Part shown: piece by piece, positions 1 to 64,000 of the stretch
Layout of the letters: each line of letters opens with the position of its first letter
How positions within the stretch are numbered: the stretch's first letter is position 1
Assembly: GCA_011364965.1 (NCBI GenBank)
Contig: RDOB01000002.1
Coordinates: 403,317-467,316, forward strand
DNA: 64,000 bases
DNA from: Candidatus Heimdallarchaeota archaeon
GTDB taxonomy: Archaea > Asgardarchaeota > Heimdallarchaeia > Hodarchaeales > Hodarchaeaceae
Reading direction: 5' to 3'
The notes under the pieces: generated by a model
What the model saw: only the letters and a program-made list of their open reading frames with translations
What the model was told of the DNA's origin: nothing
Databases searched by the model: none
Position numbers and translations under genes: made by a program

Positions 1-243
1 TACATATCTATAGTGTTTTGGTAATAACCAAGTTGAAAGAATGGGCCAAGAAACTATAACAACAAAAAATGAAAACCATTCCATTAAAATAAAAGCAAAA
101 ATAGCAATTAAGAGAGAGAACAGAGCGATGTCTTTTAAAAATCCAGAAGTATCCTGTAAATGACAAGTGTAAATCGTGCTCTTATCCGTTTCTGAATAGA
201 ATGTTCCTTCTACAAGTACTTGGTCTTTACGGATAGCCAACTT
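1..243 (-). CDS. Partial hypothetical membrane protein. The 5' end lies in the window and the gene runs off the window start.
   Basis: The minus-strand frame is open from about 243 to position 1 (..LAIRKDQVLVEGTFYSETDKSTIYTCHLQDTSGFLKDIALFSLLIAIFAFILMEWFSFFVVIVSWPILSTWLL..). It contains a hydrophobic helix. The start codon is uncertain (TTG near 243). The ORF is not in the supplied track. Confidence 0.3.
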
Positions 244-379
244 TGATCCTCTGTTTGTAAAAATTAAATTGCTGCTATATAGGTAATTAATTGATATTTT
301 TAAATTAATTGGGAATTTTGAATTAATTGGGTAAAAACCACTCCGTTCAGATTTTAATTTATCCATATATGGTGACAAT

Positions 380-1771
380 ATGAATAATGCTCTTTCAATG
401 TTTTTTCAACCTTCTTCCATTGCAATAGTAGGAGTTAGCAGAAACCCAAACAAGGCTGGATATGGTATCCTGAAAAACGTGATTCAAACTTTTCCATTCA
501 AAGATCGTATTTATCCAATTAATCCTTCAGCTAATAAAATACTTAACCTTACAGTTTATGCTTCACTTCTAGAAATTCCTGGATCTATTGACCTAGTAAT
601 ATTTTTTGTGGTTCCAAAAGACATTCCTGAGCTTCTCATACAATGTTCCCAAAAAGGGGTAAGGGGGGTGATCATTGAAAGCGCAGGTTTTGCTGAAGTG
701 GGTCAGGAGGGAAGATTAATACAGGAGAGAGTCCAAAAATTAGGTCAGAAGTTCAATATACGAATATGGGGCGGTAATTGCATGGGAACAGTGACTGATG
801 AGCTTATTACTACTTTTGAACCCATTCCTAATGAAATTCGCTTAAAAGGATCACTCAGTTTAGTTGGTCAATCAGGTTATTTCTCTGGGGCTGTTGTGCT
901 TCAGTGCTTTACAGAAAGATATTTAGGCATACGGAAGGCCTGTTCGATCGGGAACCGAATAGATATAGATGAATGTGATTTATTGAGAGATTTCCTGGAG
1001 GATGAAAAAACAAAAGTGGCAGCTTTTTATCTAGAGGGATTAAAACGACCAAGAGAATTTATTAATATAGCTAAATCTTCTAAAAAGCCAATAATATGCT
1101 TATTAGGAGGCCAATCAAGAGTTGGAAGGCAAGCTGCACTAAGTCACACTTCATCAACAACAAGTGGTTCGCCAGAGTTATTATCAGGTTTACTTAAACA
1201 AGCTGGAATAATTCAAGTTCAAGATTTTGGAGAGTTTTTTAATATTATTGAATCATTTGTTAAGCTTCCTATTCCCACGAGCAATAAATTGGCAATTATT
1301 ACTATAACTGGAGCTGGTGGAGTGATTGCTTCTGACATTGTAGCTCAAACTTTTCTTGAAATTCCTGAATTATCCGCTGCAACTGAATTAGCGCTTAAAG
1401 CAATTTTTCCTCCTTGGATGCCCCCCAAAAATCCCGTGGATTCTTGGCCTGCATTTGAACTTCATGGATTGGACACAGCGCTAAGAAAAATATTTCCAAT
1501 TCTTCTTGGGGATGAAAAAATTAATGCAATCATCTTGATGATCGCGTGTATGTCTGTAGCTGCTAGTTTCGATCCTGAAATTATTTCTAGTCTCAAGGGA
1601 TATAAGAAACCAATAATAACGTATTTTGTAGGAAACAAAATGGTAAAAAGTCAATGGACAGACATAATTCGAAGAGATGGGGGAGTAGTTTTTGATGATA
1701 TCAATACTTGTGTTAAATCTATTGAATTCCTTTATTTATGGAATAAATTTCAAAATAGAGAGGTATTTTAA
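380..1771 (+). CDS. CoA-binding protein of the ADP-forming acyl-CoA synthetase (ACD) alpha type
   Basis: N-terminal CoA-binding motif SIAIVGVSRNPNKAGYGILKNV. Phosphohistidine-loop-like AALSHTSSTTSGS. The length (463 aa) is typical of ACD alpha subunits. Confidence 0.7.
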   Translation: MNNALSMFFQPSSIAIVGVSRNPNKAGYGILKNVIQTFPFKDRIYPINPSANKILNLTVYASLLEIPGSIDLVIFFVVPKDIPELLIQCSQKGVRGVIIESAGFAEVGQEGRLIQERVQKLGQKFNIRIWGGNCMGTVTDELITTFEPIPNEIRLKGSLSLVGQSGYFSGAVVLQCFTERYLGIRKACSIGNRIDIDECDLLRDFLEDEKTKVAAFYLEGLKRPREFINIAKSSKKPIICLLGGQSRVGRQAALSHTSSTTSGSPELLSGLLKQAGIIQVQDFGEFFNIIESFVKLPIPTSNKLAIITITGAGGVIASDIVAQTFLEIPELSAATELALKAIFPPWMPPKNPVDSWPAFELHGLDTALRKIFPILLGDEKINAIILMIACMSVAASFDPEIISSLKGYKKPIITYFVGNKMVKSQWTDIIRRDGGVVFDDINTCVKSIEFLYLWNKFQNREVF

Positions 1772-2374
1772 TTGCAGATAATCTTCATACGCCATGGAGA
1801 AAGCGAAGCAAATGCACAAAAGGTATTGCAAGGACACATGGATTCACCGCTTTCAGAAATAGGACGTTCACAAGCTAAAGCCTTAGCTCCAAGAATTCAA
1901 ATTAGGAGATTTGATTATATTTATTCATCTGATCTTTCAAGAGCAGCAGAAACAGCTAAAATTATTTGTGATCCTTCAGAGGCAAGTAAAATCATATATA
2001 CACCGCTTCTCAGGGAGATGGCTCTTGGAGAATTTGAGGGAAAAGCCATAGAGCTAATGGAAGACAAAGAACGCGAATACTTCCAAAGTTTCTTTAATGA
2101 AACATCGCAACCTATTCCAAATGGAGAGAGTGTAGAACAATTTATGCACAGATTAAAGAAATTTTTAAGAACTATAGATGAATTAAATCCGCCTCCTCAA
2201 CATATTTTAGTCGTTGCTCATGGAGGTGTTATCTTTACTATTCTTAAACGAATTATGAAAATTCTTCCTGATTTTCAAAATGATGAATGGTTTGAGAATT
2301 GTAGGATAAATGAAATTCAAAAAATTGAAAACGGAAACTGGATTGTTAAATCAATAAATGGACGGATCATTTGA
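1772..2374 (+). CDS. Histidine phosphatase family protein (phosphoglycerate-mutase-like)
   Basis: Catalytic RHGE motif (IFIRHGESEAN) and a second His motif (VVAHGGVI). TTG start directly abutting the upstream stop codon. Confidence 0.75.
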   Translation: MQIIFIRHGESEANAQKVLQGHMDSPLSEIGRSQAKALAPRIQIRRFDYIYSSDLSRAAETAKIICDPSEASKIIYTPLLREMALGEFEGKAIELMEDKEREYFQSFFNETSQPIPNGESVEQFMHRLKKFLRTIDELNPPPQHILVVAHGGVIFTILKRIMKILPDFQNDEWFENCRINEIQKIENGNWIVKSINGRII

Positions 2375-2375
2375 T

Positions 2376-2966
2376 TTATTTCATAAGTATCCTTCGTAAT
2401 TCTTCAACATAGCTACTATATTGGGGGTCAATTTGAACAAGAAACATTCCTAAAACACGTCTCATTACTTCAAATTGATGATCATAAGCTTTTGGAAATT
2501 CATTTCTATCTCCGATAAGTTCTCCGAGGTACTTACTCAAATTAATTGATAGTTTTCCTATTAATTCTTTTGCTCTTTTTTCTTCTTCTTCATTAGCAGG
2601 TATAAATCCTAGATCAGAAAAGTAGTCTAGTAGAACTGGGATTCTAACATTGAGGAGTGAACTTTCATCTTCTGATGCAATTAAACTCTCTGCCTCCTCA
2701 CTTAGCAAGAAAAAGGCATCAGTCATCTCTGCGGAATATTCTTTAACAATATATTTTTGCTTCCCCTTTTGTACATCGTGCTCTTTGACAAATCCTGTAT
2801 CTATTAATTTCTTGAGGTGTCGATATACTGTTGAAACATTTTTATCAACTTCTTTTGCTATATTCTCCGCAGTTAATGCTCCTTTATCCTTTAAAAGATT
2901 CCATATCTCCCATCTTGACGCTTCAACTAGCTGTGAGACTCTTTGAGGGTCACGAATGATTTTCAA
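2376..2966 (-). CDS. ArsR-like winged-helix transcriptional regulator with a C-terminal extension
   Basis: HTH segment LTAENIAKEVDKNVSTVYRHLKKLIDTGFV near the N-terminus. Confidence 0.6.
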   Translation of the reverse strand: MKIIRDPQRVSQLVEASRWEIWNLLKDKGALTAENIAKEVDKNVSTVYRHLKKLIDTGFVKEHDVQKGKQKYIVKEYSAEMTDAFFLLSEEAESLIASEDESSLLNVRIPVLLDYFSDLGFIPANEEEEKRAKELIGKLSINLSKYLGELIGDRNEFPKAYDHQFEVMRRVLGMFLVQIDPQYSSYVEELRRILMK

Positions 2967-3091
2967 ATTAACTTCCCTTGGAAAGTGTTTGGAAATAAAA
3001 CTAGTTTAGTTTTATTGAAACCACTAGCTTTAATTCCGCTTTTGAGACACTATTTTTTATTTTTATCATCAATTACTAAAGATTTTTCTTT

Positions 3092-3961
3092 TCATTTTAA
3101 ATGTTTAGCAAGGATTGTTTCTTCGTCAGTTTTCTTAAATCCCCAAGATCTGTACATTTGATTATGAACAGGGCTATCAGCATAAGTTGAGAGTAAAACA
3201 CAATTAACAGCATACTTTTCGAACCATTCAAAGGCCTTTTTCGTAAGGGTTGTTCCTATATGTCTTCTTTGATATTCTGGTAACGTTGCTATTCTCACAT
3301 AGTTACCTGTTTTTCCATCCTCCGAGATTGTGTTATAATTATATCCTACTATATGACCTTCAAGAAATGCTACAAAAAGGCTTCGATTTCCCGATCTAAT
3401 GATATTTATAAATTCTTGTCTTCGATATCGCCAATAATGGGAGAAACAAATATTTTCAATTTCTATAAGTTCATTAACATCATCTTCTTCTGCAATACGA
3501 ACGTAAATTTCCAGATTCTCTTTAAAATCAAATCTTGAACTCTTTTTCACATAATTATTGATTCTTGTGATTAAATCATAATCCTTTTTCAAAAAAAAAT
3601 TTATTGAATCATAATTCTCTTGATGAATTCTGACTGATAAATATTCTAAATGGGGCGTGCTATGTAAGAGTTCTGCTTCAATTTCAGTAAGAAGCCGCGT
3701 ACCTATATTCTGATATCGAAATTCGGGTTCAATATAAATACTATGAAGACGAGCTTTGTTAGAATTTTTTTCCACTCCTATTGTGAAACCAATAATCCTT
3801 TTATTAAAAATTGCTATCTTAACCATATATGGTTTAAATTTTATATATTCCTGGAAATTTTTTTCTTGTTTTTGAGAATCAAATGCTCCCCATATAGATT
3901 TATAAAGTGTTAGGAAGGATTCTTGTTCTCTAGTTAAAATAGATCTAATATGTATGATCAT
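3092..3961 (-). CDS. Tandem (two-domain) GNAT N-acetyltransferase
   Basis: Two acetyl-CoA-binding-type segments, QNIGTRLLTEIEAEL and RRHIGTTLTKKAFEWFEK, sit about 150 aa apart. Confidence 0.65.
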   Translation of the reverse strand: MIIHIRSILTREQESFLTLYKSIWGAFDSQKQEKNFQEYIKFKPYMVKIAIFNKRIIGFTIGVEKNSNKARLHSIYIEPEFRYQNIGTRLLTEIEAELLHSTPHLEYLSVRIHQENYDSINFFLKKDYDLITRINNYVKKSSRFDFKENLEIYVRIAEEDDVNELIEIENICFSHYWRYRRQEFINIIRSGNRSLFVAFLEGHIVGYNYNTISEDGKTGNYVRIATLPEYQRRHIGTTLTKKAFEWFEKYAVNCVLLSTYADSPVHNQMYRSWGFKKTDEETILAKHLK

Positions 3962-4100
3962 TACTTACTCCAACCTCTGATTAATAGAAGGATTTATGAA
4001 TTTTCTTTCTTCCTACAAAATCAAAGTGTGAGGTGAGGAAGTCATTACTCCTCATAGCCAGTTACTAAAATTTGATGAAACTACTCAAATTAATAGCATA

Positions 4101-5105
4101 GTGTTACCACATTCAGGTAATATTGTCAGCTATAGGCTTTTGATACGTAAAGATCCAATTACTGGCCAATCTGTAGTAATTTCATCAAGCTTATCAGAAA
4201 AGATGGATTTATTCATTAGAAAAACTGATTGGAAATTAGTAGAATCTCTTATGTATTCTTCTGCGAAAAAATGTCCTTTTTGTATAAAGAACTTGACATT
4301 AGAGGCCCCTAAATTTCCAAGGAATTTGGGAATTCCAGAACCATTAAGTAAGGGTGAAGCAATTGTAATTCCAAATTTATATCCTCAATGGGAACATCAT
4401 GCGGTTGTGATTCTCACCAAAGATCATTTCATTCTTCCAAATCAAATTACTGGACAACATCTTAGAGATGGTTTAGTTTGTTCATTAAAATATTTTAAAT
4501 CCATACATCAAAATTTTCCAGAGAGTTATTTTGCAAGTATAAATCTAAATTATCTTCATCCAGCTGGTGCTACCCTGCCTCATCCACATTTACAATTACT
4601 AGTAAGTTCTATACCAACAAACCACCAAAAATTATTATTGAAAAGAGAAATAAAATTTTCTGAAAAATATAGAAAAAGAATCTGGGAGGAATTGGTTTTT
4701 GAGGAACAAAAACGAAATCAAAGATATTTAGGAAATTCTTCTGGAGTACATTGGATTTTACCTTATTCTCCTCTTGGAGATTATGAAATTAGAGCAATCT
4801 TTCCGACTTCGAATTTTTTAGACCTTAAAGAGGAAGAAATTGAAACTTTCTGTTATATCGTGTCTAATATTATTAGTAAATATCAGAAATTAGGAATTTC
4901 TAGTTTCAATTTTTCTCTAATAGGTTATTTATGCACCAAATTTGAGAAATCCTCTAATATCACATTCTCAATTGTTCCTCGTCAGAATATTTATGAAAAT
5001 TATCGAAATGACATAAATTTTCTAGGTTTTCTTCAAAATACGCGATTTTTGATTTACAGCCCAGAAGATTATTTCTGTATTTTTCAAACAATATTTGAAT
5101 CCTGA
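4101..5105 (+). CDS. GalT-family (HIT superfamily) hexose-1-phosphate nucleotidyltransferase-like protein
   Basis: RKDPITGQSVVISS, Zn-site CPFC, VIPNLYPQ, and the active-site His-Pro-His-x-Gln motif LPHPHLQLL. GTG start. Confidence 0.65.
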   Translation: MLPHSGNIVSYRLLIRKDPITGQSVVISSSLSEKMDLFIRKTDWKLVESLMYSSAKKCPFCIKNLTLEAPKFPRNLGIPEPLSKGEAIVIPNLYPQWEHHAVVILTKDHFILPNQITGQHLRDGLVCSLKYFKSIHQNFPESYFASINLNYLHPAGATLPHPHLQLLVSSIPTNHQKLLLKREIKFSEKYRKRIWEELVFEEQKRNQRYLGNSSGVHWILPYSPLGDYEIRAIFPTSNFLDLKEEEIETFCYIVSNIISKYQKLGISSFNFSLIGYLCTKFEKSSNITFSIVPRQNIYENYRNDINFLGFLQNTRFLIYSPEDYFCIFQTIFES

Positions 5106-5191
5106 TAACAAGCGGGGTGTAATTACTGTCAAAATATGATCTTTTTAGCGAGGAAAATGCTCAGAAGATTTTACTTAAGTTTGTAAATGAT

Positions 5192-7414
5192 TTGGAAGTT
5201 TGTACTGAATTAATGGATCGTAATGTCCTTGAGGAGGAGCTAGGCTTTTTTTATGCACGAGTTCTAAATGATAATAGCATATCATGGAATGAGACAAGAA
5301 AAAAGTTACCCCAAGCAGCTGCATTTGTGATTTTGGTTCAAATTTTTTACTTCATTGCATTTGAAAAGAAAAAAAGTACGAAGGTTAATGTAAATAACGC
5401 CTCGATTTCTGATATCCAACACTGGTTTCAAACCATTTTAAATGTGGAATCAAATCCTATTTATCAGATCGATCTCATCAATAAGCTCCCTTCTAATTCT
5501 CAACCGATCTTGAACCAGATATTTAGAGAGTTAGAAACATGGGGTTCAAATATGATGGAAATTGATATTCTTGGAAAAATTTTTCATACTTTAATCCCGA
5601 AATCACTTCGTAAATATCTTTCAGCTTATTATTCATCTAATATTGTGAGCGATTTCATTTCTCATATTATTTTAGATGGGTTCGAAATAAAAAGAATATT
5701 AGATCCATCTTGTGGTTCTGGTACATTCCTAGTTTCAGCATATAAAAAATTAAAAAGTCTTAAATCTGAATTAAACCATCAGGAGATATTAAACCAGCTT
5801 TATGGTGTAGATGTTTCTATATTTGCTTCCCAATTAGCCAGTATCAATCTTGCTCTTCAAGATCCTTTATATTATTCCCCACAATATCATTTATACGTAA
5901 ATGACATATTCAAAATGAAAATAGGGGAAAAAAAGGGCAATTTCTTGCCTCTGATGGATGTATTGATGGGAAATCCTCCCTTTACTCGTGGAGATCGAAT
6001 TACTAGCGGATATAAAGATTTTTTGTATAATCATCTTAAAAAGCACGAAATCAATGTAAATTATAATAAAAAATATTTGGGATTCTATGGATATTTCTTA
6101 TTGGATTCACTTCGATTTTTAAAACCTAATGGAACATTAGCCTACATTTTGCCCATTTCTATTATTAATTCTGCTACAATGAATCCAGTGTTAAACTACC
6201 TTCAACATAGGTTTACTTTTGAATATTTTATTACATCAGATGAAGAAATCGCGTTTTCTGAACAATCTCAGTTTAAAGAAGTGATAATGATAGCAAAAAA
6301 CACTCCTCCTACCAACTCATCTGTTACTAAATTTGTTGTTCTCAAATCCAAGTTAACAGAGGCAAATTATAAAAATCTAGCTTATTTCTTAATTAATAAC
6401 CAAGATATCGACAATCACCTTATTAGAGTCAAATCAATTGAAACTCCTCGCCTTTTAAACACTAAATCAGTCGATTGGACTCTATATTTCCATAGTTCCT
6501 CTTTTCTTAATCTTTATACTCAAATTAAACATAATAATATGTTTAAACCTGTATCCAGTTTTCTTAGCCATCCAAGAAGGGATGTTGATAGAGGAATACG
6601 AGTGGGGGTATCAAATTTCTTTTATTTACCAAATAAATATTGGATGATAACCAGAGAAGACGAAAAATCAATTGAAATCAGTTCTAAAGAAACAAAACTC
6701 AAATTAACACTTCCTAGATCAAATATTTCTCCAGTCTTGCGAAAATCATCTCTCTATCATACAATCAGACCAAAAATATCGGAATATATCCTTCTCTTTC
6801 CAGATGATACGCTTACAGACGATAGTATGAAGTACATTAAGTGGGGCCAAAAGAAATTTTCCAAAACAGATGGTTTTCATGCTCTCACATTTAACCAAAT
6901 ATCCCAAGGAAGGAAAATTGCTAGAGTAGCAATTATTCATAAGTTCAGCTTAAATTCAGGACGATTTTTAGCATTTTTTGTCAAAAATAAATGTGTTATA
7001 AGTGATAATTTCATATTTATAAGAACTGGAGATGTTTCTCACGATAAAGTTCTTGCTGCATATTTTAATAGCACGATTTTCCTAGCAACTTATTTAATTT
7101 TGCGTCGAGAGAAGATTTCGTCCTTAGGTCAAATCTTCGGGACGGATTTGAGGAATTTTTTTTGCTTAAATCCCAAATTATTGGCAAATAAGGATTCTAA
7201 AGTTCTCTGTGAGGCTTTTGATGAATTTAATAGGAAATCTGATCAATTCTTATCTTTAAAAGATCAAATCCGTGAACTCTCCCAAGGAAAATTTCTTTCA
7301 CGTTATCGTCTTGATTTTGCGTTGTGTCAGGTCTTGCAGATAAATGATATTGAAAATTTCATAAAGGAATTATATAAAACAATGCAAAACGAAATTTTCC
7401 GTCTTAAGATATAA
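5192..7414 (+). CDS. Gamma-class N6-adenine DNA methyltransferase (Eco57I/TaqI-like) with a C-terminal target-recognition region. No nuclease domain is seen.
   Basis: Motif X-like DILGKIFHTLIPKSLRKYLSAYYSS, motif I ILDPSCGSGTFLV, motif IV LMGNPPFTRGD. The start is ambiguous: TTG at 5192, ATG at 5213, and the frame is open from 5123. Confidence 0.8.
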   Translation: MEVCTELMDRNVLEEELGFFYARVLNDNSISWNETRKKLPQAAAFVILVQIFYFIAFEKKKSTKVNVNNASISDIQHWFQTILNVESNPIYQIDLINKLPSNSQPILNQIFRELETWGSNMMEIDILGKIFHTLIPKSLRKYLSAYYSSNIVSDFISHIILDGFEIKRILDPSCGSGTFLVSAYKKLKSLKSELNHQEILNQLYGVDVSIFASQLASINLALQDPLYYSPQYHLYVNDIFKMKIGEKKGNFLPLMDVLMGNPPFTRGDRITSGYKDFLYNHLKKHEINVNYNKKYLGFYGYFLLDSLRFLKPNGTLAYILPISIINSATMNPVLNYLQHRFTFEYFITSDEEIAFSEQSQFKEVIMIAKNTPPTNSSVTKFVVLKSKLTEANYKNLAYFLINNQDIDNHLIRVKSIETPRLLNTKSVDWTLYFHSSSFLNLYTQIKHNNMFKPVSSFLSHPRRDVDRGIRVGVSNFFYLPNKYWMITREDEKSIEISSKETKLKLTLPRSNISPVLRKSSLYHTIRPKISEYILLFPDDTLTDDSMKYIKWGQKKFSKTDGFHALTFNQISQGRKIARVAIIHKFSLNSGRFLAFFVKNKCVISDNFIFIRTGDVSHDKVLAAYFNSTIFLATYLILRREKISSLGQIFGTDLRNFFCLNPKLLANKDSKVLCEAFDEFNRKSDQFLSLKDQIRELSQGKFLSRYRLDFALCQVLQINDIENFIKELYKTMQNEIFRLKI

Positions 7415-7440
7415 GAAAATGGAAATATATCATTGGTGAT

Positions 7441-9522
7441 GTGTTGATACTTGAAAAAAGCTTCCCTCTAGAAAAAGTTCAAACTTTAACAAAAATTGAG
7501 TCTCAAAGGCGTCAATTCTACAGACCCATATACTCTTTACACAAATCTTGGGCAAGACGTCCTGGAACATTGTTTCGAGCAGTAGGATTAACTCATTTTT
7601 ACCCCTCACAACTTTTTTCTGGTGAAGATCTCAAAAAAAGTCCTTATTACCATAACCATTCGTTCAAAAATTCAATAGTTTTGGATCCTTTTGCAGGAGG
7701 AGGAACAACTCTTGTTGAATTCAATCGTTTAGGAATTAGAACAATTGGTATTGACACGAATCCTGTAGCTTGGTTTACGACCAAAAAAGAATTAGAATTT
7801 TTTGATTTAAATGAGTTTAATAACGAAGCTGACAGAATATTTTTTAAAATCGGAGAAAAAATACAATCATATTATAAAACAGATTGTCCTGCATGTGGTA
7901 ATAAGAATGCAGATATTATGTATACCTTTTGGGTGAGGAAAATTACTTGTCCTAGCTGTAATTCGAAACAGGATCTTTTCAAATACTATATTATCGGAAA
8001 AAAGCAACGACAGCACCAAAAAACTTGTTTAATATGTCCTAAATGCAACTTCCTTTTTTATTCTAAAAAACAATTAAACGGTGAAAGCATCTGTCCTAGT
8101 TGCTTAAAGCATTTTTATCCGTTGAAGGGGAATTGCAGGAAGAAGATTTTTATTTGTACATGCTGTGGTAATGAATTCAAATTACTAGACGTCTTAAAAA
8201 ATAGCTCTGAGGGCTTAAACCAAAAACAGATAGCAATTGAATACTTTTGTCCTTCATGCAGATCAAGGGACTATAAAAAGATATCAAAAACTGATTTAGA
8301 TTTGTATAAGAAAACTAAAGATGAATTTGAAGAATTAAAAGATGAACTTCTATATCCCAGAACCAAATTGCCAAGATCTGGAGTAAATATCAGGAATTTA
8401 ATAAATTATGGTTTCGAGTTCTTCGCTGACCTTTTCAATCCCCGACAATTGTTGTGTTTAAGCTTGCTTCTAAAAGAAATTTCCCAAATTACCTCTGAGA
8501 GGGTACAAGAATATTTTTTGCTTGCTTTTTCAAGTAGCTTAGAGTTTCATACCGTTTTATGTCCGTATAATTATACTATGAAGCAAATTGTGAATATATT
8601 TAATTATCAATCCTTTCTAGTACCTCTACTGTATGTTGAGAACAATGTTTGGGGAACTGAAAAAGGAAATGGGACTTTTAAAACATATCTTGATAGAATC
8701 CGGAAAGCGAAGAATTATTGTGTGAAACCTTTTGAGATTTTCTCTGAAAATGGTAAGATAACAAAGATCCCTATTCTTGGGGAACGGATTAATGCTGAAA
8801 TGGTTGAAGATTTTGCCTCTCTTAAAAGAAGTAGCACTCCTAGTTCTTATCTAATTTGTGGTTCCTCTATGCAATTAACATTATATGGTATTGAGTCTAA
8901 ATCAATAGATATCGTAGCAACTGACCCTCCATACTTTGATTTCATTCAATATTCTGAATTAGCTAATTTCTTTTATGTTTGGTTAAGAATTGTACTAGAG
9001 TCTCGCTATTCAGCCTTTAAAAGCGAGTTGATTTCTAGCTATGCTGAATTAGGTTCTGATAAAAAACCATCACAGTTTCTAGCTGGTTTAACTAATGTTT
9101 TTAAGGAATGTTATCGTGTATTGAAAGAAAAAGCCCCTCTAGTATTTACCTTTCATCATTCAAGCGATTCTGCGTGGGGGATAATTTTACAGTCTATATT
9201 TCTTAGTAATTTTGTCGTAACAGCTGCTTATCCTATACACAGTGAATTTAAAGCAAGACCCACAACAGGAAGAAATTACGATATACTACTTATTTGTAGG
9301 AAGAGAGAGAGTTTAATCAAAATAAATACCGTAAGTTGGAAGGAAATTAAAGAAAAAGTAAAGAAAGAAGTTCAAATTGTTCAAAACTGTAAAAACAAAG
9401 AAACTTATAAATGGGAGGAGACCTTTAGTAATATTATCCCGCTAATTTCCAGTTCATTAACACCTGAATTATTATCTGATCTAAATAGTGATTTAAAAGA
9501 AGTTTTTTCACTTTTACAATAA
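7441..9522 (+). CDS. DUF1156-type DNA methyltransferase with a Zn-ribbon-rich insert (paralogue A)
   Basis: N-terminal LHKSWARRPGTLFRAV (DUF1156 signature), motif I LDPFAGGGTTLVE, six CxxC pairs (CPAC, CPSC, CLICPKC, CPSC, CTCC, CPSC), motif IV VATDPPYFDFIQYSEL. Confidence 0.75.
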   Translation: MLILEKSFPLEKVQTLTKIESQRRQFYRPIYSLHKSWARRPGTLFRAVGLTHFYPSQLFSGEDLKKSPYYHNHSFKNSIVLDPFAGGGTTLVEFNRLGIRTIGIDTNPVAWFTTKKELEFFDLNEFNNEADRIFFKIGEKIQSYYKTDCPACGNKNADIMYTFWVRKITCPSCNSKQDLFKYYIIGKKQRQHQKTCLICPKCNFLFYSKKQLNGESICPSCLKHFYPLKGNCRKKIFICTCCGNEFKLLDVLKNSSEGLNQKQIAIEYFCPSCRSRDYKKISKTDLDLYKKTKDEFEELKDELLYPRTKLPRSGVNIRNLINYGFEFFADLFNPRQLLCLSLLLKEISQITSERVQEYFLLAFSSSLEFHTVLCPYNYTMKQIVNIFNYQSFLVPLLYVENNVWGTEKGNGTFKTYLDRIRKAKNYCVKPFEIFSENGKITKIPILGERINAEMVEDFASLKRSSTPSSYLICGSSMQLTLYGIESKSIDIVATDPPYFDFIQYSELANFFYVWLRIVLESRYSAFKSELISSYAELGSDKKPSQFLAGLTNVFKECYRVLKEKAPLVFTFHHSSDSAWGIILQSIFLSNFVVTAAYPIHSEFKARPTTGRNYDILLICRKRESLIKINTVSWKEIKEKVKKEVQIVQNCKNKETYKWEETFSNIIPLISSSLTPELLSDLNSDLKEVFSLLQ

Positions 9523-9636
9523 AAATAAGTCAATAAAGGTCTATTCACCAACTTTTTTTCTTTATTTGAATATAAAAACCTGAAACTTAAAAAGGTGAAG
9601 AGAAGGATTATTGGATGAACAAAAACTAGATTCAAG

Positions 9637-10299
9637 ATGATTATGATGCCTGGAGAATTCTTTGGGAAAATTTTAATGGAAAAAAATATACATAAACGAG
9701 GAACCCAGTTATTTCTTAAGATTGTAGAGTTAACAGAAGTATGTTTTGAGAAATATGAAGACGCAGTAAAAGCTTGGAGAAATGGGGAATATGAGAAAGG
9801 TTTAGCATTAAGAGATGAAATAATTAAGATAGAACAGGAAGCAGATGAAATCAAAGACACCTTTTTTGAAACAATTTTCACAAAAAAAGCTTATCTTCCT
9901 CAAATCACCGAAGAAAGATATCAATTAATGCTGAACGCTGATCATGTAATGGATAGAATCGAGCGAGCTGTTAGAACGCTATGTTTGAAAAAAATTGATA
10001 GTAGTTATTTTCCTGCTGAATTTGATAAGCTTTTAGATAAAACAGAAGATGTTATGGATTTATTTGTAAAAGCAAATGAGTATTTTTTCGATGATTATGA
10101 GAAATCAGCAAATGCTGCTCAGAAATTAGAAAAACTTCGCGATGAAGTTCGGGATCTATATTATTTAATACAAGAAAAATTAGTTAACGATGAATTACCT
10201 CGTGGAACAGAAAGAGTGTTAAATGTAACTACTCGGATAAGCATAACAGCTGAGGAAGCCACCGACTATTTAAAAGTACTTATAGCAAAGCATAGTTAG
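9637..10299 (+). CDS. PhoU-like / DUF47 phosphate-transport regulator family protein
   Basis: All-helical 220-aa protein. It sits 21 nt upstream of a PiT transporter, which is the conserved pairing for this family. Confidence 0.6.
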   Translation: MIMMPGEFFGKILMEKNIHKRGTQLFLKIVELTEVCFEKYEDAVKAWRNGEYEKGLALRDEIIKIEQEADEIKDTFFETIFTKKAYLPQITEERYQLMLNADHVMDRIERAVRTLCLKKIDSSYFPAEFDKLLDKTEDVMDLFVKANEYFFDDYEKSANAAQKLEKLRDEVRDLYYLIQEKLVNDELPRGTERVLNVTTRISITAEEATDYLKVLIAKHS

Positions 10300-10320
10300 T
10301 CTGTTTCGAGGCGTTAGATT

Positions 10321-11322
10321 GTGGCAGATCCTACATTAGCTATAGCCGCTCTAGGTTTGGGTTTTTTCGTTGCATTTACGATTGGGGCCAATGATGAAAC
10401 AATGACTCCGGCAGTTGGAGCTGGATTGCTCTCATTAAGTATTGCTGTTTTAATTGGAGGAATATTCAATTTTATAGGAGTTTTTTTCCTCGGTGAATCT
10501 GTTTCGAAAACGGTGGGGAATAAATTCACAGATCCCAATTTTACATTATCTCTATCCATGGTTTTTGTAATTTTGATATCAATGGCGATTTGGCTATTTA
10601 TCGTTTCAATCAAAGGAGTACCAATTTCATCAACTCAAAGTATAGTCGGCAGCGTTTTGGGCGTTGTACTTATTCAACCTGGGTGGGGATTAGCTGCGCT
10701 AAATTTTGACACACTTTTTCTTGTAGTAGCTAGTTGGGTCATCAGTCCAATATTAGGATTGCTAGGAGGTTATGGGTTTTATCGTTTCATTAATTTCCTG
10801 AGGTCACAAGTAAAAACACAGGGATACTCGGATTATGAAAAACAGGAAAAAATCGCTGCTTATATCTTAGCTATATTTCTATTATTTTCTGTTTTCAGTC
10901 GGAGTGGCAATGATGTAGCAAAAGCGATCGGACCATTAATGGTTGAAGATCTATTCTTAAATGATCCATTACCTGCTTTAATTGCAGGAGGATTCGGAAT
11001 GTGCTTAGGTGTTATTATTTTGGGTCGTAGAGTGGTTAAAAAACTTGCTCTGGATGTTGTAGCCCTTTCTCCGATGTCTGCACTGGCTGCTAGTGTATCA
11101 GTTTCAATTATTATGTTTTTTGGTACTTTGATGGGAATCCCGCTATCAGGATCCCATATATTAGTTGCTGCATTCATTGGTGTCGGGTTTGTCAATAAGG
11201 AGAAAGTAGATAAAGATTCGCTAAAGGAAATAGGAATTAGCTGGATTATAACCACACCAATTTCAGCGGTCTTCTCAGCTTTAGTATTCATTATATTTGG
11301 ATTTTTTGGTTTAAATTTCTAA
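10321..11322 (+). CDS. pit: Inorganic phosphate transporter, PiT (PHO4) family
   Basis: Duplicated GANDxxxxxxxxxG signatures (TIGANDETMTPAVGAG and RSGNDVAKAIGPL). Polytopic membrane protein. GTG start. Confidence 0.85.
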   Translation: MADPTLAIAALGLGFFVAFTIGANDETMTPAVGAGLLSLSIAVLIGGIFNFIGVFFLGESVSKTVGNKFTDPNFTLSLSMVFVILISMAIWLFIVSIKGVPISSTQSIVGSVLGVVLIQPGWGLAALNFDTLFLVVASWVISPILGLLGGYGFYRFINFLRSQVKTQGYSDYEKQEKIAAYILAIFLLFSVFSRSGNDVAKAIGPLMVEDLFLNDPLPALIAGGFGMCLGVIILGRRVVKKLALDVVALSPMSALAASVSVSIIMFFGTLMGIPLSGSHILVAAFIGVGFVNKEKVDKDSLKEIGISWIITTPISAVFSALVFIIFGFFGLNF

Positions 11323-11356
11323 AATTCTCAATTCTATTATTCGTTGGAACATAATA

Positions 11357-13492
11357 ATGGAAAATCAAGAAACAAAACCGAAATTAATTGAAATTTCTTT
11401 CCCCTTTTCTTCAGTTAGCTTAATAGCATATAAAGAAAGTAATGCAAAAAGATATTATCGACCTGTTTTGACCCTACACAAATGGTTTGCTCGTCGACTT
11501 AGCTCTGTATTTAGATCGATATTAATTTACTCAGCACTTAGTGAAAAGTCAATTAATACAATGAACATGATCAATGCATCGGAATTAGAGAAATTTTGGA
11601 CTTTCTACTTGAAAGAGTATGATTTTAAAGATATAATCGTTTTTGATCCTTTTATGGGTGGTGGTACAACAATTATTGAAGCAGTTAGGCTTGGCTTTTC
11701 GGTCATAGGTGGTGATTTAAATCCAGTTGCATGGTTTACTGTGAAGAAACAATTAGAGAGTGTAGATCTTGAAGTTTTAAATTCAAATTATAATCGAATT
11801 GTGGAAAGTCTTTATCCTGAAATTCAAGATTATTATAAAACGATATGTACGAAGTGTTCACAAGAATCGAATGTGATGTATTTTTTTTGGATAAAAAGAG
11901 TGAGATGTGAAAAGTGTGAAAATAAAATATCCCTCTTTCGGAGTTATTTATTTGCATACGACCGAAATGATTCCCAACGCGCCTTTTTCATATGCCCAAA
12001 TTGCGCAGCTATTTTTAATACTGAAAATAAAGAAAAAATAGCTTGTAATGTATGCTTATATACTTTCAAGAAATCCAAATCGAATGTAACAAGAGGAAAA
12101 TACCACTGTCCAGAATGTAAGCATTTTGGAAGGATAATTGACTCGAATAGGAAATTTGGCCGCCCTGAAGAGTATTTATATGCTATAGAATATTATTGTG
12201 ACAACTGTGATTCAAGGTTTTTCAAAAAAGCAGACATTTATGACATAGAGGTTTATAAAAAGGCAGAGAAACGATTTAAAAAAATCGAAATCCAATTACC
12301 AATTCCATCACAGTCAGTTCCAGTTGGAGCAAAAACTCAGGAGCTTCTCAATCATCAAATCAGTCACTTCAAGTATATGTTTAATTCACGACAATTATTA
12401 ACCCTTGGTCTACTACTGGACAAAATTTTGGAGATTAAAGATAGAAATATTAGGGAATTTTTGCTTATTACTTTTTCTACTGCTCTAGAATACAATAATT
12501 TGTTATGTGAATATCATAGAAAAAATCATTATATCTACAATCTTTTCAGAAAACATGCTTTTCCAGCTACTTTGAATCCTGTTGAAAATAATGTTCTAGG
12601 AACAAGTAGGTTTGGTACTGGATCTTTTAGACAATTCTTCAAAAAAACCTTGAAAATTAAGGAATATTGTCAAAATCCTTATGAAACATATATTTCGGCA
12701 GATGGAAAAGTTCAACGGCTGTCAATGAACAAGGCAATCAATAGTCCAATAGTATATGAATTTAGAGTATTTGAGGAATCAAGAACGCCACCATATATTT
12801 ATTGTAGTTCTTCCACTCATACTGATATCCCATCCAATTATGTTGATCTAGTAATTACTGACCCTCCATATTCAGATAATGTACAATATGCTGAATTATC
12901 AGATTTTTATTATGTATGGCTTCGTATAGATCTTCAAGATCAGTATGCTTGGTTTAAACCAGAGTTCACCCCAAAAAACGATGAAATTGTTAAAAATACT
13001 AAACGTGGAAAATCAAACCTCGACTACCAAAAAGGATTGATTGCTGTTTTTCGGGATATTTACCGGGTTTTAAAATCAGATGGTCTATTAATATTTACAT
13101 TTCATCATAAACAATTGAAAGCGTGGGGTGCACTAATGGAAAGCCTTATCCAAGCAAAATTTTCCATTATAAATGTTTATCCCGTAAGAAGTGAAATGGT
13201 TACTAGTACACAAATACGAGGATCAAAAAGTATTGAAATTGATGCTATTTTTGTCTGTAAAAAGGCTTATTTTGAACCAAAATGCATTGAATGGGATTCA
13301 TTTGAATCTAATTTAATAACCAATACGAAAAAACGCATAAAGTCTTTTTCTAAGGAAAATACACTTTCCAAACAAGATCGAGCTGTCATCAAAGTTAGTG
13401 AGAGTCTTAGATTAATATCTAAGCATTATCCACATATTTATGAAAAACGGACTCACATTTCAATAATTGATATTCTCGAACGGATATTTTAA
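11357..13492 (+). CDS. DUF1156-type DNA methyltransferase with a Zn-ribbon-rich insert (paralogue B)
   Basis: LHKWFARRLSSVFRSI, motif I FDPFMGGGTTIIE, six CxxC pairs (CTKC, CEKC, CPNC, CNVC, CPEC, CDNC), motif IV VITDPPYSDNVQYAEL. Collinear with paralogue A but clearly diverged. Confidence 0.75.
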   Translation: MENQETKPKLIEISFPFSSVSLIAYKESNAKRYYRPVLTLHKWFARRLSSVFRSILIYSALSEKSINTMNMINASELEKFWTFYLKEYDFKDIIVFDPFMGGGTTIIEAVRLGFSVIGGDLNPVAWFTVKKQLESVDLEVLNSNYNRIVESLYPEIQDYYKTICTKCSQESNVMYFFWIKRVRCEKCENKISLFRSYLFAYDRNDSQRAFFICPNCAAIFNTENKEKIACNVCLYTFKKSKSNVTRGKYHCPECKHFGRIIDSNRKFGRPEEYLYAIEYYCDNCDSRFFKKADIYDIEVYKKAEKRFKKIEIQLPIPSQSVPVGAKTQELLNHQISHFKYMFNSRQLLTLGLLLDKILEIKDRNIREFLLITFSTALEYNNLLCEYHRKNHYIYNLFRKHAFPATLNPVENNVLGTSRFGTGSFRQFFKKTLKIKEYCQNPYETYISADGKVQRLSMNKAINSPIVYEFRVFEESRTPPYIYCSSSTHTDIPSNYVDLVITDPPYSDNVQYAELSDFYYVWLRIDLQDQYAWFKPEFTPKNDEIVKNTKRGKSNLDYQKGLIAVFRDIYRVLKSDGLLIFTFHHKQLKAWGALMESLIQAKFSIINVYPVRSEMVTSTQIRGSKSIEIDAIFVCKKAYFEPKCIEWDSFESNLITNTKKRIKSFSKENTLSKQDRAVIKVSESLRLISKHYPHIYEKRTHISIIDILERIF

Positions 13493-14277
13493 TCTTCCAA
13501 TCTCTTTTCTTTTTCGTAAATCCATCTTGTTAAGTACATGAAAGGCGTATCGATAATTCCAAGAATCCACTTCATAATTATTTGTCCCACAATGAGTGTA
13601 ACAATCACATCGATTGGTAATACTAAAATGGAAGCAGAAGAATCAAAAATTGCTTGTATGCTAGGCAAAATAAAGAAGGCCAATGGTATAAAGAGAAAAG
13701 AGTCAATTCCTAGACTTAATATATCACTAAATACATTTCTAACCCATAAGAACTTCCACCAATCTCTAGATTCTGTTTTTATTTCGAAATATTTCTTCAA
13801 ATTATCATAAATCCATGCATCAAATCGTTCACTTACAAAAAAACTAATCCAAGATGCTAAAGTAATAGCGGGGACTATTGCAAAACTTAATAATGGATCA
13901 TATGGCAAATATGTGTTTTCTGGCATTGGAAGCACAATAGCAAATGCTAAAGAGATAACCAGAATAATTTGAGTGATTAGGGCGATCCAGATCATTTCGT
14001 ATACCGCTTTCCGTCCAAATTTTTCATTTACCATGTCCGTTATTTGTAATGTAAAAGGAAAAACTAGTACACCTGCTGGCGCTACTACTTGAAATAACCC
14101 AAAATCAAACCAAGTTTGACTTTTAGCAGCGAAAAACTGGGCTATTGTTAAAAATAAAATATAAATTCCGAGTAGCATATGATATGAGTCTTTTTTTACA
14201 GTGTACCAAGCTCCGATATATGAAACTCCTCCTAGTAGGAAAAATATACCAAAACTAACTATTAACCCTTCAAACAT
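13489..14277 (-). CDS. YhhQ/VUT-family transporter (queuosine/archaeosine precursor transporter-like)
   Basis: Six to seven TM helices and the segment FPFTLQITDMVNEKFGRK, which is typical of the YhhQ (DUF165) family. Confidence 0.6.
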   Translation of the reverse strand: MFEGLIVSFGIFFLLGGVSYIGAWYTVKKDSYHMLLGIYILFLTIAQFFAAKSQTWFDFGLFQVVAPAGVLVFPFTLQITDMVNEKFGRKAVYEMIWIALITQIILVISLAFAIVLPMPENTYLPYDPLLSFAIVPAITLASWISFFVSERFDAWIYDNLKKYFEIKTESRDWWKFLWVRNVFSDILSLGIDSFLFIPLAFFILPSIQAIFDSSASILVLPIDVIVTLIVGQIIMKWILGIIDTPFMYLTRWIYEKEKRLED

Positions 14278-14312
14278 ACTTTTTAAACTCCTTTTTCATC
14301 ATCCAGTATTAA

Positions 14313-14480
14313 TCATCCTTGTCGTTTGTCGATCGCGTCAAGATCATCAAGTAATTTTCGTAATGCGGTACGAACTGCATCACTGAGCGAAACAAATTTC
14401 TTATCGTCCCCAATATGATTTTTAATGTCGTCTAGAATATGTTGAGGAACATCAACTGAGATTTTAGGAATATTAAACAT
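14313..14480 (-). CDS. Ribbon-helix-helix (CopG-like) DNA-binding protein, 55 aa. Not in the supplied ORF track.
   Basis: My own translation: MFNIPKISVDVPQHILDDIKNHIGDDKKFVSLSDAVRTALRKLLDDLDAIDKRQG. It shows the beta-strand / helix / helix pattern (ISVDVP..., SLSDAVRTALRKLL). It lies 35 nt upstream of the YhhQ-like gene on the same strand. Confidence 0.55.
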   Translation of the reverse strand: MFNIPKISVDVPQHILDDIKNHIGDDKKFVSLSDAVRTALRKLLDDLDAIDKRQG

Positions 14481-14618
14481 CTCCAAATGAATACAAAGAC
14501 GTATGATATTCGTGAGATATTCCCAGGGTATTCTTATATGTATTGCTTAAGTCAAATCAATTGCTAGAATGACTAAAATGTTAAATTCAGTGATAATGTA
14601 ATTTCCTTTGAATTGAAG

Positions 14619-15158
14619 TTAAATTTCCCCTTTGATTTCTAGAACCATTCGTCGAAACTTCATGAGTTCCTCCCCTTTTAATAATCCACGGGAAAATTCA
14701 TCTTCAGTTATCCGCTCATTTTTCTTTAAAGACAACAAAATCGCTTTAAACTCATCCCAACTCATTCTAGAGCTTTGAAGTGCTAACCAAGCTTCTCTAT
14801 AACTTTTCGGGGTGATATTTATTATCTTGCGTTGAGTAATGAAATTCTTGGCCCTTTTAAGAGCTCTATAATATGTATCATCCCCAATCTCATCGTTTAT
14901 AAGTTGTTTATAGACCAATGCCTTGAATTCCTTATACGATATTAGATGGTTTTCAAGTTTCATCCAAGCAATAGCATAGGATTTCGGTCTACCTACGTGC
15001 TTTTTTGAAATATACGAATATGTACTTAATGCAGAGAGGACATCATCAGGTGAAAGATTTGAGATTAGTTTCTCACATTCATTTTTTAAAGCCTCATTCC
15101 ATCCATTTTTTGTTTTTAAAAATAAAATTAGCGAATTAGGCCCTCCTTGGGATATCAT
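14619..15158 (-). CDS. Hypothetical helical protein with an internal ~52-aa duplication
   Basis: Repeat 1 is RPKSYAIAWMKLENHLISYKEFKALVYKQLINDEIGDDTYYRALKRAKNF. Repeat 2 is TPKSYREAWLALQSSRMSWDEFKAILLSLKKNERITEDEFSRGLLKGEELMKF. Confidence 0.5.
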   Translation of the reverse strand: MISQGGPNSLILFLKTKNGWNEALKNECEKLISNLSPDDVLSALSTYSYISKKHVGRPKSYAIAWMKLENHLISYKEFKALVYKQLINDEIGDDTYYRALKRAKNFITQRKIINITPKSYREAWLALQSSRMSWDEFKAILLSLKKNERITEDEFSRGLLKGEELMKFRRMVLEIKGEI

Positions 15159-15496
15159 ATTACCTCAACCCTAGAATCATTGCATTTTATATTTATTGTA
15201 AGAGATATAAAACTCTTACGGAGATATTTGTATTTAACAAGAAGTAAAATTCCAGTATATAAATAGAAAGAATGTAAGTGAAACACAGAAAAAATAATTG
15301 AAAATTGTAAAAATAGGGGAAAATAATGAATTTCACAATAGCTCTCTTACTTGATCTTTTACAAGGTGTTGCATTTGTCACATTAATGACAGTAGCAGCA
15401 TTTGAGTAATACAAGTTATATCAAAAATACCCATTTCAAGGATTACGATTATTTTTCTGGGATCTTTTACTATCTACAGCTGCTGTTTTAACAGTA

Positions 15497-15964
15497 GTGA
15501 TTATTATCGTTTTACATGTCTTCGAAATTGATATTCTTATAAAAGAATTGTTAATAAACAATTATAAGATTATTTATTCAATCGGTACAATTGGGATTGG
15601 AGCTTTTGCCTTGGGAATATATGCAATAAGACCCCATGAGAATGAAAAGGGTTGGTCAAGGACACAAATTTTTATTGGAGGGATTGGTGGATTTACTGTA
15701 GGTTTAATATTTCTAACATTGTCTTACTCTTGGTTAGATACAAACGACTTCAAGAATGGGGATATTTTTATTGAGTATAACATTTTTGTGAGTATTGGAA
15801 TCTTACTATTGGTTCTTTTGATTGGTATAAATGGACTAAGACATTACTCCTTTATTAATCGATTAAGGGAATTTCAGAGAAGACCAGTCGAATTTGATAC
15901 GAATTGGCCGCCACTTGCATATTTTTCAACGATTTGCTCTGTCATTGTACTTTTTCTCCAGTGA
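15497..15964 (+). CDS. Hypothetical membrane protein (about 4 TM helices)
   Basis: Hydrophobic segments throughout. GTG start. The stop directly abuts the next ORF. Confidence 0.45.
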   Translation: MIIIVLHVFEIDILIKELLINNYKIIYSIGTIGIGAFALGIYAIRPHENEKGWSRTQIFIGGIGGFTVGLIFLTLSYSWLDTNDFKNGDIFIEYNIFVSIGILLLVLLIGINGLRHYSFINRLREFQRRPVEFDTNWPPLAYFSTICSVIVLFLQ

Positions 15965-16492
15965 TTGCCAATAATAGAAAGTTTCCAACTTTCTCTTACC
16001 TTTGCTATACCATTGAGTTTAGCCGCGTTCGCTTTTACAAAAACTTTTCGGAAATATCCCTCTTTATTGACAATAACAATCGCAAAATTAGATTCATTAA
16101 TTATAATCAGCTCTTCTGGGATTCCATTGTTTGCTTATGATTTTAAGGAAAGGGAAGGGAATTTAGATGGTTTGGCGATTATGCTAGGTAGTGTTCTTTC
16201 AACGTTCAATATCAGTCTGTGTGAAACTCTAGATAGCGATTCTAGCTTGCTTACTATTGCTTTTCAAAATAAGGTCATTTTAATTGACTCTGAATATAAA
16301 TTCTCGATTTATTTAATATGTTCAGAGAATAATATAATAATCGCTGATTTAATAACTTTATTCGCCCAAAGATTCACGCAAAGATTTTCTATATTTATGG
16401 ACAAAGAGCTAGGCCTAACTTCAAAAGAAAAATTTCGTGATTTTTCAAAAATTGTGGAAGTACTTGCGCAATTCGCTCCACTCTGTTATTAA
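15965..16492 (+). CDS. Hypothetical protein: N-terminal TM helix followed by a possible longin/roadblock-like alpha-beta domain
   Basis: The domain assignment is inference only, from the pattern strand-strand-helix-strand-strand-helix. The segments are LIIISSSGIPLFAYDF, then GLAIMLGSVLSTFNISLCETL, then LLTIAFQNKVILI, then KFSIYLICSENN, then IIADLITLFAQRF. Confidence 0.4.
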   Translation: MPIIESFQLSLTFAIPLSLAAFAFTKTFRKYPSLLTITIAKLDSLIIISSSGIPLFAYDFKEREGNLDGLAIMLGSVLSTFNISLCETLDSDSSLLTIAFQNKVILIDSEYKFSIYLICSENNIIIADLITLFAQRFTQRFSIFMDKELGLTSKEKFRDFSKIVEVLAQFAPLCY

Positions 16493-16497
16493 AAGCT

Positions 16498-16905
16498 TTA
16501 TTTAGAATAAATATATTTTCCTGCAGCGAGGTTTTTAAGATCGATCAGAACTTTATTTGGAATATGATCAATATGCTTAAGTTTGGCTTCTTCAATTCGT
16601 AACTTCTTCAAATTTTCCGCTAATTCCCTCATTACCTCATTAAAATCTTTCAAAAGATAAACATCAATTAATTCTGGAGCATGATGCATGATCTCAAGAC
16701 GTGCTTCTGGGATATAGATAACTCCTCTTCTAACAAGTCTAAATATATGAGAGACTAAGCAACTTAACTCTTCTGGTTTTGTAACTCCTACAAGGGAAGT
16801 TATCAAATTTAAAGTTTGTCTTTCTGCTTGTCGAAAGGCTGATACGATTAATACTTCCCAAGCTAGATCTTCCACTAAGGGATCAATGTCTTGAGTATTC
16901 ATCAA
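16498..16905 (-). CDS. Hypothetical protein
   Basis: 135-aa ORF with no overlapping competitor. No recognisable motif. Confidence 0.4.
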   Translation of the reverse strand: MMNTQDIDPLVEDLAWEVLIVSAFRQAERQTLNLITSLVGVTKPEELSCLVSHIFRLVRRGVIYIPEARLEIMHHAPELIDVYLLKDFNEVMRELAENLKKLRIEEAKLKHIDHIPNKVLIDLKNLAAGKYIYSK

Positions 16906-17181
16906 TGATATAGCTGTAGAAATTATATAAATGAGCTTCTAGATAAGTCTTCCGTAGAATACGAGAATAATACTTCCTGATCAAACATAATAAATTCAGA
17001 AAAATGAATTTAAGTAATCTGGAATCTATTTCAATAATAATTCAAAGAAAGTTCTAAGTAAGGGAGTATTCTCTCTTCATTGGTTTATATACTATAAACA
17101 TTACTAGCAAGGAGTTATCATGGCCAGTTACTATTTAAACTCTATTAATATCACCAAAAATATTAGTTCGGTGCACTGTTA

Positions 17182-17847
17182 ATGCAATCGGAGATATTTA
17201 AGTTATTACTGGAAAATTATCCTAGAATGGATCCACATCATGAAACATGGGAATTATGGATGAAACCAAACAAGACCAACTTTGAATTCTATGAAGTTGC
17301 AATTGGAACAATACTCGTTCAGAATACTAATTGGACAAATGTGAATAAAGCAATAAATAATCTAAAAAATAATTCTATTACTAGCTTCAAACAGATGGTT
17401 GAATTAAATAAAGACGATTTAATTGATTTAATAAAACCTGCAGGATTTTACAGACAAAAAGCAGAATATTTACTTATTCTGAGCAATAAAATGATAGAAT
17501 TACTACAAAACAGAACCATTCCAAACCGTAGTCAATTACTTGATCTGAAAGGAATAGGAAATGAGACTGCTGATTCACTCCTAGTTTACTGCTATCAACA
17601 AGCAAGCCCCATCATTGGAACTTATACACGCAGATTTTTCGCGAGGAATGAGGGGAGTGTAGTTTATTATACTATGAGATATAATGACTTTCAATATGAG
17701 ATTGAAACTCTCTTAGGGTTAGATTTCGAAATTCTTGGTCGATTTCATGCTCTCGTTGTATGTCACTGCCAAAATTTGTGTCATAAATTGAAACCGATGT
17801 GTAAGAATTGTTTCCTTACAAACACTTGCCAAAATTCAATTTTTTAG
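17182..17847 (+). CDS. Endonuclease III-related HhH-GPD family protein with a 4Fe-4S loop
   Basis: Helix-hairpin-helix LLDLKGIGNETADSLLVY. C-terminal C-x6-C-x2-C-x5-C cluster CHKLKPMCKNCFLTNTC. Confidence 0.8.
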   Translation: MQSEIFKLLLENYPRMDPHHETWELWMKPNKTNFEFYEVAIGTILVQNTNWTNVNKAINNLKNNSITSFKQMVELNKDDLIDLIKPAGFYRQKAEYLLILSNKMIELLQNRTIPNRSQLLDLKGIGNETADSLLVYCYQQASPIIGTYTRRFFARNEGSVVYYTMRYNDFQYEIETLLGLDFEILGRFHALVVCHCQNLCHKLKPMCKNCFLTNTCQNSIF

Positions 17848-17890
17848 GAAAAGTGTATTATTCTCTTATGATATGCTATCTTATTTCAAT

Positions 17891-18418
17891 TTATTCGGCT
17901 GTAAGAATGTCCAAAAGGAGTTCATCAATCCATTGCCCATTTCGGAAAATTGCTTGCCTTCTCCTTCCCATTTCTTGAAACCCAACTTTTTTATAGCACG
18001 CTCGAGCTCGTAAGTTATTTTCAAATACAGTAAGGCCGATCGAGTGTAAATTAAGAGATTTAAAACCGAAATTTAAAATCACTTTTAAAGCATCAGATCC
18101 ATATCCCTTACCCCAATATCCAGGATTAAAAATAGCAATTCCAATCAATCCCCTCCTATTGATTTGGTTTTCAATGCTTATTTCTACATTTCCTATATAT
18201 TTATATTCTTCAGAATTAACAGTGATAGCAAAAATATAATCTTTTCCTTCTACTCGGCGCCTCCAAGTATTTCGAATCCAAGCTTCCTCTTCTTCGCGAG
18301 AATGTGGTATAATTGTAAATAAGAATTCACGAACATCTTCTCTATTCCAATATTTCATTAATTCATCCAAATCAGTTACTTCTAATCCTCTTAATGTGAC
18401 TAAATCTCCTTTATACAC
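17891..18418 (-). CDS. GNAT N-acetyltransferase (RimJ/RimL-like)
   Basis: YWGKGYGSDALKVILNFGF acetyl-CoA-binding segment. 175 aa. Confidence 0.75.
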   Translation of the reverse strand: MYKGDLVTLRGLEVTDLDELMKYWNREDVREFLFTIIPHSREEEEAWIRNTWRRRVEGKDYIFAITVNSEEYKYIGNVEISIENQINRRGLIGIAIFNPGYWGKGYGSDALKVILNFGFKSLNLHSIGLTVFENNLRARACYKKVGFQEMGRRRQAIFRNGQWIDELLLDILTAE

Positions 18419-18610
18419 TCATTTCACCAATAGATTCTAATTGTACCGAATTAAGTTTTTACTATTTTCTTATTCTTTACTCAAGTTACTGATAATAAGC
18501 AATTTGTAACAGGATTAGTTAAAAAAATATTTATCTCAACCATCTTCTAACTTATCTTAAGATTAATTTTTGGTAAATCACCTAATAATCGTAAGGCGGA
18601 AGATGAATTA

Positions 18611-19069
18611 ATGAATCTGGAAGAATTCATTAAAGAAAATGGATTAGCTGCTGAAATTATAAATACTATGTCCCCCACACTTACAGTTGAACAGAGTTTT
18701 AAATTTTTTAAATGCAATGCAGATGATATTTTGAAATCAATTGTAGTAGTTACTGATGAAGGAGAATACTATCTAGTAATTTTGCAGGGAGATAGGAGGA
18801 TAAAAACAAAAAAGCTTAAACAATTATTAAAAGTTCGAGATCTAAGATTAGCTTCTCCCAAGCAGGTTGAGGCCGTATCTGGCTATAAAATTGGAAATGT
18901 CCCTCCAATTAGTGTAAATCTTCCAGTTATCGTTGATGAATTAGTGGTAGAAAGAGATAGGATTTTTTATGCAGGAGGAGGAGCAGCCTCTCGAAGTATA
19001 AAAATTGAATTGAATGAATTATTGGATTGTACGCATCCTCTTATTGCTGATGTGTCTACTCCTCTATAA
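18611..19069 (+). CDS. YbaK/ProX-type aminoacyl-tRNA deacylase domain protein
   Basis: 152 aa. SGYKIGNVPPI and the YAGGG segment are typical of YbaK/EbsC editing domains. Confidence 0.65.
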   Translation: MNLEEFIKENGLAAEIINTMSPTLTVEQSFKFFKCNADDILKSIVVVTDEGEYYLVILQGDRRIKTKKLKQLLKVRDLRLASPKQVEAVSGYKIGNVPPISVNLPVIVDELVVERDRIFYAGGGAASRSIKIELNELLDCTHPLIADVSTPL

Positions 19070-19259
19070 AATGGGTTATGAATGATAATAAAATGTTTAT
19101 TCTTTGATCATTCATATAAATTAATATCTAGGGACTTGATTAAATCTACTAAAGGTAGATTCACAAAGCAAGAATATGATGAGAGAATAAAATATCAATG
19201 TAAACGATATAGCAAGAAACTAGTTCAAGAAGAGCATTATTAAGATAGGATAATTCTCC

Positions 19260-20291
19260 CTAAGACATTTTATATCCTCTTGCTCTTCTAATCCCCATAT
19301 GAGTTAGGCGATTAATAACTTGGTGTAATTCAAGGGATTTAAATTTCTGTTTTTGCTCTATCAAAGTCAATTCTGCAAAATAATCTTGCATTGCAGGAGC
19401 AAGATCTGTAATTATTGATTTCGGTACTTTTCTCCACTTACGTACAACTTTCTGGAAACTTAATAACTTTCTAGGATTATTAATGACAAAACTATTTTGA
19501 TCAGTTGTAATAAAATCCATTCCTGAAATGGAATGGCTACCAAAAACTAAACGAGCAGGATAGGCTTGAAATAATAAACGACAATATGTAACAACTACAG
19601 AAGAAAACGCGCTTATCAAAGCAGCATCTACTGGCGAATTATAATCCATATATATATGAGCTCCAGAATTCGAGTGAATAATGCCCCATGGTTCCCCTGG
19701 TAGAGTGGTAGATATATAACGTTCGAACAGCTCTTTCAAGAGGGCGTGAAAAAATAATAATTCTTCAATTGACATAGCAGAAAAAGAACATTCTCCATTC
19801 CCAACTGAAACATTTTCATTGAAGGTTACTGCCTTTACAGATTCTTGAAAAAGAGAATCGACTACCGATCTATCAATTATTTCTTCTTGTGAATAGAAAT
19901 GCGCATAGATAACGGAAGCTGTACCAGCTAGAATGCTTCGCATATCATCAAGGTGCGGGATTGGATCGTCCTCAATCTCAATCTTTTTTATCAATCTTGT
20001 GGTTACGAGTGGATCTGAGATAACAATGTTATATTTATCTTGTAAATTGACAATCATGATGTCATCTGCTTGACTTGGGTGTGGGCGAGGGTAACGTAAT
20101 CGAATCATGCCGATTCCTTCCCCCCATATCTCAGCTCCTAATTTAGAAAGCGCATTTACGAAATCAACTGTCTGGAGCATTTTAGTTTCGTCAATGTCTC
20201 CAAAATGCCATCTAACATCATTCTCTGCAGTAAGTATGGCCCAATTATTTAGATATAAACGTCTTTGGGGTATTTGCACAGCTATATTCAC
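19260..20291 (-). CDS. Hypothetical protein (343 aa)
   Basis: Long ORF without a competitor. No catalytic motif recognised. The N-terminal part has an alpha-beta pattern (WAILTAENDVRWHF / TVDFVNALSKLGAEIW / GMIRLRY / IMIVNLQDKYNIVIS). Confidence 0.5.
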   Translation of the reverse strand: MNIAVQIPQRRLYLNNWAILTAENDVRWHFGDIDETKMLQTVDFVNALSKLGAEIWGEGIGMIRLRYPRPHPSQADDIMIVNLQDKYNIVISDPLVTTRLIKKIEIEDDPIPHLDDMRSILAGTASVIYAHFYSQEEIIDRSVVDSLFQESVKAVTFNENVSVGNGECSFSAMSIEELLFFHALLKELFERYISTTLPGEPWGIIHSNSGAHIYMDYNSPVDAALISAFSSVVVTYCRLLFQAYPARLVFGSHSISGMDFITTDQNSFVINNPRKLLSFQKVVRKWRKVPKSIITDLAPAMQDYFAELTLIEQKQKFKSLELHQVINRLTHMGIRRARGYKMS

Positions 20292-20494
20292 GTACCGTTT
20301 GAAAATTTTAACTATTTAATTGAACTCGCCTTGATTCTGTTTGGATATTTAGTATTTTTTTAATCAAGAATTAATAACTTTCCAAATTTGTTAATTAGAT
20401 TCAAATAAAAATCTTTCAATTATCGAGGTTTCGAATAACACCTATTTTAATTAAGATAAAAATTTGCGTTTTTAAACAAAGGAATGGACTTAGA

Positions 20495-21865
20495 ATGACC
20501 GAAACTACTTCTTTAACAGAAACTGACATATTAGTTGTAGGTGGGGGCCCCGCGGGTGTCATTTCAGCTTTAACTGCAGCTAAAAAAGGAAATAGGGTAA
20601 TGTTGGTTGATGCAAAATCCTATGAAGAAATAGGCAATAAGACATGCGGAGATGCTGTAAATCTCGGTCCACTGAATTTTTTGAAGGAAAATCTTGGACT
20701 GGAAATGCCTTCAGGAGAAGAAGTAGCTGATACTGTCGAATCTATGGTTTTCGAGACAAAAAATGTTGCATATCCAATGTACGGGGATGGCTTTGTATTA
20801 AACCGGCATCCATATGGTCAAAGACTCCTAAAAGAAGCAGAAGAATATGGAGTCGAAGTAAGATCAAATACAAAAGCTGTTCGTGCGCTTACACTCAATG
20901 GAACAGTGGTTGGAGTTGTAGTTAAAGAGAATCGTGCGAAAGAGTACGAAATTAGAGCGAAGATTACAATTGATTGTTCAGGAAGGAATTTTCAAATAAG
21001 GAAATCTCTCTCTGATTCAGAGTTTCCACTCTTAGAAAAAAACATGGAAAAAAGAGACATTGCTGCGTCATATCGTGAAATAATTCAGCTAAAAGATGAT
21101 CATCCGTATGGTAACAAAATAGTTCTACAATTTCGCAACGAAATTCCTGAACCTGGGTATTTCTGGATTTTCAGTAAAGGTCCTAAGCGATTAAATCTCG
21201 GTATTGGATGGTATTTAGATACACAAGTAGAAAAGGGGATGAAGGAACTTTTCTGGGAAGTCTTACATAAATATTATCCTTCTGGAACATATGAAGTAGA
21301 GGATGCTGGGGGATATACAATTCCTGCAAGATATCCCTTACTTAATGCGGTTGCTTCGGGGTTTATTACAGCTGGTGATGCTGCTTTTCATGTAAATCCT
21401 TTAACTGCAGAGGGTCATGGGTCTGCATTGGTAGCAGGATATTTCGCAGGGCTAACTGCTGCTGAAGCCATTGAATCATCGGACTTATCACAAATGGGTT
21501 TATGGCAATATAATGAACGAATTATGAAGCATTTTGGATTAAGTCATGCAAAGATTCAGCTTTTTACTGAAGCATTAAATACAGTAAAAGTATCTGGTTT
21601 AGAATTTGTGCTAAAAAGAAATATCCTTACTCAAGATCAGTTTGTTGGCCTATATGGGGGGAAAAGCATGGGCGCAATCGAATTAATAAAGATTCTAATC
21701 AAAATCTTTCCAAGATACAATTTATTGAATGTGCTTTATAGAATTTCAAGAGGCGCTAATTACTTTGAAAAATTATTTGATAGATACCCGTCCACTCCTG
21801 AAGATTATTTACCTTGGAAAGCTGAATTTGATAAAAAAATGCAAGAAATCCGTCAAGCTCATTAA
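20495..21865 (+). CDS. Geranylgeranyl reductase family FAD-dependent oxidoreductase
   Basis: FAD fold DILVVGGGPAGVISAL, the NKTCGDAV motif, and GDAAFHVNPLTAEG. Confidence 0.8.
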   Translation: MTETTSLTETDILVVGGGPAGVISALTAAKKGNRVMLVDAKSYEEIGNKTCGDAVNLGPLNFLKENLGLEMPSGEEVADTVESMVFETKNVAYPMYGDGFVLNRHPYGQRLLKEAEEYGVEVRSNTKAVRALTLNGTVVGVVVKENRAKEYEIRAKITIDCSGRNFQIRKSLSDSEFPLLEKNMEKRDIAASYREIIQLKDDHPYGNKIVLQFRNEIPEPGYFWIFSKGPKRLNLGIGWYLDTQVEKGMKELFWEVLHKYYPSGTYEVEDAGGYTIPARYPLLNAVASGFITAGDAAFHVNPLTAEGHGSALVAGYFAGLTAAEAIESSDLSQMGLWQYNERIMKHFGLSHAKIQLFTEALNTVKVSGLEFVLKRNILTQDQFVGLYGGKSMGAIELIKILIKIFPRYNLLNVLYRISRGANYFEKLFDRYPSTPEDYLPWKAEFDKKMQEIRQAH

Positions 21866-22351
21866 AACATAAGAAATCGGAATTTTAGATAGTGACCCGA
21901 GAAAGGAGTTTTTAGGAAGGAGTCTTTTCTTTAGACTCTTCGCTTATTAATTGGAACATAGCTTTGTGTTTTTACTCGGTTAGCTTTTTGTACTGGATAG
22001 AATAAAGATCCAAAAATTGAACCTAAAAACGCGGTATTATTAAAATTTTTAGAATTGATTTTTTTCATTTTTATTTCACCTTAATTATTTATTTTTTAAA
22101 ATGCAAATTGAAATTAATTTTGTCTATAAACGTGAAATCCTTGTATAAAGCTTCCACACCCAATATCCCTCACTGACTTGTGTCAATGGTCATCATTTGG
22201 AATTCACAAGTCTTTTAGACGTTCATTTTCTCTTTATCTTGCCTTTGAACATCCCTTAAAATAATTTTTAAAACTTAAGTCATTAGTAATAATTATTTAG
22301 AGGGTGTATTAGGGTCATATCTTCTTAAAAGCATATTATTTATGCGAAAAA

Positions 22352-25267
22352 TTACTCACTCGAAGATGAGACTGATGAGGTGTTACTTTCTGATTTACTT
22401 CTCTGCAGGGATTTTGAAGAATGAAAAATATCTCTTAAATACATCCCCGTTGGACAATCGACATCTGCTATTTCTTCTGGAGCTCCTGTGGCAAGGATTT
22501 CCCCTCCATTATCACCCCCTTCTGGACCAAGTTCTATAATCCAGTCAGCAGTTTTCAGAACATCTAAATTATGTTCAATTACCACAACAGTATTCCCCTC
22601 TTCAACTAATCTCATCAATACTTTTAACAAAAAAGATATATCATGAGTGGATAATCCAGTTGTTGGTTCATCTAAAATATAAATGGTTTTACCAGTGGAT
22701 CGTTTTGATAATTCTTTTGCGAGTTTTACTCGTTGAGCTTCTCCTCCTGATAAAGTAGTTGCTGGTTGTCCTATTTGAATATAACCTAAACCGACATCAG
22801 AGATTGTTTGTAATTTAGATTTGATTGGGGGTATGTTTTCAAAGAATTCTAATCCTTCCTCTACAGTCATATTCAGAACATCATAGATATTTTTTCCTTT
22901 GTAGCGTATTTCTAAGGTGTCGGAATTATACCTTTTCCCTTTACAGTCCTCACACGTAATCCAGACGTCAGGAAGAAAGGAAAGTTCTATTTTTATCTGC
23001 CCTCCGCCATGACATGTTTCGCATCGACCCCCTTTTACATTAAAAGAAAATCTACCTTGTTTGTATCCTCTAATTTTGGATTCATTTGTTTGAGAAAACA
23101 ATGCACGAATATTATCCCAAACTCCAGTATAGGTGGCTGGATTCGAGCGAGGAGTACGACCAATAGGAGATTGATCGATATTAATGACCTTATCGACATT
23201 ATTCAGTCCCTCAAATTTTTCATGGGATCCAACACGCTTTTTAGAACCATGAAGATATTTCATTAATCCTCGATAGAGGGTATCGTTCATCAAAGTTGAT
23301 TTACCTGATCCTGAAACACCCGAGATACAAATAAATCTTCCAAGAGGAAATTTAACATTAATATTCTTCAAATTATTAGCTGAAGCACCGATAATGGATA
23401 TCGATTTTCCGTTACCTGTTTTTCGGGTTTTTGGTATTTCTATTATTCTTCTCCCAGATAGATATGAACCTGTGATCGAGTTTGGGCAATTCATAATGTC
23501 GTCAGAAGTGCCTTGAATTACCAAAGTACCACCATGAATGCCTGGTCCAGGTCCAAGATCAATTATATGATCTGCTTCGAATATTGTTTGATGATCATGT
23601 TCAACTGCTAGAACCGTATTTCCAATATCAGTTAAATTTCGTAATGAGTTTAATAATTTACCTTGATCACGAGCATGCAAACCAATACTAGGTTCATCTA
23701 ATACATAAGTTACACCAACTAATGCTGATCCTATTTGTGTTGCCAATCGTATGCGCTGACTTTCTCCACCTGAAAGTGTCATTGATTTTCTGTCTAATGT
23801 TAAATATGGTAGACCCACTGATATAAGAAAATCCAATCTAGCTTCAATCTCTCTTAGAATATTTTTTGCTATGGTAAATTCGTTCTCTGATAGTTGCGGT
23901 CTTAGTTCTCCTAACCACAAGCGACATTTTTCAACAGTCATTTCGCTGATTTGAATGATATTTTTATCTCGAATTGTCACAGCGAGGGATTCGGGTTTTA
24001 AACGTTTTCCTTTGCAACTTTCACAAGGTGCTCGCCTCATTAATGATTCATAATAGCGTCTAGCTCCATCGCTTTTAGTTTCTTGATATCTTCTCCAAAC
24101 TGTATTAATGATACCTTCATGCTGATGTCGTTTAGATTCCCATTTACTCCTGTCAGATTCGAATACAATATTCATCTCTGTTTTTGATCCATAGAGTAAT
24201 CTGTTTATTACTTCTGGTTTAAGATCTTTAAGAGGAGTGTTGATATCAAAATCATTCCAAGCTTTTGCTAGAGAAGTATAGTAGGAATACCGCCATGTTC
24301 CTGGTTTTAGAGGTTTATCCATGACCCCTCCATCACGAAATGACAAATTGGGATTAGTTATAATTAAATCGGGATCCATTCGAAGAGTGGTTCCTAATCC
24401 CTGACAGGTTGGGCAATGACCCCAAGGGGAATTGAAACTAAAATTTCTAGGTTTTAACTCCTCAAATGATAATTCACAATCAGGACAGGCATAATTCTCA
24501 GAAAAAAGAATATCTTCATCTGGATCCGAGTTATCCCTGCCTATTCGAGCAATAATTACAACACCTTCTCCTAAATCCAATGCTTGTTCAATAGACTCGA
24601 TTAAACGCTTTTTAATTGAACCATTAATAACTAATCGATCCACGATCGCTTCAATGGAATGGATTTTATAACGATCTAGGGTAGGTGGATTCGCGAGATC
24701 AAAATCTTCACTATCAATTCGTACACGAACGTACCCCATTTCTTTCAAGCGATCCCATTCAGTATGATGTGTTCCTTTCTTTCCACGTATCACTGGAGCT
24801 AAAACTTTGATTCGAGTTCCTTCTGCCCATGCCATGATAGTTCTAACAATTGATTGGGGAGTTTGAATTTGAAGCTCCTTTCCACAGGATGTGCAATGCG
24901 CAATACCAATATTCGCGAAAAGTAATCTTAAATAATCAAAAATTTCAGTTTGGGTCCCAACAGTAGATCGGGGGTTCTTACTTGTCGTTTTCTGCTCAAT
25001 AGAAACTGCAGGGGATAATCCTTCGATTAATTCTACATCGGGTTTTTGCATTCGACCTAAGAATTGTCTGGCATATGCACTTAGAGATTCTACATATCGT
25101 CTTTGTCCTTCAGCAAATATTACATCAAAAGCTAAACTTGATTTGCCTGATCCAGAAACTCCAGTAATGACAACAAATTGATTTCGTGGAATTTTAACGG
25201 TTAAATCTTTCAGATTGTGAACTCTAGCCTTTTGAACATAAATAAATTCTTTCTTGGATTCAGACAT
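22352..25267 (-). CDS. uvrA: Excinuclease ABC subunit A
   Basis: Two ABC modules (GVSGSGKSSLAFD / LSGGESQRIRLA and GVSGSGKSTL / LSGGEAQRVKLA) and Zn-finger CxxC pairs. 971 aa with a Ser-rich C-terminal tail. Confidence 0.95.
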   Translation of the reverse strand: MSESKKEFIYVQKARVHNLKDLTVKIPRNQFVVITGVSGSGKSSLAFDVIFAEGQRRYVESLSAYARQFLGRMQKPDVELIEGLSPAVSIEQKTTSKNPRSTVGTQTEIFDYLRLLFANIGIAHCTSCGKELQIQTPQSIVRTIMAWAEGTRIKVLAPVIRGKKGTHHTEWDRLKEMGYVRVRIDSEDFDLANPPTLDRYKIHSIEAIVDRLVINGSIKKRLIESIEQALDLGEGVVIIARIGRDNSDPDEDILFSENYACPDCELSFEELKPRNFSFNSPWGHCPTCQGLGTTLRMDPDLIITNPNLSFRDGGVMDKPLKPGTWRYSYYTSLAKAWNDFDINTPLKDLKPEVINRLLYGSKTEMNIVFESDRSKWESKRHQHEGIINTVWRRYQETKSDGARRYYESLMRRAPCESCKGKRLKPESLAVTIRDKNIIQISEMTVEKCRLWLGELRPQLSENEFTIAKNILREIEARLDFLISVGLPYLTLDRKSMTLSGGESQRIRLATQIGSALVGVTYVLDEPSIGLHARDQGKLLNSLRNLTDIGNTVLAVEHDHQTIFEADHIIDLGPGPGIHGGTLVIQGTSDDIMNCPNSITGSYLSGRRIIEIPKTRKTGNGKSISIIGASANNLKNINVKFPLGRFICISGVSGSGKSTLMNDTLYRGLMKYLHGSKKRVGSHEKFEGLNNVDKVINIDQSPIGRTPRSNPATYTGVWDNIRALFSQTNESKIRGYKQGRFSFNVKGGRCETCHGGGQIKIELSFLPDVWITCEDCKGKRYNSDTLEIRYKGKNIYDVLNMTVEEGLEFFENIPPIKSKLQTISDVGLGYIQIGQPATTLSGGEAQRVKLAKELSKRSTGKTIYILDEPTTGLSTHDISFLLKVLMRLVEEGNTVVVIEHNLDVLKTADWIIELGPEGGDNGGEILATGAPEEIADVDCPTGMYLRDIFHSSKSLQRSKSESNTSSVSSSSE

Positions 25268-25757
25268 GTCACGATATTCCTGTACTCATCGCGTTTTTAA
25301 GATCGGTTATAGTGGCAACGAAATTAGAGAAGAATATACACCCTACTGTCCACTAAGGAAATAAAATAGTGGATATTTACAGTAAAAGAACAAAGTGAAC
25401 CTATTCCTATAATTTCTGTACTTCTCCACAGACTAAGTTCCTTATGGATGCAGTATTAATAGGTTTTAGTACACTGAAATCAAATTCTAAACAGAAATTC
25501 AGTCCAAAAAGAGAAGATTAGGAGTTTTTTTGAGATTTTAAGTGTTAATTAATAGATGAGATCTGTAAATTGGGGTAATTTGATGATATTGAACGAAATT
25601 AAAGCTTAAAATTATAGATTATTTGATTTTATTCGATTCTGGGAAGACTGCGGTTTTTTGTTTCAGTTACTCTTTTAAGATGAAAAATCCCAACACAGAG
25701 TAAGCTAACTGTGCATTGTTTGGAAATGGACAGGCAACTTAAACAACTTTTTTTGGA

Positions 25758-28700
25758 ATGAATAAAATAAAAATGGGATTTAAAATGGGAAAATGGAAAT
25801 TTTTGTTAATCTCCATGATTCTACTGCTAGTAGGGGGTTCAACAGCTCTTTCAACGTTTTCTTCTAACTTAGTGACTTCTGAAAGGGTGAAAGAAACTTC
25901 TATATTACTTTCACCATTACAAGGTAACTATATTTTACCAGAAACATATTCACCTCCCCGATTGGTTATAACAAGCGAACCAACAGTTAACGCGATGGCA
26001 GATCATACCATGTCTTTGAGAGGAACTAATGATAGTCTTCGATTTAGTGTCATGTTTACAGCAGATGAAACTGCGCATTATTGGATGCATGCAAGGCTAT
26101 ATGACAATACAGAAAGTACTATTATTATAGAATCGGACTCTTGGGGCGAAACTATCATTGCAGGAAACACTAGAACTGTTATATTTGACTTTTGTGGCTA
26201 TATAATCAATGAAGCGGGATTCGATGGTCCCTATGCAGTATACTTGGATTTTAATATGGAATTGAGTAATGGAACCACCATTCATATTTATGGAGACGAA
26301 ATAACTCCATACGAGAATGTTCACTGGACAAAACCATATCTAGCAACAGATTTTGCAGTGTATCCAATAATTATCAATTCTGTCACACCCAACTATATAG
26401 ATACTGATAATGGTTTATATGAATGGGTAGATGTTGAACTCGATTTGACTGTCAATATAAAAGATGATTATTGGTTTGATGCCAATTTTCGTTTTACGGG
26501 TACTGGAAGTCCTGAAGATGCATATACTCGCCAATATTTGACCGTTGGCACTCATACCGTGACATTAAAGTTTGCTACATGGGATTTTGCACAATATAGC
26601 GTAAGTGCTGAAACTATGATGTTAAGTTATTTATATATTCGGCATGATACCTCTCCTAGTTGGGGAGTATTTGAAGCATGGGATTATTATACTACTGGAT
26701 CCACTTATTCTTCAAGTGATTTCGATACCCCTCCAATAGTATTAACAGGTCGATTTTGGGAAGATACAGAGAGTAACTGGGATCTCGATGGTGATGGAAA
26801 ATTCGATTATTACAAAGTTATTGCTGAAGTTGACAAACTTCGAGTTGAAGATGGACAATTTAGGCTTTATGCTAATCTTTGTAATGAAACAGGATATGGA
26901 ATCAGTGGTGGATGGGCTGAATATAATTCAGATGCTTTTCAGCTCAATAACATTGAACCAGTGAATGTGACATTTGTTTTTAATGGGATTGATATTTATA
27001 GAAATAAGCTTTTCAATAGTCGACTGTTATTAAATAACCTACAGGGCTATTATTCCTATAATACTCCAAATTGGGATGATTGGTTTTCATTTAGCGATAC
27101 CTGGTTAAGTCCAACCTATTATAATTTCACTGCATTTGAAGGGCCTACAGCATTTTTAACTGGCAATTTCTATGATTATGGATTGGATACTGATGGTGGT
27201 GGTTTTGATTATCTAGTGGTCGAAATTGAAGTTGATGTTTTAGAAGCACGCGAGTTTGGGTTCTATGGCGACATCCATGCTAATGATAGATACCAATATG
27301 CATCAATGTCATATACGTTCACTAGTACTGGTGTTCAAACTGTCTCCTTACAATTTGAAGCGTTCGAAATTTATCGAAGCGGAATTGTAAACACCCCAGT
27401 TACACTATACATTAGTTTAGAACAACATAATCCATATGTCTATTTGCAAGGTATGTCAGTTGATTTAAGTAATTATACATATAGTGATTTCAATCCTCCT
27501 CATGCACAATTCTTTATACCTGCGGCCTTTAGTGAGTATACATTCGATTCTACTGATCCTGATACAACGTGGGATGAACTAAAGATCGTCGTACCCCTTC
27601 AGGTTAACAAGGCTGGTTATTATTACGTCTATGGTACCTTAAGAAATCCTGTTACAAATCAAGACCGAAGCTTTTCTAGTACCTATGCATACTTCAATGT
27701 AGGGAATGAATCAACGATAACTTTGTCTTTCCCCAGTGCGTGGTTCTGGGCTCAACACACCAATACAAGTTATATCCTCTCGTATGTCCAAATTACGGAA
27801 ACAGATTCGAGTGGAAATTCTCTCAGATCATGGGATACAATATATAACGCCTATACTACCAGTATTTATGATTCTACCGATTTTGATGCCCCTCCAGCTT
27901 ATATCACTGGGAACTTCTATGAGTGGACTGTTGATAAAGACTCAGATGGTGATTTTGATTTTTTGGTTGTTGCAATTGAAATTGAGACTACTCTTAGCGG
28001 TTTAAATGTGGAATTAGACGCTAATCTACAGACATCAGTATATGATAGAGGGACATATAATTATACATCCTTAAATTATGTCGGTAGGCATAATATCAGT
28101 ATGTTCTGGGATGCAACACAACTTTGGGATACTCAAAGCGAAACAGAAAACTATACCATCAATTTCAGGATGTATGATACCTATAATTGGATTCTCTTAG
28201 ACCAACAAAACTATATTACTCATGCCTACTCATGGTATCAATGGGATCCCCCTGGAATTACATTTACAGGAAATGTTAGTGAGAATGCATACGATGCAGA
28301 TTATCCAGTAGATGGAAAATACGACTTTATAGAAATTAGCGTTGAAGTTCAAGTCACTCAAGCAGGTTACTATAATTTAGAAGGGTCTATCTATGCTTAC
28401 GATGGCGGAGACAGCGCATGGTTCTATGCTGATTATCAATATTATTCCGTTGGAATACACTGGATTACCACAAAAGCAGTCAATTATGCTTGGGTACGAA
28501 ATCATCTCGATGGTACAGGTTTTTATATTAGCTATATGTATCTTCATGAGCAAATATCAGGTTTCGAAACAATCCTTCAGGATTATGACGAATCAGATCA
28601 CGACTTCAGTCGTATATACTATCATTCCGAATTTGATCAATTGGATGCATGGGTTGTCAGTATTATTAACAATTTCGTAGTAGATACGAATAACGATTCG

Positions 28701-30023
28701 TTGTACGATTATTGGAGTGTCGTTTTCCTCATAAATGTAATCAAAGATGGTGCAAATCTCTACTTTTGTGCAGATTTGGAATCAGTAGAAACAGGTAACT
28801 ATATCGCAGACGCATATGTTTATCTATACGGTGTACCAGACGGTTTATTAAATATCACCCTCAACTTTCGTGGCTCTCGCCTCTATAACTCTGGTTTCTC
28901 TGGACAGGTTCGAATTTCATATTATTATCTTGTAGAAACCACTGAATGGATGGAACTTCAGAGAAAATATCCTGATTTCATTCTTGATGGTACTTATTCA
29001 TTCAGTGACTTTTCTCCAAGTTATATTGACCTCACAAATGTTTGGCCATTATCTGGAAGTATTTTCCTTAAAAACGAAAATACAGGTGTCGGTTTTGGTT
29101 TTGAGACATCTGATAACGAAGATGTAAGCTGGATAACTGTGGAGATTTGGATTGATGATGTATATGAAAAAAGTATTAGTTTGTATTCTAGTAAGTCCCA
29201 TAGCCTTAACTATGAAGAATGGGGCGACATTGAGCTCACATTCGATCGTGGAAGCAGATGGGAACTTGTAGTCAATGTTTATGGAACTGAAGGATCCGAA
29301 AGAACATATACCATCATTTACTTCGTGATTGGGGGTCCAGTGTTCTTTGAATTCCGTGCAAATATCTCTGCAGTTATGCTTGGTGGAACGATCAAATTCA
29401 CTGCTGATGTATATGATGTAGATGGAATAGCAAGCGTTACACTTCATATTGAGGGTACTGAAGTTCCAATGGCTTTTGAAAGCAATTCCACTTGGGGTGA
29501 ATATTGGTTCGTTGAATATACTTTCAATACTGTTGGGCAATTTGCAGTTTATGCTACAGCTGAGGATAGTACAGGGATGATAGGAATGTCCGCGGAGCGT
29601 ACTATATATGTCAATGATGGCCCTGAGATTATATCGGTTACAGTGTCTCCTGATAATACAGTTGATGTGGGTGAAGAGGTCACTTTTGTAGTTCAAATAC
29701 GTAAATCGGACGCAATTATCACAAGCGTAACATTAGAAGTCGTGGACAACAAAGGAAACAAATATATCGATGATTTTATTCTATCAACACAAAATAACGA
29801 AACACTTACTTATACTGCAAAATTTACTCCTCAGAAAGTCGGAACACACGTTTGTACGATCCGTGCATTAACTACAAAAAACCAAGTATCAAGTGCTGAA
29901 GAAATTCTTACAGTACTTGGAACAGAAACAATCAATGTCACCCCTGGTTTTGATTTCTTTGTAGCGCTCTGTCTTTTGTCACTAATTCCAACAATAGAAA
30001 AAGCTCGGAGAAAAAAGGATTAA
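25758..30023 (+). CDS. Giant modular cell-surface protein (1421 aa) with a signal/anchor helix, tandem ~120-135-aa modules, Ig-like C-terminal domains and a PGF-CTERM-type tail
   Basis: N-terminal WKFLLISMILLLVGG. Repeated module core F(D/E)xPPxxxTGxF..D.D.DG.FD(Y/F)LVVxIEV..xxxGxY. C-terminal ..NVTPGFDFFVALCLLSLIPTIEKARRKKD. Many N-x-S/T sequons. Confidence 0.8.
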   Translation: MNKIKMGFKMGKWKFLLISMILLLVGGSTALSTFSSNLVTSERVKETSILLSPLQGNYILPETYSPPRLVITSEPTVNAMADHTMSLRGTNDSLRFSVMFTADETAHYWMHARLYDNTESTIIIESDSWGETIIAGNTRTVIFDFCGYIINEAGFDGPYAVYLDFNMELSNGTTIHIYGDEITPYENVHWTKPYLATDFAVYPIIINSVTPNYIDTDNGLYEWVDVELDLTVNIKDDYWFDANFRFTGTGSPEDAYTRQYLTVGTHTVTLKFATWDFAQYSVSAETMMLSYLYIRHDTSPSWGVFEAWDYYTTGSTYSSSDFDTPPIVLTGRFWEDTESNWDLDGDGKFDYYKVIAEVDKLRVEDGQFRLYANLCNETGYGISGGWAEYNSDAFQLNNIEPVNVTFVFNGIDIYRNKLFNSRLLLNNLQGYYSYNTPNWDDWFSFSDTWLSPTYYNFTAFEGPTAFLTGNFYDYGLDTDGGGFDYLVVEIEVDVLEAREFGFYGDIHANDRYQYASMSYTFTSTGVQTVSLQFEAFEIYRSGIVNTPVTLYISLEQHNPYVYLQGMSVDLSNYTYSDFNPPHAQFFIPAAFSEYTFDSTDPDTTWDELKIVVPLQVNKAGYYYVYGTLRNPVTNQDRSFSSTYAYFNVGNESTITLSFPSAWFWAQHTNTSYILSYVQITETDSSGNSLRSWDTIYNAYTTSIYDSTDFDAPPAYITGNFYEWTVDKDSDGDFDFLVVAIEIETTLSGLNVELDANLQTSVYDRGTYNYTSLNYVGRHNISMFWDATQLWDTQSETENYTINFRMYDTYNWILLDQQNYITHAYSWYQWDPPGITFTGNVSENAYDADYPVDGKYDFIEISVEVQVTQAGYYNLEGSIYAYDGGDSAWFYADYQYYSVGIHWITTKAVNYAWVRNHLDGTGFYISYMYLHEQISGFETILQDYDESDHDFSRIYYHSEFDQLDAWVVSIINNFVVDTNNDSLYDYWSVVFLINVIKDGANLYFCADLESVETGNYIADAYVYLYGVPDGLLNITLNFRGSRLYNSGFSGQVRISYYYLVETTEWMELQRKYPDFILDGTYSFSDFSPSYIDLTNVWPLSGSIFLKNENTGVGFGFETSDNEDVSWITVEIWIDDVYEKSISLYSSKSHSLNYEEWGDIELTFDRGSRWELVVNVYGTEGSERTYTIIYFVIGGPVFFEFRANISAVMLGGTIKFTADVYDVDGIASVTLHIEGTEVPMAFESNSTWGEYWFVEYTFNTVGQFAVYATAEDSTGMIGMSAERTIYVNDGPEIISVTVSPDNTVDVGEEVTFVVQIRKSDAIITSVTLEVVDNKGNKYIDDFILSTQNNETLTYTAKFTPQKVGTHVCTIRALTTKNQVSSAEEILTVLGTETINVTPGFDFFVALCLLSLIPTIEKARRKKD

Positions 30024-30060
30024 AATTCCTCTTTTTTCTCTTTTTTTTACTTTTTTTGGG
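30024..30060 (+). terminator. Oligo-T tracts (archaeal-type terminator candidate) after the giant surface-protein gene
   Basis: Three runs of T6-T8 lie within 35 nt directly after the TAA stop (ctcttttttctcttttttttacttttttt). Confidence 0.35.
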
Positions 30061-30158
30061 CTATTAGTAGTTCTATTGAAAATAGTCGAAATCTATTATT
30101 TTTAGTGACTTTTGCCAAAACCTCGTTCCTTTTAAGGGAGTGATGTCTTGACTTCTTT

Positions 30159-31997
30159 ATGGCAAAGAGCGAAAATTCCCAAAAGATAATACCCAAATCT
30201 TTCTGGCAATGGTTTATTGCGCATCTGACAGCTAATCCTCTCATTATAGTGGTGGTTGTCGTTGGTACAGCAGGAATAATCTTCTGTCGCTTATTGATTC
30301 CAATATTCTTAGGCCAAACGGTTGATATTGCAATCATTGATAAAAATAATTTACTAACTGATCCCCAACAACTTGCTCAGCTTACGAATTATGTCAAGCT
30401 TATTTTTAGTTTAGCTATCCTTCAGTTTTTGATAAGTATTTTAACAACTCTAGCTAACGAACGATTGTCTTGGACAGCTCAACGTCGAATTCGCGAAGAA
30501 TTTTTCGATTCAATGCAAAACAAACCTTTGAAATTCCACGATTCTGTGCGTACAGGAGAGTTAATGGCCCTCGCAACGAATGATTTGGGCCAAGTAGGAG
30601 GATTAATTTCACCTGGATTTGGAATGATGGCGAATGTGTTTATTTCACTAATTTTTTCCTCTTATCTAATTTTAGAGGCATTAAACGCTCCAGTCTTAAT
30701 TCTTATATCAATTCCATTCTTGATTGTCTATCTTTGGGCAGTTTTTGCATATAATAAGAAAATGGCTCCTATTAGCGCGACTTTTATGCGGAAATGGTCC
30801 GCTATTGCTACAGCAGTTCAAGATAACATCACAGGGGCTGAAGTAGTAAGAGCGTTTGCAGAAGAAAGCTATGAACGAGAAAAATTTATGAAATATGTGT
30901 TAGATTTTCGCGAAACTTGGTACACGCGACAAATAATCCAAGCTCGATATTTTCCTTCCCTAGTGCTTTTCGCAGCTATTGGTTTCTCAGTAGCTATTGG
31001 TTCACTTTTAATTGCAGCAGAAGAAATCACCATTGGTAATTTGATTGCATATAATGGATTACTTTTCACACTCCTTGGTCCAACTTATGTTATTTCTTTT
31101 GCGGTCGCAATATTTAATGGTGGATTGGCAGGCGCAAAAAGAATTCATGCAATGGAAATTCGAGAAGAAAGAGAAGATTCAGATGAGAAGGGTGATAAAA
31201 TTGATGTTTCCAATATTCAAGGATTAATTACCTTTGAAAATGTCTCATTCAAATACCCCACAAGCAAGAAATGGATCTTAGAGGATATTTCTTTCACAGC
31301 TGCCCCAGGGCAGACAATTGCAATTGTTGGACCAACTGGTAGCGGTAAATCATCTCTAACTAAACTATTATTACGCTTATACGATTATGAGGGAACAATA
31401 AAGCTAGATGGTTTTGATATCAGAGATATTTCTCTTGAATCATTGCGTAAGTCAATTGGACGAATTGAACAAGATATTTACCTGTTCCCTCGCTCAGTTA
31501 AAGAAAATATAGCATTTGGCGCACGAAATGCTTCCCAAGAAAAGATTGAGAAAGCAGCCAAATTAGCACAGGCCCATGATTTTATTATGAAAGATCTTCC
31601 AAAAAAGTATGAGTCAAACGTTGGCGAAGGAGGCAGTCGTCTTTCCGGAGGACAACGACAACGTATTGCGTTAGCAAGGACATTTTTAACTGACCCTCCA
31701 ATCTTAATCTTGGATGATTCTACTTCTTCCGTTGATTCGAAAACGGAAGAAGAAATTGTAAAAGCGATTCGTGCAGTTAGTCATGGAAGAACTACTTTTA
31801 TCATCACTCATAGATTATCAACCATTCGATCAGCTGATTGCATTCTTGTCATTAAGGGCTCTAAAATTGTCGCTCGTGGACATCATTCTAAATTAATCCA
31901 TACTTCTCCAGATTTCAGAAGAATTTTTGGCAAAAATGTAGAATTACCACCATTACAAATAGAAAAGGATCCTATTCCTACTGGAGGTGGAAAATAA
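30159..31997 (+). CDS. ABC exporter, fused permease/ATPase half-transporter (ABCB/MsbA-like)
   Basis: Six-TM N-terminal domain, Walker A GPTGSGKSSLTKLL, signature LSGGQRQRIALAR, Walker B ILILDDSTSSVD. Confidence 0.9.
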   Translation: MAKSENSQKIIPKSFWQWFIAHLTANPLIIVVVVVGTAGIIFCRLLIPIFLGQTVDIAIIDKNNLLTDPQQLAQLTNYVKLIFSLAILQFLISILTTLANERLSWTAQRRIREEFFDSMQNKPLKFHDSVRTGELMALATNDLGQVGGLISPGFGMMANVFISLIFSSYLILEALNAPVLILISIPFLIVYLWAVFAYNKKMAPISATFMRKWSAIATAVQDNITGAEVVRAFAEESYEREKFMKYVLDFRETWYTRQIIQARYFPSLVLFAAIGFSVAIGSLLIAAEEITIGNLIAYNGLLFTLLGPTYVISFAVAIFNGGLAGAKRIHAMEIREEREDSDEKGDKIDVSNIQGLITFENVSFKYPTSKKWILEDISFTAAPGQTIAIVGPTGSGKSSLTKLLLRLYDYEGTIKLDGFDIRDISLESLRKSIGRIEQDIYLFPRSVKENIAFGARNASQEKIEKAAKLAQAHDFIMKDLPKKYESNVGEGGSRLSGGQRQRIALARTFLTDPPILILDDSTSSVDSKTEEEIVKAIRAVSHGRTTFIITHRLSTIRSADCILVIKGSKIVARGHHSKLIHTSPDFRRIFGKNVELPPLQIEKDPIPTGGGK

Positions 31998-33857
31998 ATG
32001 GGTTGGATTTTTGAAGGGATAGAAACTGAAGAAGAAGAACGAAAATATAGTGATAGAGAATTAATTGAACGTTCCATTAGACGAGTCGCACCGTATAAAA
32101 GTCCTATAATTATTTCTACGGTCACAATGATTGGTTTGACTTTCGTTGGGTTACTAGGTCCATTAATTTTTGCTAATCTTATTGATACGCTTGAACGAAC
32201 TCAAAATTATACTGATCTTATCTTAGGTACCATAGTAATTTCTGGCGCGACATATTTCATCCTCTCTGTCTTAAATTGGGTTGGAGATTATTTAATTAAC
32301 ATTCAATTTGCACGACTCGTGCCTGATTTCATGGTAACCCTTAGAGGGGACATTTTTGATGCTTTCCAAAAGCAAGATATGAAATTCTTCGATAAGCATC
32401 GGAGTGGGCGCCTTAATTCTCGCGTTTCAAGTGATGCAGCTGATTATGGTGGAGCTGTCTCAATCGTCCTCACTGTTGTTGGACAGTTTTTGATAATAAT
32501 CTCTGTATTTCTTGTATTATTTTTAATCAATCCTCCCCTTGCACTCCTTACAGCATCAGTAGTTCCAATCTTATTACTAGCTAGTTTTCTATTTCGTCGT
32601 GTTGCTAGAAATACATCTATGGCTTTTAGGAAAGTACATGCCTCAGTTAATGCTGCTATGGCTGAATCTGTTAGTGGTATTCAAGTAAGTAAATCGTTTG
32701 GGGTGGAAGCTGAAAGTTTAAATGAGTTCAAAGAGATAAATATGGAGCATTATAAGGCAGGATTTAAGAGAAACATATCAATGAATATGTTTTTTCCCTT
32801 TGTTAGTGCATTATCTGCATTTGCTACAGTTACAATCCTCCTAGTTGGTGGAGGTGCCGCTATACAAAATCTTGGGTTTATATCTACAGGTACATTATAT
32901 ATTTTCCTTTCCTATCTAGACAGATTTTTCTTCCCAGTCACTCAATTGGTAAATTTCTATGCCCAAATACAAGCGGGTTTTGCTGCATATGAACGTATAT
33001 TACAAGTGATTGATACGGAACCAGAAGTACAGGATTCAGGTGTTTTAGAAGTAGACGAGATTAAAGGAAAAATTGAATTTCAGAATATTAATTTTGAATA
33101 TGAGGAAAATAACCCAGTTCTGAGAAATTTTTCATTAACAATCAATCCTGGAGAGAGACTAGCTATAGTAGGGCATACTGGAGCTGGAAAAACATCGATT
33201 ATTTCTATATTGACTCGTTTCTATGAATTTCAAGGTGGCAAAATCTTAGTTGATGGTATTAACGTCAGAGACATCAAAATGAAGTCATATAGGAAACATC
33301 TAGGCATTGTTCTGCAAACCCCTTTCCTTTTCAGTGGAACAATCGAGGAAAACATCACTTACGGACGGAAGGACGCGAGTAAAGAAGATTTTACTCGGGC
33401 ACTTGAAATCTCCCGAGTTGATGAAATCTTAGAATATCTTAAAGATGGATTAAAGACTGAAGTAGGAGAGGGAGGATCTTCATTGAGCACGGGGCAACGT
33501 CAATTAGTAAGCTTTGCTCGTGCGCTATTAGCTGACCCTAAGATTCTCATTCTGGATGAAGCAACTTCTTCAGTAGATGCATACACTGAATCTATTATAC
33601 AGGAATCTTTGGAAGAATTGATGAAAGGTCGAACTTCTATTATCATCGCTCATAGGTTATCGACCGTTAAAAATGCGGATCGAATTATAGTGTTAGAAAA
33701 AGGAAAGATAATCGAAGAAGGTACTCATGATGCTCTACTTACAAAAGGAGAGGTATATGCCAATCTCTACAACACTTACTTCAAGCATCAGGAAGTAACT
33801 TGGGAACCAGAGAGCTCTATGCCTGAGTTAGCATTGGGAATTACCCCCCCACCTTAA
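31998..33857 (+). CDS. ABC exporter, fused permease/ATPase half-transporter (likely heterodimer partner)
   Basis: Walker A GHTGAGKTSIISIL, signature LSTGQRQLVSFAR, Walker B ILILDEATSSVD. The start abuts the upstream stop. Confidence 0.9.
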   Translation: MGWIFEGIETEEEERKYSDRELIERSIRRVAPYKSPIIISTVTMIGLTFVGLLGPLIFANLIDTLERTQNYTDLILGTIVISGATYFILSVLNWVGDYLINIQFARLVPDFMVTLRGDIFDAFQKQDMKFFDKHRSGRLNSRVSSDAADYGGAVSIVLTVVGQFLIIISVFLVLFLINPPLALLTASVVPILLLASFLFRRVARNTSMAFRKVHASVNAAMAESVSGIQVSKSFGVEAESLNEFKEINMEHYKAGFKRNISMNMFFPFVSALSAFATVTILLVGGGAAIQNLGFISTGTLYIFLSYLDRFFFPVTQLVNFYAQIQAGFAAYERILQVIDTEPEVQDSGVLEVDEIKGKIEFQNINFEYEENNPVLRNFSLTINPGERLAIVGHTGAGKTSIISILTRFYEFQGGKILVDGINVRDIKMKSYRKHLGIVLQTPFLFSGTIEENITYGRKDASKEDFTRALEISRVDEILEYLKDGLKTEVGEGGSSLSTGQRQLVSFARALLADPKILILDEATSSVDAYTESIIQESLEELMKGRTSIIIAHRLSTVKNADRIIVLEKGKIIEEGTHDALLTKGEVYANLYNTYFKHQEVTWEPESSMPELALGITPPP

Positions 33858-34189
33858 ACAAAGGAAGAAAAATATTTATTCCACGGGTACCAATTTTTCT
33901 TCTTTTTTCGGTCTATTTTTTTCAAGTATTTGGAGTTCACTCTGAATTTCTTGATATTTCTCTGCGCTAAATTTTCTCCTCTAAATTCAACAAGTGTGTC
34001 TGCATGAGTTGTAAGTTTCGTTGCTAAGAAAAATCCGATTGTATTATTATCATCATTTTGAATATTATGAATGTGAGTGTTTCTTAAATAAATTGTATTT
34101 TCTACGTTGAAAGTCACATTTATTAGTGTTAATGCAATACTAGGGGAACTCGGAGAAGGTGGTTGATAGATTGTTGATTTCATAATCAT
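33854..34189 (-). CDS. Hypothetical protein (weak call)
   Basis: 111-aa ORF, convergent with and overlapping by 4 nt the end of the ABC gene. No motif. Confidence 0.25.
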   Translation of the reverse strand: MIMKSTIYQPPSPSSPSIALTLINVTFNVENTIYLRNTHIHNIQNDDNNTIGFFLATKLTTHADTLVEFRGENLAQRNIKKFRVNSKYLKKIDRKKKKNWYPWNKYFSSFV

Positions 34190-34480
34190 TTTATATGGAA
34201 CTCTCAGAAGAAAACCGCTGATCAGTAATAAAATAATCTAAATCCCCCTAACAACCATTTATATTGCTACATTTCTAAATCTCTTTACTATAATGATCGC
34301 ATTAACAATAAAATCCCAGTCTCGGTTTAAGCACCTATCTTTATTTAAAACCATTAAATTCCAGAATAAAAATTTAACATCAAATAAACTCTTTAAATTC
34401 TTAATATTGCAATTGTTTAGCGATATTAGGGGAATTTAATTTCTTTTTGAACTTCAATCACTTAGTAAAAAGGGTTAATC

Positions 34481-35518
34481 TTGGAAAAATTTAAAAAAAT
34501 GGACTCAATTGATGAAAAACTATATAATTGCCTTACTATTCCTGGAATGTCTGGACATGAAGGTCCAATTCGGAAATTTATACAAGAAGAATTATCAAAC
34601 TATGGGGAGATTTATTTTGATAATCTAGGTTCAGTAATATGTAAAATATCAGGAACGAGGCCAACACGAATTAAATGGTATATAAGTGCTCATTTAGATA
34701 CTTGTGGATTTATTGTTCATTCTATTCACAAAACTGGATATATAAACTGTATTTCATTTGGTTATAATAATCACGAAGTGTGTAACGATCAACCTGTAAA
34801 AATTATTACTTCAAATGGTTCCGTTAATGGAATCATGAGAACTTCATTAGATAGGAATAAAAGAAAGATTTTCCAAATCGACATTAATGCGAAAAAACCC
34901 GAAATTGTTAAAAAATTTGGAATTCTAGGGGGAGATCCTGTTCATTTTGCCAATGAACCATATTGGATTGGTAGTTCAGAGGATGAAGTCATTTGTTCAC
35001 CTCGATTAGATAATCGATTAGGCCTGTATGAGTTAATCTTATTAGCCCAAACTTTTCAGCATCGTCCTCCGGAGGATGACATCTTCTTAGTAGGAACTGT
35101 TGAAGAAGAAGTTGGGGGAAGAGGAGCACAAACTTCTGCGACAATGATCCAACCAGATATTGCATTGATATTAGATGCAACATATGAAGAGGGTCCTGTT
35201 TCTATTAATAATGGCCCAGTAATCACCTTATCCGATGCTGCTGGCATTCTTCCAATAAAAATTCGAGATTATCTCCTAGATTTAGCTAAAAGAAATACAA
35301 TCCCTATACAAACAGAGGTTTGGAATATTGGTCAAACTGATGCAGGAAGAGTTCGTATTGCAAATACTGGTATACCCACAATTCCGATTCTCACTGCTAC
35401 TAAAAATAATCATTCTCCAAAAGAGATTGGATCAATCAAAGATTGTCGAGCTGTAGTACAATATATTGAACTTCTTGTTTCTACAGGATCAGCATTACTA
35501 AATTTATTTCATCCATAA
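34481..35518 (+). CDS. M42 family metallopeptidase (FrvX / glutamyl aminopeptidase-like)
   Basis: IPGMSGHEGPIRKFI near the N-terminus. HLDTCGF, SPRLDNRLG and VGTVEEEVGGRGA are metal-ligand regions typical of M42. An alternative ATG start lies at 34499. Confidence 0.75.
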   Translation: MEKFKKMDSIDEKLYNCLTIPGMSGHEGPIRKFIQEELSNYGEIYFDNLGSVICKISGTRPTRIKWYISAHLDTCGFIVHSIHKTGYINCISFGYNNHEVCNDQPVKIITSNGSVNGIMRTSLDRNKRKIFQIDINAKKPEIVKKFGILGGDPVHFANEPYWIGSSEDEVICSPRLDNRLGLYELILLAQTFQHRPPEDDIFLVGTVEEEVGGRGAQTSATMIQPDIALILDATYEEGPVSINNGPVITLSDAAGILPIKIRDYLLDLAKRNTIPIQTEVWNIGQTDAGRVRIANTGIPTIPILTATKNNHSPKEIGSIKDCRAVVQYIELLVSTGSALLNLFHP

Positions 35519-35533
35519 ATTTTGGTGATAATA

Positions 35534-36559
35534 ATGAATCTTGAAGGAAAAACCGTACTATTTGCATGGAATGTTAACCAAAGACTCAAATCCTATCTCG
35601 AAACAAAGTTGAGGGCTATCACAAATTTAAACTTAATTTTTCCTGATTCAATTGAGGATGAAGTACTCCTTGCAGTTGCTCCTTCAGTAGACATCATGGT
35701 TGGTTGGCGCGTAAAAGATGAAATAAAACTCGCTGCAAAGAAAATGAGGCTTTTTATTAATCCTGGGGTGGGTATTAAACATCATATTGAATTCTTTAAG
35801 AAATTGAACGAAGAAAAAAGAGTATTATTAATTAATGGGCATGGAAATGCTTATTTTACAGCTCAACACACCGTGGCTTTGCTTCTCAGTTTTATGAACA
35901 AAATTATCCCTCATCATATCTGGATGACAGAAGGTAAATGGCGAATGGGGGATAATGAGGCTGTTTCAATTCCTCTGCGCTATCGAAAGATTGGTTTGTT
36001 AGGTTATGGGCATATAAATCAGCTAGTACATCAATTCCTCCAAGGTTTCAACGTTGAATTTGCAATTCTACGAAATGATTGGTCTAAACCGCCAATGGAT
36101 TTTCCAACTCCTATTCAAAGATTCAATTCTTCGGAGTTGAATGAATTTTTGGATTGGAGTGATATTTTAATCATAGCTGTCCCTGAAACCACCTCAACTA
36201 TCGGAATGATAGGAGCAAATGAAATTATGCGGTTAGGTGAAGATGGGATCCTAATCAATGTAAGTAGAGGTTCTATTGTTCAAGAAGCAGATCTGTTTAC
36301 TGCATTAGAAAAAAGGATTATTGCTGGCGCAGGGATTGATGTTTGGTATAATTATTCACCAGAAGCTAATAATAACAAAAAAAAATATCCATTTAGTTAT
36401 CCATTTTATGAATTGGATAATATTGTCTTGTCTCCACACCGAGCTGCTTCACCTTTTAGTGATCTTGAACGTTGGGATGAAGTTATAGAGAATATAAAAC
36501 GATTTTGTCGTGGAGAAACTGAATTCCTCAATGTAGTTGATTTAGACCAAGAGTATTAA
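35534..36559 (+). CDS. D-isomer-specific 2-hydroxyacid dehydrogenase family protein
   Basis: NAD fold IGLLGYGHINQ, plus ILINVSRGSIV, GAGIDVW and catalytic LSPHRA. The track begins at TTG 35522; ATG 35534 is preferred. Confidence 0.8.
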   Translation: MNLEGKTVLFAWNVNQRLKSYLETKLRAITNLNLIFPDSIEDEVLLAVAPSVDIMVGWRVKDEIKLAAKKMRLFINPGVGIKHHIEFFKKLNEEKRVLLINGHGNAYFTAQHTVALLLSFMNKIIPHHIWMTEGKWRMGDNEAVSIPLRYRKIGLLGYGHINQLVHQFLQGFNVEFAILRNDWSKPPMDFPTPIQRFNSSELNEFLDWSDILIIAVPETTSTIGMIGANEIMRLGEDGILINVSRGSIVQEADLFTALEKRIIAGAGIDVWYNYSPEANNNKKKYPFSYPFYELDNIVLSPHRAASPFSDLERWDEVIENIKRFCRGETEFLNVVDLDQEY

Positions 36560-36591
36560 ATTTTTTTAGTGGTTAAATCTAGGAATTTTTT

Positions 36592-37020
36592 CTATTCTTT
36601 TATGAAATATCTCCCAAACCATATTAAAGCGAAAGTTCCACCAAGTAAACTTGCAAGATTAACTATTATACTTAAAGGGTCGTGTTGATAAACTCCATTT
36701 TGGATGTTGAATGTAGCATCGATTAATCCTAGGAATATTAATGCTCCCCCTGCTGCAGCTGCAAAGAACAATCCATATGATCGATTCTTTAAAATTCCAA
36801 AAGCTGAAATTAATAATAGAATCACAATCCAAAAGTCTGCAATTGGAAAAGATGATTCGAAAATCATGTAAAATGAATAAAATTCGTCCGTTGGAGCATA
36901 AGATTTGAGAATCCCTGCAAACCAACCAATCCAAAATCCAATTAGGACAATTGCACCAATTATTTCAACATATGCTAAGTAATGATCCTTATTAGAATAT
37001 TCAATTTTCATTCTATTCAT
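36592..37020 (-). CDS. Hypothetical 4-TM membrane protein
   Basis: Four hydrophobic helices. 142 aa. Confidence 0.5.
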   Translation of the reverse strand: MNRMKIEYSNKDHYLAYVEIIGAIVLIGFWIGWFAGILKSYAPTDEFYSFYMIFESSFPIADFWIVILLLISAFGILKNRSYGLFFAAAAGGALIFLGLIDATFNIQNGVYQHDPLSIIVNLASLLGGTFALIWFGRYFIKE

Positions 37021-37035
37021 ATCCTCTCTTATTTT

Positions 37036-38022
37036 CTAGTACCCATAAAACATTGCGATAATTTTAATTGATAACGTTTCCGAAAGAAGTCTTTTCATAG
37101 CTATAATACCATAAATCTGTAATTTTGAGCCTATTTTGTAATGTACTTTAGGATTTTTTGTTTTTAGGATTTTTTCCAGCTTTTTCGATACAATGAACGG
37201 AGGAGGGCTAATTATAAGATTTTCGATAATCGAATTCCAAGCAATCTGGGCATAATCATGGTAAGGACTTTCTTCCGCTACTGGAAAGGCCTCCTTCATT
37301 TCTTTTATGTCATCTGAATTATAATTAAGAGTAGTATGGTGAAGTGCAACTGTTTTAGCGTCGAATGTGGTATTAATATCTCCAGGACATAACACTGATA
37401 TTTTGATGTTAAAAGGTTTTAATTCTATATATAAACTCTCTGTCCATCTGAGTATAGCTGCTTTACTTGCTGAATATATTGATTGAAAAGGAATAGCAAC
37501 TATTCCTCCTAGTGAAGACGTATTAATAATTCTTCCGCTTTTTCTTTCACGCATGTAAGGAAGCAAAGCTTGTACTACTCTCATTTGACCAAAAAAATTC
37601 ACTTCAAACGAGTGACTGATCTGCTCATAACTCATTTCTTCTACAGGGCCGAAATATCCAATTCCTGCATTATTAACGAGTACATGAATCCTCTCGGGAT
37701 CAAATTCTGAAAAAGCAATCTTGATTGACTGTTCACTGGATACATCCATCGAAATAAATTCAATAGACTCTAAATATACATCAAGTTTTCTAAGAATAGA
37801 TTTTGGGAGAAGAATCTTTCCTGCACTTAATTGAGTTTTATTTTTGTCCAAGTATTTAAACTGAGTATGATCGCGTATATATATTTCTTTTAACTGCTCG
37901 AGATCGAGTTTATTTGCGTTCCGTGAAGTTCCAATCACTTTATTACCTTTCGAAGTCAGGTAAAGCGCATGAGAAAGCCCTAGTCCTGCGCTTGCCCCTG
38001 TAACAAGAATATCATCTGACAC
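37036..38022 (-). CDS. Short-chain dehydrogenase/reductase (SDR) with a C-terminal extension
   Basis: ILVTGASAGLGLS (TGxxxGxG), NNAG, and the YSASKAA catalytic YxxxK. Confidence 0.8.
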   Translation of the reverse strand: MSDDILVTGASAGLGLSHALYLTSKGNKVIGTSRNANKLDLEQLKEIYIRDHTQFKYLDKNKTQLSAGKILLPKSILRKLDVYLESIEFISMDVSSEQSIKIAFSEFDPERIHVLVNNAGIGYFGPVEEMSYEQISHSFEVNFFGQMRVVQALLPYMRERKSGRIINTSSLGGIVAIPFQSIYSASKAAILRWTESLYIELKPFNIKISVLCPGDINTTFDAKTVALHHTTLNYNSDDIKEMKEAFPVAEESPYHDYAQIAWNSIIENLIISPPPFIVSKKLEKILKTKNPKVHYKIGSKLQIYGIIAMKRLLSETLSIKIIAMFYGY

Positions 38023-38027
38023 TTATG

Positions 38028-38909
38028 TCACTCCTTCTTCTTGAAATCCTCTAGGTTATATCTTTTCCATGGTCGTGTAAAAGGTATGTCAGGAAGATTT
38101 TCCTCATGAGTCATTTCACGTTCGAAGTAGTAGTTATATGAGGTTTCTCCAACTAGATGCATACCCCCTGTCACAGGGATTTCAGCTCCTGTAATCCACT
38201 CGGAAAGATCCGAAACGAGGAACAATACCGCTTTAGCTACATCCGAGGGATGTCCGATCCGACCCCGTGGAATTTGACGTAAAATGGCCTGAGCTAGTTC
38301 AGGTAGTTCTAAAACTTCTTTCATCATTGGAGTATCAATAGCAGCTGGTCGAATTGTATTAACATTGATGCCATAGGGAGCTAATTCCAAAGCAATAGCT
38401 CGAGTTAACCCAGAGATAGCTGCTTTACTTACAGCATAAGATGATAGTCCCGCAACTGGAATTTGATCATTTATACTTGAAATATTTACAATTCTTCCTT
38501 TAATATTATATTCAACCATTTTTTTAGCAACTTCGAGGCACATTAGATGAGTTCCTTTGACATTGGTTTGGATTGTCCAATCCCATTCCTCCTCTATTAA
38601 TTCTAGATAGCTAGATAATCCACTAACACCAGCACAATTGACTAGAATGTCGATCCGTTGAAATTCATTATGAGTCTTAGAAATAACATTCTCTACATCT
38701 AGATTATTAGAGATATCAGCTTGTATGAATAAAGCATCATTTCCCTCTTGCTGTAGTTTTTGAGCGAAAATTCTTCCTGACTCCTCCTCAAGATCCACAA
38801 TTACATTTCTTATATTTAATTGAGAAAATAGTTTTACAACCGCTTTTCCAATGCCTGAAGCCCCTCCTGTTACAATTGCTACCTTATTTGAAAGATTAAA
38901 GAGATCCAT
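38028..38909 (-). CDS. SDR family oxidoreductase (FabG-like)
   Basis: VAIVTGGASGIGKA, NCAG, YAVSKAA. Confidence 0.85.
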   Translation of the reverse strand: MDLFNLSNKVAIVTGGASGIGKAVVKLFSQLNIRNVIVDLEEESGRIFAQKLQQEGNDALFIQADISNNLDVENVISKTHNEFQRIDILVNCAGVSGLSSYLELIEEEWDWTIQTNVKGTHLMCLEVAKKMVEYNIKGRIVNISSINDQIPVAGLSSYAVSKAAISGLTRAIALELAPYGINVNTIRPAAIDTPMMKEVLELPELAQAILRQIPRGRIGHPSDVAKAVLFLVSDLSEWITGAEIPVTGGMHLVGETSYNYYFEREMTHEENLPDIPFTRPWKRYNLEDFKKKE

Positions 38910-38915
38910 GAATAA

Positions 38916-39350
38916 TCAATCCTGCATTGTCGAGTATTCTGCATAATCCCCATGAAATTCAACTGGTATACTAGCTAGAATTTGAATCCATTTGACCGTG
39001 CTATCTGAAGATCGAAGCAATTTCACTAAGCTTCCTTTTTTTAATTTAATCTTCCGCATTGTCAAAGCTTTGGTAGCTGAAAGCTCCTGACGTAAGATTC
39101 TGACCCATTGTCCGTATTTACCTGTAATTACAAATTCAGTGTCTCGTTCTCCTTCCCAAATCTCTTCAATAACTCCATTATTTTCTATGTATCCAATCCG
39201 AATATATTCTGTGACATCCTTATCTGGCTCAGGTTCCAAAATGAATGTGAAGGACTTTCTTCCCTCATTTTTAGCCATTTCCAAATATTCACTATCTGCA
39301 TTTGTGCGATTTTGAATCTCAAGTAAGTGTTCTTTGCTTCCTATTATCAT
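38916..39350 (-). CDS. SCP2 sterol-carrier-like domain protein (tentative)
   Basis: The C-terminal segment ATKALTMRKIKLKKGSLVKLL resembles the SCP2 consensus. The gene is co-directional with, and tightly spaced to, the two SDR genes. Confidence 0.45.
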   Translation of the reverse strand: MIIGSKEHLLEIQNRTNADSEYLEMAKNEGRKSFTFILEPEPDKDVTEYIRIGYIENNGVIEEIWEGERDTEFVITGKYGQWVRILRQELSATKALTMRKIKLKKGSLVKLLRSSDSTVKWIQILASIPVEFHGDYAEYSTMQD

Positions 39351-39484
39351 AAGCTATACTCTCCAAGTGTGAAACCAATTTTCTAGGTTAAATTTTGGGA
39401 AGAATTTTAAGTGATTTGATCAAAAATTGTTCCCTTATTACTTCGGAATGACTATAAAGATGATTCAATTCTGTTCAAAATGCG

Positions 39485-39793
39485 TTGGTTACGATGAATA
39501 ACGCGATCACTGAGATCTACGGCATGAGTATTGATAATTTCTTAGTCAAAGAATCACTCGACCATGGTAATTACGTCTTGGGGTATACTGCTTCATTACT
39601 TTATGTTATGAACGGATTAGCAATTGCTGTGCTAGTGAAGGATCCATTGTCAAGGAAAAAGCAAGAGCTTTTGAAAAAAAATTGCAATGTGGCTTCTATT
39701 CCATGTTTTTACGGAAAATTCGTCGAAGAATTAATAAACAATCATTCTACTATTCCTTCTGACATTGATGTCATAACAGTATTATCGGAGTAA
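39485..39793 (+). CDS. Hypothetical protein, possibly with an L7Ae/L30e (YlxQ-like) fold
   Basis: The pattern GLAIAVLVKDPLSRKKQELLKKNCNVASIPCFY..FVEEL resembles the family core. TTG start. Weak call. Confidence 0.3.
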   Translation: MVTMNNAITEIYGMSIDNFLVKESLDHGNYVLGYTASLLYVMNGLAIAVLVKDPLSRKKQELLKKNCNVASIPCFYGKFVEELINNHSTIPSDIDVITVLSE

Positions 39794-39927
39794 AACTAGT
39801 TTGATATTAGAGATTTTACTAAATATGGTCCAAAACCTCTAATATTATAAATAGCATTAGAATTTAAACTGTTATCATTAGAAATAAGTAAAGAGCTCGA
39901 AATCTCGTAGCTACTAAGAAGAAATTC

Positions 39928-41181
39928 TTAGAGGTATTTCGCACCAAAGGCTTTTAAAGCATCTTTGAACATATCATAGGGAGCAGCTGTTAAACCAGCA
40001 CCAATCTGTCCAATCCCAGCCTCTTTGTGGGCAATCCCAGTATTTATTAAGGGAGTTTCATCAAGTTCAACGACTTTTCGAATATCTATTCCTACAGGAG
40101 TTCCCTTAAAGTCAAGACTTGGGATAGTGAAGATGGAGCTAGTACCTGCTGAAATTTCGTACATTCTACGAGTTCGTAAAGTTGCTTCTCTCGCACTACC
40201 TCCTACAAATGAAACTATGGCAGGTGAAGCTGCCATAGCAAATCCTCCGATTCCAATCACTTCTGAGATTGTTGAGTCACCAAGATCTGGGCACGCGTCT
40301 TTTTCTGAGTAGCCTGGAAAGTAAAGACCTTCAACTATTGAGGCAGGGGAGGTGAACCATTCCCTTCCTAAACTTGAGACCTGTATTCCAATATCAGTCC
40401 CATTTCGGGCCATTGCAACTACTAATGAGCAATAATCTATATCTCGTGCAGCATCTGCAATTAATTTGGAATGAGGCATAGAGAGATTTAAATGAAATAT
40501 ATCCGCATTTTTTTTAATGAACAGGAAAACTTCTTTCGCAATTTCATTGTTTGTCGTATCTAGCATATGTGGAGTGAGTTCACTAAGAAACAGATAGCTA
40601 CCAGATCGATTTCGGTTATGTCCCTCATCACCCATATGCAGAGATTCTGCAATAATAGTTTTAATGTTGATTCCGTCTGAATGCTTTATTGCTTTTTTTA
40701 GAGTTGGAGCTAAAACTGACTTCATCCAATTTAGGCGATCAAGAACCTCTTTGTTCCATCCTCCAAATCTAAGAACTCGTCCCCTTCCTTCATTTAATGT
40801 ACAGTAAGCTTTTTTACCTGTTAATTCATCTTCTAATACAAAAACAGGTTGATGTGGGGATGTAATTCCTGTCATAGGACCTACTGTATCATGATCATGA
40901 TTACAATCAAATTTAATCTCACCTGAAGCTGCTATTTCATATCCTTCAGTAAGATCGGCTGCTAAGCCCTCATAAACCAAAATTCCTGCAATAGCTCCTT
41001 GTGTTGGTCCACACATTCTCTCCCATTCAATTGGGGGCCCTGCATGAAGGATTGTTTTATTATCCATCCCTGGAATGATATTCTTTGCTTCTAATTCTAT
41101 ATCTATTAAAATTGGTTGTACAGAAGCCATCCTTTCTAATGCTTTTTTATTAGCTGTATCGATGTATTCTTTTATATTCAT
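39928..41181 (-). CDS. DUF1116 family protein (YlbE-like)
   Basis: The N-terminal region ILHAGPPIEWERMCGP and the overall length (417 aa) match my recollection of E. coli YlbE. It lies adjacent to the FdrA homologue. Confidence 0.7.
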   Translation of the reverse strand: MNIKEYIDTANKKALERMASVQPILIDIELEAKNIIPGMDNKTILHAGPPIEWERMCGPTQGAIAGILVYEGLAADLTEGYEIAASGEIKFDCNHDHDTVGPMTGITSPHQPVFVLEDELTGKKAYCTLNEGRGRVLRFGGWNKEVLDRLNWMKSVLAPTLKKAIKHSDGINIKTIIAESLHMGDEGHNRNRSGSYLFLSELTPHMLDTTNNEIAKEVFLFIKKNADIFHLNLSMPHSKLIADAARDIDYCSLVVAMARNGTDIGIQVSSLGREWFTSPASIVEGLYFPGYSEKDACPDLGDSTISEVIGIGGFAMAASPAIVSFVGGSAREATLRTRRMYEISAGTSSIFTIPSLDFKGTPVGIDIRKVVELDETPLINTGIAHKEAGIGQIGAGLTAAPYDMFKDALKAFGAKYL

Positions 41182-41193
41182 GATGTTTCCCTT

Positions 41194-41367
41194 TTATAGA
41201 AGCCTATCCAACAATTTAATCGTCTCAATATCTCCTTGAGCAGGGGGTTTCCAGTCAATATGAACCACCTTAATTCCCTGAGTTTCAGAAGCTTCATAAA
41301 ATGATCTTAATCCAATATTTATAACTTTTGGACCTTCAGAAAGCAGATCATTCATATTCGATTTCAT
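41194..41367 (-). CDS. 57-aa stand-alone ORF resembling the C-terminal tail of FdrA-type proteins. Not in the supplied track.
   Basis: My own translation: MKSNMNDLLSEGPKVINIGLRSFYEASETQGIKVVHIDWKPPAQGDIETIKLLDRLL. As I recall, E. coli FdrA ends with a very similar ..VINIGLRSF..VVHYQWSP..LLERL segment. Confidence 0.5.
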   Translation of the reverse strand: MKSNMNDLLSEGPKVINIGLRSFYEASETQGIKVVHIDWKPPAQGDIETIKLLDRLL

Positions 41368-41385
41368 GATTATGTTTCATTCCTA

Positions 41386-42933
41386 TTACTCTATTTTTAA
41401 AACGAATAGTGCCGCTAATTTTGCCATTTGAGCATTTGTTGGCATAATTATTACTCCCCATTGCTCAAGCTGTTCAATGGATGATTTATAATCTTGTGGA
41501 TCAAGTTCTGTTCCACATACATGACAGATTATGGGCATAGGTCTTCCAATTTTTATCCATTCATTAAAGGCTAGTTTCATATCAGAAATTGGATCAGGAT
41601 GTGAACCGTAACCTAATACAAAGTCCAAGAGAATAATACCTACCTCTGGATCGCGAATTTCGCGTAAAAACCTTTTCGTTCTTTCAAATTGGTCAATCAT
41701 TGGATGGGGTTTTCCACTTGTAAACTCATCATCTCCCATATCAATGAGTGTATGGCCTTGGCTTTTCCTAGGATTCGGGATTAAATGAGTTCCCTCTAGA
41801 TGAACATTTGTCCATAAAGTGTGTGTTTTTGGTAAGATTTCAGATATAATCATTGCTGCCTCATAAGTGAACGTTCCCCCTGCGAATAATCCCCTGATAT
41901 ACCTACCCTTTAGCTTCTGGAATTGCATCTGAGATAGAATAGCATGTATGTTATCAGTGGAGCTTTGTTTAATTTTTAATTCCTTTTTTCTGAAATATGC
42001 AGCAGCAGTTAATGCTGCTTCTTCTAATGTTGTTACAGTAATGCTTTTTCCTTCATGATCAAAATATCCTGCCTTTTTACCCAAAAAATTGATTATTACA
42101 GGCTTAGAACTGATCTTGATTCTTTCAAGCACTTTAGTTAGGGTTTTTGTTTCAGGGGGTTTCGAAATTAAAATTATCAATTCAATTGATGGATCTTTTT
42201 CCAGAGCTTCAATTCCATCAAGCATCGTGATTCCCCCGATTATATCTTTTACATCACGTGATCCTGTACCTATTGCATGAGTTACTCCAATTCCTTGTTT
42301 ATGACAAAGAACACAGATTTCCTGAGTTCCAGTACCTGAAGCAGCAACAAGTCCTATGGGTCCTGGTTTTACATTATTGGCAAATCCTAATCCTATCCCT
42401 TTAATTATAGCTGTTCCTGCATCGGGTCCCATTATAATCAGATTTTTTTCATGAGCTCGAGTTTTAATACGGAGCTCATCTTCAATTGAGACATTATCTG
42501 AAAATACCAAAACATTGAGGTTCTTATCGAGGGCTTTATTCACCTCCCGGGCAGCATACATCCCTGGAACTGAAATCAGAGCTAAATTAGCTTCAGGTAA
42601 ATCAGTTAATGCTCCTTCTATTGATCTATAATTCGTTGCTTCATCAATTGAGGATACCACTTCCTTATTCAGTAATTCAATCACGAAATTAATAGCATTT
42701 TGAACTTCATCGTGAGATTTTCCTTTAATTGCTATAATAATATCATTAGGACCGGCATTTTGAGCTAAAGAAGTTAGCAATCTCGCTTCTTCCAGAAGTG
42801 GTTTGTTTTGTGGTGTTCCCATTAGTACAGATGCCATCTCAATGCCCTCCATCCTACTAGCTTGTGATGCAGCTTGCATTAATTGGACTGAATCGCGATA
42901 TTTTTGTTTAATTATATGAGTTTGAACAACCAA
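41386..42933 (-). CDS. fdrA: FdrA family protein (succinyl-CoA-synthetase-alpha-like)
   Basis: Long collinear similarity to E. coli FdrA as I recall it, for example ANLALISVPGMYAAREVNKALDKNLNVLVFSDNVSIEDE, IMGPDAGT, GASGTGTQE and GKPHPMID. Confidence 0.85.
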   Translation of the reverse strand: MVVQTHIIKQKYRDSVQLMQAASQASRMEGIEMASVLMGTPQNKPLLEEARLLTSLAQNAGPNDIIIAIKGKSHDEVQNAINFVIELLNKEVVSSIDEATNYRSIEGALTDLPEANLALISVPGMYAAREVNKALDKNLNVLVFSDNVSIEDELRIKTRAHEKNLIIMGPDAGTAIIKGIGLGFANNVKPGPIGLVAASGTGTQEICVLCHKQGIGVTHAIGTGSRDVKDIIGGITMLDGIEALEKDPSIELIILISKPPETKTLTKVLERIKISSKPVIINFLGKKAGYFDHEGKSITVTTLEEAALTAAAYFRKKELKIKQSSTDNIHAILSQMQFQKLKGRYIRGLFAGGTFTYEAAMIISEILPKTHTLWTNVHLEGTHLIPNPRKSQGHTLIDMGDDEFTSGKPHPMIDQFERTKRFLREIRDPEVGIILLDFVLGYGSHPDPISDMKLAFNEWIKIGRPMPIICHVCGTELDPQDYKSSIEQLEQWGVIIMPTNAQMAKLAALFVLKIE

Positions 42934-42954
42934 ACTTTAACACACTCAAATTAG

Positions 42955-44202
42955 TTATTCAAATACTTTTTCTTCTTCAAATTCAGCGCCAACAGCATCT
43001 GGCTCGATATCCCGGGGAATATTTTCCTTACGAGTTTTGAATTCCCGATAAAATTCATGCTGAATTAATAGGTTCATAATCTCGTTCGTGCCAGTCCAGA
43101 TCGACATTAACCTAACATCACGGAGTAGTCTTTCAATGGGGTACACATTTGTGTATCCAATTCCCCCCATAATTTGAAGAGCGTGGTTAATAATTTCCCA
43201 TGCTGAATCTGTTGCAAATTTTTTTGACTCTGAGACTAACCGACGTATTGTCCCATTTGTTAAGCCCGAATTTGCATCGATGTGTCTTGCTGTAGTATAC
43301 ACAAGACTTCTAGCTGCATCTAATTGAGTTATACCTTCCGCAATTTTGAAATTTACCCCTTGAAATTTTTGAATGGGTCGACCAAAAGCTTTTCTTCGGG
43401 TACTATATTTTGTAGCAACCTCAAGACCAGCACGAGCACTTCCGAGCGCTCCAGCAGCAGATGTCATTCTTTCAGGGATCATCATTTGATTAAAAATTTC
43501 TCCTCCTTGATTAATGTCTCCAATTAAATTTTGTTCCGGAACTTCAACATTCTCAAATACTAATCTGCCAGTGCCTCCTCCTCTTGACCCCATCAATCCA
43601 TAAACATGTTTAGTCTGAACTCCTTGTGTTCTCTCAACAATAAATGTACTAATAGACTGTCTTGGGTCACTAGCGTGAAGATCTGTTTTAGCGTAGACTA
43701 AGAAGACATCTGCGCCTTCGGAACCTACAACAAATCGTTTCTGGCCATTTAAAATATAAATATCTCCTTCCTTAACTGCAGTACAAGTTGCTCCAAAAAA
43801 ATCTGATCCCCCTCGCGGTTCAGTCAGAGCTTCTGCACAGAACATTTTCCCTTGAAGAATTGGTTTGAGATATTCATTTTTTTGGTTTCGTGTTCCAAAA
43901 CAGTGTAGGGCCTCCCCAACAATGCTTGGAAGGGAATATAGACATCCAAGAGCAGGTCCTAATACCCCAATCTCTTCGATTGCAGCCACTTCTGCTATCC
44001 ATGATAAATTACTCCCCTTAAACTCCGGATCAAATCTTAAACCTAATAATCCTTTTTCTCCTAAATTTTTTACATAATCTGTGGGATATTGAATTTCATC
44101 TTGGTCCATCTGACGTAATAGACTTGGTTTTATTGATTTTACGAACTCTCGAGTTTTGAACTTAATCTCAAGTTCTTTTTCAGACAATAATACATCAAAC
44201 AT
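42955..44202 (-). CDS. Acyl-CoA dehydrogenase
   Basis: CAEALTEPRGGSDF, QIMGGIGYT and a C-terminal catalytic region. 415 aa. Confidence 0.9.
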   Translation of the reverse strand: MFDVLLSEKELEIKFKTREFVKSIKPSLLRQMDQDEIQYPTDYVKNLGEKGLLGLRFDPEFKGSNLSWIAEVAAIEEIGVLGPALGCLYSLPSIVGEALHCFGTRNQKNEYLKPILQGKMFCAEALTEPRGGSDFFGATCTAVKEGDIYILNGQKRFVVGSEGADVFLVYAKTDLHASDPRQSISTFIVERTQGVQTKHVYGLMGSRGGGTGRLVFENVEVPEQNLIGDINQGGEIFNQMMIPERMTSAAGALGSARAGLEVATKYSTRRKAFGRPIQKFQGVNFKIAEGITQLDAARSLVYTTARHIDANSGLTNGTIRRLVSESKKFATDSAWEIINHALQIMGGIGYTNVYPIERLLRDVRLMSIWTGTNEIMNLLIQHEFYREFKTRKENIPRDIEPDAVGAEFEEEKVFE

Positions 44203-44369
44203 TCAGATCAAACCTATATTTTCTATTCGATAGTGATACTTGGATTGTTATAAAAGCTGAGAGTGATACAAAAAATGATAGATTATATATTTTCTCTGAA
44301 AGCATATAAGGACGAAAATTTTCTATTTTAATACAATTCAAAATGCTTCCAGATTTGAGGAAATTCACC

Positions 44370-46697
44370 ATGTCACTAAATATTGTAGGGAAATCTGTTC
44401 CTAGAGCTGATGCTCGCGAAAAGGTAACTGGAACAGCTTTATACATAGATGATCTCCGGTTTCCACGCACCTTATATCTTAAAGTGCTCAGAGCTGGAAT
44501 ACCTCACGCAAAAATTAAAAATATTGAGACCAAGGAAGCAGAATCAATTCCTGGAGTACTTAAAATCTTAACAGGAAAAACAATTGGTATCGATCCTGAA
44601 CATTTTTACGGGACATGTATATTTGACCAACTTCCAATAGCTTTCAACAAAGTACGTCATTCTGGGGAGATAGTCGCTGCAGTAATAGCTGAATCTGAAA
44701 AAACCGCTTTAGCTGCTGTTGAAAAAATAGAAGTAGATTATGAAGAGCTTCCTTTTGTGCTGGATCCTGTGGATTCGATTGCGGAAGGGGCCCCCCTAAT
44801 TCATGAGAAAAATGGAGAATACAAACATTTACCCACTTTTACCCCTGTTCCAAATTCAAATATCTTTTTTGGATATAATTTAAAGAAAGGAAATTATGAT
44901 AGAGTTTTTGATGGAGCAGACATTTATGTGGAAGGAGAATTTGAGTATCCCCTTGTAAATCATGTTGCTATGGAACCTCATGGAGCTATTGCTCATTGGG
45001 ATCTCGCTGGTAATCTTCATCTATGGAGTAGCACTCAGGCGCCTTTTGTTGTACGGGAGGTACTTGCGGGATATTTAAATTTGACTATGAACAAGATAAA
45101 CATTCATGTACCTAGTGGTGGCCTTGGAGGCGGATTTGGAGGAAAATCTGATTACAATATTGAACCATTGGTCGCTTTGTGTGCTCGCTTTGTGCCGAAT
45201 TATTATCTTAAATTTCAACTCACCAGAGAAGAAGTTTTTATCGGTACAGTGTTGGGACGAGGTTTGAAAGGGTATATGAAGATCGGAGCGAAGAAAAATG
45301 GGGCGTTTGTTGGGATTGAATGCTCTCAATATTATGCAGACGGAGCATACGCGGACACGAGCTGCAATGTAGTATTAGCTGGCGGACATAATTGCACAGG
45401 ACCTTATTTTTTTCCAAATTGTAATTTAAAATCGTTTGGAGTTTATACAAATACTGTTCCTGTAGGTGCAATGCGAGGCTATGGTCATCCTGAAGGGCAG
45501 TTCATGGTGGAGCGACTGATTGAAAATTTGGCTCTTAAATTGGGAATTGATTCACGAAAGCTCCGAATGAAGAATTTTTTAAAACCAGGTGACACAAATT
45601 CTCTAAATCAACCTATATTTGAGCATAACGGAAATGTTAGGGAGTGCTTCCAAAGGGTAGTTGATTCATTAAACGAAACACCATTACCTGGGTCTAATGC
45701 AACTCATTACTATGGACGAGGATTTGCTGCTTTAGTTAAATCTCCAGTTCAAACTGCAAATGCTTCTTCTAATGTGTTTTTAAAAGTTAACGAGGATTTA
45801 ACAGTATCCATAAGCATTGGAGGGGTCGAAATGGGACAAGGAGCATTAACTGTATTAGCGCAACTCGCTGCAGAAAAATTACAATTCTCATTGGATAAAA
45901 TAAGAATTAATCCAGAGATTAACACACAAATCACTCCTTGGGAATGGCAAACAGTAGCAAGTATGACAACTATGCGTGTTGGAAATGCGATCTTAATTGC
46001 CTGTGAAAGGGCTATTGAGCAATTTAAAGTTAATGCATCTTTTCATTTTCAATGTGATATTTCACAACTTAATTATAATGGAAAAGCTATCAATTATAAA
46101 GATAAGGAATTTCCACTTGAGAAATTAGTGTTAGGTTATCAATATCCAGATGGACATACTGAAGGGAATCCAATTCAGGCTGTGGGATCATCTGTTGTCC
46201 GTAATGTGACATTGCCCGATTCTAGAACAGGGCAGTATCACCCCTATGAATGGACTTTCGGTGCTCAAGGGTGCGATGTAAGTATAGAAAAATCTACTGG
46301 AATAATCAAAGTCTTACATTTTGTAACTGCTTTAGATGTTGGAAAAGTAATTAATCCAGCAACTGCGAAAGGGCAAATATACGGGGGAGTAATGATGGGA
46401 TTGGGTCACACGTTGATGGAGAAAATAGAATATGATACCAAAGGAAGGATGAAAACTGTAAATTTACGTAGATATCGAATACCTAAATTAAGTGATATGC
46501 CTGAAAAGTTTTCATGCATTTTTGTGGAAACTCCTCAGCCAGATGGACCATATGGAGCTCGACCAATCGCTGAACATTCAGCTGTTGCTCCACCTGCTGC
46601 AATTTTAAATGCTATTCAAAATGCAACAGGGATATCATTTACAAAAATACCTATTACCTCAAGTGTGATGGTTGAGGCCTTATCAAGGAGAAAATAG
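44370..46697 (+). CDS. Molybdopterin-binding large subunit of a xanthine dehydrogenase / aldehyde oxidoreductase family enzyme
   Basis: VGKSVPRADAREKVTGTALY, GGLGGGFGGK, GAMRGYG, and the C-terminal GARPIAEH region. The track starts at 44343; ATG 44370 (MSLNIVGK) is preferred. Confidence 0.85.
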   Translation: MSLNIVGKSVPRADAREKVTGTALYIDDLRFPRTLYLKVLRAGIPHAKIKNIETKEAESIPGVLKILTGKTIGIDPEHFYGTCIFDQLPIAFNKVRHSGEIVAAVIAESEKTALAAVEKIEVDYEELPFVLDPVDSIAEGAPLIHEKNGEYKHLPTFTPVPNSNIFFGYNLKKGNYDRVFDGADIYVEGEFEYPLVNHVAMEPHGAIAHWDLAGNLHLWSSTQAPFVVREVLAGYLNLTMNKINIHVPSGGLGGGFGGKSDYNIEPLVALCARFVPNYYLKFQLTREEVFIGTVLGRGLKGYMKIGAKKNGAFVGIECSQYYADGAYADTSCNVVLAGGHNCTGPYFFPNCNLKSFGVYTNTVPVGAMRGYGHPEGQFMVERLIENLALKLGIDSRKLRMKNFLKPGDTNSLNQPIFEHNGNVRECFQRVVDSLNETPLPGSNATHYYGRGFAALVKSPVQTANASSNVFLKVNEDLTVSISIGGVEMGQGALTVLAQLAAEKLQFSLDKIRINPEINTQITPWEWQTVASMTTMRVGNAILIACERAIEQFKVNASFHFQCDISQLNYNGKAINYKDKEFPLEKLVLGYQYPDGHTEGNPIQAVGSSVVRNVTLPDSRTGQYHPYEWTFGAQGCDVSIEKSTGIIKVLHFVTALDVGKVINPATAKGQIYGGVMMGLGHTLMEKIEYDTKGRMKTVNLRRYRIPKLSDMPEKFSCIFVETPQPDGPYGARPIAEHSAVAPPAAILNAIQNATGISFTKIPITSSVMVEALSRRK

Positions 46698-46698
46698 A

Positions 46699-47175
46699 AT
46701 GGAACTAAAATTTAAAGTCAATGGACAAGAAATATTTCTTCAAGTTAATCCTAATGACTCTCTTCTCTACATCCTCCGAGATCGTTTACATTTAACAGGA
46801 ACAAAAAATGGATGTAGCGCAGGTCATTGCGGAGCATGTGTTGTCATTATGAACGAGGAGGCTGTAAAATCTTGTTTACAAAAAGCGAAGCGACTTAATA
46901 ATGCAGAAATTATTACGATTGAGGGTCTTACTCCTAAAGAACCGAGTGGGGAATTACATCCAATTCAACAGGCATTCATCGATGCAACAGCAATCCAGTG
47001 TGGATTCTGTACTCCTGGATACATTATGGAATTATATGGTTTATTTCTAAGAAATCCAGAAGCTTCCCTAGATGAAATCAAAGTAGCTTTAGAAGGACAT
47101 CTGTGTCGTTGTACAGGGTTCAAACCTATTCTTGAGGCAGCAGTATTAGCTCAACAATATCTAAATAAGAAATAG
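46699..47175 (+). CDS. [2Fe-2S]-binding small subunit of the molybdenum hydroxylase
   Basis: GCSAGHCGACVV, QCGFCTPG and LCRCTG. AAGGAG lies 9 nt upstream of ATG 46699. The track's TTG at 46672 is rejected. Confidence 0.9.
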   Translation: MELKFKVNGQEIFLQVNPNDSLLYILRDRLHLTGTKNGCSAGHCGACVVIMNEEAVKSCLQKAKRLNNAEIITIEGLTPKEPSGELHPIQQAFIDATAIQCGFCTPGYIMELYGLFLRNPEASLDEIKVALEGHLCRCTGFKPILEAAVLAQQYLNKK

Positions 47176-47271
47176 GTTACAGAAAAGTAATCAAAAACTA
47201 AATATCAGCTTCTGAGGTTTATTTCATTTGCTTCTATGCAATCTTAACTTAAATTGATACGTTTCTATAGA

Positions 47272-47970
47272 ATGTTGAAATATAGCCTCATTATTGGAAA
47301 CTGATTTACTTGGAGCTATAGTACTTTTACTAGTCGGAATAATAGTTTTTGTGCTCATTTTATTGCTCTTTAGAGAGTATATGACGACAAAGAAACCTTA
47401 TCATATGATATGGTATATTAGTTTTTTTTGTCTGTTTTATTTGTCTCTGGTGTGTTAATTATACTCTTTGGTTAGGGAGACACCTTCGGGAATCCTCTCG
47501 TCTCTCCAATCGCAGCCTTAATACATGCTGGAATAGCAATAGGTCTTGTATATGCTGTTAGGCCTGATATGAAATACGGGTTATTCTATGCTGTTTATTG
47601 CATTGTTTTAATCGGATTATTAGCTGTTATGAAATATAATATCTTATTGTCTAGAATGACCTCAGTTACACTAATGACAGTGCATATTCCATCGGGATTA
47701 ATTATCTCATTTCTTCCCCTATATACAGCATTCTTAACAAAAGAAACAGAATGAATAAAAGCTTTTTTCAGAATTGGAGAATTACTAATATCTTTCAGTG
47801 GTGTTTAATTAGCTATTACTATTGTTGTGACTAGAAATGTGGATCCTCTATTATTTATTTTTGATATTCTCCCCTACCTACTTTTAGTGGTTGGAATGCC
47901 ATTCGTTTTGAGATTAGGGTTACCATCTAAATGGAAAATCGGTATACCAGTAATTAGCGGGCTATTTTAA
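47272..47970 (+). pseudogene. Decayed membrane-protein gene (frameshift plus in-frame stops)
   Basis: A hydrophobic translation continues across TAG 47473, TGA 47752 and TAA 47806 in one frame. That frame reads ..GDTFGNPLVSPIAALIHAGIAIGLVYAV..MKYGLFYAVYCIVLIGLL..IKAFFRIGELLISFSGV..LAITIVVTRNVDPLLFIFDILPYLLLVVGMPFVL... The upstream part (47294-47455) is in another frame, joined near the T8 run at 47422-47429. Confidence 0.35.
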
Positions 47971-48113
47971 CCCCACTACTTTTTTTGTAAGCTTTTCAAT
48001 TATAGAATTATATACGCTCTTTTAAAATAATACGTGTAAACGAAAATTTCACCTAATCAGATGTTAACTGAAATCTTAAGGGAGTAATAATTTTAACAGT
48101 GACACTTTACCAT

Positions 48114-48599
48114 TTATTTTGAATTATAATGCCATTGAAATAATTCACGTGCTTTATCCAAATCGATCATAGCTACACTATTATGAATACAGCTGAAGGA
48201 ACGACATTTTTTCTGTTCAATTCCTCCCCATTTAATACCCCATCCCTTTAACACGGCAAATATAACACTAAAATCCTCGCCCTTTTTGGTTAATGTGTAT
48301 TGAACGCGAACAGGGATTTTATCACTTAATACTTCTCGTTTGACAATTTCATTCTCTTCTAATAAAGAAAGACCTTCCGAAAGAACACGTGCTGAGATTT
48401 TTTCTCCTTGTATACCTAAAATTTCAGACTGAAAGTCTGAAAAAAACATTTTAGTGTTTAATAATAACCCACATATGATATAAGCAATCCATTTTTTACC
48501 TAAAAGCTTCATTGGAAGCATTGCAGCACATTCATCTACCTCTTGGTCTATTGTTTCATCTCTCAAATCATTTTCGTTCATTATTACGAGATCCTTCAT
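48114..48599 (-). CDS. HxlR-family winged-helix transcriptional regulator
   Basis: LLGKKWIAYIICGLL and PVRVQYTLTKKGEDFSVIFAVLKGWGIKW are typical of HxlR. Confidence 0.75.
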   Translation of the reverse strand: MKDLVIMNENDLRDETIDQEVDECAAMLPMKLLGKKWIAYIICGLLLNTKMFFSDFQSEILGIQGEKISARVLSEGLSLLEENEIVKREVLSDKIPVRVQYTLTKKGEDFSVIFAVLKGWGIKWGGIEQKKCRSFSCIHNSVAMIDLDKARELFQWHYNSK

Positions 48600-48713
48600 T
48601 ACTTCATGAATAAATGTTCACATTTGAATACATCTATTTGAATATTTGAAATTAAGAAAGATCTAGCTGTTACTTAATAAATATTACTAGGTAATAAAAA
48701 CCCCACTTTTTTG

Positions 48714-48729
48714 GTTACTTTTGAGTAAC
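48714..48729. promoter_or_regulatory. Palindrome GTTAC-N6-GTAAC (candidate operator, site 1)
   Basis: GTTAC at 48714-48718 and GTAAC at 48725-48729. It lies in the divergent HxlR / cytochrome intergenic region. Confidence 0.35.
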
Positions 48730-48786
48730 GTGCGAACATGTTTCTCACTTAAAAATACTTAAGGTATCGCATAGGGTCAATTGTGC

Positions 48787-48806
48787 CAGTTACGATACTG
48801 TAACTG
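48787..48806. promoter_or_regulatory. Palindrome CAGTTAC-N6-GTAACTG (candidate operator, site 2)
   Basis: 7-bp perfect arms at 48787-48793 and 48800-48806. It has the same GTTAC-N6-GTAAC core as site 1 and lies about 35 nt upstream of the cytochrome ATG. Confidence 0.35.
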
Positions 48807-48839
48807 AATGATATAGTTCCCTTTTATGGCGGTTTATTT

Positions 48840-50438
48840 ATGAATAATAATGAAGAAGAAATATTAATGCGCCAGAGTAAGTGGAGCGGTCGTAGAGTCA
48901 TATTACTCTACTGGTTAGCAATTGTTTTCGTTGGGACAAGCACTGCTGCAGGTCTTGGTGTAACAATTCTCAAGCCGACATATAAAATAGCAGCAGAAGA
49001 TCCTCATGCCGGAATTACAGAACCCTGGTATCCAGAAGATTGCATTGCTTGCCACCCTGACGAAGTTGCAGGCTGGAACACCACTTGGCACGCGCAAATA
49101 GTCGGAGAATATGATCCGTTAGATCCGTTATTGAACGGAAGTAAGGTATCATTTAATAGTACACATTATTGGCGAACTCCAAATACATTACCACCACCAT
49201 CAACCATTACATATTGGACTTACAATCAGCTATTCAACGCCTCTGGACAACAGTGCTGTATGACAACACGATGGTACAATGTTACTCTTATAAACGCGAC
49301 CACTGGAGAAGTCTTATATTTCAATACTACTCTATCTGCTGAACTTGGAGGCTATACAAGCAACATTTGGGACATTGGCGTTTCTTGTGCAGCATGTCAT
49401 CCGAACCCTGGAGAAATCAGTCTGAGTCATACCTATTGTGCAAGTTGTCACTTAGCTGGTGGAAATCAAGGGTTACACTATACGCGAAGTGGTCACTATA
49501 ACGCTCTAAACGACCTATTGGCGAGTACTGATCTCACGACACAAGTATTATTGCATTATACTGGATACTGGTATTATATTGGTCAGAGTACTTACATGCA
49601 AGTTAGCGATCTTGAAACAGGTGAATATTATCGCATTACTTGCGTTACTTGTCATGATCCACACGATTCAACAGTTAATGCAGGTGATGTGTCAAATAAA
49701 ATGAGTCCATGGACAAACCCTTATACAGGAGAAACCTTTGGACCAGGTGGAAGCCAACTACGAGCAGCTACTGTCAATGAACTCTGTGGTATTTGTCATC
49801 ATATCAATCTCAATACTAGTACAGGAGCATTCCTAGATCCAAGCAATCATACTGCATTAAGCTGTACTAATTGTCACGGTTACTCGTACACTCCAGCTAC
49901 CAATACGACTGGTGCACTAGTTCACAGTTGGGTATTTGGTGGACCCGAACCCGGAGATGCTTGTGGTGTATGCCATTATGAAAATGCTTCCACTGTTTAT
50001 GCTCAGATGCTTGCATATCTAGACCAATTTGGTGATGTTGCCACTTTGAGAGCTGAATATGAAACTAAGTTAGCAGCTGCCGAATTAGCATACAACACAG
50101 CTAATACAACAGAAGGAGCTGATGCTGCGAAGCTAGCTAACGCTTATGCTTTGATTGAAGAAGCTAAAGAATTAGCTGAACGTTCTGCTCTAACTTTCCA
50201 CAATCCTGAATTAGGTACAGCTGTTGAGGAATCGCAGTTATCGCTAGCATTAACAAAACTAGATGAAGCAACAACAGAAGCTTTGGAAGCTCTTCCAACT
50301 ACGACCACAACTACGACCACAACTACAACTGCTGCAACCACCACCACCACTACTACTGCTGCAACATCCGCAATTGGTTTAGTTGCTGTAATGAGCATCT
50401 TAAGTGTTGTAATAGTATTCCGAAGGAAACGACGTTAG
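48840..50438 (+). CDS. Membrane-tethered multiheme c-type cytochrome (seven CxxCH)
   Basis: Heme-binding motifs CIACH, CAACH, CASCH, CVTCH, CGICH, CTNCH and CGVCH. N-terminal hydrophobic helix, helical Ala/Glu-rich stalk, poly-Thr linker, C-terminal TM helix and RRKRR. Confidence 0.85.
   Translation: MNNNEEEILMRQSKWSGRRVILLYWLAIVFVGTSTAAGLGVTILKPTYKIAAEDPHAGITEPWYPEDCIACHPDEVAGWNTTWHAQIVGEYDPLDPLLNGSKVSFNSTHYWRTPNTLPPPSTITYWTYNQLFNASGQQCCMTTRWYNVTLINATTGEVLYFNTTLSAELGGYTSNIWDIGVSCAACHPNPGEISLSHTYCASCHLAGGNQGLHYTRSGHYNALNDLLASTDLTTQVLLHYTGYWYYIGQSTYMQVSDLETGEYYRITCVTCHDPHDSTVNAGDVSNKMSPWTNPYTGETFGPGGSQLRAATVNELCGICHHINLNTSTGAFLDPSNHTALSCTNCHGYSYTPATNTTGALVHSWVFGGPEPGDACGVCHYENASTVYAQMLAYLDQFGDVATLRAEYETKLAAAELAYNTANTTEGADAAKLANAYALIEEAKELAERSALTFHNPELGTAVEESQLSLALTKLDEATTEALEALPTTTTTTTTTTTAATTTTTTTAATSAIGLVAVMSILSVVIVFRRKRR
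50298..50367 (+). repeat. Thr-codon (ACN) low-complexity tract with a perfect 12-nt tandem duplication
   Basis: ACTACGACCACA occurs twice (50298-50309 and 50310-50321), followed by ACC/ACT runs. The tract encodes the TTTTTTTTTTAATTTTTTTAAT linker. Confidence 0.6.
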
Positions 50439-50474
50439 CTAGATTGGCGTATATCAAATCGATATCCTTAAGCA

Positions 50475-50510
50475 AGAACAGCAGATCTCTGCTGTTCTAT
50501 TGCTTTTTTT
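50475..50510 (+). terminator. Hairpin plus T-run terminator candidate after the cytochrome gene
   Basis: A perfect 10-bp stem pairs AGAACAGCAG (50475-50484) with CTGCTGTTCT (50489-50498). The loop is 4 nt, and T7 follows at 50504-50510. Confidence 0.55.
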
Positions 50511-50721
50511 ATCTGTCGTGATCAAAATTTATCTTGGTTCGGTATTTGCTTTTTGAAGAACCAATAATGATGTCAGTTAAGTCACTCATATTATTTTTTT
50601 CCCAATAAATTCCAATAAATTAATTAATATCACCGTTTAAAACAAATATGGTTAATAAACAATATAATAAGTTCCATATTATTGCAGGTGAGTAGTATTC
50701 AATAAAGAGATGGATTGAATC

Positions 50722-52926
50722 ATGATTCACACTATCGTAAAACATTTAGAAGTTAAAAGACCTATAAAATATTCCTTTCTTGCGTTAATATTAATCACTT
50801 TTTTTTTAGTAAATAATGCACATATTTTACCACAGCAATTTCTAAATGAAAATCTACCTAACCAGAAAAATTATAAGATAAACGTTGAAACAGAGCAAAA
50901 AAATTTTGAAGATCTTTGTTTAAGTAGACTAACTCGAGCAAGTGATTCTGATGTAATTTTTCCTACCTTTCTTTATCTCTCGATCGAAATTGCAAATCTT
51001 CTTATTGAGAATTTATATGATAATGTATCGAATGGATTCTATTTTTCTATTGATGAAGAATGGCGAGAGGTTACTATTAATTCTGAAAAACGAACCTATG
51101 ATAATGCTCAAGCAATATTAGGGTTGTTAAAACTTGCTGAAGCTGTTATTAATCAGACTGAAAGTGATTTTGCGCTAAATATTGCGGAAAGTACAGCTAA
51201 TGGCTTACTTAATAATTTATGGGATCCAGATTTTGACGGTTTCTTTATTAGTCCATCAGATAGATATAAAAAGCCAGGGATTCATGGAAAAGCCATTCAA
51301 GCTTTTTTAGCATTATATGAGGAAACAGGAATCTCTTCTTATCGTGAAACAGCAATTGATACATTGAATTTTATTGATAGAGTAGCTTGGAATGACTCTG
51401 AAGGTTATTATATTTATGTGACATCACACACTGGGTTACCTCTGATCGTGAATCCATATCAAGGGGATCCATATGAACCCCAATCTCTCCGAGTAGATCA
51501 TAATTCAATCATGGGAATTGCATTGCTCGATTTTTATCGTATAGATACCAATTCAACATATTTAACAAAAGCCTGCCGGATCTATGATATTATTAATGAA
51601 ACATGTAGGAATAGCACTACGAATTTATTTTATACAGGTGTGGATAGTCACCATGAAATAGTTTATCCAGAGGCGTCAGACCTCTTCATTAATTCTCTTG
51701 TTCTGGAATTTCTAGCTCAACTCTACAATGTAACAGAGGATCAGAAGTATTATGAGGACTTTTTTATTTTATTGAATACTGTATTACTCAATTTCTGGGA
51801 TAATGATTATGGAGGTTTCATATCTACACGTTCTTCGGGTAATTTTAGCTCCGATGATAGAACTAAATTTACAGAAAGGCAATTTTACGGAATTGAAGCA
51901 CTTGATAAAGCTTATAAGCTCACAAATAACGATCTATATTATAATCTTATTTTAGATACGATCGAAATTCTCAATACAAATCTTTATGACCAAATTAATG
52001 GTGGATACTACCAATTAGCAAATCCAGACGGATCCCAAAGCGGTGATGCAACGTGGAAAATGAAAGTAACTGTTACTCAATCATTAGGTATTTATACATT
52101 AGCAAATATCTGGTTGTATAGCAAACCAAGTGCCCTAAATGTTATTTGGTCACCAACTACTCCACGTCCCCAAGATAAAGTTTCTCTATTAATTGCAGCT
52201 TTTGATCCAGTAGGTATTTCAACAGTCTTTCTGAATTACTCTATTGATGGAAGTAATTTTAAATTATTAGAAATGGTTCCACATCTCGTTAAAAACATGT
52301 TTATATGTAATATTGACCCTCCATATAAAGATGGAACATCTATAAACTTTAATATTATTATTACCAACGCCAATGATGAACAAGTTATTAGAGGTGATTA
52401 CTCCTTCCTCTGGCAATTTGATAGATGGCCTCCTGAGGTTCAAGTGCTTGGATTTTTACCTGGAATAGAAATACCAGTAAACGAAGAATTTACAATTATT
52501 GTTACTGCAAATGATATCCCCTCTCAAGGAAGTGTTAGATATGTTCGTATCCATTATTATCTTACTGAACGCGACGTTAAAAACGTACTTCTTAACCAAT
52601 TTGACGTACATTTATGGAAAATAACCTTTCCTGAGGGGCTTCCTATACCCGGAACTTATACCTATTATTTCGAGTCATCAGATTTAGAATGGAACCCTAG
52701 TTTTAGCCATGTAGATACCTTTACTATTTTAGGAAGCTTAGAGGTTCCGTTCCCTCTATCACAAGTTGTATTTTTCTTACTTTTTATCGGTGTATTTGTC
52801 CCTACTGGATTGTATTCCTATGTTGAATATAAGAAAAAGAGTGCACGGAAGAAATTAAAGGTTATACGTGAAGTTCGTAACAAGAAAATGAGAAGATTGA
52901 ATAAGCGTGGTACGAAAAGAACTTAA
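50722..52926 (+). CDS. Membrane-anchored protein with a probable (alpha/alpha)6-barrel (AGE/DUF255-like) domain, Ig-like domains and a C-terminal TM anchor
   Basis: N-terminal helix FLALILITFFLV. Repeated helical-hairpin motifs (YDNAQAILGLLKLAEA, GKAIQAFLALYEETG, NSIMGIALLDFY, NSLVLEFLAQLYN, QFYGIEALDKAYKLT). C-terminal VVFFLLFIGVFVPTGLYSYV plus a Lys/Arg-rich tail. Confidence 0.5.
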   Translation: MIHTIVKHLEVKRPIKYSFLALILITFFLVNNAHILPQQFLNENLPNQKNYKINVETEQKNFEDLCLSRLTRASDSDVIFPTFLYLSIEIANLLIENLYDNVSNGFYFSIDEEWREVTINSEKRTYDNAQAILGLLKLAEAVINQTESDFALNIAESTANGLLNNLWDPDFDGFFISPSDRYKKPGIHGKAIQAFLALYEETGISSYRETAIDTLNFIDRVAWNDSEGYYIYVTSHTGLPLIVNPYQGDPYEPQSLRVDHNSIMGIALLDFYRIDTNSTYLTKACRIYDIINETCRNSTTNLFYTGVDSHHEIVYPEASDLFINSLVLEFLAQLYNVTEDQKYYEDFFILLNTVLLNFWDNDYGGFISTRSSGNFSSDDRTKFTERQFYGIEALDKAYKLTNNDLYYNLILDTIEILNTNLYDQINGGYYQLANPDGSQSGDATWKMKVTVTQSLGIYTLANIWLYSKPSALNVIWSPTTPRPQDKVSLLIAAFDPVGISTVFLNYSIDGSNFKLLEMVPHLVKNMFICNIDPPYKDGTSINFNIIITNANDEQVIRGDYSFLWQFDRWPPEVQVLGFLPGIEIPVNEEFTIIVTANDIPSQGSVRYVRIHYYLTERDVKNVLLNQFDVHLWKITFPEGLPIPGTYTYYFESSDLEWNPSFSHVDTFTILGSLEVPFPLSQVVFFLLFIGVFVPTGLYSYVEYKKKSARKKLKVIREVRNKKMRRLNKRGTKRT

Positions 52927-52945
52927 GTAATAAGGAGATAATGAC

Positions 52946-55156
52946 GTGTTTTACATTGGTTTTGGAATAGATTTAGGAGCAATTATTCTTATTGTAGCAT
53001 TTCTAGCTTTATTATTGGATGCATTTTTTGTATTAGCCGGGAAATACCTAGAGAAGTGGGAGATTTATTCGGAAATTAGTCTGTTGATAGGAGCTTCAGC
53101 ACTCCTCATTTCTTTTTTCTATTTTGCTTTTTTAATTGTAACCACAGATTTCAATTTTTATTTTGTAAGCGAATATGTGAATAGCAGAATGGATTTTTTC
53201 CTCCGATTGTCAACAATTTGGAGTAGTCAACCTGGGAGTTATTTCTTTTGGGCATTTTTAATTTCTATTATCTATTTCAGCTTTCGAATACTCTTTAGAC
53301 AATTCGCACATGAAGCCATTTTTTGGCGTAGCTTCGTCTTAGCTGCCCTCCACTTAGCTTTACTTGTTTTTTTAACAATAATTAATGATCCTTTTAAATT
53401 AAATAAGGAAGTACCTTTAGATGGACTTGGATTGAATCCTTTATTGATGAATATCTGGAATGTAATTCATCCACCAATTATTTTCATAAGTTATGCTCTT
53501 TGTTTGCTCCCTATGGTTATTGCGATCGCTAGGCTTTCCGTTCTTGAAGATGGTAAAGTACCAGAATTTGAAGGTAAAGAAAAACTTGATGGATTCTTTG
53601 ATTTCACAGTCTCGTTAGCTTGGCTTGCTTTGAGTATAGGTATTATTCTTGGGGCCTATTGGGCCTATATCACTCTTGGTTGGGGAGGATTCTGGGCTTG
53701 GGATCCTGTTGAGACTGCTTCATTAATACCTTGGCTTTTCATAACTTTTTATTTCCATGGCAAACCATTTTTCCGGAAAAAAGATTTTCTAAGCAATTAT
53801 TTAGTAAGTATGGGTTATATTGGAACCTTATTTACTACCTACTTAACACGAAGTGGTGTGGTATCAAGTGTCCATGCTTTTGTACCTAGTGGTACTCTAG
53901 AAAAGATTCTATCTATGTTTATTCCTAAAGATTTCTTCTTAATGAGTATTATTCTCAGAATCATCCCAGACGAAAAGGTACTTTTCATCTTTGGAGGTGT
54001 AATGATAACGTTCCTTCTTCCTCTTATTCTAGGAATTAAAAATAGAGAAATTTTTAGAATCCCAATTGAGTTGAGTAAAGAGGACTTTACAGCTTCCCGT
54101 CATCAGACAACCGCATTAAAAATATCTTTTATATCAGGTTTAATAGGTACTTATATAATCCTATTAGGATTAATAGCACCAGTGATTTATGACCTTTTAG
54201 GTTATATAATTACTTTGAGTTCGAAGGGAATCTCTCCAAGCATTACTATAAGCCAACCTTTCTACAATACTGTAATCACCATTTTTGGCGGGGTTATGTT
54301 AATTGCTCAGTTTTTCTGTACATTTTATCCAAAGATCGCTATTAGACGAAAGTTTCAATTATTAATAGGTGGAGTTGTTGCAGGGATTTTATTTGCAATT
54401 AGTGGCATTCTATATCATAATGGTGTTCTTGCGTCAATGTTAGGGGGAAATAATCCAATTATTACCATTTTAGGTGAATTTTGGACAACTAGTATCAAAG
54501 CTAATTTAGTATTACCTCTCATGTTTCTAGGGATAGTAGGATTAATTATAGAATTTATAAATATAATATTAAAAGATGAAAAAAACCTTCTTCGAAAATC
54601 ATCTCAAACAATGTTGCATTTATCTTTCTTAATAATTCTTGTTGGCGCATTAGTTGCTGCCAACACATCTTTTACAACAAATATAACAGTTCAAAATGGT
54701 ACAGATATGGAAATATCTGGGACAACATTGAGGATCGAAGTTATAAATCTTAGAAAAACAGTACCAGAGTCTGGTTTACATGCCATAGATTATGATACAG
54801 AGTTCATTATCTCTTCAGGAGGTCGTGTATTGGGATATGGTATTAGTAGACTCTATGTGGATCATTTTAATCGTGTAGGGCATCAAGTGACAATAATTAG
54901 TAGTTTTCTTAGTGACATTTACATCATAACAATGAATGTTGCAGAGAATCCCATATATGGGACGTTCGATTTTTCTGCTCTTCAGATAAAAATTATTCCA
55001 TATGTAAATTTACTTTGGATTGGGTGTTTCTTGCTTATCTTTGCGATTTTTCCTTTAACAATTGGCAAGTTTCTTTCCCTGAAGGAGATTTTCAAAATTG
55101 AGGAAGAAATAACCGATGAGACTTTAAATAAAGGTGATAAGGATGATCAAAACTAG
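52946..55156 (+). CDS. ccmF: Cytochrome c-type biogenesis protein CcmF (heme lyase component)
   Basis: WWD-type motif WGGFWAWDPVETASLIPWL. Polytopic, 736 aa. AAGGAG lies upstream of the GTG start. Confidence 0.85.
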   Translation: MFYIGFGIDLGAIILIVAFLALLLDAFFVLAGKYLEKWEIYSEISLLIGASALLISFFYFAFLIVTTDFNFYFVSEYVNSRMDFFLRLSTIWSSQPGSYFFWAFLISIIYFSFRILFRQFAHEAIFWRSFVLAALHLALLVFLTIINDPFKLNKEVPLDGLGLNPLLMNIWNVIHPPIIFISYALCLLPMVIAIARLSVLEDGKVPEFEGKEKLDGFFDFTVSLAWLALSIGIILGAYWAYITLGWGGFWAWDPVETASLIPWLFITFYFHGKPFFRKKDFLSNYLVSMGYIGTLFTTYLTRSGVVSSVHAFVPSGTLEKILSMFIPKDFFLMSIILRIIPDEKVLFIFGGVMITFLLPLILGIKNREIFRIPIELSKEDFTASRHQTTALKISFISGLIGTYIILLGLIAPVIYDLLGYIITLSSKGISPSITISQPFYNTVITIFGGVMLIAQFFCTFYPKIAIRRKFQLLIGGVVAGILFAISGILYHNGVLASMLGGNNPIITILGEFWTTSIKANLVLPLMFLGIVGLIIEFINIILKDEKNLLRKSSQTMLHLSFLIILVGALVAANTSFTTNITVQNGTDMEISGTTLRIEVINLRKTVPESGLHAIDYDTEFIISSGGRVLGYGISRLYVDHFNRVGHQVTIISSFLSDIYIITMNVAENPIYGTFDFSALQIKIIPYVNLLWIGCFLLIFAIFPLTIGKFLSLKEIFKIEEEITDETLNKGDKDDQN

Positions 55157-55565
55157 AAATTTGCTTATCTCTGGATTGATTATTTCTGTATGTGTATTCG
55201 CATTATTTTTTCTGTTATTCAATACTTCTATCCCAATATTTACTGTGAAAGAGTTAATAGACCATCCTAGACCTGAATCATTATTAAATCATAAAATTCA
55301 ATTAATAGGTATTGTGGGAACAATAGATACTTCAGGATTTTTACTATACGATCCTGAAGATCAAACTAATGCAACTTTGATTATTTACATTGAAGCTATA
55401 AATGTTACTAAACCCGGAGGATTCGTGATCGGAAAAACCATTCTTGTTGAAGGACAACTAACATCTATTTCTGGGGTATGGACTTTAAAGGCCTCTATGA
55501 TCAGTACTAAATGTCCCTCAAAATATGATGGAGGAGCTGAAATAGGAGAAGAAATTGATGGCTAG
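55134..55565 (+). CDS. ccmE: Heme chaperone CcmE, variant type with a CXXXY heme-binding motif
   Basis: N-terminal TM anchor, an OB-fold-sized domain, and the C-terminal STKCPSKYDG motif in place of the canonical HxxxY. Confidence 0.75.
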   Translation: MIRMIKTRNLLISGLIISVCVFALFFLLFNTSIPIFTVKELIDHPRPESLLNHKIQLIGIVGTIDTSGFLLYDPEDQTNATLIIYIEAINVTKPGGFVIGKTILVEGQLTSISGVWTLKASMISTKCPSKYDGGAEIGEEIDG

Positions 55566-56238
55566 TAGATTAAAAGAAAATCCATTTTGGATATTTTTGC
55601 TTTTTCTATCGTGTTTAATGATTATAAACTTCTTTTTAGTATATATCTCGATAAAATCATTTCAAGGATTTACTGTATCAGGACGTCCAATCTTTTACAT
55701 GGTTTCTTTTGCTTTTTCTACATATGTTTGTTTTGGAATTGTATTATTAAGTAGCATTCTTTATTTGTGGAAAAAAAGTTTTCTTTTTGATCTTTTAGTT
55801 GTTGCTGGAGCACAAGTGGGTGTAGTTACGGGAGCTATAACAATTTTAGTAGGAATGATTTGGTCATATGTCGAATGGGGGTACTTCTGGCAATGGGAGC
55901 CAAGACAAACAACAACGTTAATAATGTGGATGGCTTATATAGGATTACTTATATTTCGTGAGATGCTTGATGAAAATTATCCTGAAAAACGAGGGACATT
56001 AACATCAATATTTGGAATTGTAAGCTTTCCATCTGTACCTTTATCAAACTACGTGGTTGGTGCTTTACACCCTCCTCCACAACAAACAACATTAGAAGAA
56101 GGATTAGGAATGCTTTTAATGTTGAATTTTCTTTTAATTGGTGCAATTTGCGTATTACTGGTATATCTAACCTATAGGACAAATGAAATAGACTTTAAAC
56201 TTAAAAAAATTCGAAAAATAAAAATGGAGGCGTTTTAA
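55558..56238 (+). CDS. ccmC: Heme exporter protein CcmC
   Basis: WWD motif WGYFWQWEPRQTTTL. Six TM helices. The start overlaps the ccmE stop. Confidence 0.85.
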   Translation: MASRLKENPFWIFLLFLSCLMIINFFLVYISIKSFQGFTVSGRPIFYMVSFAFSTYVCFGIVLLSSILYLWKKSFLFDLLVVAGAQVGVVTGAITILVGMIWSYVEWGYFWQWEPRQTTTLIMWMAYIGLLIFREMLDENYPEKRGTLTSIFGIVSFPSVPLSNYVVGALHPPPQQTTLEEGLGMLLMLNFLLIGAICVLLVYLTYRTNEIDFKLKKIRKIKMEAF

Positions 56239-56270
56239 TAATTTTTTTTAAATAGCAAGGAGTTGTTATT

Positions 56271-56426
56271 ATGGCAAATTTCATTGATGAACTATTAGGA
56301 TCTGAATTAAACTTGATGTTTTTTATCTCAATAACTGTTTGGATAATATTATTTTTATATCTATATTATATACACAATAAGTTAGGATCACTGAAAAAAG
56401 AATTAAGCAGTTTGAAAGATGATTGA
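56271..56426 (+). CDS. CcmD-like small single-TM protein, 51 aa. Not in the supplied track.
   Basis: My own translation: MANFIDELLGSELNLMFFISITVWIILFLYLYYIHNKLGSLKKELSSLKDD. AAGGAG lies 8 nt upstream. It has one TM helix followed by a charged tail, as in CcmD. Confidence 0.45.
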   Translation: MANFIDELLGSELNLMFFISITVWIILFLYLYYIHNKLGSLKKELSSLKDD

Positions 56427-56507
56427 TAGAGGAATTTTAAGTTATTTATTAACATATAGTATTTAATTAACTATTTACTGAGAACACAGAGGAGATGATT
56501 ATAAACT

Positions 56508-57209
56508 TTGAATACTCCTCCCAGACCTGTCGTTAGACTCACTAATATTTCGAAAACATATGGTTTCGTTCAAGCCTTGAAAAATATAAACTTAGATATC
56601 AATCAAGGGGAAATTGTAGGTTTGGTGGGAAATAATGGAGCTGGGAAGAGCACACTTCTGAAAATAATTGCTCTACTAGTAAAACCCGCAGAAGGAATAA
56701 TTGAGCTTTTTAATAGGCAAGTTGATGACGAGATTCACTCTTTCAAGAAGAATTTAGGGATCCTGTTAAATTCTCCTTTTTTTTATGAGGATTTAACTGG
56801 TCGTGAAAATTTTCATTTTTTCCTGCGAATGAAAAAACAAGTAAAGCATCCCCAAAAAGTAGTTCAGGATATTATTGATCAATATGGATTGAAATTATTC
56901 ATAGACCGTCCTTATTACGAGTTATCAACTGGGATGATGAAAAAATTGGAGATTTTAAGAACTATATCCCCAGATTTTCCTTTACTACTTCTTTTAGATG
57001 AACCCTTTAGCGGATTAGATACTGAAAATAAGAAATTCCTCTCAAATTTAATTACCAATAAAGGATCAAAAAATACTGTGATTCTTTGTTCACATGATTT
57101 TAACATCGTAAATAACCTTTGTAGTAAAATTGTATTACTTGAAAGAGGGAAAATTAAGAAAATTTTCATGCCAACAGAATATAATCACCTTCTAGCTCAT
57201 TTTACTTAA
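56508..57209 (+). CDS. ccmA: Heme-export ABC ATPase CcmA
   Basis: Walker A GNNGAGKSTLLK, degenerate signature LSTGMMKKLE, Walker B LLLLDEPFSGLD. The call is supported by its position within the ccm cluster. Confidence 0.75.
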   Translation: MNTPPRPVVRLTNISKTYGFVQALKNINLDINQGEIVGLVGNNGAGKSTLLKIIALLVKPAEGIIELFNRQVDDEIHSFKKNLGILLNSPFFYEDLTGRENFHFFLRMKKQVKHPQKVVQDIIDQYGLKLFIDRPYYELSTGMMKKLEILRTISPDFPLLLLLDEPFSGLDTENKKFLSNLITNKGSKNTVILCSHDFNIVNNLCSKIVLLERGKIKKIFMPTEYNHLLAHFT

Positions 57210-57230
57210 TTTTGAGAGGGAAAAACGAAT

Positions 57231-57911
57231 ATGATAAGTGATATATTGATTTTAGTCCGAAAAGATGTGTTATTAGAATTTAGAAAAAGAGAAACCATTT
57301 ATTCGATGGGTTTATTTACCTTTTCTTCAATCCTAATTTTTTCTGCTTTATTAAATTTTATAGATGCTCCTTTAGAAACAAAAAATGGAATATCCATTAC
57401 TTGTCTATTATTTATTATAACTTTCTCTGTGATGCTTGGACTTACTTCAATATTCTCTCGCGAAATTAAGAATAATTCGATTTATCGTCTCCTTTCATTA
57501 TCTATTAAACCTCAAGTAATATTTTTGTCGAAATTTGTATATTTATTTTTAATGACAGGTTTTATTGAGATCTTTGCTTTTATTTTAGCAATTATATTTT
57601 TAAAAATAGACTTTCAAGTTAATATTTTAGTATATTTCATTTTTCTGACGATAGGTACCTTAGATCTAACTATTGCAGGATGTATTGTAGCTTTTTTGAC
57701 ATTATATGCTAAATCAAAATCATTAGCTGTTCCTATCTTATTCTTTCCTTTGGTCCTTCCATCAGTTCTTATTGAAACACAGGTTTCGTTGAATATGGTT
57801 TTAATGAATGATATAAATTATATGATAACAAATTTATTGATTCTTTTTTTTCATGGAGTAATAATACTTGCTTTCGTATTACTGGTAGCTGAAGAGCTTA
57901 TTCAAGACTAA
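57231..57911 (+). CDS. ccmB: Heme exporter membrane protein CcmB
   Basis: Six TM helices. It is collinear with E. coli CcmB as I recall it (RKDVLLEFRKRETI; FSREIKNNSIYRLLSLSIKPQVIFLSKFV; FFPLVLPSVLI). Confidence 0.7.
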   Translation: MISDILILVRKDVLLEFRKRETIYSMGLFTFSSILIFSALLNFIDAPLETKNGISITCLLFIITFSVMLGLTSIFSREIKNNSIYRLLSLSIKPQVIFLSKFVYLFLMTGFIEIFAFILAIIFLKIDFQVNILVYFIFLTIGTLDLTIAGCIVAFLTLYAKSKSLAVPILFFPLVLPSVLIETQVSLNMVLMNDINYMITNLLILFFHGVIILAFVLLVAEELIQD

Positions 57912-58002
57912 ATATATCTAAATTACTAAATAAGTATTTATTATTTCAATTGATACTATATTAATGGAAAAAAGGAAAAAAGAAAATTAGGAGAGTTCTG
58001 AA

Positions 58003-58944
58003 TTACTTTCTAAGGTTAGATCTTTGATTTTTACGTAGTCGTTTTTGGTAGAGACATAACGTTATAGTTAACGTTATCAGAAAAGTCGATAATAAAAATC
58101 CAGGTGTTCGACGGGCAGGAGGAGAAGAAGTGGTGGTTGTACTGGTCGGCGCAATACTAACTTCGCTAGAATTTGAAGTGGCCGTAAACCTATAGAAAAC
58201 ATTAGCCCAGGATCCAGCGTCATTTTCAGCGTAGAGTCTTAGATCATGGATCGAATCATCAGCAGGAAGAGTGATATCATAGGGAGCATCAAGAGTCTCA
58301 TTAACTAGTGCATTATCCCAATTATACAATACTTGAGATATAAGTGCATTAGGATCTTCAATTGAGAAATCGATTGTCGATCCACCGAGGATGATTGAAT
58401 TATTTGTAGGATAATTAAGTGTGACAATAGGTGGTGGGATACCTACTCTAAAGATAAATACTCCTGAAACCCAATTGTTTGAATAATCTTCTGCATAAAG
58501 GTATAAAGTATGTAAACCATTAGTTTCTGGTAATGTAAATTCATAGATATCGATCTCACTTTTCAGGTCGTGGACTTCAAGACTGCTGTTAGACGAGGCT
58601 GTATCCCATGAATAAAGAATTTGTAACATTTCATACATAAAATTGTCATCAGTAATCTTTATGGAGATAATTGTTCCTCCAAGATTAATTGAGTATTGTT
58701 CAGGGGAGATTAGTGTTAATAGAGGAGGGGTAGAATCCGTATGATCGCAACAAGCATCTTCAACTCTATATTCATATAGAATTATTACTTCTGAATTGTG
58801 AATATTATTCATATTCTCTTTTGCATCATTATGATTCGCTTTCAGTAATAAAGTTGTATTTGTTAAAAATATGCTACCAACCAAAAATATGGAAAAAAGA
58901 ATTATTGAGATTAAAAGAGATGTTCGGGTAATTTTTTGTAACAA
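58003..58944 (-). CDS. Secreted/surface protein with two tandem ~95-aa beta-rich repeats and a PGF-CTERM-type tail
   Basis: N-terminal helix LLISIILFSIFLVGSIFL. Repeats begin at PPLLTLISPEQYSINLGGTIISIKITDDN and at PPPIVTLNYPTNNSIILGGSTIDFSIEDPN. C-terminal TSTTTTSSPPARRTPGFLLSTFLITLTITLCLYQKRLRK. Confidence 0.6.
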   Translation of the reverse strand: MLQKITRTSLLISIILFSIFLVGSIFLTNTTLLLKANHNDAKENMNNIHNSEVIILYEYRVEDACCDHTDSTPPLLTLISPEQYSINLGGTIISIKITDDNFMYEMLQILYSWDTASSNSSLEVHDLKSEIDIYEFTLPETNGLHTLYLYAEDYSNNWVSGVFIFRVGIPPPIVTLNYPTNNSIILGGSTIDFSIEDPNALISQVLYNWDNALVNETLDAPYDITLPADDSIHDLRLYAENDAGSWANVFYRFTATSNSSEVSIAPTSTTTTSSPPARRTPGFLLSTFLITLTITLCLYQKRLRKNQRSNLRK

Positions 58945-59440
58945 ATCTTGCTCACCTTTTTCGGAATTCTTAGAATAGATAGTAAAATTCTATTGAATTG
59001 AAAAATATTCTTTATATATACATTTGGGTGTCCAAGAATAGAGTAAGAATTTTAATAGCAAGTAATAAAAAAGTAAGGATTTTTTGTTTAGCAATTAATA
59101 GGATATTTTTTTATTAAATACAAAAATACTGGCGTATAACTATCATTAGGAAAAAACTATAACATAAGGAGATTTAGTCTCCTTAGAGCCTAGATAAGCA
59201 TAATTGATCTAAGTTTTAAAGGTAAGATATATTTTTAATTCTTCTTCTATTACCTTACTTTTTAGTTAGTTGCTTCCTAAATAGATATTTAACTCCAGAT
59301 CAACCAAATATATATAAAACATTCATACCTGATGTTGTAGCATTCTTCTTAGAAAAAATTTACGAAATTAATATTAAATAAACGAGTAAAAAAGAAACCT
59401 GAGCTTTTTGATATATAATATAACTAAAGGATGGTTTAGT

Positions 59441-60172
59441 ATGAATTTCATAGGTGGATTTAAAAAAAGTAAGATCAGTATAAAAATTCTATATATTTTA
59501 ATCGGTGCTGCTATAGCAATTGGTATTGTAAGCGGAATTGGAAGTACCTGTACTACATTCGATCCTATTTGGTGGAGAAATCCATCATTTTCAATTATTG
59601 GAGATTTACAAATTATCTTCATTATAGCTTATATTGCCACTTGGTTTACAGCAATTTTATGGATAGTTTTAATTTGGGCTTTATCAGGTGGGAAAGATTG
59701 GTTTTACAAGATAGCTCTCTCAAATAGCGTTATTGGAATCTTGGGCGGCGCAATTCCTGTGGGAATCCTATTATACGAATATTGGGCAAGTTATGGCAAT
59801 TCTGGCATGAGATTTACTCCTTCATGGTTTCGAACTATAATAAATTTGGTTTTATTTATTGTCCTTGTGATTCCAAAAATACGAACTGAAATCCAAAATA
59901 CCATCAAAAGTAATAGTTCAGCTATAGGAGGTTCTTCAGATTTAGGAACAGGATTAGCCCAATTGGCGTTTATTTTATTTGGTTTTGGAGTTGTTATGAT
60001 ACTACAGCCATTCATCATGCCTGCAACACATATCATTGATGGAGTAAACGTAGGATATGACTTTGAAGCGCTTCAATTCTATTGTGGTTTATTTTCTATT
60101 GTCCTTGGATTAATAACCCGGATCTCAGAACGCATTTATTCAAAAATTCAGTCTAGCAGAGTTATCTACTAA
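59441..60172 (+). CDS. Hypothetical polytopic membrane protein (about 6 TM helices)
   Basis: Hydrophobic helices throughout. ATG 59441 (MNFIGG) is preferred over the track's TTG at 59408. First gene of a tightly spaced three-gene unit. Confidence 0.5.
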   Translation: MNFIGGFKKSKISIKILYILIGAAIAIGIVSGIGSTCTTFDPIWWRNPSFSIIGDLQIIFIIAYIATWFTAILWIVLIWALSGGKDWFYKIALSNSVIGILGGAIPVGILLYEYWASYGNSGMRFTPSWFRTIINLVLFIVLVIPKIRTEIQNTIKSNSSAIGGSSDLGTGLAQLAFILFGFGVVMILQPFIMPATHIIDGVNVGYDFEALQFYCGLFSIVLGLITRISERIYSKIQSSRVIY

Positions 60173-60187
60173 ATAAGAGGTATAATT

Positions 60188-61822
60188 ATGAATTCAATCG
60201 AGATGAATGTAACTAAAGATGGTAAATGGAATTGGTTGAAATATAAGCTATTCTATGGCGGAACTTTCAAAGGAATGATCACCTTCACTATTGTATATTT
60301 ATTTGTGATCACCCTCTTTCTTTCAACTTTTTCTAAACCAGTCGTGGACCTTCTTGGAGCACCATTACTACCATTTTACTTTAGTGGCTCTACTGAAGAT
60401 TTAATGGCGTTTTCTGCCCGTGTTGTGCTATTGTATCATGCAATAACGGTGCCTTTCCTTGCAATTTGTACATACTTTGTATTAGAGTACTGCGATGTCC
60501 GAGAAAAATTAAAATCCCGAATTAAATGGCCATTATTTTTCGGAAGTCTTTTAGCATCAGGAGCTGGAATGTTATATGCTTACTTTTTCACTGAAGCTTG
60601 GATAATACACGGTTTATACCTAGTAGGATTATCACTCTGTTTTTATGCAGGTGTTATCCTCCTTATTGCTGTCTTTCCGTCCAAAAATTTTCCTAAGAAT
60701 TGGACTAAACAAGAAAATAAAAATAATATTTTATTTGAGCAATTAGCTTTAGTAACGATAACTATTTGTATCTTAGTGACAGTATTTCTTGGAGCAGCAA
60801 TCGGAGCTTATTTTGGCGTTGATGAGATGTCTGCATTCTTAGCAGAATATTTCCTTCGAGATCCTATAACAGAGCTTCCTTATCCCTATTTGGTCGCAGA
60901 TCTCTTTGTAGATGGGATTAAAGGCCACTTACATGCAATGTTGGGTCAAATCGATGTTGTCATCCTCCTTGTGGTATTCAGATATACAATGGGTGATATG
61001 CCTAAAGGAAAATGGCATCTGCTAGCTATGATTCTAGCGATTCCTGGGGCTTTTTTTATGTCATTGGGTTGTTGGTTTGTTACCTTCAAATCTGTCGTTC
61101 CAATAGTCACATTTGGAATTTTACAGGAATGGCCATTTGATATGCACTACTTAATCTATGTCGGAGCAGCAATTCTCGTCACTGTAGGCGCGATGTTGGC
61201 CCTTATGGGTTGGAATAAAATCGCTAGGAAAGAACTGGGTGATGCTTATGAATCAGCTACTTGGGGTACCCGTATAAAAGTAATATTCAAAGATCCTGTT
61301 AAATTTACTCTCTATTTCCTATTCTTATGGGTAAATATCGTGATGACATTTAGTGGTATCTTCCTAGCATTAAGTCTATATGATGAATCTGTGCTAGCTA
61401 GAGTTCTTCCATTTTTGTCGTTCCGATCGGGTCCTCTTGCAGTTGAAACTACTGTTGCTCGTGGTCACTGGCACATTTTAGGAGCTTTATCAGCTGTTAT
61501 ATTATTCTTACTCTTCGTTGATATTCTTCGTATAGAAGGTAAGACACGTAAGGTAATGGGATGGCTAATGCTGGCAGGAAGTATTTTCGCTTTCCTTTCT
61601 GGAATGCTTTATCTCTATGTTCCCCACCTTGATCAGAATTGGGCAAATAATCACGAGTTGTACGTTGACGTGCAGGAATTCTGGCAAGTGAATGCTCCAT
61701 GGCTACCCCTCCTTTTAGATTTTGGAATACTTCTTATTGGCATAGCACTTGTCATCTTCTGCTTCTATGAATTGATTCAAATCATCAACGGAAGACGAGA
61801 TATCCATGCATTTCCCGAATGA
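60188..61822 (+). CDS. Hypothetical 12-TM membrane protein with conserved-looking histidine pairs
   Basis: About 12 predicted helices. His84 is in TM2, H247-x-H249 at the start of TM6, H277 in TM7, and H427-x-H429 at the start of TM10. The stop overlaps the ATG of the heme O synthase gene (ATGA). Confidence 0.6.
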   Translation: MNSIEMNVTKDGKWNWLKYKLFYGGTFKGMITFTIVYLFVITLFLSTFSKPVVDLLGAPLLPFYFSGSTEDLMAFSARVVLLYHAITVPFLAICTYFVLEYCDVREKLKSRIKWPLFFGSLLASGAGMLYAYFFTEAWIIHGLYLVGLSLCFYAGVILLIAVFPSKNFPKNWTKQENKNNILFEQLALVTITICILVTVFLGAAIGAYFGVDEMSAFLAEYFLRDPITELPYPYLVADLFVDGIKGHLHAMLGQIDVVILLVVFRYTMGDMPKGKWHLLAMILAIPGAFFMSLGCWFVTFKSVVPIVTFGILQEWPFDMHYLIYVGAAILVTVGAMLALMGWNKIARKELGDAYESATWGTRIKVIFKDPVKFTLYFLFLWVNIVMTFSGIFLALSLYDESVLARVLPFLSFRSGPLAVETTVARGHWHILGALSAVILFLLFVDILRIEGKTRKVMGWLMLAGSIFAFLSGMLYLYVPHLDQNWANNHELYVDVQEFWQVNAPWLPLLLDFGILLIGIALVIFCFYELIQIINGRRDIHAFPE

Positions 61823-62784
61823 TTAATAAAATCGTAAAGGATGCCGAAATGACAACAATTAATGGGGATAATGCAAATAACAAAAGATCCCCTTTTCTTT
61901 TTTTATCTTTTCAAATGTATTTGCATTTGATAAAGGCTAAACAAACAATTTTATTAGTCTATACAACAGTTTTTGCATATCTGATAACTGCTTTACAATT
62001 CACATTCGATATTTTTACATTTTTATGGGTTTTTATCTCCGTTACATTAGCTGTATCGGGGAGTACCTTGTTTAATATGTATATTGATCGTGATATTGAT
62101 GCTATTATGGAAAGAACACAAAATCGACCTCTTCCCAGTGGAAAAATTGCTCCATCCACAGTTCTAAAGCATGGTTTCTTTTTTATTGGAGCAGGTCTTA
62201 TATTCTCTTTGTTGTATCTTAATATTTTGACAACATTTGTGATTTTTCTAGGATTTTTTTTTGATGTTATTATCTATTCCCTAATTCTCAAAAGAAGAAC
62301 CAAATATTCCATAATATTTGGAGGTATTGCTGGAGGTTTACCTGCGTTAGCTGGAAGGACAGCTGTTATAAATAGTGTTGATTTAATTGGTATTTTGCTC
62401 GGGTTATTTGTAGTAGCATGGATTCCATTACACATTCTCACTTTAGCTCTTCTACCAATAAATTTGAGAGATTATACAAAAGCAAAAATACCAATGTGGC
62501 CTGTTGCAAGTGGTGAAAGACAAACAATCCGAATAATTACTTTATCAGCAATCATTTCAGCCATTTTAACCATTATTACTGGATTTTTATTAGAGATTGA
62601 ATTAATATGGTTAATTCCATTACTTTTTTTTGGTTCATATATTCTAGCTATTGCTCTAAGAAATCTTTCATCGCCTACTACTCCTAGAACATTTAAACTC
62701 TTTAAAGCAGCATCAATTTATATGGCTCTTACGTTTGTCTTATTATTTATTGGCTTACTAATAACCATTGCTCCATATAGATAA
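61819..62784 (+). CDS. ctaB: Protoheme IX farnesyltransferase (heme O synthase), UbiA family
   Basis: FNMYIDRDIDAIMERTQNRPLPSG (NxxxDxxxD plus RT.NRPL.G). Eight to nine TM helices. Confidence 0.85.
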   Translation: MINKIVKDAEMTTINGDNANNKRSPFLFLSFQMYLHLIKAKQTILLVYTTVFAYLITALQFTFDIFTFLWVFISVTLAVSGSTLFNMYIDRDIDAIMERTQNRPLPSGKIAPSTVLKHGFFFIGAGLIFSLLYLNILTTFVIFLGFFFDVIIYSLILKRRTKYSIIFGGIAGGLPALAGRTAVINSVDLIGILLGLFVVAWIPLHILTLALLPINLRDYTKAKIPMWPVASGERQTIRIITLSAIISAILTIITGFLLEIELIWLIPLLFFGSYILAIALRNLSSPTTPRTFKLFKAASIYMALTFVLLFIGLLITIAPYR

Positions 62785-62910
62785 CTACCAATTTAAATTT
62801 ACATATTATAATATTAGATAATATTAATTGGATAAGCGATTGGAAAAGCATATCCTACAATATATTTTTCGTTTTTCCACGAAAGAGAATGACATTAGAG
62901 ACCAAAAAGG

Positions 62911-63423
62911 TCAAGATATGACAATAAATCTTACGTCATATTTTCTTTCTTCAATTGTTAGAAGAACTATCGTATTCTCTTTAGAAAATTTTTTATCAGT
63001 AGGAGATCCAGGATTGATTATTTGAATTTTTTGTTTTTCTCCAACACGAAATGCCTCTGGTTTATGAGTATGTCCACAGATTATAATATCTAGATTCTTA
63101 AAATTTTTAAAGATGTTTAATATTCTATCATAGAATCCCTCTGGACCTCCATAACCGTGAGTAATCCCAATTGTTAATTCTTCAACACGAAGAGTATCAA
63201 TTGCGGGATATTTAGAGCGAACATCTGAATTACACATATTTCCATGTACAGCTCTGACTGGCGCGATTTCCTGCAGGTCATTGATAAAAGATAAATCCTC
63301 AAAATCCCCTGCATGTATAATCAATGAAACATGTGCATCTTTGAATGTTGAAATAACTTCGGATGGCAATAAGCTTCCTGTTCTAGGAATGTGTGTATCT
63401 GATAATATACCAATGGTTTGCAT
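62911..63423 (-). CDS. YfcE/MJ0936-family metallophosphoesterase
   Basis: IGILSDTHIP, IHAGDF, GNMC and ICGHTHK. ATG 63423 (MQTIGILSDTH) is preferred over the track's start at 63456. Confidence 0.8.
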   Translation of the reverse strand: MQTIGILSDTHIPRTGSLLPSEVISTFKDAHVSLIIHAGDFEDLSFINDLQEIAPVRAVHGNMCNSDVRSKYPAIDTLRVEELTIGITHGYGGPEGFYDRILNIFKNFKNLDIIICGHTHKPEAFRVGEKQKIQIINPGSPTDKKFSKENTIVLLTIEERKYDVRFIVIS

Positions 63424-63442
63424 TTGATAGAATCCTCGTTTT

Positions 63443-64000
63443 TTATCCGAATACAAGCGATTTTATAACAACTGGAAAAACTCGATCTTCTACAATTGGT
63501 TCCCCAATATCGATAAAATCTCCTTCTTTAAGCGAGATTTCATCAATTGATATAACATTATTTGTAATTCCTGTTTCTCTTATCAAAACATTTCCAACAC
63601 TATTACCACAATCTGTATCGAACACTAATATTATTGTTTTATTCTTAGCAATGGTTTTTGGTAAAGCGGATACAATACCTTTGCCAAAGATCGCTAATTT
63701 ATCATAAACCGTCCGTACTGGATCATGGAATGCTAATGCAATAGTTTCATCGCCCTCAGTTATATCTAATCTTTGTAGACTGCTGATAATTTGTGTCTTA
63801 ACATACTCAATTGATAAAGCTTCTCTATCGATTTGTGGGGTTACAATAGGCAGATTCCTGATGGGAAAAATTGATCTAGGTATCTTTTTTGACATAAAGG
63901 TAGTAGATCCTGAAACCTGCAAGGTATACTCACTTGCACCAATTACAGTTGCGCGGATTTTTTCTGGAGCTTCGATCAATGAGTAATTAGATTCAAACAT
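63443..64000 (-). CDS. C-terminal part of an EutA-like (reactivase / ASKHA ATPase family) protein. Probably truncated by the window edge.
   Basis: IRATVIGASEYTLQVSGSTTF and the C-terminal EGDFIDIGEPIVEDRVFPVVIKSLVFG resemble EutA-family sequences as I recall them. The ORF reaches position 64000. Confidence 0.45.
   Translation of the reverse strand: MFESNYSLIEAPEKIRATVIGASEYTLQVSGSTTFMSKKIPRSIFPIRNLPIVTPQIDREALSIEYVKTQIISSLQRLDITEGDETIALAFHDPVRTVYDKLAIFGKGIVSALPKTIAKNKTIILVFDTDCGNSVGNVLIRETGITNNVISIDEISLKEGDFIDIGEPIVEDRVFPVVIKSLVFG

Follow-up and report, generated by a model that had tools for sequence, protein, structure and literature searches.

Three predicted DNA methylase genes set around a phosphate-uptake pair, in a metagenome-assembled genome (MAG) of Heimdallarchaeota/Hodarchaeales type, probably encode domesticated orphan DNA methylases, each of fixed specificity and inherited vertically in the Hodarchaeales-type lineage with the PhoU-like/PiT pair as a passenger. 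Judged by their sequences, the three enzymes (hereafter M1, A and B) look like defence enzymes trimmed of a nuclease, a DNA-binding tail and partner genes, which makes them most likely solitary 'epigenetic' methylases. The three interpretations offered by an earlier, sequence-only reading of the window (the whole 64-kb stretch of DNA analysed here) fared unequally. An orphan multi-specificity epigenetic module fits best because (i) all three methylases are lineage-restricted, syntenic among housekeeping genes and co-diverging with their neighbours, and (ii) their catalytic motifs are kept, whereas the modules and partners of their closest defence-type relatives are absent. A phosphate-linked arrangement is weakened, since the A-B pair also occurs with a thymidine kinase, nothing, or an extra histidine kinase in between, and nothing in the 64-kb window or the annotated flanks supports a defence system whose effector is encoded elsewhere.

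Gene order and inheritance of the locus

The block comprises five genes on the plus strand (Table 1), and the ORF coordinates confirm the co-directional layout and the spacers of 26, 114, 21 and 34 nt that had been read from the sequence. The GC content of the locus equals that of its flanks. The locus occurs in 20 species-representative genomes, every one of them from a single Asgard lineage, and at least 13 show the order M1-A-PhoU-PiT-B-Vut_1 in full or in part; recurrence in at least 13 species-level genomes whose methylases share only 43-57% identity puts the arrangement far beyond chance. Both A and B are present in every locus spanning the two positions, and the invariant core is this pair, usually beside a convergent Vut_1 gene.

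Pairwise distances of A correlate closely with those of B (r = 0.97), and those of both with the distances of flanking housekeeping genes (r = 0.85-0.95). The two methylases evolve at equal mean rates (0.559 and 0.566) and have congruent neighbour-joining trees, and IMG/VR viral contigs yielded no relatives of B. The cluster is best read as vertically inherited, operon-like and chromosomally fixed, rather than as a self-contained defence island. Gene order in the Hodarchaeales-type lineage is fairly well kept across the entire region, which means that conserved adjacency alone is no proof of functional coupling between A and B.

Table 1. Features of the locus, with nucleotide positions counted from the start of the window
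Feature	Position	Strand	Evidence and details
Double-GNAT acetyltransferase	3092..3961	-	Pfam Acetyltransf_1 twice; divergent left-hand neighbour
Window-specific gene, 334 aa	4101..5105	+	Inserted between GNAT and M1
Remnant of ancestral M1 N-terminus	5123..5191	+	tblastn of orthologue N-termini; frame translation
M1, predicted gamma-class N6-adenine DNA methyltransferase with C-terminal recognition domain, no nuclease domain	5192..7414	+	Pfam N6_Mtase, Eco57I, MmeI_Mtase; public gene call begins at ATG 5213 (733 aa)
M1 motif I, DPSCGSGTF	5702-5728		aa 171-179
M1 NPPF	5972-5983		aa 261-264
A, short-form DUF1156-type (BREX-related/Hma-type) methyltransferase	7441..9522	+	Profile matches, orthologues
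A motif I	7684-7710
A six CxxC pairs	7885-8259		Three Zn-ribbon-like units inside nested insert
A DPPY	8923-8934
A-to-PhoU spacer	9523..9636	+	T7 run and TATA-like TTTATTTGAATATAAAAA
PhoU_div/DUF47 protein	9637..10299	+	Pfam PF01865, 2.2e-13
PiT/PHO4-family inorganic phosphate (or sulfate) transporter	10321..11322	+	Pfam PF01384, 3.1e-61
PiT-to-B spacer	11323..11356	+	34 nt
B, second short-form DUF1156-type methyltransferase	11357..13492	+	Profile matches, AF2 model
B motif I	11645-11671
B six CxxC pairs	11846-12208
B DPPY	12860-12871
Vut_1/YhhQ-type queuosine (preQ0) precursor transporter	13489..14277	-	Pfam PF02592; TIGR00697

The methylases and their relatives

The earlier description of M1 as a gamma-class NPPF adenine methyltransferase is borne out by its Pfam matches, the class following from motif I preceding NPPF. 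Its orthologues (about 35, 42-61% identity) all come from Hod- or Heimdall-labelled MAGs. The nearest relatives outside this lineage are type IIG-like proteins of 945 aa, encoded beside a giant helicase and an integrase. Over its whole length M1 can be aligned with their residues 190-944; it lacks their N-terminal HSDR_N_2 domain (~190 aa), and no separate nuclease gene lies nearby. M1 corresponds to a type IIG-like restriction-modification fusion minus its nuclease module. The stretch just upstream of M1 is in frame with it and homologous to the N-termini of its orthologues, but follows a TAA stop (5120-5122) and contains no ATG, GTG or TTG; the original start is lost in this genome.

The AF2 model of M1 (pLDDT 86.5) finds its best structural matches in CamA, M.BseCI, BpuSI, MmeI and PglX. 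With type IIG/IIL fusions (BpuSI, MmeI and Eco57I-like enzymes), M1 shares the gamma-class N6_Mtase/Eco57I/MmeI_Mtase core and the C-terminal recognition domain, and BpuSI (3s1s) and MmeI (5hr4) are strong matches to the model. Closest of all are M.BseCI and DNA-bound CamA (target-normalised TM-score 0.72-0.75 over ~620-650 columns), which combine a methylase with a recognition domain and are solitary or type II DNA m6A methylases. CamA, from Clostridioides difficile, is a lineage-restricted orphan methylase. Identity to these two is only 15-17%, however, and M1 carries ~140 aa of additional helical sequence at its N-terminus.

Methylases A and B resemble HmaB, the DUF1156 protein of the DUF499-centred Hma or 'BREX-related (BR)' systems, itself related to PglXI of BREX type 3. 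They have an N-terminal helical region and a Rossmann core interrupted by a nested recognition insert, with motif I (DPFxGGGTT) near the N-terminus, DPPY near residue 500 and N6_N4_Mtase matches in permuted order. Their top PADLOC matches are HmaB, PglXI and DUF1156_MTase, and they match NCBIfam DUF1156_antiphage, with equivalog scores of 109-124 bits against a cut-off of 1000. Their earlier assignment to DUF1156 stands on full-length identity (37-43% to DUF1156 proteins over ~640-710 residues), since the N-terminal Pfam DUF1156 matches (20.3 and 18.6 bits) fall below the gathering score of 24. The term 'paralogues' likewise holds in that both are DUF1156-type, but not as a sign of close kinship: A and B are 36% identical, form an exclusive clade in 0 of 30 bootstraps and belong to different subfamilies rather than being recent duplicates. 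There are about 50 orthologues of A in the Hod lineage (51-57% identity), and its nearest outside relatives are a solitary protein, P0122 (46%), and the cassette-borne P0323 (41%).

The statement of the sequence-only reading that DUF1156 methylases normally work with a DUF499 ATPase and a helicase is correct. The genes preceding the long form P0088 (894 aa) are DUF499 and PglZ-like; DUF8076 comes after it, and an integrase and an HNH gene are close by. The cassette of P0323 is laid out alike (an 859-aa gene of ATPase size without Pfam match and a PglZ-like gene, then DUF8076). While these long relatives sit in defence-type cassettes, A and B have lost every neighbouring partner gene, with no DUF499 ATPase, helicase, DUF3780, PglZ-like or DUF8076 neighbour. 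As had been noted for the block and its flanks, no nuclease, helicase or defence ATPase is present among the scanned ORFs of the window (all sizes up to ~22 kb, all but small ORFs beyond). UvrA and ABC transporters account for all ATPases there, and +/-10 kb around the locus in genomes with Pfam-annotated flanks likewise contains no such gene; window and annotated flanks hold housekeeping genes only.

The ~155 C-terminal residues of the long forms are also missing from A and B; B (AF2 pLDDT 79, pTM 0.82) is collinear with P0088 up to residue 739. In BR-type methylases, this region is a triad of HTH-like domains (preprint 10.1101/2025.10.09.681413), most of which A and B therefore lack, a loss that could have weakened DNA binding or changed the substrate. 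All full-length orthologues of A and B retain DPFxGGGT[TS], DPPY and the six CxxC pairs. In A and B, conservation of the helical portion of the recognition insert matches that of the catalytic core (0.67 vs 0.61-0.66), whereas among long forms no core region is less conserved than this one (0.49 vs 0.65), a modest contrast between two samples that are not phylogenetically matched. A further difference from Hma/BR systems is that two non-sister copies share one locus, vertically fixed among housekeeping genes.

Vertical conservation and the lack of a cognate nuclease liken the cluster to Dam, CcrM and the haloarchaeal CTAG/GATC methylases, and in Halobacteria conserved orphan methylases stand against patchy restriction-modification systems (PMC6471742). 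The methylase families are unrelated, however, and here three predicted enzymes are clustered, two of them from the DUF1156/BR family. Selection on the cluster methylases appears to be purifying. If they are domesticated orphans, each would constitutively methylate host DNA, presumably as m6A, at its own fixed motif, leaving two or three chromosome-wide marks that, by analogy with Dam, CcrM, CamA and the CTAG and GATC enzymes, may act in host functions or give passive protection from restriction-type systems that enter the cell.

The phosphate pair and neighbouring genes

The PhoU-like and PiT calls for the middle genes are upheld by PhoU_div/DUF47 and PHO4/PiT matches, with a sub-threshold TIGR00153 match for the former (48.1 bits vs a cut-off of 104.3 bits). 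PhoU_div/DUF47 proteins are the usual regulatory partners of PiT, which here is 73-81% identical across genomes. The two-gene phoU2/pitR-pitA module of S. aureus, a documented DUF47-pitA operon (PMC7326077), has the same order and ~20-nt spacer, but in our locus the pair is embedded between two methylases, probably with B on its transcript. This insertion, an arrangement unfamiliar to the sequence-only reading, proves on neighbourhood comparison to be neither unique nor random but conserved, and is probably ancestral, on a tentative rooting of trees that are neighbour-joining only. Four genomes have a thymidine kinase and no PhoU/PiT between A and B, Hodarchaeum mangrovi has B directly after A, one genome has an additional histidine kinase between PiT and B, and in a derived clade (100/100 bootstrap), which has a thymidine kinase at that place, A and B persist without PhoU/PiT and without M1. 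The pair is a standard phosphate module and probably a dispensable passenger.

A terminator and an internal promoter driving PhoU-PiT-B may lie in the A-to-PhoU spacer, and nearly all of the orthologous spacers contain TATA-like elements. The PiT-to-B spacer is too short for an independent promoter. It measures 22-34 nt in most genomes with the A-PhoU-PiT-B order and ATTGATGGAATAAA is common to orthologous spacers of 22-28 nt, which makes it likely that B is co-transcribed with PiT. Probably in place between the two methylase genes already in the ancestor of the genomes sampled, the phosphate operon would be a passenger or shared transcription unit that probably supplies the promoter for B, rather than a mechanistic partner.

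As for the surroundings, the double-GNAT gene holds the left-hand position in 13 of the 20 loci, whereas the 334-aa gene, a weak match to GalT model NF008724, has no orthologue in any of the 20 and is outside the conserved cluster. Vut_1 (91.5 bits on TIGR00697, cut-off 50.95 bits) is convergent with B, overlaps it by 4 nt and adjoins it in 18 of the 19 loci extending beyond the 3' end of B, the closed genome L007 having no Vut_1 at this position. A tRNA_edit-domain gene is also among the conserved neighbours.

Weighing the alternatives

It is unlikely that M1, A and B are the self-marking modification arm of a BREX-related/Hma-type or type IIG-like immunity whose partners lie elsewhere in the genome. 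The defence or mobile contexts of all their closest long relatives and the PADLOC models matched by A and B would fit, but no partner is encoded within the 64 kb or within +/-10 kb in related annotated flanks, inheritance is vertical, single-locus, clock-like and in step with housekeeping neighbours, the tail typical of system-embedded methylases is gone, the recognition insert is not diversifying, and the nuclease domain of M1 is absent rather than moved to a neighbouring gene. More doubtful is a re-purposing of A and B as RNA (rRNA or tRNA m2G/m6A) or protein methyltransferases, which would account for their being conserved like housekeeping genes. Methylation by DPPY-type enzymes extends to RNA (m2G, m6A) and protein glutamine, and DPPY/NPPY chemistry is common to Trm11, RlmL/K and PrmC. 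Weak matches to TIGR01177 (Trm11) and UPF0020, a PDB fold search with B that returns generic Rossmann matches only, RNA methyltransferases such as Bud23 and Trm11 among them, the loss of two of three HTH-like DNA-binding units and the tRNA-related neighbours (Vut_1 and the tRNA_edit-domain gene) all point the same way. The weak matches, however, span the universal AdoMet motif only, among viral proteins the closest in structure are DNA N4-cytosine or N6-adenine methylases, and A and B are collinear over ~640-710 residues with DNA methylases of defence cassettes and keep a Zn-ribbon-rich nested insert, as BR-type DNA methylases do.

A single functional unit of methylases and PhoU-like/PiT pair, for example with methylation tuned to phosphate or uptake regulated by the methylases, is very improbable: the probably ancestral order and the short PiT-to-B spacer with its conserved motif would suit it, but the exchange, loss and addition of intervening genes described above, the self-sufficiency of the widespread DUF47-PiT pair and the fact that we know of no mechanism linking DNA methylation with PhoU/PiT phosphate uptake count against it. 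Least credible is a role of short-form DUF1156 methylases in preQ0-based nucleic-acid modification fed by Vut_1 import. A separate short-form clade is convergent with a divergent TGT-superfamily gene on three independent contigs (overlapping in two, 13 nt apart in the third), a geometry matched by B and Vut_1, but that clade is distinct from A and B (~38.5% identity to each), the surroundings of the Hodarchaeales locus contain no TGT-like gene, convergent genes do not share a transcript, and L007 lacks Vut_1 at this position. Vut_1 also has an ordinary role in archaeosine salvage; it is a conserved neighbour and at most a candidate functional partner of the methylases.

Gene content and arrangements of the cluster

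The block that the sequence-only reading had described, five co-directional ORFs with spacers of 26, 114, 21 and 34 nt from M1 to B, is present exactly as stated, and its gene identities – a gamma-class adenine methylase (M1), two short-form DUF1156-type methylases (A and B), a PhoU-like protein and a PiT transporter – were upheld by Pfam, NCBIfam and PADLOC, the two middle genes being PhoU_div/DUF47 and PHO4/PiT in Pfam/NCBIfam. GC content is flat over the block. The lack of a nuclease, helicase or ATPase partner, also claimed earlier, holds among the window ORFs scanned (small ORFs up to ~22 kb, larger ones throughout), none of which encodes a nuclease, helicase or defence ATPase; likewise, no DUF499 AAA+ ATPase or helicase(-nuclease) was found among these ORFs or in the Pfam-annotated flanks (+/-10 kb) of related genomes. 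Scans for tRNA genes and Rfam families returned none in the window, where the remaining genes are housekeeping or metabolic (CoA ligase, histidine phosphatase, HTH regulator, GNAT acetyltransferases, HhH-GPD glycosylase, YbaK-like editing domain, UvrA, ABC transporters, xanthine-dehydrogenase-type enzyme, cytochromes and dehydrogenases). Among them are a multihaem cytochrome c gene with MtrC/c7-like motifs and, ~2.5 kb downstream of it, a fused gene for cytochrome c assembly (CcsA/ResB-like).

Coordinates of the features discussed (window positions unless a locus is named)
Feature	Position	Strand	Product or remark
Gene with a weak GalT-like match	4101-5105	+	334 aa
In-frame TAA and start region of M1	5120-5213		no ATG, GTG or TTG in the 23 codons
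23 codons upstream of M1	5123-5191		homologous to orthologue N-termini
M1	5192-7414	+	740 aa from TTG; public annotation 733 aa from ATG 5213
A	7441-9522	+	693 aa
PhoU-like	9637-10299	+	220 aa
PiT	10321-11322	+	333 aa
B	11357-13492	+	711 aa
Vut_1/YhhQ	13489-14277	-	
Cytochrome c and CcsA/ResB-like genes	48840-55156		
Second N6_Mtase/Eco57I-type gene	L002:20766-22178	-	>640 aa, cut by locus end
B orthologue in closed chromosome (CP070760.1)	L007:10001-12217		746 aa
Sensor kinase	L022:7458-9731		757 aa
P0368, short-form DUF1156 methylase	L031:784-2952		722 aa
TGT-linked module	L028:7285-13655		
TGT-linked module	L029:1221-8352		
TGT-linked module	L030:4485-10938		

B is 100% identical to a protein from a 'Candidatus Heimdallarchaeota archaeon' MAG and has ~40 full-length orthologues (~720 aa, 48-58% identity), all in Heimdall-, Hod- or otherwise Asgard-labelled MAGs, as against just 37-43% identity to classical DUF1156 proteins (880-930 aa). 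When 185,579 species, each represented by a single genome, were scanned with a profile, 20 loci were recovered, all from this one lineage and including those of B3_Heim and Hodarchaeum mangrovi; mapping the window proteins onto these loci gave four arrangements.

Gene orders in the related loci (TK, thymidine kinase, assigned by Pfam; minus, opposite strand)
Order	Loci
GNAT(-) / M1 / A / PhoU / PiT / B / Vut_1(-), as in the window	8 complete (L007 without Vut_1) and 2 partial contigs
Window order, M1 just 27% identical, GNAT absent	L014, L015
GNAT(-) / A / TK / B / Vut_1(-), without M1 and PhoU/PiT	L011, L012, L013, L018
A then B directly, 137-bp spacer	H. mangrovi (L017)

Because of these four arrangements, A and B stand out as the invariant core, with Vut_1 (a queuosine (preQ0) precursor transporter gene) as a near-constant convergent neighbour, while M1 and PhoU/PiT are not universal. 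Spacers are short in every genome (M1-A 12-33 nt, A-PhoU 33-137 nt, PhoU-PiT 18-50 nt in 12 genomes, PiT-B 22-75 nt; in the thymidine-kinase clade ~62 nt between A and the kinase gene, which overlaps B by 16 nt). Three loci show individual peculiarities: (i) in a closed 3.16-Mb chromosome (L007), the B ORF is longer and has seven CxxC pairs, and Vut_1 is missing after B, in contrast to every other locus, (ii) L002 has a second N6_Mtase/Eco57I-type gene ~9 kb downstream of B and (iii) in one Hodarchaeota MAG (L022), a PAS/HisKA/HATPase sensor kinase gene lies between PiT and B on a contig with few ORFs of at least 90 aa upstream of PiT.

DUF47 and PiT genes form a standard two-gene phosphate module, such as phoU2/pitR-pitA in S. 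aureus (PMC7326077), and the window pair is likewise made of adjacent, co-directional PF01865 and PF01384 genes. The earlier reading had envisaged that the insertion of this pair might prove unique and random, but neighbourhood comparison speaks against this, the conserved order across loci and trees ruling out a random one-off event. In rooted neighbour-joining trees of A and B, the genomes with the PhoU/PiT order form a paraphyletic grade within which the thymidine-kinase clade is nested (100/100 bootstraps in the A tree), which suggests that the embedded order is probably ancestral and was later replaced. Since A and B outlive this replacement, they are independent of PhoU/PiT and of M1. 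A TATA-like TTTATA element is present in nearly all A-PhoU spacers (the window copy has a T7 run as well), whereas the PiT-B spacer leaves no room for a promoter, though it does contain a conserved motif, ATTGATGGAATAAA; the two likely transcription units are therefore M1-A and PhoU-PiT-B. As B overlaps the thymidine kinase gene in the other clade, its transcription appears to depend on the housekeeping gene that happens to lie before it, be it PiT or thymidine kinase.

Methylases A, B and M1

A and B match PF01555 in a split and permuted fashion (residues 73-108 correspond to profile positions 178-213, residues 496-668 to positions 1-132), with an AdoMet motif DPFxGGGTT near residue 90 and DPPY near residue 500. 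Pfam, motifs and modelling thus agree on an N6-methylase core of Rossmann type into which a recognition insert is nested, in the order motif I, insert, DPPY. A and B match HmaB, PglXI and DUF1156_MTase in PADLOC and DUF1156_antiphage in NCBIfam. Two scores fall under the curated thresholds: for Pfam DUF1156 (PF06634), A has 20.3 and B 18.6 bits against a gathering value of 24, with the N-terminal 60 residues aligning with bona fide members, and for the NCBIfam equivalog (NF042963) A has 109 and B 124 bits, under the 1000-bit cut-off. The family is large (an exhaustive search of 1.84 billion representative proteins gave 5,167 clusters at E <= 1e-3, falling to 394 at the stricter E <= 1e-30), many of its members being 'short' forms of ~700 aa. 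Full-length A and B orthologues have without exception kept DPFxGGGT[TS], DPPY and, within the insert, six CxxC pairs predicted to make up three Zn-ribbon-like units. Neither protein is a degenerate partner, and full-length ORFs with all motifs in every genome rule out a pseudogene or decay remnant. The most conserved stretch of the B family (residues 377-411, LEYNNLLCEYHRKNHYIYNLFRKHAFPATLNPVENN), which is largely invariant among 25 aligned sequences and lies mostly within a low-confidence model segment (pLDDT below 50), could be a DNA- or partner-contacting loop.

Describing A and B as DUF1156 paralogues overstated their relatedness. They are collinear and 36% identical, and an exclusive A+B clade was recovered in 0/30 bootstraps of a broad neighbour-joining tree, which rules out a recent tandem duplication; an initial tree of A, B and the best long matches of B was uninformative on sisterhood because it held only three monophyletic groups, and the broad sample was used instead. 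Nearest to A are a solitary 681-aa protein (P0122, 46%) encoded among OsmC and hydrolase genes, and then an 837-aa protein (P0323, 41%), while the nearest relatives of B are classical long forms (40%). The alignment of B to one of these, the 894-aa P0088, stops at P0088 residue 739; both A and B end ~70 residues past the core, and the AlphaFold model of B (pLDDT 79, pTM 0.82) has only a few helices past the core, beyond residue 640. Alignment and model together suggest that A and B, besides having no partner genes at all, are missing roughly the last two HTH-like units of the C-terminal tail. A PDB sequence search with B gave no match, and a PDB fold search gave generic Rossmann matches only (query-normalised TM-score ~0.13), with no full-length likeness to a solved structure; neither search gives a clue to the substrate. 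The best viral structural neighbours, which are weak matches, are DNA N4-cytosine or N6-adenine methylases. Partner-less short forms are not restricted to this cluster: P0368, from another Hodarchaeales MAG, is a third one (35-37% identical to A and B), encoded 30 nt downstream of a HIT-family gene and near lipid-biosynthesis genes, with polyprenyl synthase, amino-acid-kinase-family (AA_kinase) and CTP-transferase genes around it, and its existence means that solitary trimmed DUF1156-type methylases recur in the Hodarchaeales-type lineage.

M1 matches N6_Mtase (PF02384), Eco57I (PF07669) and MmeI_Mtase (PF20473) in Pfam and has the gamma-class motif order, with DPSCGSGTF (motif I) before NPPF (aa 261-264). 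Its ~35 orthologues (42-61% identity) all come from this same lineage, the next relatives (~945 aa) being 29-30% identical. One such long relative is P0457, whose gene neighbours encode an integrase and a helicase of 1,559 aa. Over its whole length, M1 aligns with P0457 residues 190-944 and has no counterpart of the extra N-terminus of P0457, an HSDR_N_2 domain (residues 12-121), which is the N-terminal, nuclease-type domain of type I restriction enzymes and is also missing from M1 orthologues of ~770 aa (P0433). Sub-threshold TaqI_C matches were seen in two M1 relatives (P0451 and P0433) and a faint BpuSI_TRD match in one orthologue. In the M1 model (pLDDT 86.5, pTM 0.87), a beta-rich C-terminal domain superposes on CamA and M.BseCI over ~620-650 columns. 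The best structural match is DNA-bound CamA (target-normalised TM-score 0.72-0.75), which is the C. difficile orphan adenine methylase, followed by M.BseCI, then type IIG BpuSI (3s1s) and type IIL MmeI (5hr4), then BREX PglX. The P0457 alignment and these matches lead us to predict that M1 makes m6A in DNA, has a recognition domain and corresponds to a type IIG-like enzyme minus its nuclease.

M1 diverges faster than A and B (mean distance 0.96) and is missing from the thymidine-kinase clade. In the window it has lost its ancestral start, and 23 codons upstream of its first canonical start are homologous to orthologue N-termini; because these follow an in-frame TAA and include no start codon, this M1 is presumably either N-terminally shortened by roughly 25-35 residues or translated from a non-canonical start. 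A pseudogene is largely ruled out, since the damage in this genome is confined to the start region. The start loss coincides with the insertion, between GNAT and M1, of a gene with a weak match to UDP-glucose-hexose-1-phosphate uridylyltransferase, which is missing from all 20 related loci and is therefore lineage-specific.

Defence relatives and rival explanations

According to the literature, 'Hma' or 'BREX-related' systems, which are centred on DUF499, use DUF1156 methylases for modification, and the surroundings of the long relatives agree with this. P0088 is encoded in the order DUF499 gene, PglZ-like gene, P0088, DUF8076, with an integrase and an HNH gene close by; P0323 lies in the order 859-aa gene (no Pfam match), PglZ-like gene, P0323, DUF8076, with UvrD-like helicase and RadC genes upstream. 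Long relatives of A and of B thus share one defence-type cassette layout. A and B have the core and nested insert of these systems but not the C-terminal HTH-like tail or an adjoining DUF499 ATPase or helicase gene; partner genes do lie next to P0088 and P0323. They also resemble the BREX type 3 methylase (PADLOC PglXI, 110-116 bits), but co-location with PglZ, BrxC, BrxHII, BrxA and BrxF fails, no BREX gene being found among the scanned window ORFs. As for M1, it scores 44.6 bits against an equivalog cut-off of 720 for MAD2 of the methylation-associated defence system (MADS), other MADS matches (its usual neighbours being mad1 and mad3-8) being absent from the flanks, and it shares with type IIG/IIL enzymes (Eco57I, MmeI, BpuSI) the gamma-class N6-adenine methylase core with NPPF and the C-terminal target-recognition domain, but not their fused N-terminal PD-(D/E)xK-type endonuclease domain. 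By their lineage-wide conservation, and with no cognate restriction or effector gene in the local neighbourhoods examined, all three are putative members of the class of orphan DNA methyltransferases.

The mode of inheritance is consistent with such a role. Across genomes, the pairwise distances of A track those of B (r = 0.97, 120 pairs), the mean rates of the two being equal (0.559 and 0.566), and the distances of both are correlated at 0.85-0.95 with those of flanking housekeeping genes; the A and B trees are congruent, and a scan of IMG/VR viral contigs with patterns specific to the B clade found no relatives of B. In A and B, conservation of the helical portion of the recognition insert equals that of the catalytic core (0.67 vs 0.61-0.66), while this portion is the least conserved core region in a sample of long defence-type forms (0.49 vs 0.65), a modest signal for fixed rather than diversifying specificity. 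The best-supported reading, by analogy with Halobacteria, where conserved orphan methylases contrast with patchy restriction-modification systems (PMC6471742), is that M1, A and B would be three domesticated, solitary DNA methyltransferases with fixed specificities, vertically inherited in the Hodarchaeales-type lineage.

Of the three options offered by the sequence-only reading, an orphan epigenetic module therefore fares best. A phosphate-linked regulatory arrangement, suggested by the embedded pair, is unlikely, being weakened by the variants in which thymidine kinase or no insert at all replaces PhoU/PiT. That the methylases belong to a split defence system with its effector encoded elsewhere in the genome is improbable to our minds, and that A and B act on an RNA or protein substrate slightly more so. 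A link of A and B to 7-deazaguanine metabolism seems very doubtful, resting on one parallel: B overlaps a convergent preQ0-transporter gene, and a short DUF1156 clade is convergent with a TGT-family gene. Going further than domestication as orphan enzymes, one might speculate, at rather long odds, that A and B work only as a pair, whose two anciently diverged DUF1156-type subunits may form a heterodimer. Such a pair would have been domesticated from BREX-related immunity in a Hodarchaeales ancestor and would methylate adenines genome-wide, a mark that defines the lineage and serves chromosome biology instead of defence; M1 would be a third writer added later, and B expression would be tied firmly to the constitutive promoter of a housekeeping gene, PiT or thymidine kinase. 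Among archaeal lineages, Hodarchaeales is the one that is usually put nearest to eukaryotes.

As a class, orphan methylases are well established and constitute the principal known means of epigenetic regulation in prokaryotes; for Asgard archaea, to our knowledge, there is very little information on DNA methylation. A literature search on DUF1156 and Hodarchaeales methylation found no paper on the present locus and, as far as we found, no prior account of disarmed methylases of the DUF1156/BREX-related and type IIG-like kinds forming a conserved cluster in Asgard archaea; we know of no earlier DUF1156/BREX-related methylases described as fixed chromosomal housekeeping-like genes. The locus thus offers three concrete, lineage-wide candidate epigenetic methylases in the Hodarchaeales-type clade, each with a clear 'disarmed' signature relative to defence enzymes (nuclease gone in M1, HTH-like tail and ATPase/helicase partners gone in A and B). 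In closed Hodarchaeales genomes, full methylation would be expected at two or three motifs, the thymidine-kinase clade, which has no M1, having one motif less. For defence annotation there is a caution, since PADLOC-style HmaB/PglXI matches here do not appear to signal a defence system.

Vut_1 and a TGT-linked methylase module

Vut_1 and B are convergent with a 4-nt overlap and adjacent in 18 of the 19 related loci that extend past the 3' end of B, which may be a coincidence arising from local synteny. The same convergent geometry was seen in three independent metagenomic contigs (L028, L029 and L030) that share a module with a short DUF1156 methylase from a clade separate from A and B. Its order is an N6_N4 methylase (~525 aa), a ~288-aa methylase (absent from L030), a ~63-aa gene (weak MazE_antitoxin match in L029), the short DUF1156 methylase (~725 aa), a convergent, divergent member of the TGT superfamily (~480 aa) and a 250-305-aa gene of unknown function. 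The TGT-superfamily gene, which scores under the tRNA-Tgt cut-offs and weakly matches DpdA, overlaps the DUF1156 methylase gene in two of the three contigs and is 13 nt away in the third. With HerA/CedD-like, Mre11/Rad50-like, GmrSD or pAgo genes nearby, this looks like an undescribed multi-methylase and 7-deazaguanine-type DNA-modification or defence module.

Follow-up and report, generated by a model that had tools for sequence, protein, structure and literature searches.

The gene at 48840–50438 on the forward strand encodes a multiheme c-type cytochrome that, as judged from profile alignments, is a member of the OcwA/OmhA lineage, clade 3 of the NrfA/octaheme superfamily. Both catalytic heme sites of this lineage were lost in the protein together with their His-His motifs, so a conduit fits better than an enzyme, and the protein most likely conducts electrons at the cell surface as a wire without catalytic function. 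We give this reading a probability of roughly 0.55. The preliminary description had proposed a cell-surface electron conduit: the loss of both catalytic heme pockets agrees with a conduit, and the extracellular role in electron transfer is suggested by homology and architecture. For this protein we also infer covalent heme, a membrane topology, glycosylation, electron partners and a direction of electron flow.

The open reading frame (ORF) was real, beginning with ATG and giving a product of 532 aa. The ATG start was taken as confirmed because the homologues open with the same MNDQEEILVRQSKW sequence. The features of the gene were as follows.

48840–50438, forward strand: gene of an OcwA-like multiheme c-type cytochrome, both catalytic hemes lost (ORF, profile matches to 6I5B, homologues)
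48840–48896, forward strand: conserved cytoplasmic N-terminal tail, residues 1–19, MNNNEEEILMRQSKWSGRR (conservation, n = 19 Asgard homologues)
48897–48974, forward strand: TM helix 1, residues 20–45, with the small-residue motif G32xxxA36xxxG40 (conservation, hydropathy, AlphaFold)
49041–49055, forward strand: CIACH, OcwA heme 1 (mapping to OcwA)
49248–49262, forward strand: QQCCM, residues 137–141, degenerate site of the catalytic OcwA heme 2 (mapping to OcwA)
49386–49400, forward strand: CAACH, OcwA heme 3 (mapping to OcwA)
49437–49451, forward strand: CASCH, OcwA heme 4 (mapping to OcwA)
49521–49592, forward strand: lost site of OcwA heme 5 (second catalytic heme, matching NrfA heme 1), residues 228–251, no Cys (alignment)
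49641–49655, forward strand: CVTCH, OcwA heme 6 (mapping to OcwA)
49785–49799, forward strand: CGICH, OcwA heme 7 (mapping to OcwA)
49863–49877, forward strand: CTNCH, OcwA heme 8 (mapping to OcwA)
49962–49976, forward strand: CGVCH, OcwA heme 9 (mapping to OcwA)
49956–50288, forward strand: C-terminal bundle of long helices of the NrfA/OcwA type, residues 373–483 (Pfam Cytochrom_C552 match, AlphaFold, alignment to OcwA helices)
50295–50366, forward strand: Pro-Thr/Ala linker of 24 residues, 486–509 (sequence)
50361–50435, forward strand: TM helix 2, residues 508–527, and RRKRR tail (sequence, hydropathy, comparison with relatives)

All seven CxxCH motifs counted in the preliminary description were located in the ORF, at residues 68, 183, 200, 268, 316, 342, and 375. 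They used 14 of the 16 Cys residues of the protein, and by our own arithmetic a composition of 16 Cys and 19 His in 532 aa would give ~0.02 such motifs by chance. No other ORF of the window (the whole stretch of DNA that was analyzed, 64 kb) contained more than one CxxCH motif. The protein carried 12 N-x-S/T sequons, in line with the earlier count of more than ten. This was a 2.5-fold enrichment over shuffles of the ectodomain (mean 4.8, sd 2.0), only 0.08% of which reached 12, and the density was 2.3 per 100 aa compared with 0.2–1.0 in the cytoplasmic proteins of the window.

The only Kyte-Doolittle peaks were at residues ~20–45 and 508–527, and AlphaFold placed terminal helices at 17–44 and 512–531. 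The N-terminal hydrophobic helix and the C-terminal TM helix followed by RRKRR, both described before, were thus recovered, as was the Thr/Ala linker, which measured 24 residues (486–509) instead of the 22 claimed. A domain search of the protein likewise found no S-layer domain. The basic residues next to the cytoplasmic end of each TM helix, the enrichment of sequons and a Ccm operon 2.5 kb downstream were consistent with the earlier picture of a multiheme c-type cytochrome whose heme domain is predicted to lie outside the cytoplasmic membrane. The "helical stalk" of ~80 aa had to be revised. The segment comprised ~110 aa (373–483) in three to four long helices, and it was the C-terminal helix bundle that defines the NrfA/OcwA type. 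AlphaFold gave helices at 373–395, 400–422, 429–447, and 456–483 with pLDDT >90 over most of their length, and in sequence the bundle lined up with the helices of OcwA, conserved (F/V)HN motif included. The heme domain was unusable in a model built with 19 sequences (mean pLDDT 47.7), and the mean rose to 79.5 in a heme-free model built with 81.

The preliminary description could match the heme spacing to no family that it could name. Profile searches placed the protein in the OcwA/OmhA nonaheme family of the NrfA superfamily. When an Asgard-only profile (A1) was compared with the PDB, OcwA (6I5B) was the best match (E 1.4e-16, three collinear stretches), followed by MccA (3.9e-16) and OmhA (3e-12). 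With a wider profile (A2), OcwA was again the best (E 3e-83) in one stretch over chain residues 9–501, and OmhA reached 9e-60; both matches were collinear across all heme sites and helices. Lesser A2 matches were ONR (1e-32 to 1e-36), NrfA (1e-31), UndA (5e-13), and ActA, the pentaheme subunit of Alternative Complex III (6e-8). A single-sequence search of the PDB with the cytochrome gave nothing significant (MccA, E 0.42), and the homology to OcwA rests on the profiles. In the OcwA/OmhA family the hemes are packed as a c554-like module followed by one that is NrfA-like. On the structural side, Foldseek against the PDB with the heme-free model (pLDDT 79.5) returned weak matches to MccA (the best) and NrfA with TM-scores of 0.2–0.28, and 6I5B was unlisted. 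The fold comparison was given no weight because heme-free models of multiheme proteins are poor queries. The named full-length relatives were all Asgard, and a scan of the genome collection gave, among the matches listed, at least four Asgard loci and weak bacterial matches. The seven CxxCH motifs were conserved in 19 to 81 homologues.

OcwA (TherJR_2595, PDB 6I5B) is a nine-heme terminal reductase of the cell surface in the Gram-positive bacterium Thermincola potens. The Asgard cytochrome shares with it the order of the heme motifs, the conserved distal His, a β-rich insert between hemes 1 and 2, and the C-terminal bundle of long helices. OcwA lies on the surface of an organism without an outer membrane, as is also predicted for the Asgard protein. 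The signal peptide of OcwA is cleaved and nothing anchors the protein in the membrane, whereas the Asgard protein has a TM helix at either end, the N-terminal one strongly conserved and the C-terminal one preceded by a poly-Thr linker. OcwA comes from a thermophilic bacterium, and the Asgard protein is archaeal and rich in sequons. OcwA was reported to reduce iron oxides and shuttles at the cell surface and to contain a C-terminal three-helix bundle; its two open-site hemes, 2 and 5, occupy the two ends of the heme chain, and each is covered by a His-His motif (PMC6703420). OmhA (PDB 6QVM) is an undecaheme cytochrome of Carboxydothermus ferrireducens with an OcwA-like nine-heme core that is surface-exposed. 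It differs from the Asgard cytochrome in an N-terminal extension with two extra hemes, in keeping both catalytic hemes and their histidines, and in being associated with the S-layer without TM tethers.

Other multiheme families were more distant. The staggered-cross ten-heme core of MtrC/OmcA/UndA, with two pentaheme domains and β-barrel domains, was not seen in the Asgard cytochrome. UndA was far behind OcwA in the A2 search, and an MtrC/OmcA identity was rejected since the match to PF22113 domain II/IV was marginal (32.3 vs. 30 bits) and the architecture was different. The S-layer-fused multiheme cytochromes of ANME-2 and Methanoperedens are archaeal, surface-exposed and glycosylation-prone, and have been proposed to carry electrons beyond one membrane. 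They are far larger, with tens of hemes and S-layer domains, and are not of the OcwA type.

Mapped to OcwA, hemes 1, 3, 4, 6, 7, 8, and 9 were kept, and the core thus has seven CxxCH motifs instead of nine. OcwA has two five-coordinate hemes under His-His; in the Asgard cytochrome site 2 reads QQCCM, site 5 is empty and there is no His-His. In QQCCM, which is an eighth, degenerate heme site missed in the preliminary description, only the second Cys of the motif (C140) remains, and Met takes the position of the proximal His. C140 was invariant across 81 sequences, where the family consensus at this site was CxxCHTTG, and QQCCMTTRW was nearly invariant within the clade of the cytochrome. Other Asgard members had CxxCH, CxxCK (the NrfA-type ligand), CxxCM or CX3-9CH at site 2. 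The heme-5 site was considered lost because residues 228–251 hold no Cys; relatives have C[LIM]HCM or CxxCH there, and the clade of the cytochrome has neither. Both distal His-His positions were non-His in this clade (GGNQ and INLNTS). Six to seven His residues outside the motifs were conserved (H56, H84, H219, H275, H337, H362, and H454), and from their conservation they could act as distal heme ligands.

The strict conservation of the CCM remnant suggests that site 2 is still used, perhaps for a catalytic or substrate-binding heme, and an eighth heme on the remnant is possible. A different account of the protein, which we regard as fairly unlikely, is that it is a surface or pseudo-periplasmic reductase of a soluble substrate (nitrite, hydroxylamine, NO, sulfite, tetrathionate or similar) in which the atypical heme at the CCM remnant is catalytic and the other seven feed it. 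The invariance of C140 and the near-invariance of QQCCMTTRW are in keeping with this, and the variation of site 2 among Asgard members resembles that at catalytic hemes. The characterized members of the superfamily, including OcwA, all show nitrite or NO reductase activity in vitro, and cultured Hodarchaeales reduce nitrate to nitrite, which accumulates (10.1101/2025.02.26.640444). However, the heme 5 of OcwA, which is the equivalent of the NrfA active site, was absent, and the His-His over site 2 was replaced by GG/NQ in the clade. No known maturation system has been shown to handle one Cys plus Met, and the window has one CcmF only.

Two named enzymes bear on a reductase function. MccA (PDB 4RKM), the octaheme sulfite reductase of Wolinella, has its active site at heme 2 and scored nearly as well as OcwA with profile A1. 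It shares the clade-3 scaffold, the loss of heme 5, the β-sheet domain and the helix bundle with the Asgard cytochrome, but its heme 2 is still catalytic and is accompanied by a Cu site and by particular Tyr, Lys and Arg residues; MccA also binds its eighth heme at CX15CH and is a soluble periplasmic trimer. NrfA and ONR have the C-terminal hemes and long helices in common with the Asgard cytochrome, whereas the catalytic heme of NrfA (NrfA heme 1, CxxCK or CxxCH) and its pocket are absent. An NrfA identity was rejected because the position of the catalytic heme (residues 228–251) had no Cys. The match to Pfam PF02335 was at the threshold (24.8 bits vs. a cut-off of 24.1) and covered the C-terminal hemes and helices only, residues 339–501 aligning to profile positions 244–400 of 438, and no NrfA model was matched in an NCBIfam search. 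Distant homologues are named "ammonia-forming cytochrome c nitrite reductase" by NCBI, which speaks for a reductase; the name "nitrite reductase c552" that NCBI gives to distant Asgard homologues is not justified for the Asgard cytochrome.

The N-terminus was the other conspicuous part of the protein. Among 19 Asgard homologues, mean pairwise identity was 65% in the N-terminal tail and 74% in residues 20–44, compared with 31–46% in the heme domain. TM helix 1 was the most conserved segment of the family, with L22, Y24, W25, F30, G32, T33, A36, G38, L39, and G40 invariant. At identical residues, the third-codon positions were identical in 47% of cases in the N-terminus and 48% in a control block. 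This indicated that the constraint acts on the protein and not on RNA because synonymous sites vary freely, and an RNA or DNA element was rejected on the same ground. A general Asgard sorting signal was also rejected, since an exhaustive profile search matched only this cytochrome family and its fragments. The pattern of conservation fits a retained anchor better than a cleaved signal, and signal peptidase may alternatively cut after A36-A37-G38.

An anchored cytochrome might also work inside the cell's own respiratory chain. NapC/NirT-type quinol dehydrogenases have a TM anchor close to a heme, and the conserved anchor of the Asgard protein, with heme 1 ~22 residues off, resembles them in architecture only. 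In such a role, which we consider unlikely, the protein would be a carrier on the outer face of the membrane, passing electrons from quinol (as an alternative to complex III or CymA/NrfH) to the cell's own terminal oxidase, nitrate reductase or another reductase. The weak A2 match to ActA (6e-8) and the position of the gene <10 kb from heme O synthase at three loci (the window, L001, and L002) are in its favor. Heimdallarchaeia are also said to lack cytochrome c, to have an absent or partial complex III and to have no electron route to Cox (10.1101/2025.02.26.640444); a carrier of this kind would fill that reported gap in electron transport. However, a Hodarchaeales heme-copper oxidase in E. 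coli oxidized ubiquinol and had no activity with cytochrome c (10.1101/2025.11.07.685452), and this report of a quinol-using oxidase weakens the cytochrome as a candidate electron donor to heme-copper oxidase. Neither the window nor the flanking regions of the other loci contained cox, nar or Rieske genes. The sequons, the poly-Thr linker and the surface-sorting C-terminus are traits of exposed surface proteins, and the closest relatives are surface reductases, not chain carriers.

The C-terminus shares a Thr-rich linker, a hydrophobic helix and a basic tail with PGF-CTERM, Heimdall-CTERM and Loki-CTERM signals, but the PGF motif itself is absent. It scored 11.7 bits with Heimdall-CTERM (cut-off 24) and 10.1 bits with Loki-CTERM (cut-off 19.9), both below threshold. 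The C-termini of relatives reached or nearly reached these surface-sorting cut-offs (P0017, 23.0 bits for Heimdall-CTERM and 21.1 for Loki-CTERM; P0012, 17.5 and 18.2 bits, respectively). By alignment with them, the C-terminus of the cytochrome is a variant of the PGF-type Heimdall/Loki-CTERM signal with SAIG for PGF, and it may simply stay in the membrane as a TM anchor, with no cleavage and no transfer to a lipid anchor. No archaeosortase was seen among the window ORFs scanned. Two other proteins of the window end in TPGF, a TM helix and a basic tail, which indicates that the organism uses such signals on surface proteins.

The genes around the cytochrome gene were as follows.

48114–48599, reverse strand: HxlR-family (RrpB-like) regulator, divergent from the cytochrome gene (PF01638 1.7e-15, NF047364 4e-15)
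50722–52926, forward strand: (α/α)6 AGE/GH76-like membrane protein of 734 aa, Asgard-restricted (Pfam, alignment A3, homologues, synteny)
52946–55156, forward strand: CcmF/NrfE-type heme lyase (PF01578 1.5e-27, TIGR00353 2e-46)
55134–55565, forward strand: CcmE-like heme chaperone with the archaeal CxxxY motif, TKCPSKY (weak Pfam CcmE match, sequence, conserved position in other loci)
55555–56238, forward strand: CcmC (TIGR01191 9.5e-18)
56508–57209, forward strand: CcmA-like ABC ATPase (domain matches)
57231–57911, forward strand: CcmB (PF03379 2e-10)

The ccmFECAB genes lay 2.5–9 kb downstream of the cytochrome gene. Archaea reportedly use a variant of System I (Allen et al., in 2006) in which CcmE has CxxxY for HxxxY and CcmH is missing. 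Both traits were found here: TKCPSKY stood ~10 residues ahead of the C-terminus of the CcmE-like protein, and no CcmH was found among the ORFs of the cluster. The (α/α)6 protein had an Ig-like C-terminal part, a conserved C-terminal TM helix and a basic tail; a role as a thiol-redox Ccm component (CcmG/H-like) was rejected because no conserved Cys pair occurred in its alignment. No quinol dehydrogenase or other obvious electron donor lay beside the cytochrome gene in the window, and membrane proteins of 254 and 544 aa that adjoin heme O synthase had no Pfam, NCBIfam or PDB match.

The divergent HxlR-family gene is possibly a redox-responsive regulator of the cluster. Its best NCBIfam match was the redox/oxidative-stress regulator RrpB, an HxlR gene also occurred in the L001 cluster, and peroxiredoxin and flavodiiron-type genes lay near the cytochrome gene in L002. 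Multiheme proteins can store several electrons, and a surface protein that serves under this regulator as redox buffer, sensor or detoxifier (for example by acting as a sink or capacitor for electrons, or by scavenging oxidants like a peroxidase) would draw on that capacity. We judge such a role quite improbable: the protein lacks an open-coordination heme on which peroxide chemistry could take place, most loci have no adjacent HxlR gene, and the conserved TM handle and the two-point tether would be left unexplained.

The order cytochrome, (α/α)6 protein and CcmF was found in eight of nine loci (the window and seven of the eight others). Such retained synteny with maturation genes makes it very improbable that the gene is what is left, without function and in decay, of an OcwA-type gene taken over from bacteria, although two heme sites out of the ancestral nine are no longer intact and the PGF motif has gone. 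The ORF is intact, and the seven remaining motifs and the distal His are conserved. The clade P0002–P0009 has the same derived state at 50–64% identity, and conservation is at the protein level with synonymous sites free to vary.

We return to the non-catalytic surface wire as the preferred reading. In a Hodarchaeales-type Asgard archaeon, the heme domain would face outward from the cytoplasmic membrane, held by the N-terminal TM helix, with heme 1 ~22 residues past it, and at the other end by the C-terminal TM helix via a poly-Thr linker that is probably O-glycosylated. The adjoining archaeal-type System I (CcmFECAB) would attach the hemes after export. The seven hemes left have enough conserved His for six-coordination, and one uninterrupted wire is therefore expected. 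The quinol pool, or a membrane partner packed on the conserved TM helix, would supply electrons to the membrane-proximal end of the chain. After hopping from heme to heme, these would leave the distal end for an acceptor outside the cell, for example a mineral oxide, a humic or other shuttle, or the cell of a syntrophic partner; the flow may also be reversed. Against a wire, no evident donor gene adjoins the cytochrome gene in the window, and cultured Hodarchaeales are H2/formate-type syntrophs for which no extracellular electron transfer has been reported (10.1101/2025.02.26.640444). We found no description of multiheme cytochromes in the literature on Hodarchaeales or Asgard archaea.

No known archaea are closer to eukaryotes than Hodarchaeales and related Heimdallarchaeia. 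How the Asgard host exchanged reducing power with its partners is a question on which models of eukaryogenesis hinge. A Ccm-linked, surface-tethered multiheme cytochrome is a candidate for the missing electron route in Heimdallarchaeia, either outward (direct interspecies or mineral electron transfer) or, less likely, inside the respiratory chain. The reported absence of cytochrome c from Heimdallarchaeia was based on a search for class-I cytochrome c domains only (10.1101/2025.02.26.640444). A broader proposal, which we put forward as tentative and rather doubtful, is that Hodarchaeales/Heimdallarchaeia carry a three-gene module (the OcwA-derived cytochrome, the (α/α)6 membrane protein and a dedicated CcmF) that builds a surface conduit for direct electron exchange between these syntrophs and minerals or partner cells. 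The TM "handle" would hold the cytochrome in a membrane complex, and heme would be bound by motifs that have no earlier description, namely CCM or CCH at site 2 and, in relatives, CxHCM at site 5.

With the cytochrome, the OcwA/OmhA family, which is poorly sampled, would gain its first branch in archaea. "Pruning" of catalytic hemes has been proposed for the NrfA superfamily, and the Asgard cytochrome would be a natural example of it, in which a reductase with two active sites became a plain wire. For the attachment of heme to cytochromes c, the unusual motifs CCM and CxHCM are relevant. The conserved TM handle and the coupling of the (α/α)6 gene to CcmF may also be of interest to other fields.

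The cytochrome gene and the genes downstream of it lie in the window as follows.

48840..50438, + strand: multiheme c-type cytochrome (532-aa ORF)
50722..52926, + strand: (α/α)6 AGE/GH76-like protein of 734 aa with TM segments of its own, downstream of the cytochrome
52946..55156, + strand: CcmF, 19 bp past the (α/α)6 gene
Downstream of CcmF: CcmE-like gene with the archaeal CxxxY motif (…TKCPSKY…) near its C-terminus
After the CcmE-like gene, downstream of the cytochrome: CcmC, CcmA and CcmB genes

The start codon of the cytochrome was confirmed by the identical opening MN[DN]QEEIL[VM]RQSKW… in every full-length homologue. Seven CxxCH motifs were found, at residues 68, 183, 200, 268, 316, 342 and 375, which used 14 of the 16 cysteines. 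About 0.02 such motifs would be expected by chance (calculated from 16 Cys and 19 His per 532 residues), and none of the other ORFs of the 64-kb window carried more than one. The protein contained 12 N-x-S/T sequons (4.8 ± 2.0 in shuffles of the ectodomain, with at least 12 in 0.08% of them), at a density 2–10 times that of the cytoplasmic proteins encoded in the window, which is AT-rich (~34% GC). An exact match of the neighbouring gene placed the window on contig JAEOUP010000002.1 (472,702 bp) of NCBI assembly GCA_016839295.1. Just two segments were strongly hydrophobic (residues ~20–45 and 508–527). Their cytoplasmic sides were flanked by basic residues, SGRR ahead of the first and RRKRR past the second, and a P(T/A) run of 24 residues (486–509) preceded the second. 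The preliminary description had listed seven CxxCH motifs, more than ten sequons, two hydrophobic ends, a Thr/Ala linker and RRKRR, all of which were correct; an eighth, degenerate heme site was present in addition.

A k-mer-seeded search with the protein returned 21 clusters, and the named full-length ones were all from Asgard archaea (Hodarchaeales, Hodarchaeota, Heimdallarchaeota, Hermodarchaeota and "Promethearchaeota"). An exhaustive profile search gave ~40 clusters at E ≤ 1e-30, most of them covered over their whole length with the N-terminus, followed by numerous multiheme proteins at greater distance. The Asgard labels were upheld by the cluster members, and a more distant branch was labelled Sifarchaeia. 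The sole non-Asgard label belonged to a partial homologue (P0014, 296 aa, 52% identical, same SAPAIG C-terminus), deposited with a 1.53-Mb contig in a MAG that carries the name Dehalococcoidia bacterium; either the contig was misbinned or mislabelled, or the gene was transferred beyond the Asgard archaea. In the literature searched, no account was found of multiheme cytochromes from Asgard archaea, Hodarchaeales included.

With the single sequence as query, Pfam gave generic multiheme matches and a threshold-level match of residues 339–501 to positions 244–400 of the 438 in the NrfA model (PF02335), and the PDB search gave nothing significant. The profile of the Asgard-only alignment matched OcwA (6I5B, 1.4e-16), MccA (3.9e-16) and OmhA (6QVM, 3e-12), followed by octaheme nitrite reductases and NrfA. 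The profile of the 81-sequence alignment matched OcwA at 3e-83 in one collinear stretch that began ahead of heme 1 and ran through all the helices; its other matches were OmhA (9e-60), ONR (~1e-33), MccA (7e-32), NrfA (9e-32) and HAO (1e-16). A nameable family, which the preliminary description had missed, therefore exists. These matches also indicated that the Ala/Glu/Leu-rich helical segment, previously taken as a stalk of ~80 aa, is present but is the helix bundle of the superfamily and spans ~110 aa (AlphaFold helices 373–395, 400–422, 429–447 and 456–483, with pLDDT >90 for most of their length). The AlphaFold model from the deep alignment was reasonable (pLDDT 79.5, pTM 0.68). Foldseek gave just weak matches with it, to MccA and NrfA, because the model was without hemes; the fold search was consistent with the family placement but not decisive. 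The protein is a member of the NrfA/octaheme superfamily nearest to OcwA and OmhA, and not a new kind of protein.

OcwA is the nine-heme terminal reductase that Thermincola potens, a Gram-positive organism, carries on its cell surface; the protein is reported to reduce iron oxides, soluble shuttles, nitrite and hydroxylamine (PMC6703420). Its hemes 1, 3, 4, 6, 7 and 8 are bis-His and heme 9 is His/Met, and hemes 2 and 5, each with a His-His motif above it, are both considered active sites (PMC6703420). OcwA, OmhA, MccA and c554 form one clade, in which just OcwA and OmhA have both catalytic hemes; the catalytic histidines are kept in all known sequences of this "very poorly represented" family (10.1101/2022.02.24.481543).

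When the OcwA sequence was added to the 81-sequence alignment, the seven CxxCH motifs corresponded to OcwA hemes 1, 3, 4, 6, 7, 8 and 9. The heme-2 site (residues 134–146) has the family consensus CxxCHTTG, with the second Cys (C140) invariant in the 81 sequences. In contrast, the clade of the window protein (with P0002–P0009, 50–64% identity) reads (G)QQCCMTTRW: the first Cys is lost, a Cys adjoins the retained one, and Met takes the position of the proximal His. At heme 5, the equivalent of the active-site heme of NrfA, this clade has no Cys, and both His-His motifs are replaced, by GGNQ and INLNTS. Of the features that define OcwA and OmhA, the protein lacks three: the set of nine hemes, the two hemes with an open site, and the catalytic histidines. 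Alternatively, it may still be a reductase that uses an atypical heme, held by the conserved CCM site. The fact that C140 is invariant and the CxxCK, CxxCH and CxxCM variants of site 2 in relatives would agree with this, but the distal His-His motif and the NrfA-type site are both lost, and we consider it unlikely.

Six to seven conserved non-motif histidines (H56, H84, H219, H275, H337, H362 and H454) provide enough sixth ligands for the seven canonical hemes. In the OcwA chain, the missing hemes occupy terminal or branch positions (PMC6703420), so by analogy the remaining seven should form a continuous wire. Here, we propose, with a probability of about 0.55, that the protein is a non-catalytic seven-heme cell-surface wire derived from OcwA and matured by the neighbouring Ccm system. 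We are confident of its identity and surface placement, and give its function as a conduit an even chance; everything said of it beyond sequence, homology and synteny is what we infer from them. In this mechanism, the Ccm system would attach the hemes, electrons would enter at heme 1, next to the conserved TM helix, and the cytochrome would move them between the membrane and either partner cells or acceptors outside the cell.

Other Asgard members showed a wide variety at the heme-2 site, including CxxCH, CxxCM, CxxCK (P0032), CxxCR/W/F, CX3CH (P0018), GCCH, GCCM and CX7-9CH (P0017, P0019 and P0024). Such atypical heme motifs usually need dedicated heme lyases. The heme-5 site of these members was almost always C[LIMV]HCM. 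This variation suggested that both catalytic centres were remodelled repeatedly within the family, whose most reduced state is that of the window clade. The slightly broader C[LIMVA][HK]CM replaced the catalytic heme-5 CxxCH in most Asgard and several other relatives (P0011–P0040, P0049, P0050, P0052, P0058 and P0062), and was repeated 7–9 times at ~95-residue spacing in multiheme giants of 970–1620 aa (P0047, P0054 and P0056). CxxCM was not found described as a natural heme-binding motif in the literature searched; judging from these sequences, C[LIMVA][HK]CM could serve as an attachment or ligand motif that has so far gone unrecognised.

Mean pairwise identity was 65% in the N-terminal tail and 74% in the TM helix, and about twofold lower in the parts of the heme domain (31–46%). 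When the window clade was compared with the Asgard clade farthest from it, identity was 62–73% for the tail and TM helix and 17–35% for the heme domain. Third-codon positions at identical residues were as variable at the N-terminus (0.47) as in a control block (0.48), which indicated that the constraint acts on the protein. This conservation at the protein level and the maintained synteny argue against a decaying relic, a reading that is hardly credible. The invariant residues comprised an aromatic belt (W15, Y24 and W25) and a small-residue face (G32xxxA36xxxG40) of a type typical of helix-helix packing, and a profile search found the tail and TM segment in this cytochrome family alone. Since a generic cleaved signal peptide is not expected to be so conserved, TM helix 1 probably stays on the protein, where it would pack against itself or a membrane partner; a signal-peptidase-type cut after A36-A37-G38 is possible.

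The C-termini of relatives consisted of a Thr-rich linker, PGF, a TM helix and a basic tail, and reached or approached the NCBIfam cut-offs (21.1 vs. 19.9 bits for Loki-CTERM; 23.0 vs. 24 bits for Heimdall-CTERM). The window protein has SAIG instead of PGF and scored 11.7 bits with Heimdall-CTERM (cut-off 24), and its C-terminus may stay a plain TM anchor that is not processed by archaeosortase. Two other predicted surface proteins in the window ended in TPGF, a hydrophobic helix and a basic tail: a 1421-aa protein with filamin/Ig-like repeats and 18 sequons (25758..30023, +), and a 313-aa protein (58003..58944, −) in which a Big_7-like domain and a linker rich in Thr and Ser were recognised. 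These endings are the PGF-type sorting signal carried by the relatives of the cytochrome, and therefore the organism uses such signals. Heme 1 lies just ~22 residues past the first TM helix, and by its length the poly-Thr linker would span from the end of the helix bundle back to the membrane. The earlier view of a protein tethered at both ends was a fair reading of the sequence.

The Ccm set downstream of the cytochrome is the variant System I, in which heme attachment takes place at the membrane's outer face. The order cytochrome, (α/α)6 protein and CcmF was shared by the window and seven of the eight other Asgard loci (8/9), and the last two genes were 0–19 bp apart wherever this was measured (six loci, namely the window and L001–L005). 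The (α/α)6 protein is 700–745 aa long across the loci with this order; outside the window, its gene is placed as follows.

L001: 12083-14191
L002: 11687-13798
L003: 11689-13914
L004: 11701-13935
L005: 12030-14138

The exception was L011, which resembles a second cytochrome paralogue of L003, a Hodarchaeales contig; this paralogue (19783-21279, 498 aa) lies beyond the ccm genes and adjoins CcmCAB, and the arrangement seems to be the same in both. The (α/α)6 protein was better conserved (46–63% identity) than the cytochrome (30–50%), and its 77 homologue clusters were all Asgard where named. It has a conserved C-terminal TM helix and a cytoplasmic tail, YVEYKKKSARK, and no conserved Cys pair in the homologue alignment. 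It could be a heme-lyase accessory or a new archaeal cytochrome c maturation accessory, or a surface partner of the predicted glycosylated cytochrome. The Hodarchaeales locus L001 has two CcmF paralogues in tandem (14211-16526 and 16610-18880), which share 61 and 57% identity with CcmF of the window. The second could be an extra lyase for a non-canonical heme motif, by analogy with NrfE, the second lyase for the CxxCK motif.

This fixed partnership with the (α/α)6 protein and CcmF has not been reported for the OcwA/OmhA family; nor has any host among the archaea (here Asgard), any TM handle of such high conservation, or any poly-Thr linker with a C-terminal anchor. The main interest lies in the host lineage, the closest known relatives of eukaryotes. 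If it has a surface electron conduit, models of eukaryogenesis that build on syntrophy would be directly affected, and so would the published claim that cytochrome c is missing from these archaea.

An internal respiratory carrier filling the reported electron-transport gap of Heimdallarchaeia was also considered. Cytochrome c was not found in the HC1 culture paper, which searched class-I domains alone and explicitly leaves room for unknown carriers (10.1101/2025.02.26.640444). However, a Hodarchaeales heme-copper oxidase oxidised ubiquinol and had no activity on cytochrome c (10.1101/2025.11.07.685452), and we consider this role quite unlikely. No quinol dehydrogenase, oxidase or nitrate reductase genes were found among the window ORFs. 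An HxlR/RrpB-like regulator gene is located upstream of the cytochrome gene, in divergent orientation; that the cytochrome is a redox buffer, sensor or detoxifier controlled by HxlR appears very improbable.

The distant Asgard clade, in which site 5 still reads CLHCM, has three kinds of gene 1–6 kb upstream of the cytochrome gene: one for a prokaryotic cytochrome b561, one for a membrane protein of ~300 aa whose DOMON-like match was weak (E 0.017), and paired MetOD1-domain genes (L002 4404-6040 and 8653-9333; L003 3287-4959 and 7693-9091; L011 ~6160-8975). This set, which could be a transmembrane electron route, was absent from the window.

A conserved trio comprised a membrane protein of ~220–254 aa, a polytopic membrane protein of ~527–554 aa with the His-containing motifs GHLHAM and GHWHIL, and heme O synthase. 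In the window its genes lie on the + strand at 59408-60172, 60188-61822 and 61819-62784. The trio recurred at L001 (1173-6442) and L002 (18403-20972), and so stood near the cytochrome gene in three of nine loci; its role may have to do with an oxidase or with the handling of heme. The first two proteins had no significant match in Pfam, NCBIfam or the PDB (noise level, E 0.2–0.9).

At 44343-47175 (+), ~1.7 kb upstream of the cytochrome, the window encodes the large and 2Fe-2S subunits of a xanthine-dehydrogenase-type molybdoenzyme; the HC1 culture paper highlights Xdh as a trait of Hodarchaeales (10.1101/2025.02.26.640444). Farther away, at 5192-13492 (+), three large DNA methyltransferase-domain proteins (N6_Mtase/Eco57I-like, 740 aa; N6_N4_Mtase, 693 and 711 aa) were interspersed with a PHO4 phosphate transporter, and this cluster is probably a restriction-modification or defence island.

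Follow-up and report, generated by a model that had tools for sequence, protein, structure and literature searches.

Three co-directional membrane-protein genes lie packed together on the forward strand between positions 59441 and 62784 of the window, as we call the whole 64-kb stretch of DNA analysed. The first (59441..60172) encodes protein A, of 243 amino acids with about six transmembrane (TM) helices and no known family, which is the conserved partner of protein B, the product of the second gene (60188..61822). B has 544 amino acids, 12 TM helices, a predicted fold like that of oxidase subunit I and seven conserved histidines. The third gene, C (61819..62784), encodes a haem O synthase of 321 amino acids, a protohaem prenyltransferase of the CtaB/CyoE type (TIGR01473, UbiA). 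In the window sequence the A/B junction reads TAA, 15 nt and then ATG; B and C share an ATGA stop/start overlap, through which C is, judged by the sequence, translationally coupled to B. The ATG at 59441 gives A its 243 amino acids, and this form matches a deposited Heimdallarchaeota protein (P0381) at 100% identity; an alternative TTG start at 59408 would give 254. Open reading frames (ORFs) and junctions thus bear out the packing described in an earlier note on this DNA.

The same note had identified the last gene as a haem O synthase gene, and this was confirmed: C scored 224.7 bits against the curated equivalog model TIGR01473 (cut-off 210.3), with residues 33–311 of 321 covered, and matched UbiA (PF01040) at 1e-45. 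Cluster-linked orthologues of C in other genomes scored 204–225 bits against TIGR01473 and about 55 against the next UbiA family. Haem O synthase was the best match for all B-linked UbiA proteins, some of which (204–206 bits) fell slightly under the cut-off of 210.3. The claim that the window encodes no recognisable oxidase subunit I or II also held. A profile of 22 A-, B- and C-type oxidases and nitric oxide reductases (NORs) gave no match among window ORFs of at least 60 amino acids, and the CuA motif is absent from every window ORF. The reference alignment behind this profile was built from plasmid-borne genes; a ba3-type oxidase query gave close relatives only (at least 77% identity) and had little value as a reference.

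Upstream of the cluster, a membrane-anchored heptahaem c-type cytochrome with seven CxxCH motifs (48840..50438, forward strand) is a candidate electron partner. Its gene is 9 kb upstream of B, outside the operon, and is syntenic with B at four loci (L001, L002, L008 and L020). The protein has a TM helix at each end, the C-terminal one preceded by a Thr-rich linker, and its profile matches were Cytochrome_C7, MtrC and C552. Downstream of it, on the same strand, are genes for a 734-amino-acid six-hairpin protein (GlcNAc 2-epimerase-like; 50722..52926; PF07221, 6.6e-10), a CcmF-like cytochrome c haem lyase (52946..55156; PF01578, 1.5e-27), a possible CcmE-like haem chaperone (55134..55565), whose match is weak (PF03100, 0.0024, under the cut-off) and which holds the position that CcmE has in L001, a CcmC-like haem-handling protein (55555..56238; PF01578, 3.6e-16), a CcmA-like ABC ATPase (56508..57209; PF00005, 2.9e-30) and CcmB (57231..57911; PF03379, 40.9 bits against a cut-off of 24.9). 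The six-hairpin protein travels with the cytochrome and the Ccm block and is syntenic in five Asgard loci. An HxlR-family transcription regulator (48114..48599, reverse strand; PF01638, 1.7e-15) may be associated with the cluster; an HxlR gene is found within 10 kb of B at 13 of 19 Asgard loci, and Crp/Fnr-type regulators flank the B cluster at 26 bacterial loci. Finally, a decayed copy of an accessory membrane-protein gene that we call 'comp3' (47288..47970, forward strand) carries one frameshift and two in-frame stops, and shows 60–68% identity to Asgard members by tblastn. The comp3 family is present at 47 of 83 loci and elsewhere adjoins B.

Conservation of the cluster and its accessory proteins

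Relatives of B were found in at least 585 species genomes, in Asgard archaea, Chloroflexota, Aminicenantes, Ignavibacteria, Calditrichota and others, with Thor-, Odin- and Hermod-type MAGs among the carriers; our literature search found no description of the family. The linkage of B to ctaB, which the earlier note had offered for checking, holds in archaea as well as in bacteria. At 57 of 61 informative loci, meaning those with sufficient sequence downstream of B, a haem O synthase gene comes after B in the same orientation (L029 was counted via an overlapping ORF call). By domain, a co-directional ctaB-type gene is found no more than 1.5 kb downstream of B at 11 of 12 Asgard loci and at 45 of 49 in bacteria. 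Conservation of this arrangement across genomes is far beyond chance. Multihaem c-type cytochromes are encoded alongside B at four Asgard loci in addition to the window and upstream of it at seven bacterial loci, but at most bacterial loci the neighbourhood of B contains no cytochrome c. No copper chaperone gene recurred in the neighbourhoods of B.

Protein A has 29 Asgard homologues, every one annotated as 'hypothetical', with C37, K85, W87 and H197 invariant. It matched nothing in Pfam or NCBIfam, and a fold search with its AlphaFold2 model (pLDDT 86.7) found no credible PDB match (best probability 0.28, TM 0.24); together with the missing CuA motif, this agrees with the earlier statement that A has no cupredoxin or CuA site. 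A 240-amino-acid bacterial protein encoded after ctaB belongs to the same family (hhalign probability 100%, E 5e-69), which occurs in both domains and at 33 of the 83 loci. Bacterial loci have, between B and ctaB, a gene for a non-catalytic FGE-fold lipoprotein, which neither the window nor any Asgard locus encodes. The best solved match of this lipoprotein was SUMF2 (E 1.6e-20); like SUMF2/pFGE it lacks the catalytic Cys pair, and it resembles PorK in being a lipoprotein. Given the missing Cys pair and the inactivity of SUMF2, the idea that it is a copper enzyme was rejected. A, comp3 and the FGE-fold lipoprotein are all without known relatives in oxidases.

Fold and conserved residues of protein B

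B had no family match in Pfam, NCBIfam or the PDB sequences, and a Pfam scan of 78 aligned relatives returned no COX1 at E ≤ 1 and no other relevant family. The sole match in a PDB profile search was an Mrp antiporter (E 0.0037), which was judged spurious; no oxidase was among the matches. When B was compared by hhalign with the 22-sequence oxidase and NOR profile, the probability was 8.6–9.9% (P 0.003–0.004) and the alignment ran in register over 432 columns. It pairs H247 with bovine H240, H320 with H290 and the invariant H427-W-H429 with H376-F-H378, and places H84 about six residues off bovine H61 in the same helix. The native score was 33.2, against 23.5 for the reversed profile and 18.6–32.2 for 30 block shuffles; none of the 30 reached the native score and one came near, which makes the similarity marginal. 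Single oxidases and separate A, B, C, cNOR and qNOR alignments scored 18–29, with no subfamily prominent. NnrS (PF05940), which contains haem and copper and comes from denitrifiers, is like B a multi-helix membrane protein with conserved histidines, in hosts that encounter NO. This identity was rejected, as none of the 78 members matched in Pfam and the hhalign score against S. meliloti NnrS (17.6) was that of unrelated membrane proteins. By the profile searches suggested in the earlier note, membership of COX1, NorB or NnrS is not demonstrable from the sequence of B.

A confident AlphaFold2 model of B (pLDDT 90, pTM 0.91) contains 12 long helices, in line with the earlier estimate, and its top 23 Foldseek matches were all subunit I of haem-copper oxidases or NORs (ba3, qNOR, aa3 and cbb3), with probabilities mostly of 0.95–1.0 (four at 0.75–0.85) and TM scores mostly of 0.45–0.52 (0.35–0.37 for three). 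This was the only fold matched credibly: the remaining matches had probabilities of 0.35 or less and nearly all had TM scores below 0.2, with transporters at 0.18 or less. A TM score of about 0.5 and an rmsd of about 9 Å indicate that the modelled match is a loose one. B contains three internal 4-helix repeats (S2–S3 probability 94%, S1–S3 82%), and the best cross-family repeat matches between B and oxidases were between the HxH-carrying repeats. Canonical oxidases likewise show three sequence-detectable 4-helix repeats, and such repeats were dropped as a distinction between the two. A twelve-helix core of 4-helix units in pseudo-threefold arrangement, a feature of the COX1 family, is present in the model and repeats of B. 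Positive charges (K+R) are distributed 15 to 5 in favour of the inside, and both termini are inside the cell as in haem-copper subunit I. This topology puts the conserved His, Glu and Arg of the model towards the outer membrane face, as in oxidases.

Among 212 family members, H84, H247, H427 and H429 showed no substitution, and H141 (helix 4), H249 and H320 (start of helix 8) were each conserved in at least 97%. The histidines listed in the earlier note at 84, 247, 249, 277, 427 and 429 are all present, and H84, H247, H249, H427 and H429 proved invariant or near-invariant; the proposal that H277 is a conserved helix VII ligand was not sustained, as this position is His in 105 of the 212 and Tyr in 68. 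The near-invariant H141 and H320 had been overlooked in that first reading. The remaining invariant residues are a few Tyr, Glu, Asn and Trp. By the helix boundaries of the model, E220 (conserved in 197 of the 212) falls in the loop before helix 6 and E420 (conserved in 204) where helix 10 begins. The active-site Tyr that is cross-linked to a CuB His (at +4 in helix VI, or in helix VII) has no counterpart in the 212 sequences: the position +4 from H247 (M251) is Met in 197, and near-invariant Tyr are limited to Y83 on helix 2 and Y132 where helix 3 ends. Such a Tyr may have migrated to another place in the structure. The HH pair of helix VII is also absent, with H249 on helix 6 and the single H320 on helix 8 instead, and from the alignment the likely equivalents of the CuB ligands are the helix 6 HxH and this single histidine where helix 8 starts. 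However, with a helical spacing of two residues, H247 and H249 would find it hard to ligate one ion together, and the joint loss of H249 and H320 in divergent members would suit a separate site, possibly for a third haem, better than a CuB-type centre.

A proposed haem O-dependent enzyme and its alternatives

B resembles haem-copper subunit I, especially that of ba3 (PDB 1EHK, 3S8F) but also of aa3/bo3, in its twelve helices built from three 4-helix repeats and in having a helix 2 His, a helix 10 HxH and a helix 6 His near the outer face. It differs in lacking the COX1 signature, the helix 7 HH and the helix 6 His-Tyr, in carrying a further HxH (helix 6) and conserved histidines on helices 4 and 8, and in a cluster without subunit II/III homologues or a cupredoxin, CuA or NorC-type partner. 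NORs (qNOR, PDB 3AYF; cNOR NorB), which were among the top structural matches, are like B in having no active-site Tyr, a conserved outer-side Glu (E220 and E420 in B), no obvious conserved cytoplasmic proton path and possibly a c-type cytochrome donor. Unlike B, they have H...HH ligands and a helix-6 Glu and are readily caught by COX1-type profiles; they also use haem b rather than haem O, and the link of B to a haem O synthase argues against a haem b3 of the NOR type. B adjoins ctaB almost always, in archaea as in many anaerobic bacteria, which suggests a respiratory or detoxifying enzyme that depends on haem O and has not been described before. On balance we lean towards B being the catalytic subunit of such an enzyme, very divergent and resembling oxidases or NO reductases. 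In favour of this, haem O biosynthesis genes are reported from every Heimdallarchaeia lineage, complex IV from some only (10.1101/2024.07.04.601786). The earlier note's suggestion of a divergent oxidase-like haem protein was partly supported: predicted fold, histidine conservation and ctaB linkage spoke for it, and sequence comparison, H277 and the departure of the likely CuB-ligand equivalents from the canonical pattern did not fit.

We propose that A, B and CtaB form the core of a membrane oxidoreductase in which B, a very divergent relative or at least structural analogue of oxidase/NOR subunit I, would be catalytic. The E. coli cyoABCDE operon includes the haem O synthase gene cyoE, an operon link shared with the B cluster, and CtaB may in parallel supply farnesylated haem O for B. 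A low-spin haem could lie between H84 and H429, with a second haem, the haem O, on H427. Beside it, H247, H249, H320 and H141, with E220 and E420 near, would form a site that binds a metal or perhaps another haem; the candidate residues are all predicted near the outer membrane face. What the analysis shows is the predicted fold, the histidine conservation, the gene linkage and the membrane topology, from which the binding of cofactors, the identity of any metal, the substrate and the electron donor are a further step of inference. The donor would be quinol or, for the Asgard enzymes, the heptahaem cytochrome encoded nearby, and the enzyme would reduce a small oxidant, O2 or NO being the likeliest, in scavenging or low-level respiration by otherwise anaerobic hosts. 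Accessory subunits may include A, comp3 in other genomes and, in bacteria, the FGE-fold lipoprotein at the outer face.

The seven conserved histidines could also be read as three pairs plus one, and B would then be a non-catalytic multihaem membrane cytochrome that connects the quinone pool, as an electron carrier, with multihaem c-type cytochromes of the outer face, with two or three bis-His haems (H84–H429, H427–H247 and H249–H320) and haem O as a membrane-anchored cofactor only. The joint loss of H249 and H320, the missing Tyr and HH motif, the heptahaem cytochrome and Ccm genes that adjoin the cluster in the window and in four to five Asgard loci, and the cytochromes upstream of B in bacteria would all fit, and farnesylated haems are also known from proteins other than oxidases, namely certain quinol-oxidising complexes of archaea (PMC12808453). 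We nevertheless consider it unlikely, as the conserved histidines lie at similar depth near the outer face, so that the haems would not span the membrane like a usual electron wire, the majority of bacterial loci lack a cytochrome c in the vicinity and the sole structural relatives of B are catalytic subunits.

A role for B and A in handling haem O, as chaperone, insertase or modifying enzyme (for example one that converts haem O to another haem by an alternative route) for canonical oxidases encoded elsewhere, would account for the tight and often translationally coupled link to ctaB and for the position of the Asgard cluster amid haem-handling Ccm genes. A canonical cyoABCD oxidase is encoded in the B3_Heim genome, NJBF01 (10.1101/2025.11.07.685452), which also carries B (at locus L009). 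The ctaB gene is therefore not necessarily an orphan in at least this B-bearing genome, where haem O need not serve B; the earlier note had named, as a potential refutation, a canonical oxidase operon elsewhere that fully explains ctaB, and in this one relative such an operon is at least present. However, a 12-helix oxidase-like fold with seven histidines is far more elaborate than the known haem O/A chaperones, haem A synthase is absent from the Foldseek list of B, and B occurs in Thor-, Odin- and Hermod-type MAGs, lineages not reported to have complex IV (10.1101/2024.07.04.601786); we judge this role distinctly improbable. It is more improbable still that the oxidase likeness reflects convergence or a prediction artefact, with B a haem-free transporter or other protein and the linked UbiA enzyme prenylating a different substrate. 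The sequence similarity to oxidases is insignificant at standard thresholds and several linked UbiA proteins score under the TIGR01473 cut-off, but the invariant residues are mainly His, as expected of cofactor ligands and not of a transport path, the structural matches are oxidase-specific, with transporters at TM scores of no more than 0.18, and the linked UbiA proteins match haem O synthase about 150 bits above any other UbiA family.

Returning to B as a catalytic subunit, we would advance only tentatively the stronger proposal that it is an unrecognised ancient branch of the haem-copper fold, a haem O-dependent O2 or NO reductase with its own accessory subunits and an active site rebuilt, with neither Tyr nor CuA, around the helix 6 HxH and the single His on helices 4 and 8, common to Asgard archaea and many anaerobic bacterial phyla. 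If true, this would explain the retention of haem O synthase in nominal anaerobes, including Asgard archaea without complex IV, by an oxidant-consuming enzyme that is invisible to current annotation. Haem O synthase genes serve as markers of aerobic respiration, yet are present in lineages without a recognisable oxidase, and a conserved oxidase-like partner would account for them there. Inference of O2 and NO metabolism from the genomes of Asgard archaea and abundant sediment bacteria would change, with the Asgard part bearing on the origin of eukaryotes. A family so distant, and possibly built on the same three-repeat scaffold, would provide a new outgroup for the origin of haem-copper oxidases and NO reductases, and with three to five genes the system is small enough to be amenable to heterologous expression.

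An operon ending in haem O synthase

Three co-directional genes for membrane proteins, here A, B and C, were called on the forward strand at 59441-62784 in a window of low G+C content (about 0.33). A (59441 to 60172) encodes 243 amino acids counted from its ATG, an alternative TTG at 59408 also being open; B (60188 to 61822) encodes 544 amino acids and C (61819 to 62784) 321. The TAA of A is followed after 15 nt by the ATG of B, and B and C share an ATGA overlap, which confirms the tightly packed operon described in the earlier note. The assignment of C as haem O synthase (CtaB/CyoE) also held, with a score of 224.7 bits against the curated model TIGR01473 (cut-off 210.3), a match extending over the entire UbiA fold and a next-best UbiA family at only about 55 bits. 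Neither A nor B had a match in Pfam and NCBIfam scans. A shares 100% identity with a 'hypothetical protein' from a Candidatus Heimdallarchaeota MAG, which marks the window as Asgard archaeal DNA. As had been claimed, the window contains no recognisable oxidase subunit I or II: a profile of 22 A-, B- and C-type oxidases and NO reductases found no subunit I, and no window ORF carries a CuA motif.

Upstream of A, positions 48840-57911 of the same strand hold a block rich in haem genes (a 'haem island'), which encodes a membrane-anchored heptahaem c-type cytochrome with seven CxxCH motifs and a Thr-rich stalk, a six-hairpin/GlcNAc-2-epimerase-like protein of 734 amino acids and the full complement of system I cytochrome c maturation proteins (CcmF, E, C, A, B). 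An HxlR regulator gene upstream of A is part of the same larger block, and five further Asgard loci have the cytochrome/six-hairpin/Ccm block in synteny with the B cluster. We note that 58003-58944 on the reverse strand encodes a 313-amino-acid surface protein with Ig-like (Big_7) repeats, ending in a PGF-CTERM-like tail (TPGFLLSTFLITL...) that suggests archaeosortase processing. The remaining genes of the window are for ordinary metabolism, DNA methylases and transporters. The stretch 5192-13492 (forward) may be a restriction-modification island, since genes for three DNA methyltransferases (an MmeI/Eco57I-like N6 methylase and a pair of N6_N4 methylases) alternate there with genes for PhoU-like and PHO4 phosphate transporters, and a 1421-amino-acid ORF at 25758-30023 (forward) has no Pfam match at E<=1e-5.

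Relationship of B to haem-copper oxidases

An AlphaFold2 model of B, built from a 78-sequence alignment and no templates, has 12 long helices (pLDDT 90.0, pTM 0.91). When it was compared with the PDB using Foldseek, the top 23 matches were all subunit I of haem-copper oxidases and NO reductases (ba3, qNOR, cbb3, and aa3 from bovine, yeast and plant), in agreement with the oxidase-like fold proposed in the earlier note. Probabilities for these were mostly 0.95-1.0, with four at 0.75-0.85, and TM scores mostly 0.45-0.52, with three at 0.35-0.37; beyond them (MurJ, GPCRs, MATE) probabilities were at most 0.35 and nearly all TM scores below 0.2. The E-values were weak (0.02 or higher) and the rmsd was about 9 Å, so the likeness of the predicted fold is specific but loose. 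Counts of Lys and Arg in the predicted loops (15 inner versus 5 outer) give B, by the positive-inside rule, an oxidase topology with every conserved histidine toward the outer face.

For sequence comparison, 22 subunit I sequences were aligned as a reference (bovine COX1, checked against 1OCC; plasmid-borne A-, B- and C-type oxidases; cNOR; qNOR), in which all six canonical histidines were in register. The three four-helix repeats of canonical subunit I are detectable from this alignment by profile-profile comparison without a structure (H1-H3 97% and H2-H3 85% probability). With hhalign, the B family gave two alignments of similar score to the reference. One (score 33.2, P 0.0039, probability 8.6%) keeps the register across 432 columns and pairs H247 of B with bovine H240, H320 with H290, and H427/H429 with H376/H378; H84 comes to lie some 6 residues from H61, within one helix. 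The other (score 33.9) is offset by exactly four helices, which reflects internal repeats, as B has them too, its thirds matching one another at 94% and 82% probability. The native scores of 33.2-33.9 compare with 23.5 for the reversed oxidase profile, 18.6-32.2 for 30 block shuffles (none reaching the native score, one close) and 17-21.5 for NnrS, CcmF, CtaB and an unrelated 12-helix protein. The best repeat matches between B and the oxidases were between HxH-bearing repeats (31% and 13%), and no oxidase subfamily was distinctly closer to B. Sequence support for homology is therefore consistent but marginal, and the case rests for the most part on the predicted fold and on where the histidines are placed.

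A conserved family with a conserved neighbourhood

A word-indexed search returned 111 relatives of B, all unnamed and without Pfam domains, comprising Asgard proteins of 38-77% identity from Heimdall-, Hod-, Hermod-, Thor- and Odin-type MAGs and a group at ~30% identity from Anaerolineae and other bacteria. When 1.84 billion representative proteins were scanned in full with an HMM, only 318 reached E<=1e-3, and the family is small and sharply bounded; in a scan of one genome per species, relatives occurred in at least 585 genome stretches. They are found in Asgard archaea, Chloroflexota, Aminicenantes, Symbiobacteriaceae, Ignavibacteria, Calditrichaceae, Bacteroidales, Neomarinimicrobiota, Spirochaetota and Clostridia. 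No description of the family was found in the literature searched.

Residue conservation was assessed by aligning 212 distinct members, all of near full length, to the family profile. Most of the histidine pattern on which the earlier note had based its proposal was upheld, since H84, H247, H427 and H429 are substituted in none of the members and H249 is present in 207; its helix-7 ligand position, H277, was not, being His in 105 and Tyr in 68. Two further conserved histidines, H141 (205/212) and H320 (207/212), were missing from that list, and Y83, Y132, R78, E220, M251, N383, E420 and W428 are also conserved. In the members that diverge most, loss of H249 goes with loss of H320 (4/4 cases) and H141 is lost in seven, a pattern that makes these three look like one site apart from the four invariant histidines.

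Around relatives of B, 87 loci were fetched (83 non-redundant); in 61 of these the sequence continues downstream of B for 2.3 kb or more. Of this set, 11 of the 12 Asgard loci and 45 of the 49 bacterial ones have a haem O synthase-type gene no more than 1.5 kb after B and on its strand, as does one further locus (L029) missed in the count only through overlapping ORF calls; the ctaB linkage is thus conserved among homologues. All linked UbiA proteins tested had haem O synthase as best match, at 204-225 bits, straddling the 210.3 cut-off. In Asgard loci B adjoins ctaB with a gap of at most about 125 nt, whereas in 42 of the 49 bacterial loci, and in no Asgard locus, an FGE-sulfatase-fold gene lies between them (for example L004 at 11458-12357, L006, L033, L056 and some 40 more in bacteria); in some proteins B and the FGE-fold part are fused via an extra transmembrane segment. 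A lipoprotein signal peptide, the absence of the catalytic Cys pair and a best solved relative that is the inactive SUMF2 make the bacterial FGE-fold protein an outer-face, non-FGE component.

A 240-amino-acid membrane protein encoded after ctaB in bacteria belongs to the A family (hhalign probability 100%), more distant paralogues of A are encoded upstream of B, and 47 loci have a member of a second accessory membrane-protein family, comp3, alongside B. Crp/Fnr-type regulators occur near B in 26 bacterial loci, HxlR-type regulators in 13 of 19 Asgard loci, and multihaem c-type cytochromes directly upstream in seven bacterial loci. In none of the fetched loci is a canonical oxidase subunit I encoded within 10 kb of B. 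The window itself has a decayed comp3 copy at 47288-47970 (forward; 60-68% identity to Asgard members) with a frameshift in a T-run near 47434, an in-frame TGA at 47752-47754 (Trp in homologues) and an in-frame TAA at about 47806 (Leu in homologues); this is a pseudogene or else the result of an assembly error.

Possible function of B

The simplest account, by analogy with cyoABCDE, in which enzyme and haem O synthase genes stand together, is that A-B-CtaB may be an enzyme-plus-cofactor operon. We propose that B would be the haem-binding catalytic subunit, supplied with haem O by CtaB, with A, comp3 and, in bacteria, the FGE-fold lipoprotein as accessory subunits. The four invariant histidines would fit two haems arranged as in oxidases, and H249, H320 and H141, with the outer-side E220 and E420, could form a metal site beside the second haem or a third haem site. 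B resembles NO reductases in having no helix-6 Tyr and no evident cytoplasmic proton path, and oxygen reductases in its haem O link. The redox- or stress-type regulators and mostly anaerobic hosts suggest a role in O2 or NO scavenging or low-level respiration, the cofactors and substrate of B being putative throughout.

The observation made in the earlier note is thus confirmed and its interpretation, an oxidase/reductase-like haem protein, partly supported: the predicted fold and the ctaB link favour it, as do most of the histidines, but B lacks the features that define the haem-copper family, having no match to the COX1 sequence profile, no HH pair, no active-site Tyr and no CuA subunit. Weighed on the same evidence, it is unlikely, though the most credible of the alternatives, that B is a non-catalytic multihaem cytochrome; a factor that handles or modifies haem O is less probable again, and we give little credence to a resemblance to oxidases in fold only. 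B is best described as a very divergent form of the oxidase/NO-reductase kind, widespread and unannotated. All Heimdallarchaeia lineages are reported to possess genes for haem O biosynthesis, and only some of them complex IV (10.1101/2024.07.04.601786), which fits a second client for haem O. The B3_Heim MAG has a canonical cyoABCD operon (10.1101/2025.11.07.685452) and also carries B (locus L009), so B is not simply a replacement of the standard oxidase.

Two distant family members, P0188 and P0260, are fused to C-terminal PD40/beta-propeller domains; P0260 is without H141, H249 and H320 and P0188 without H141 only, and the two may form a functionally distinct subfamily.
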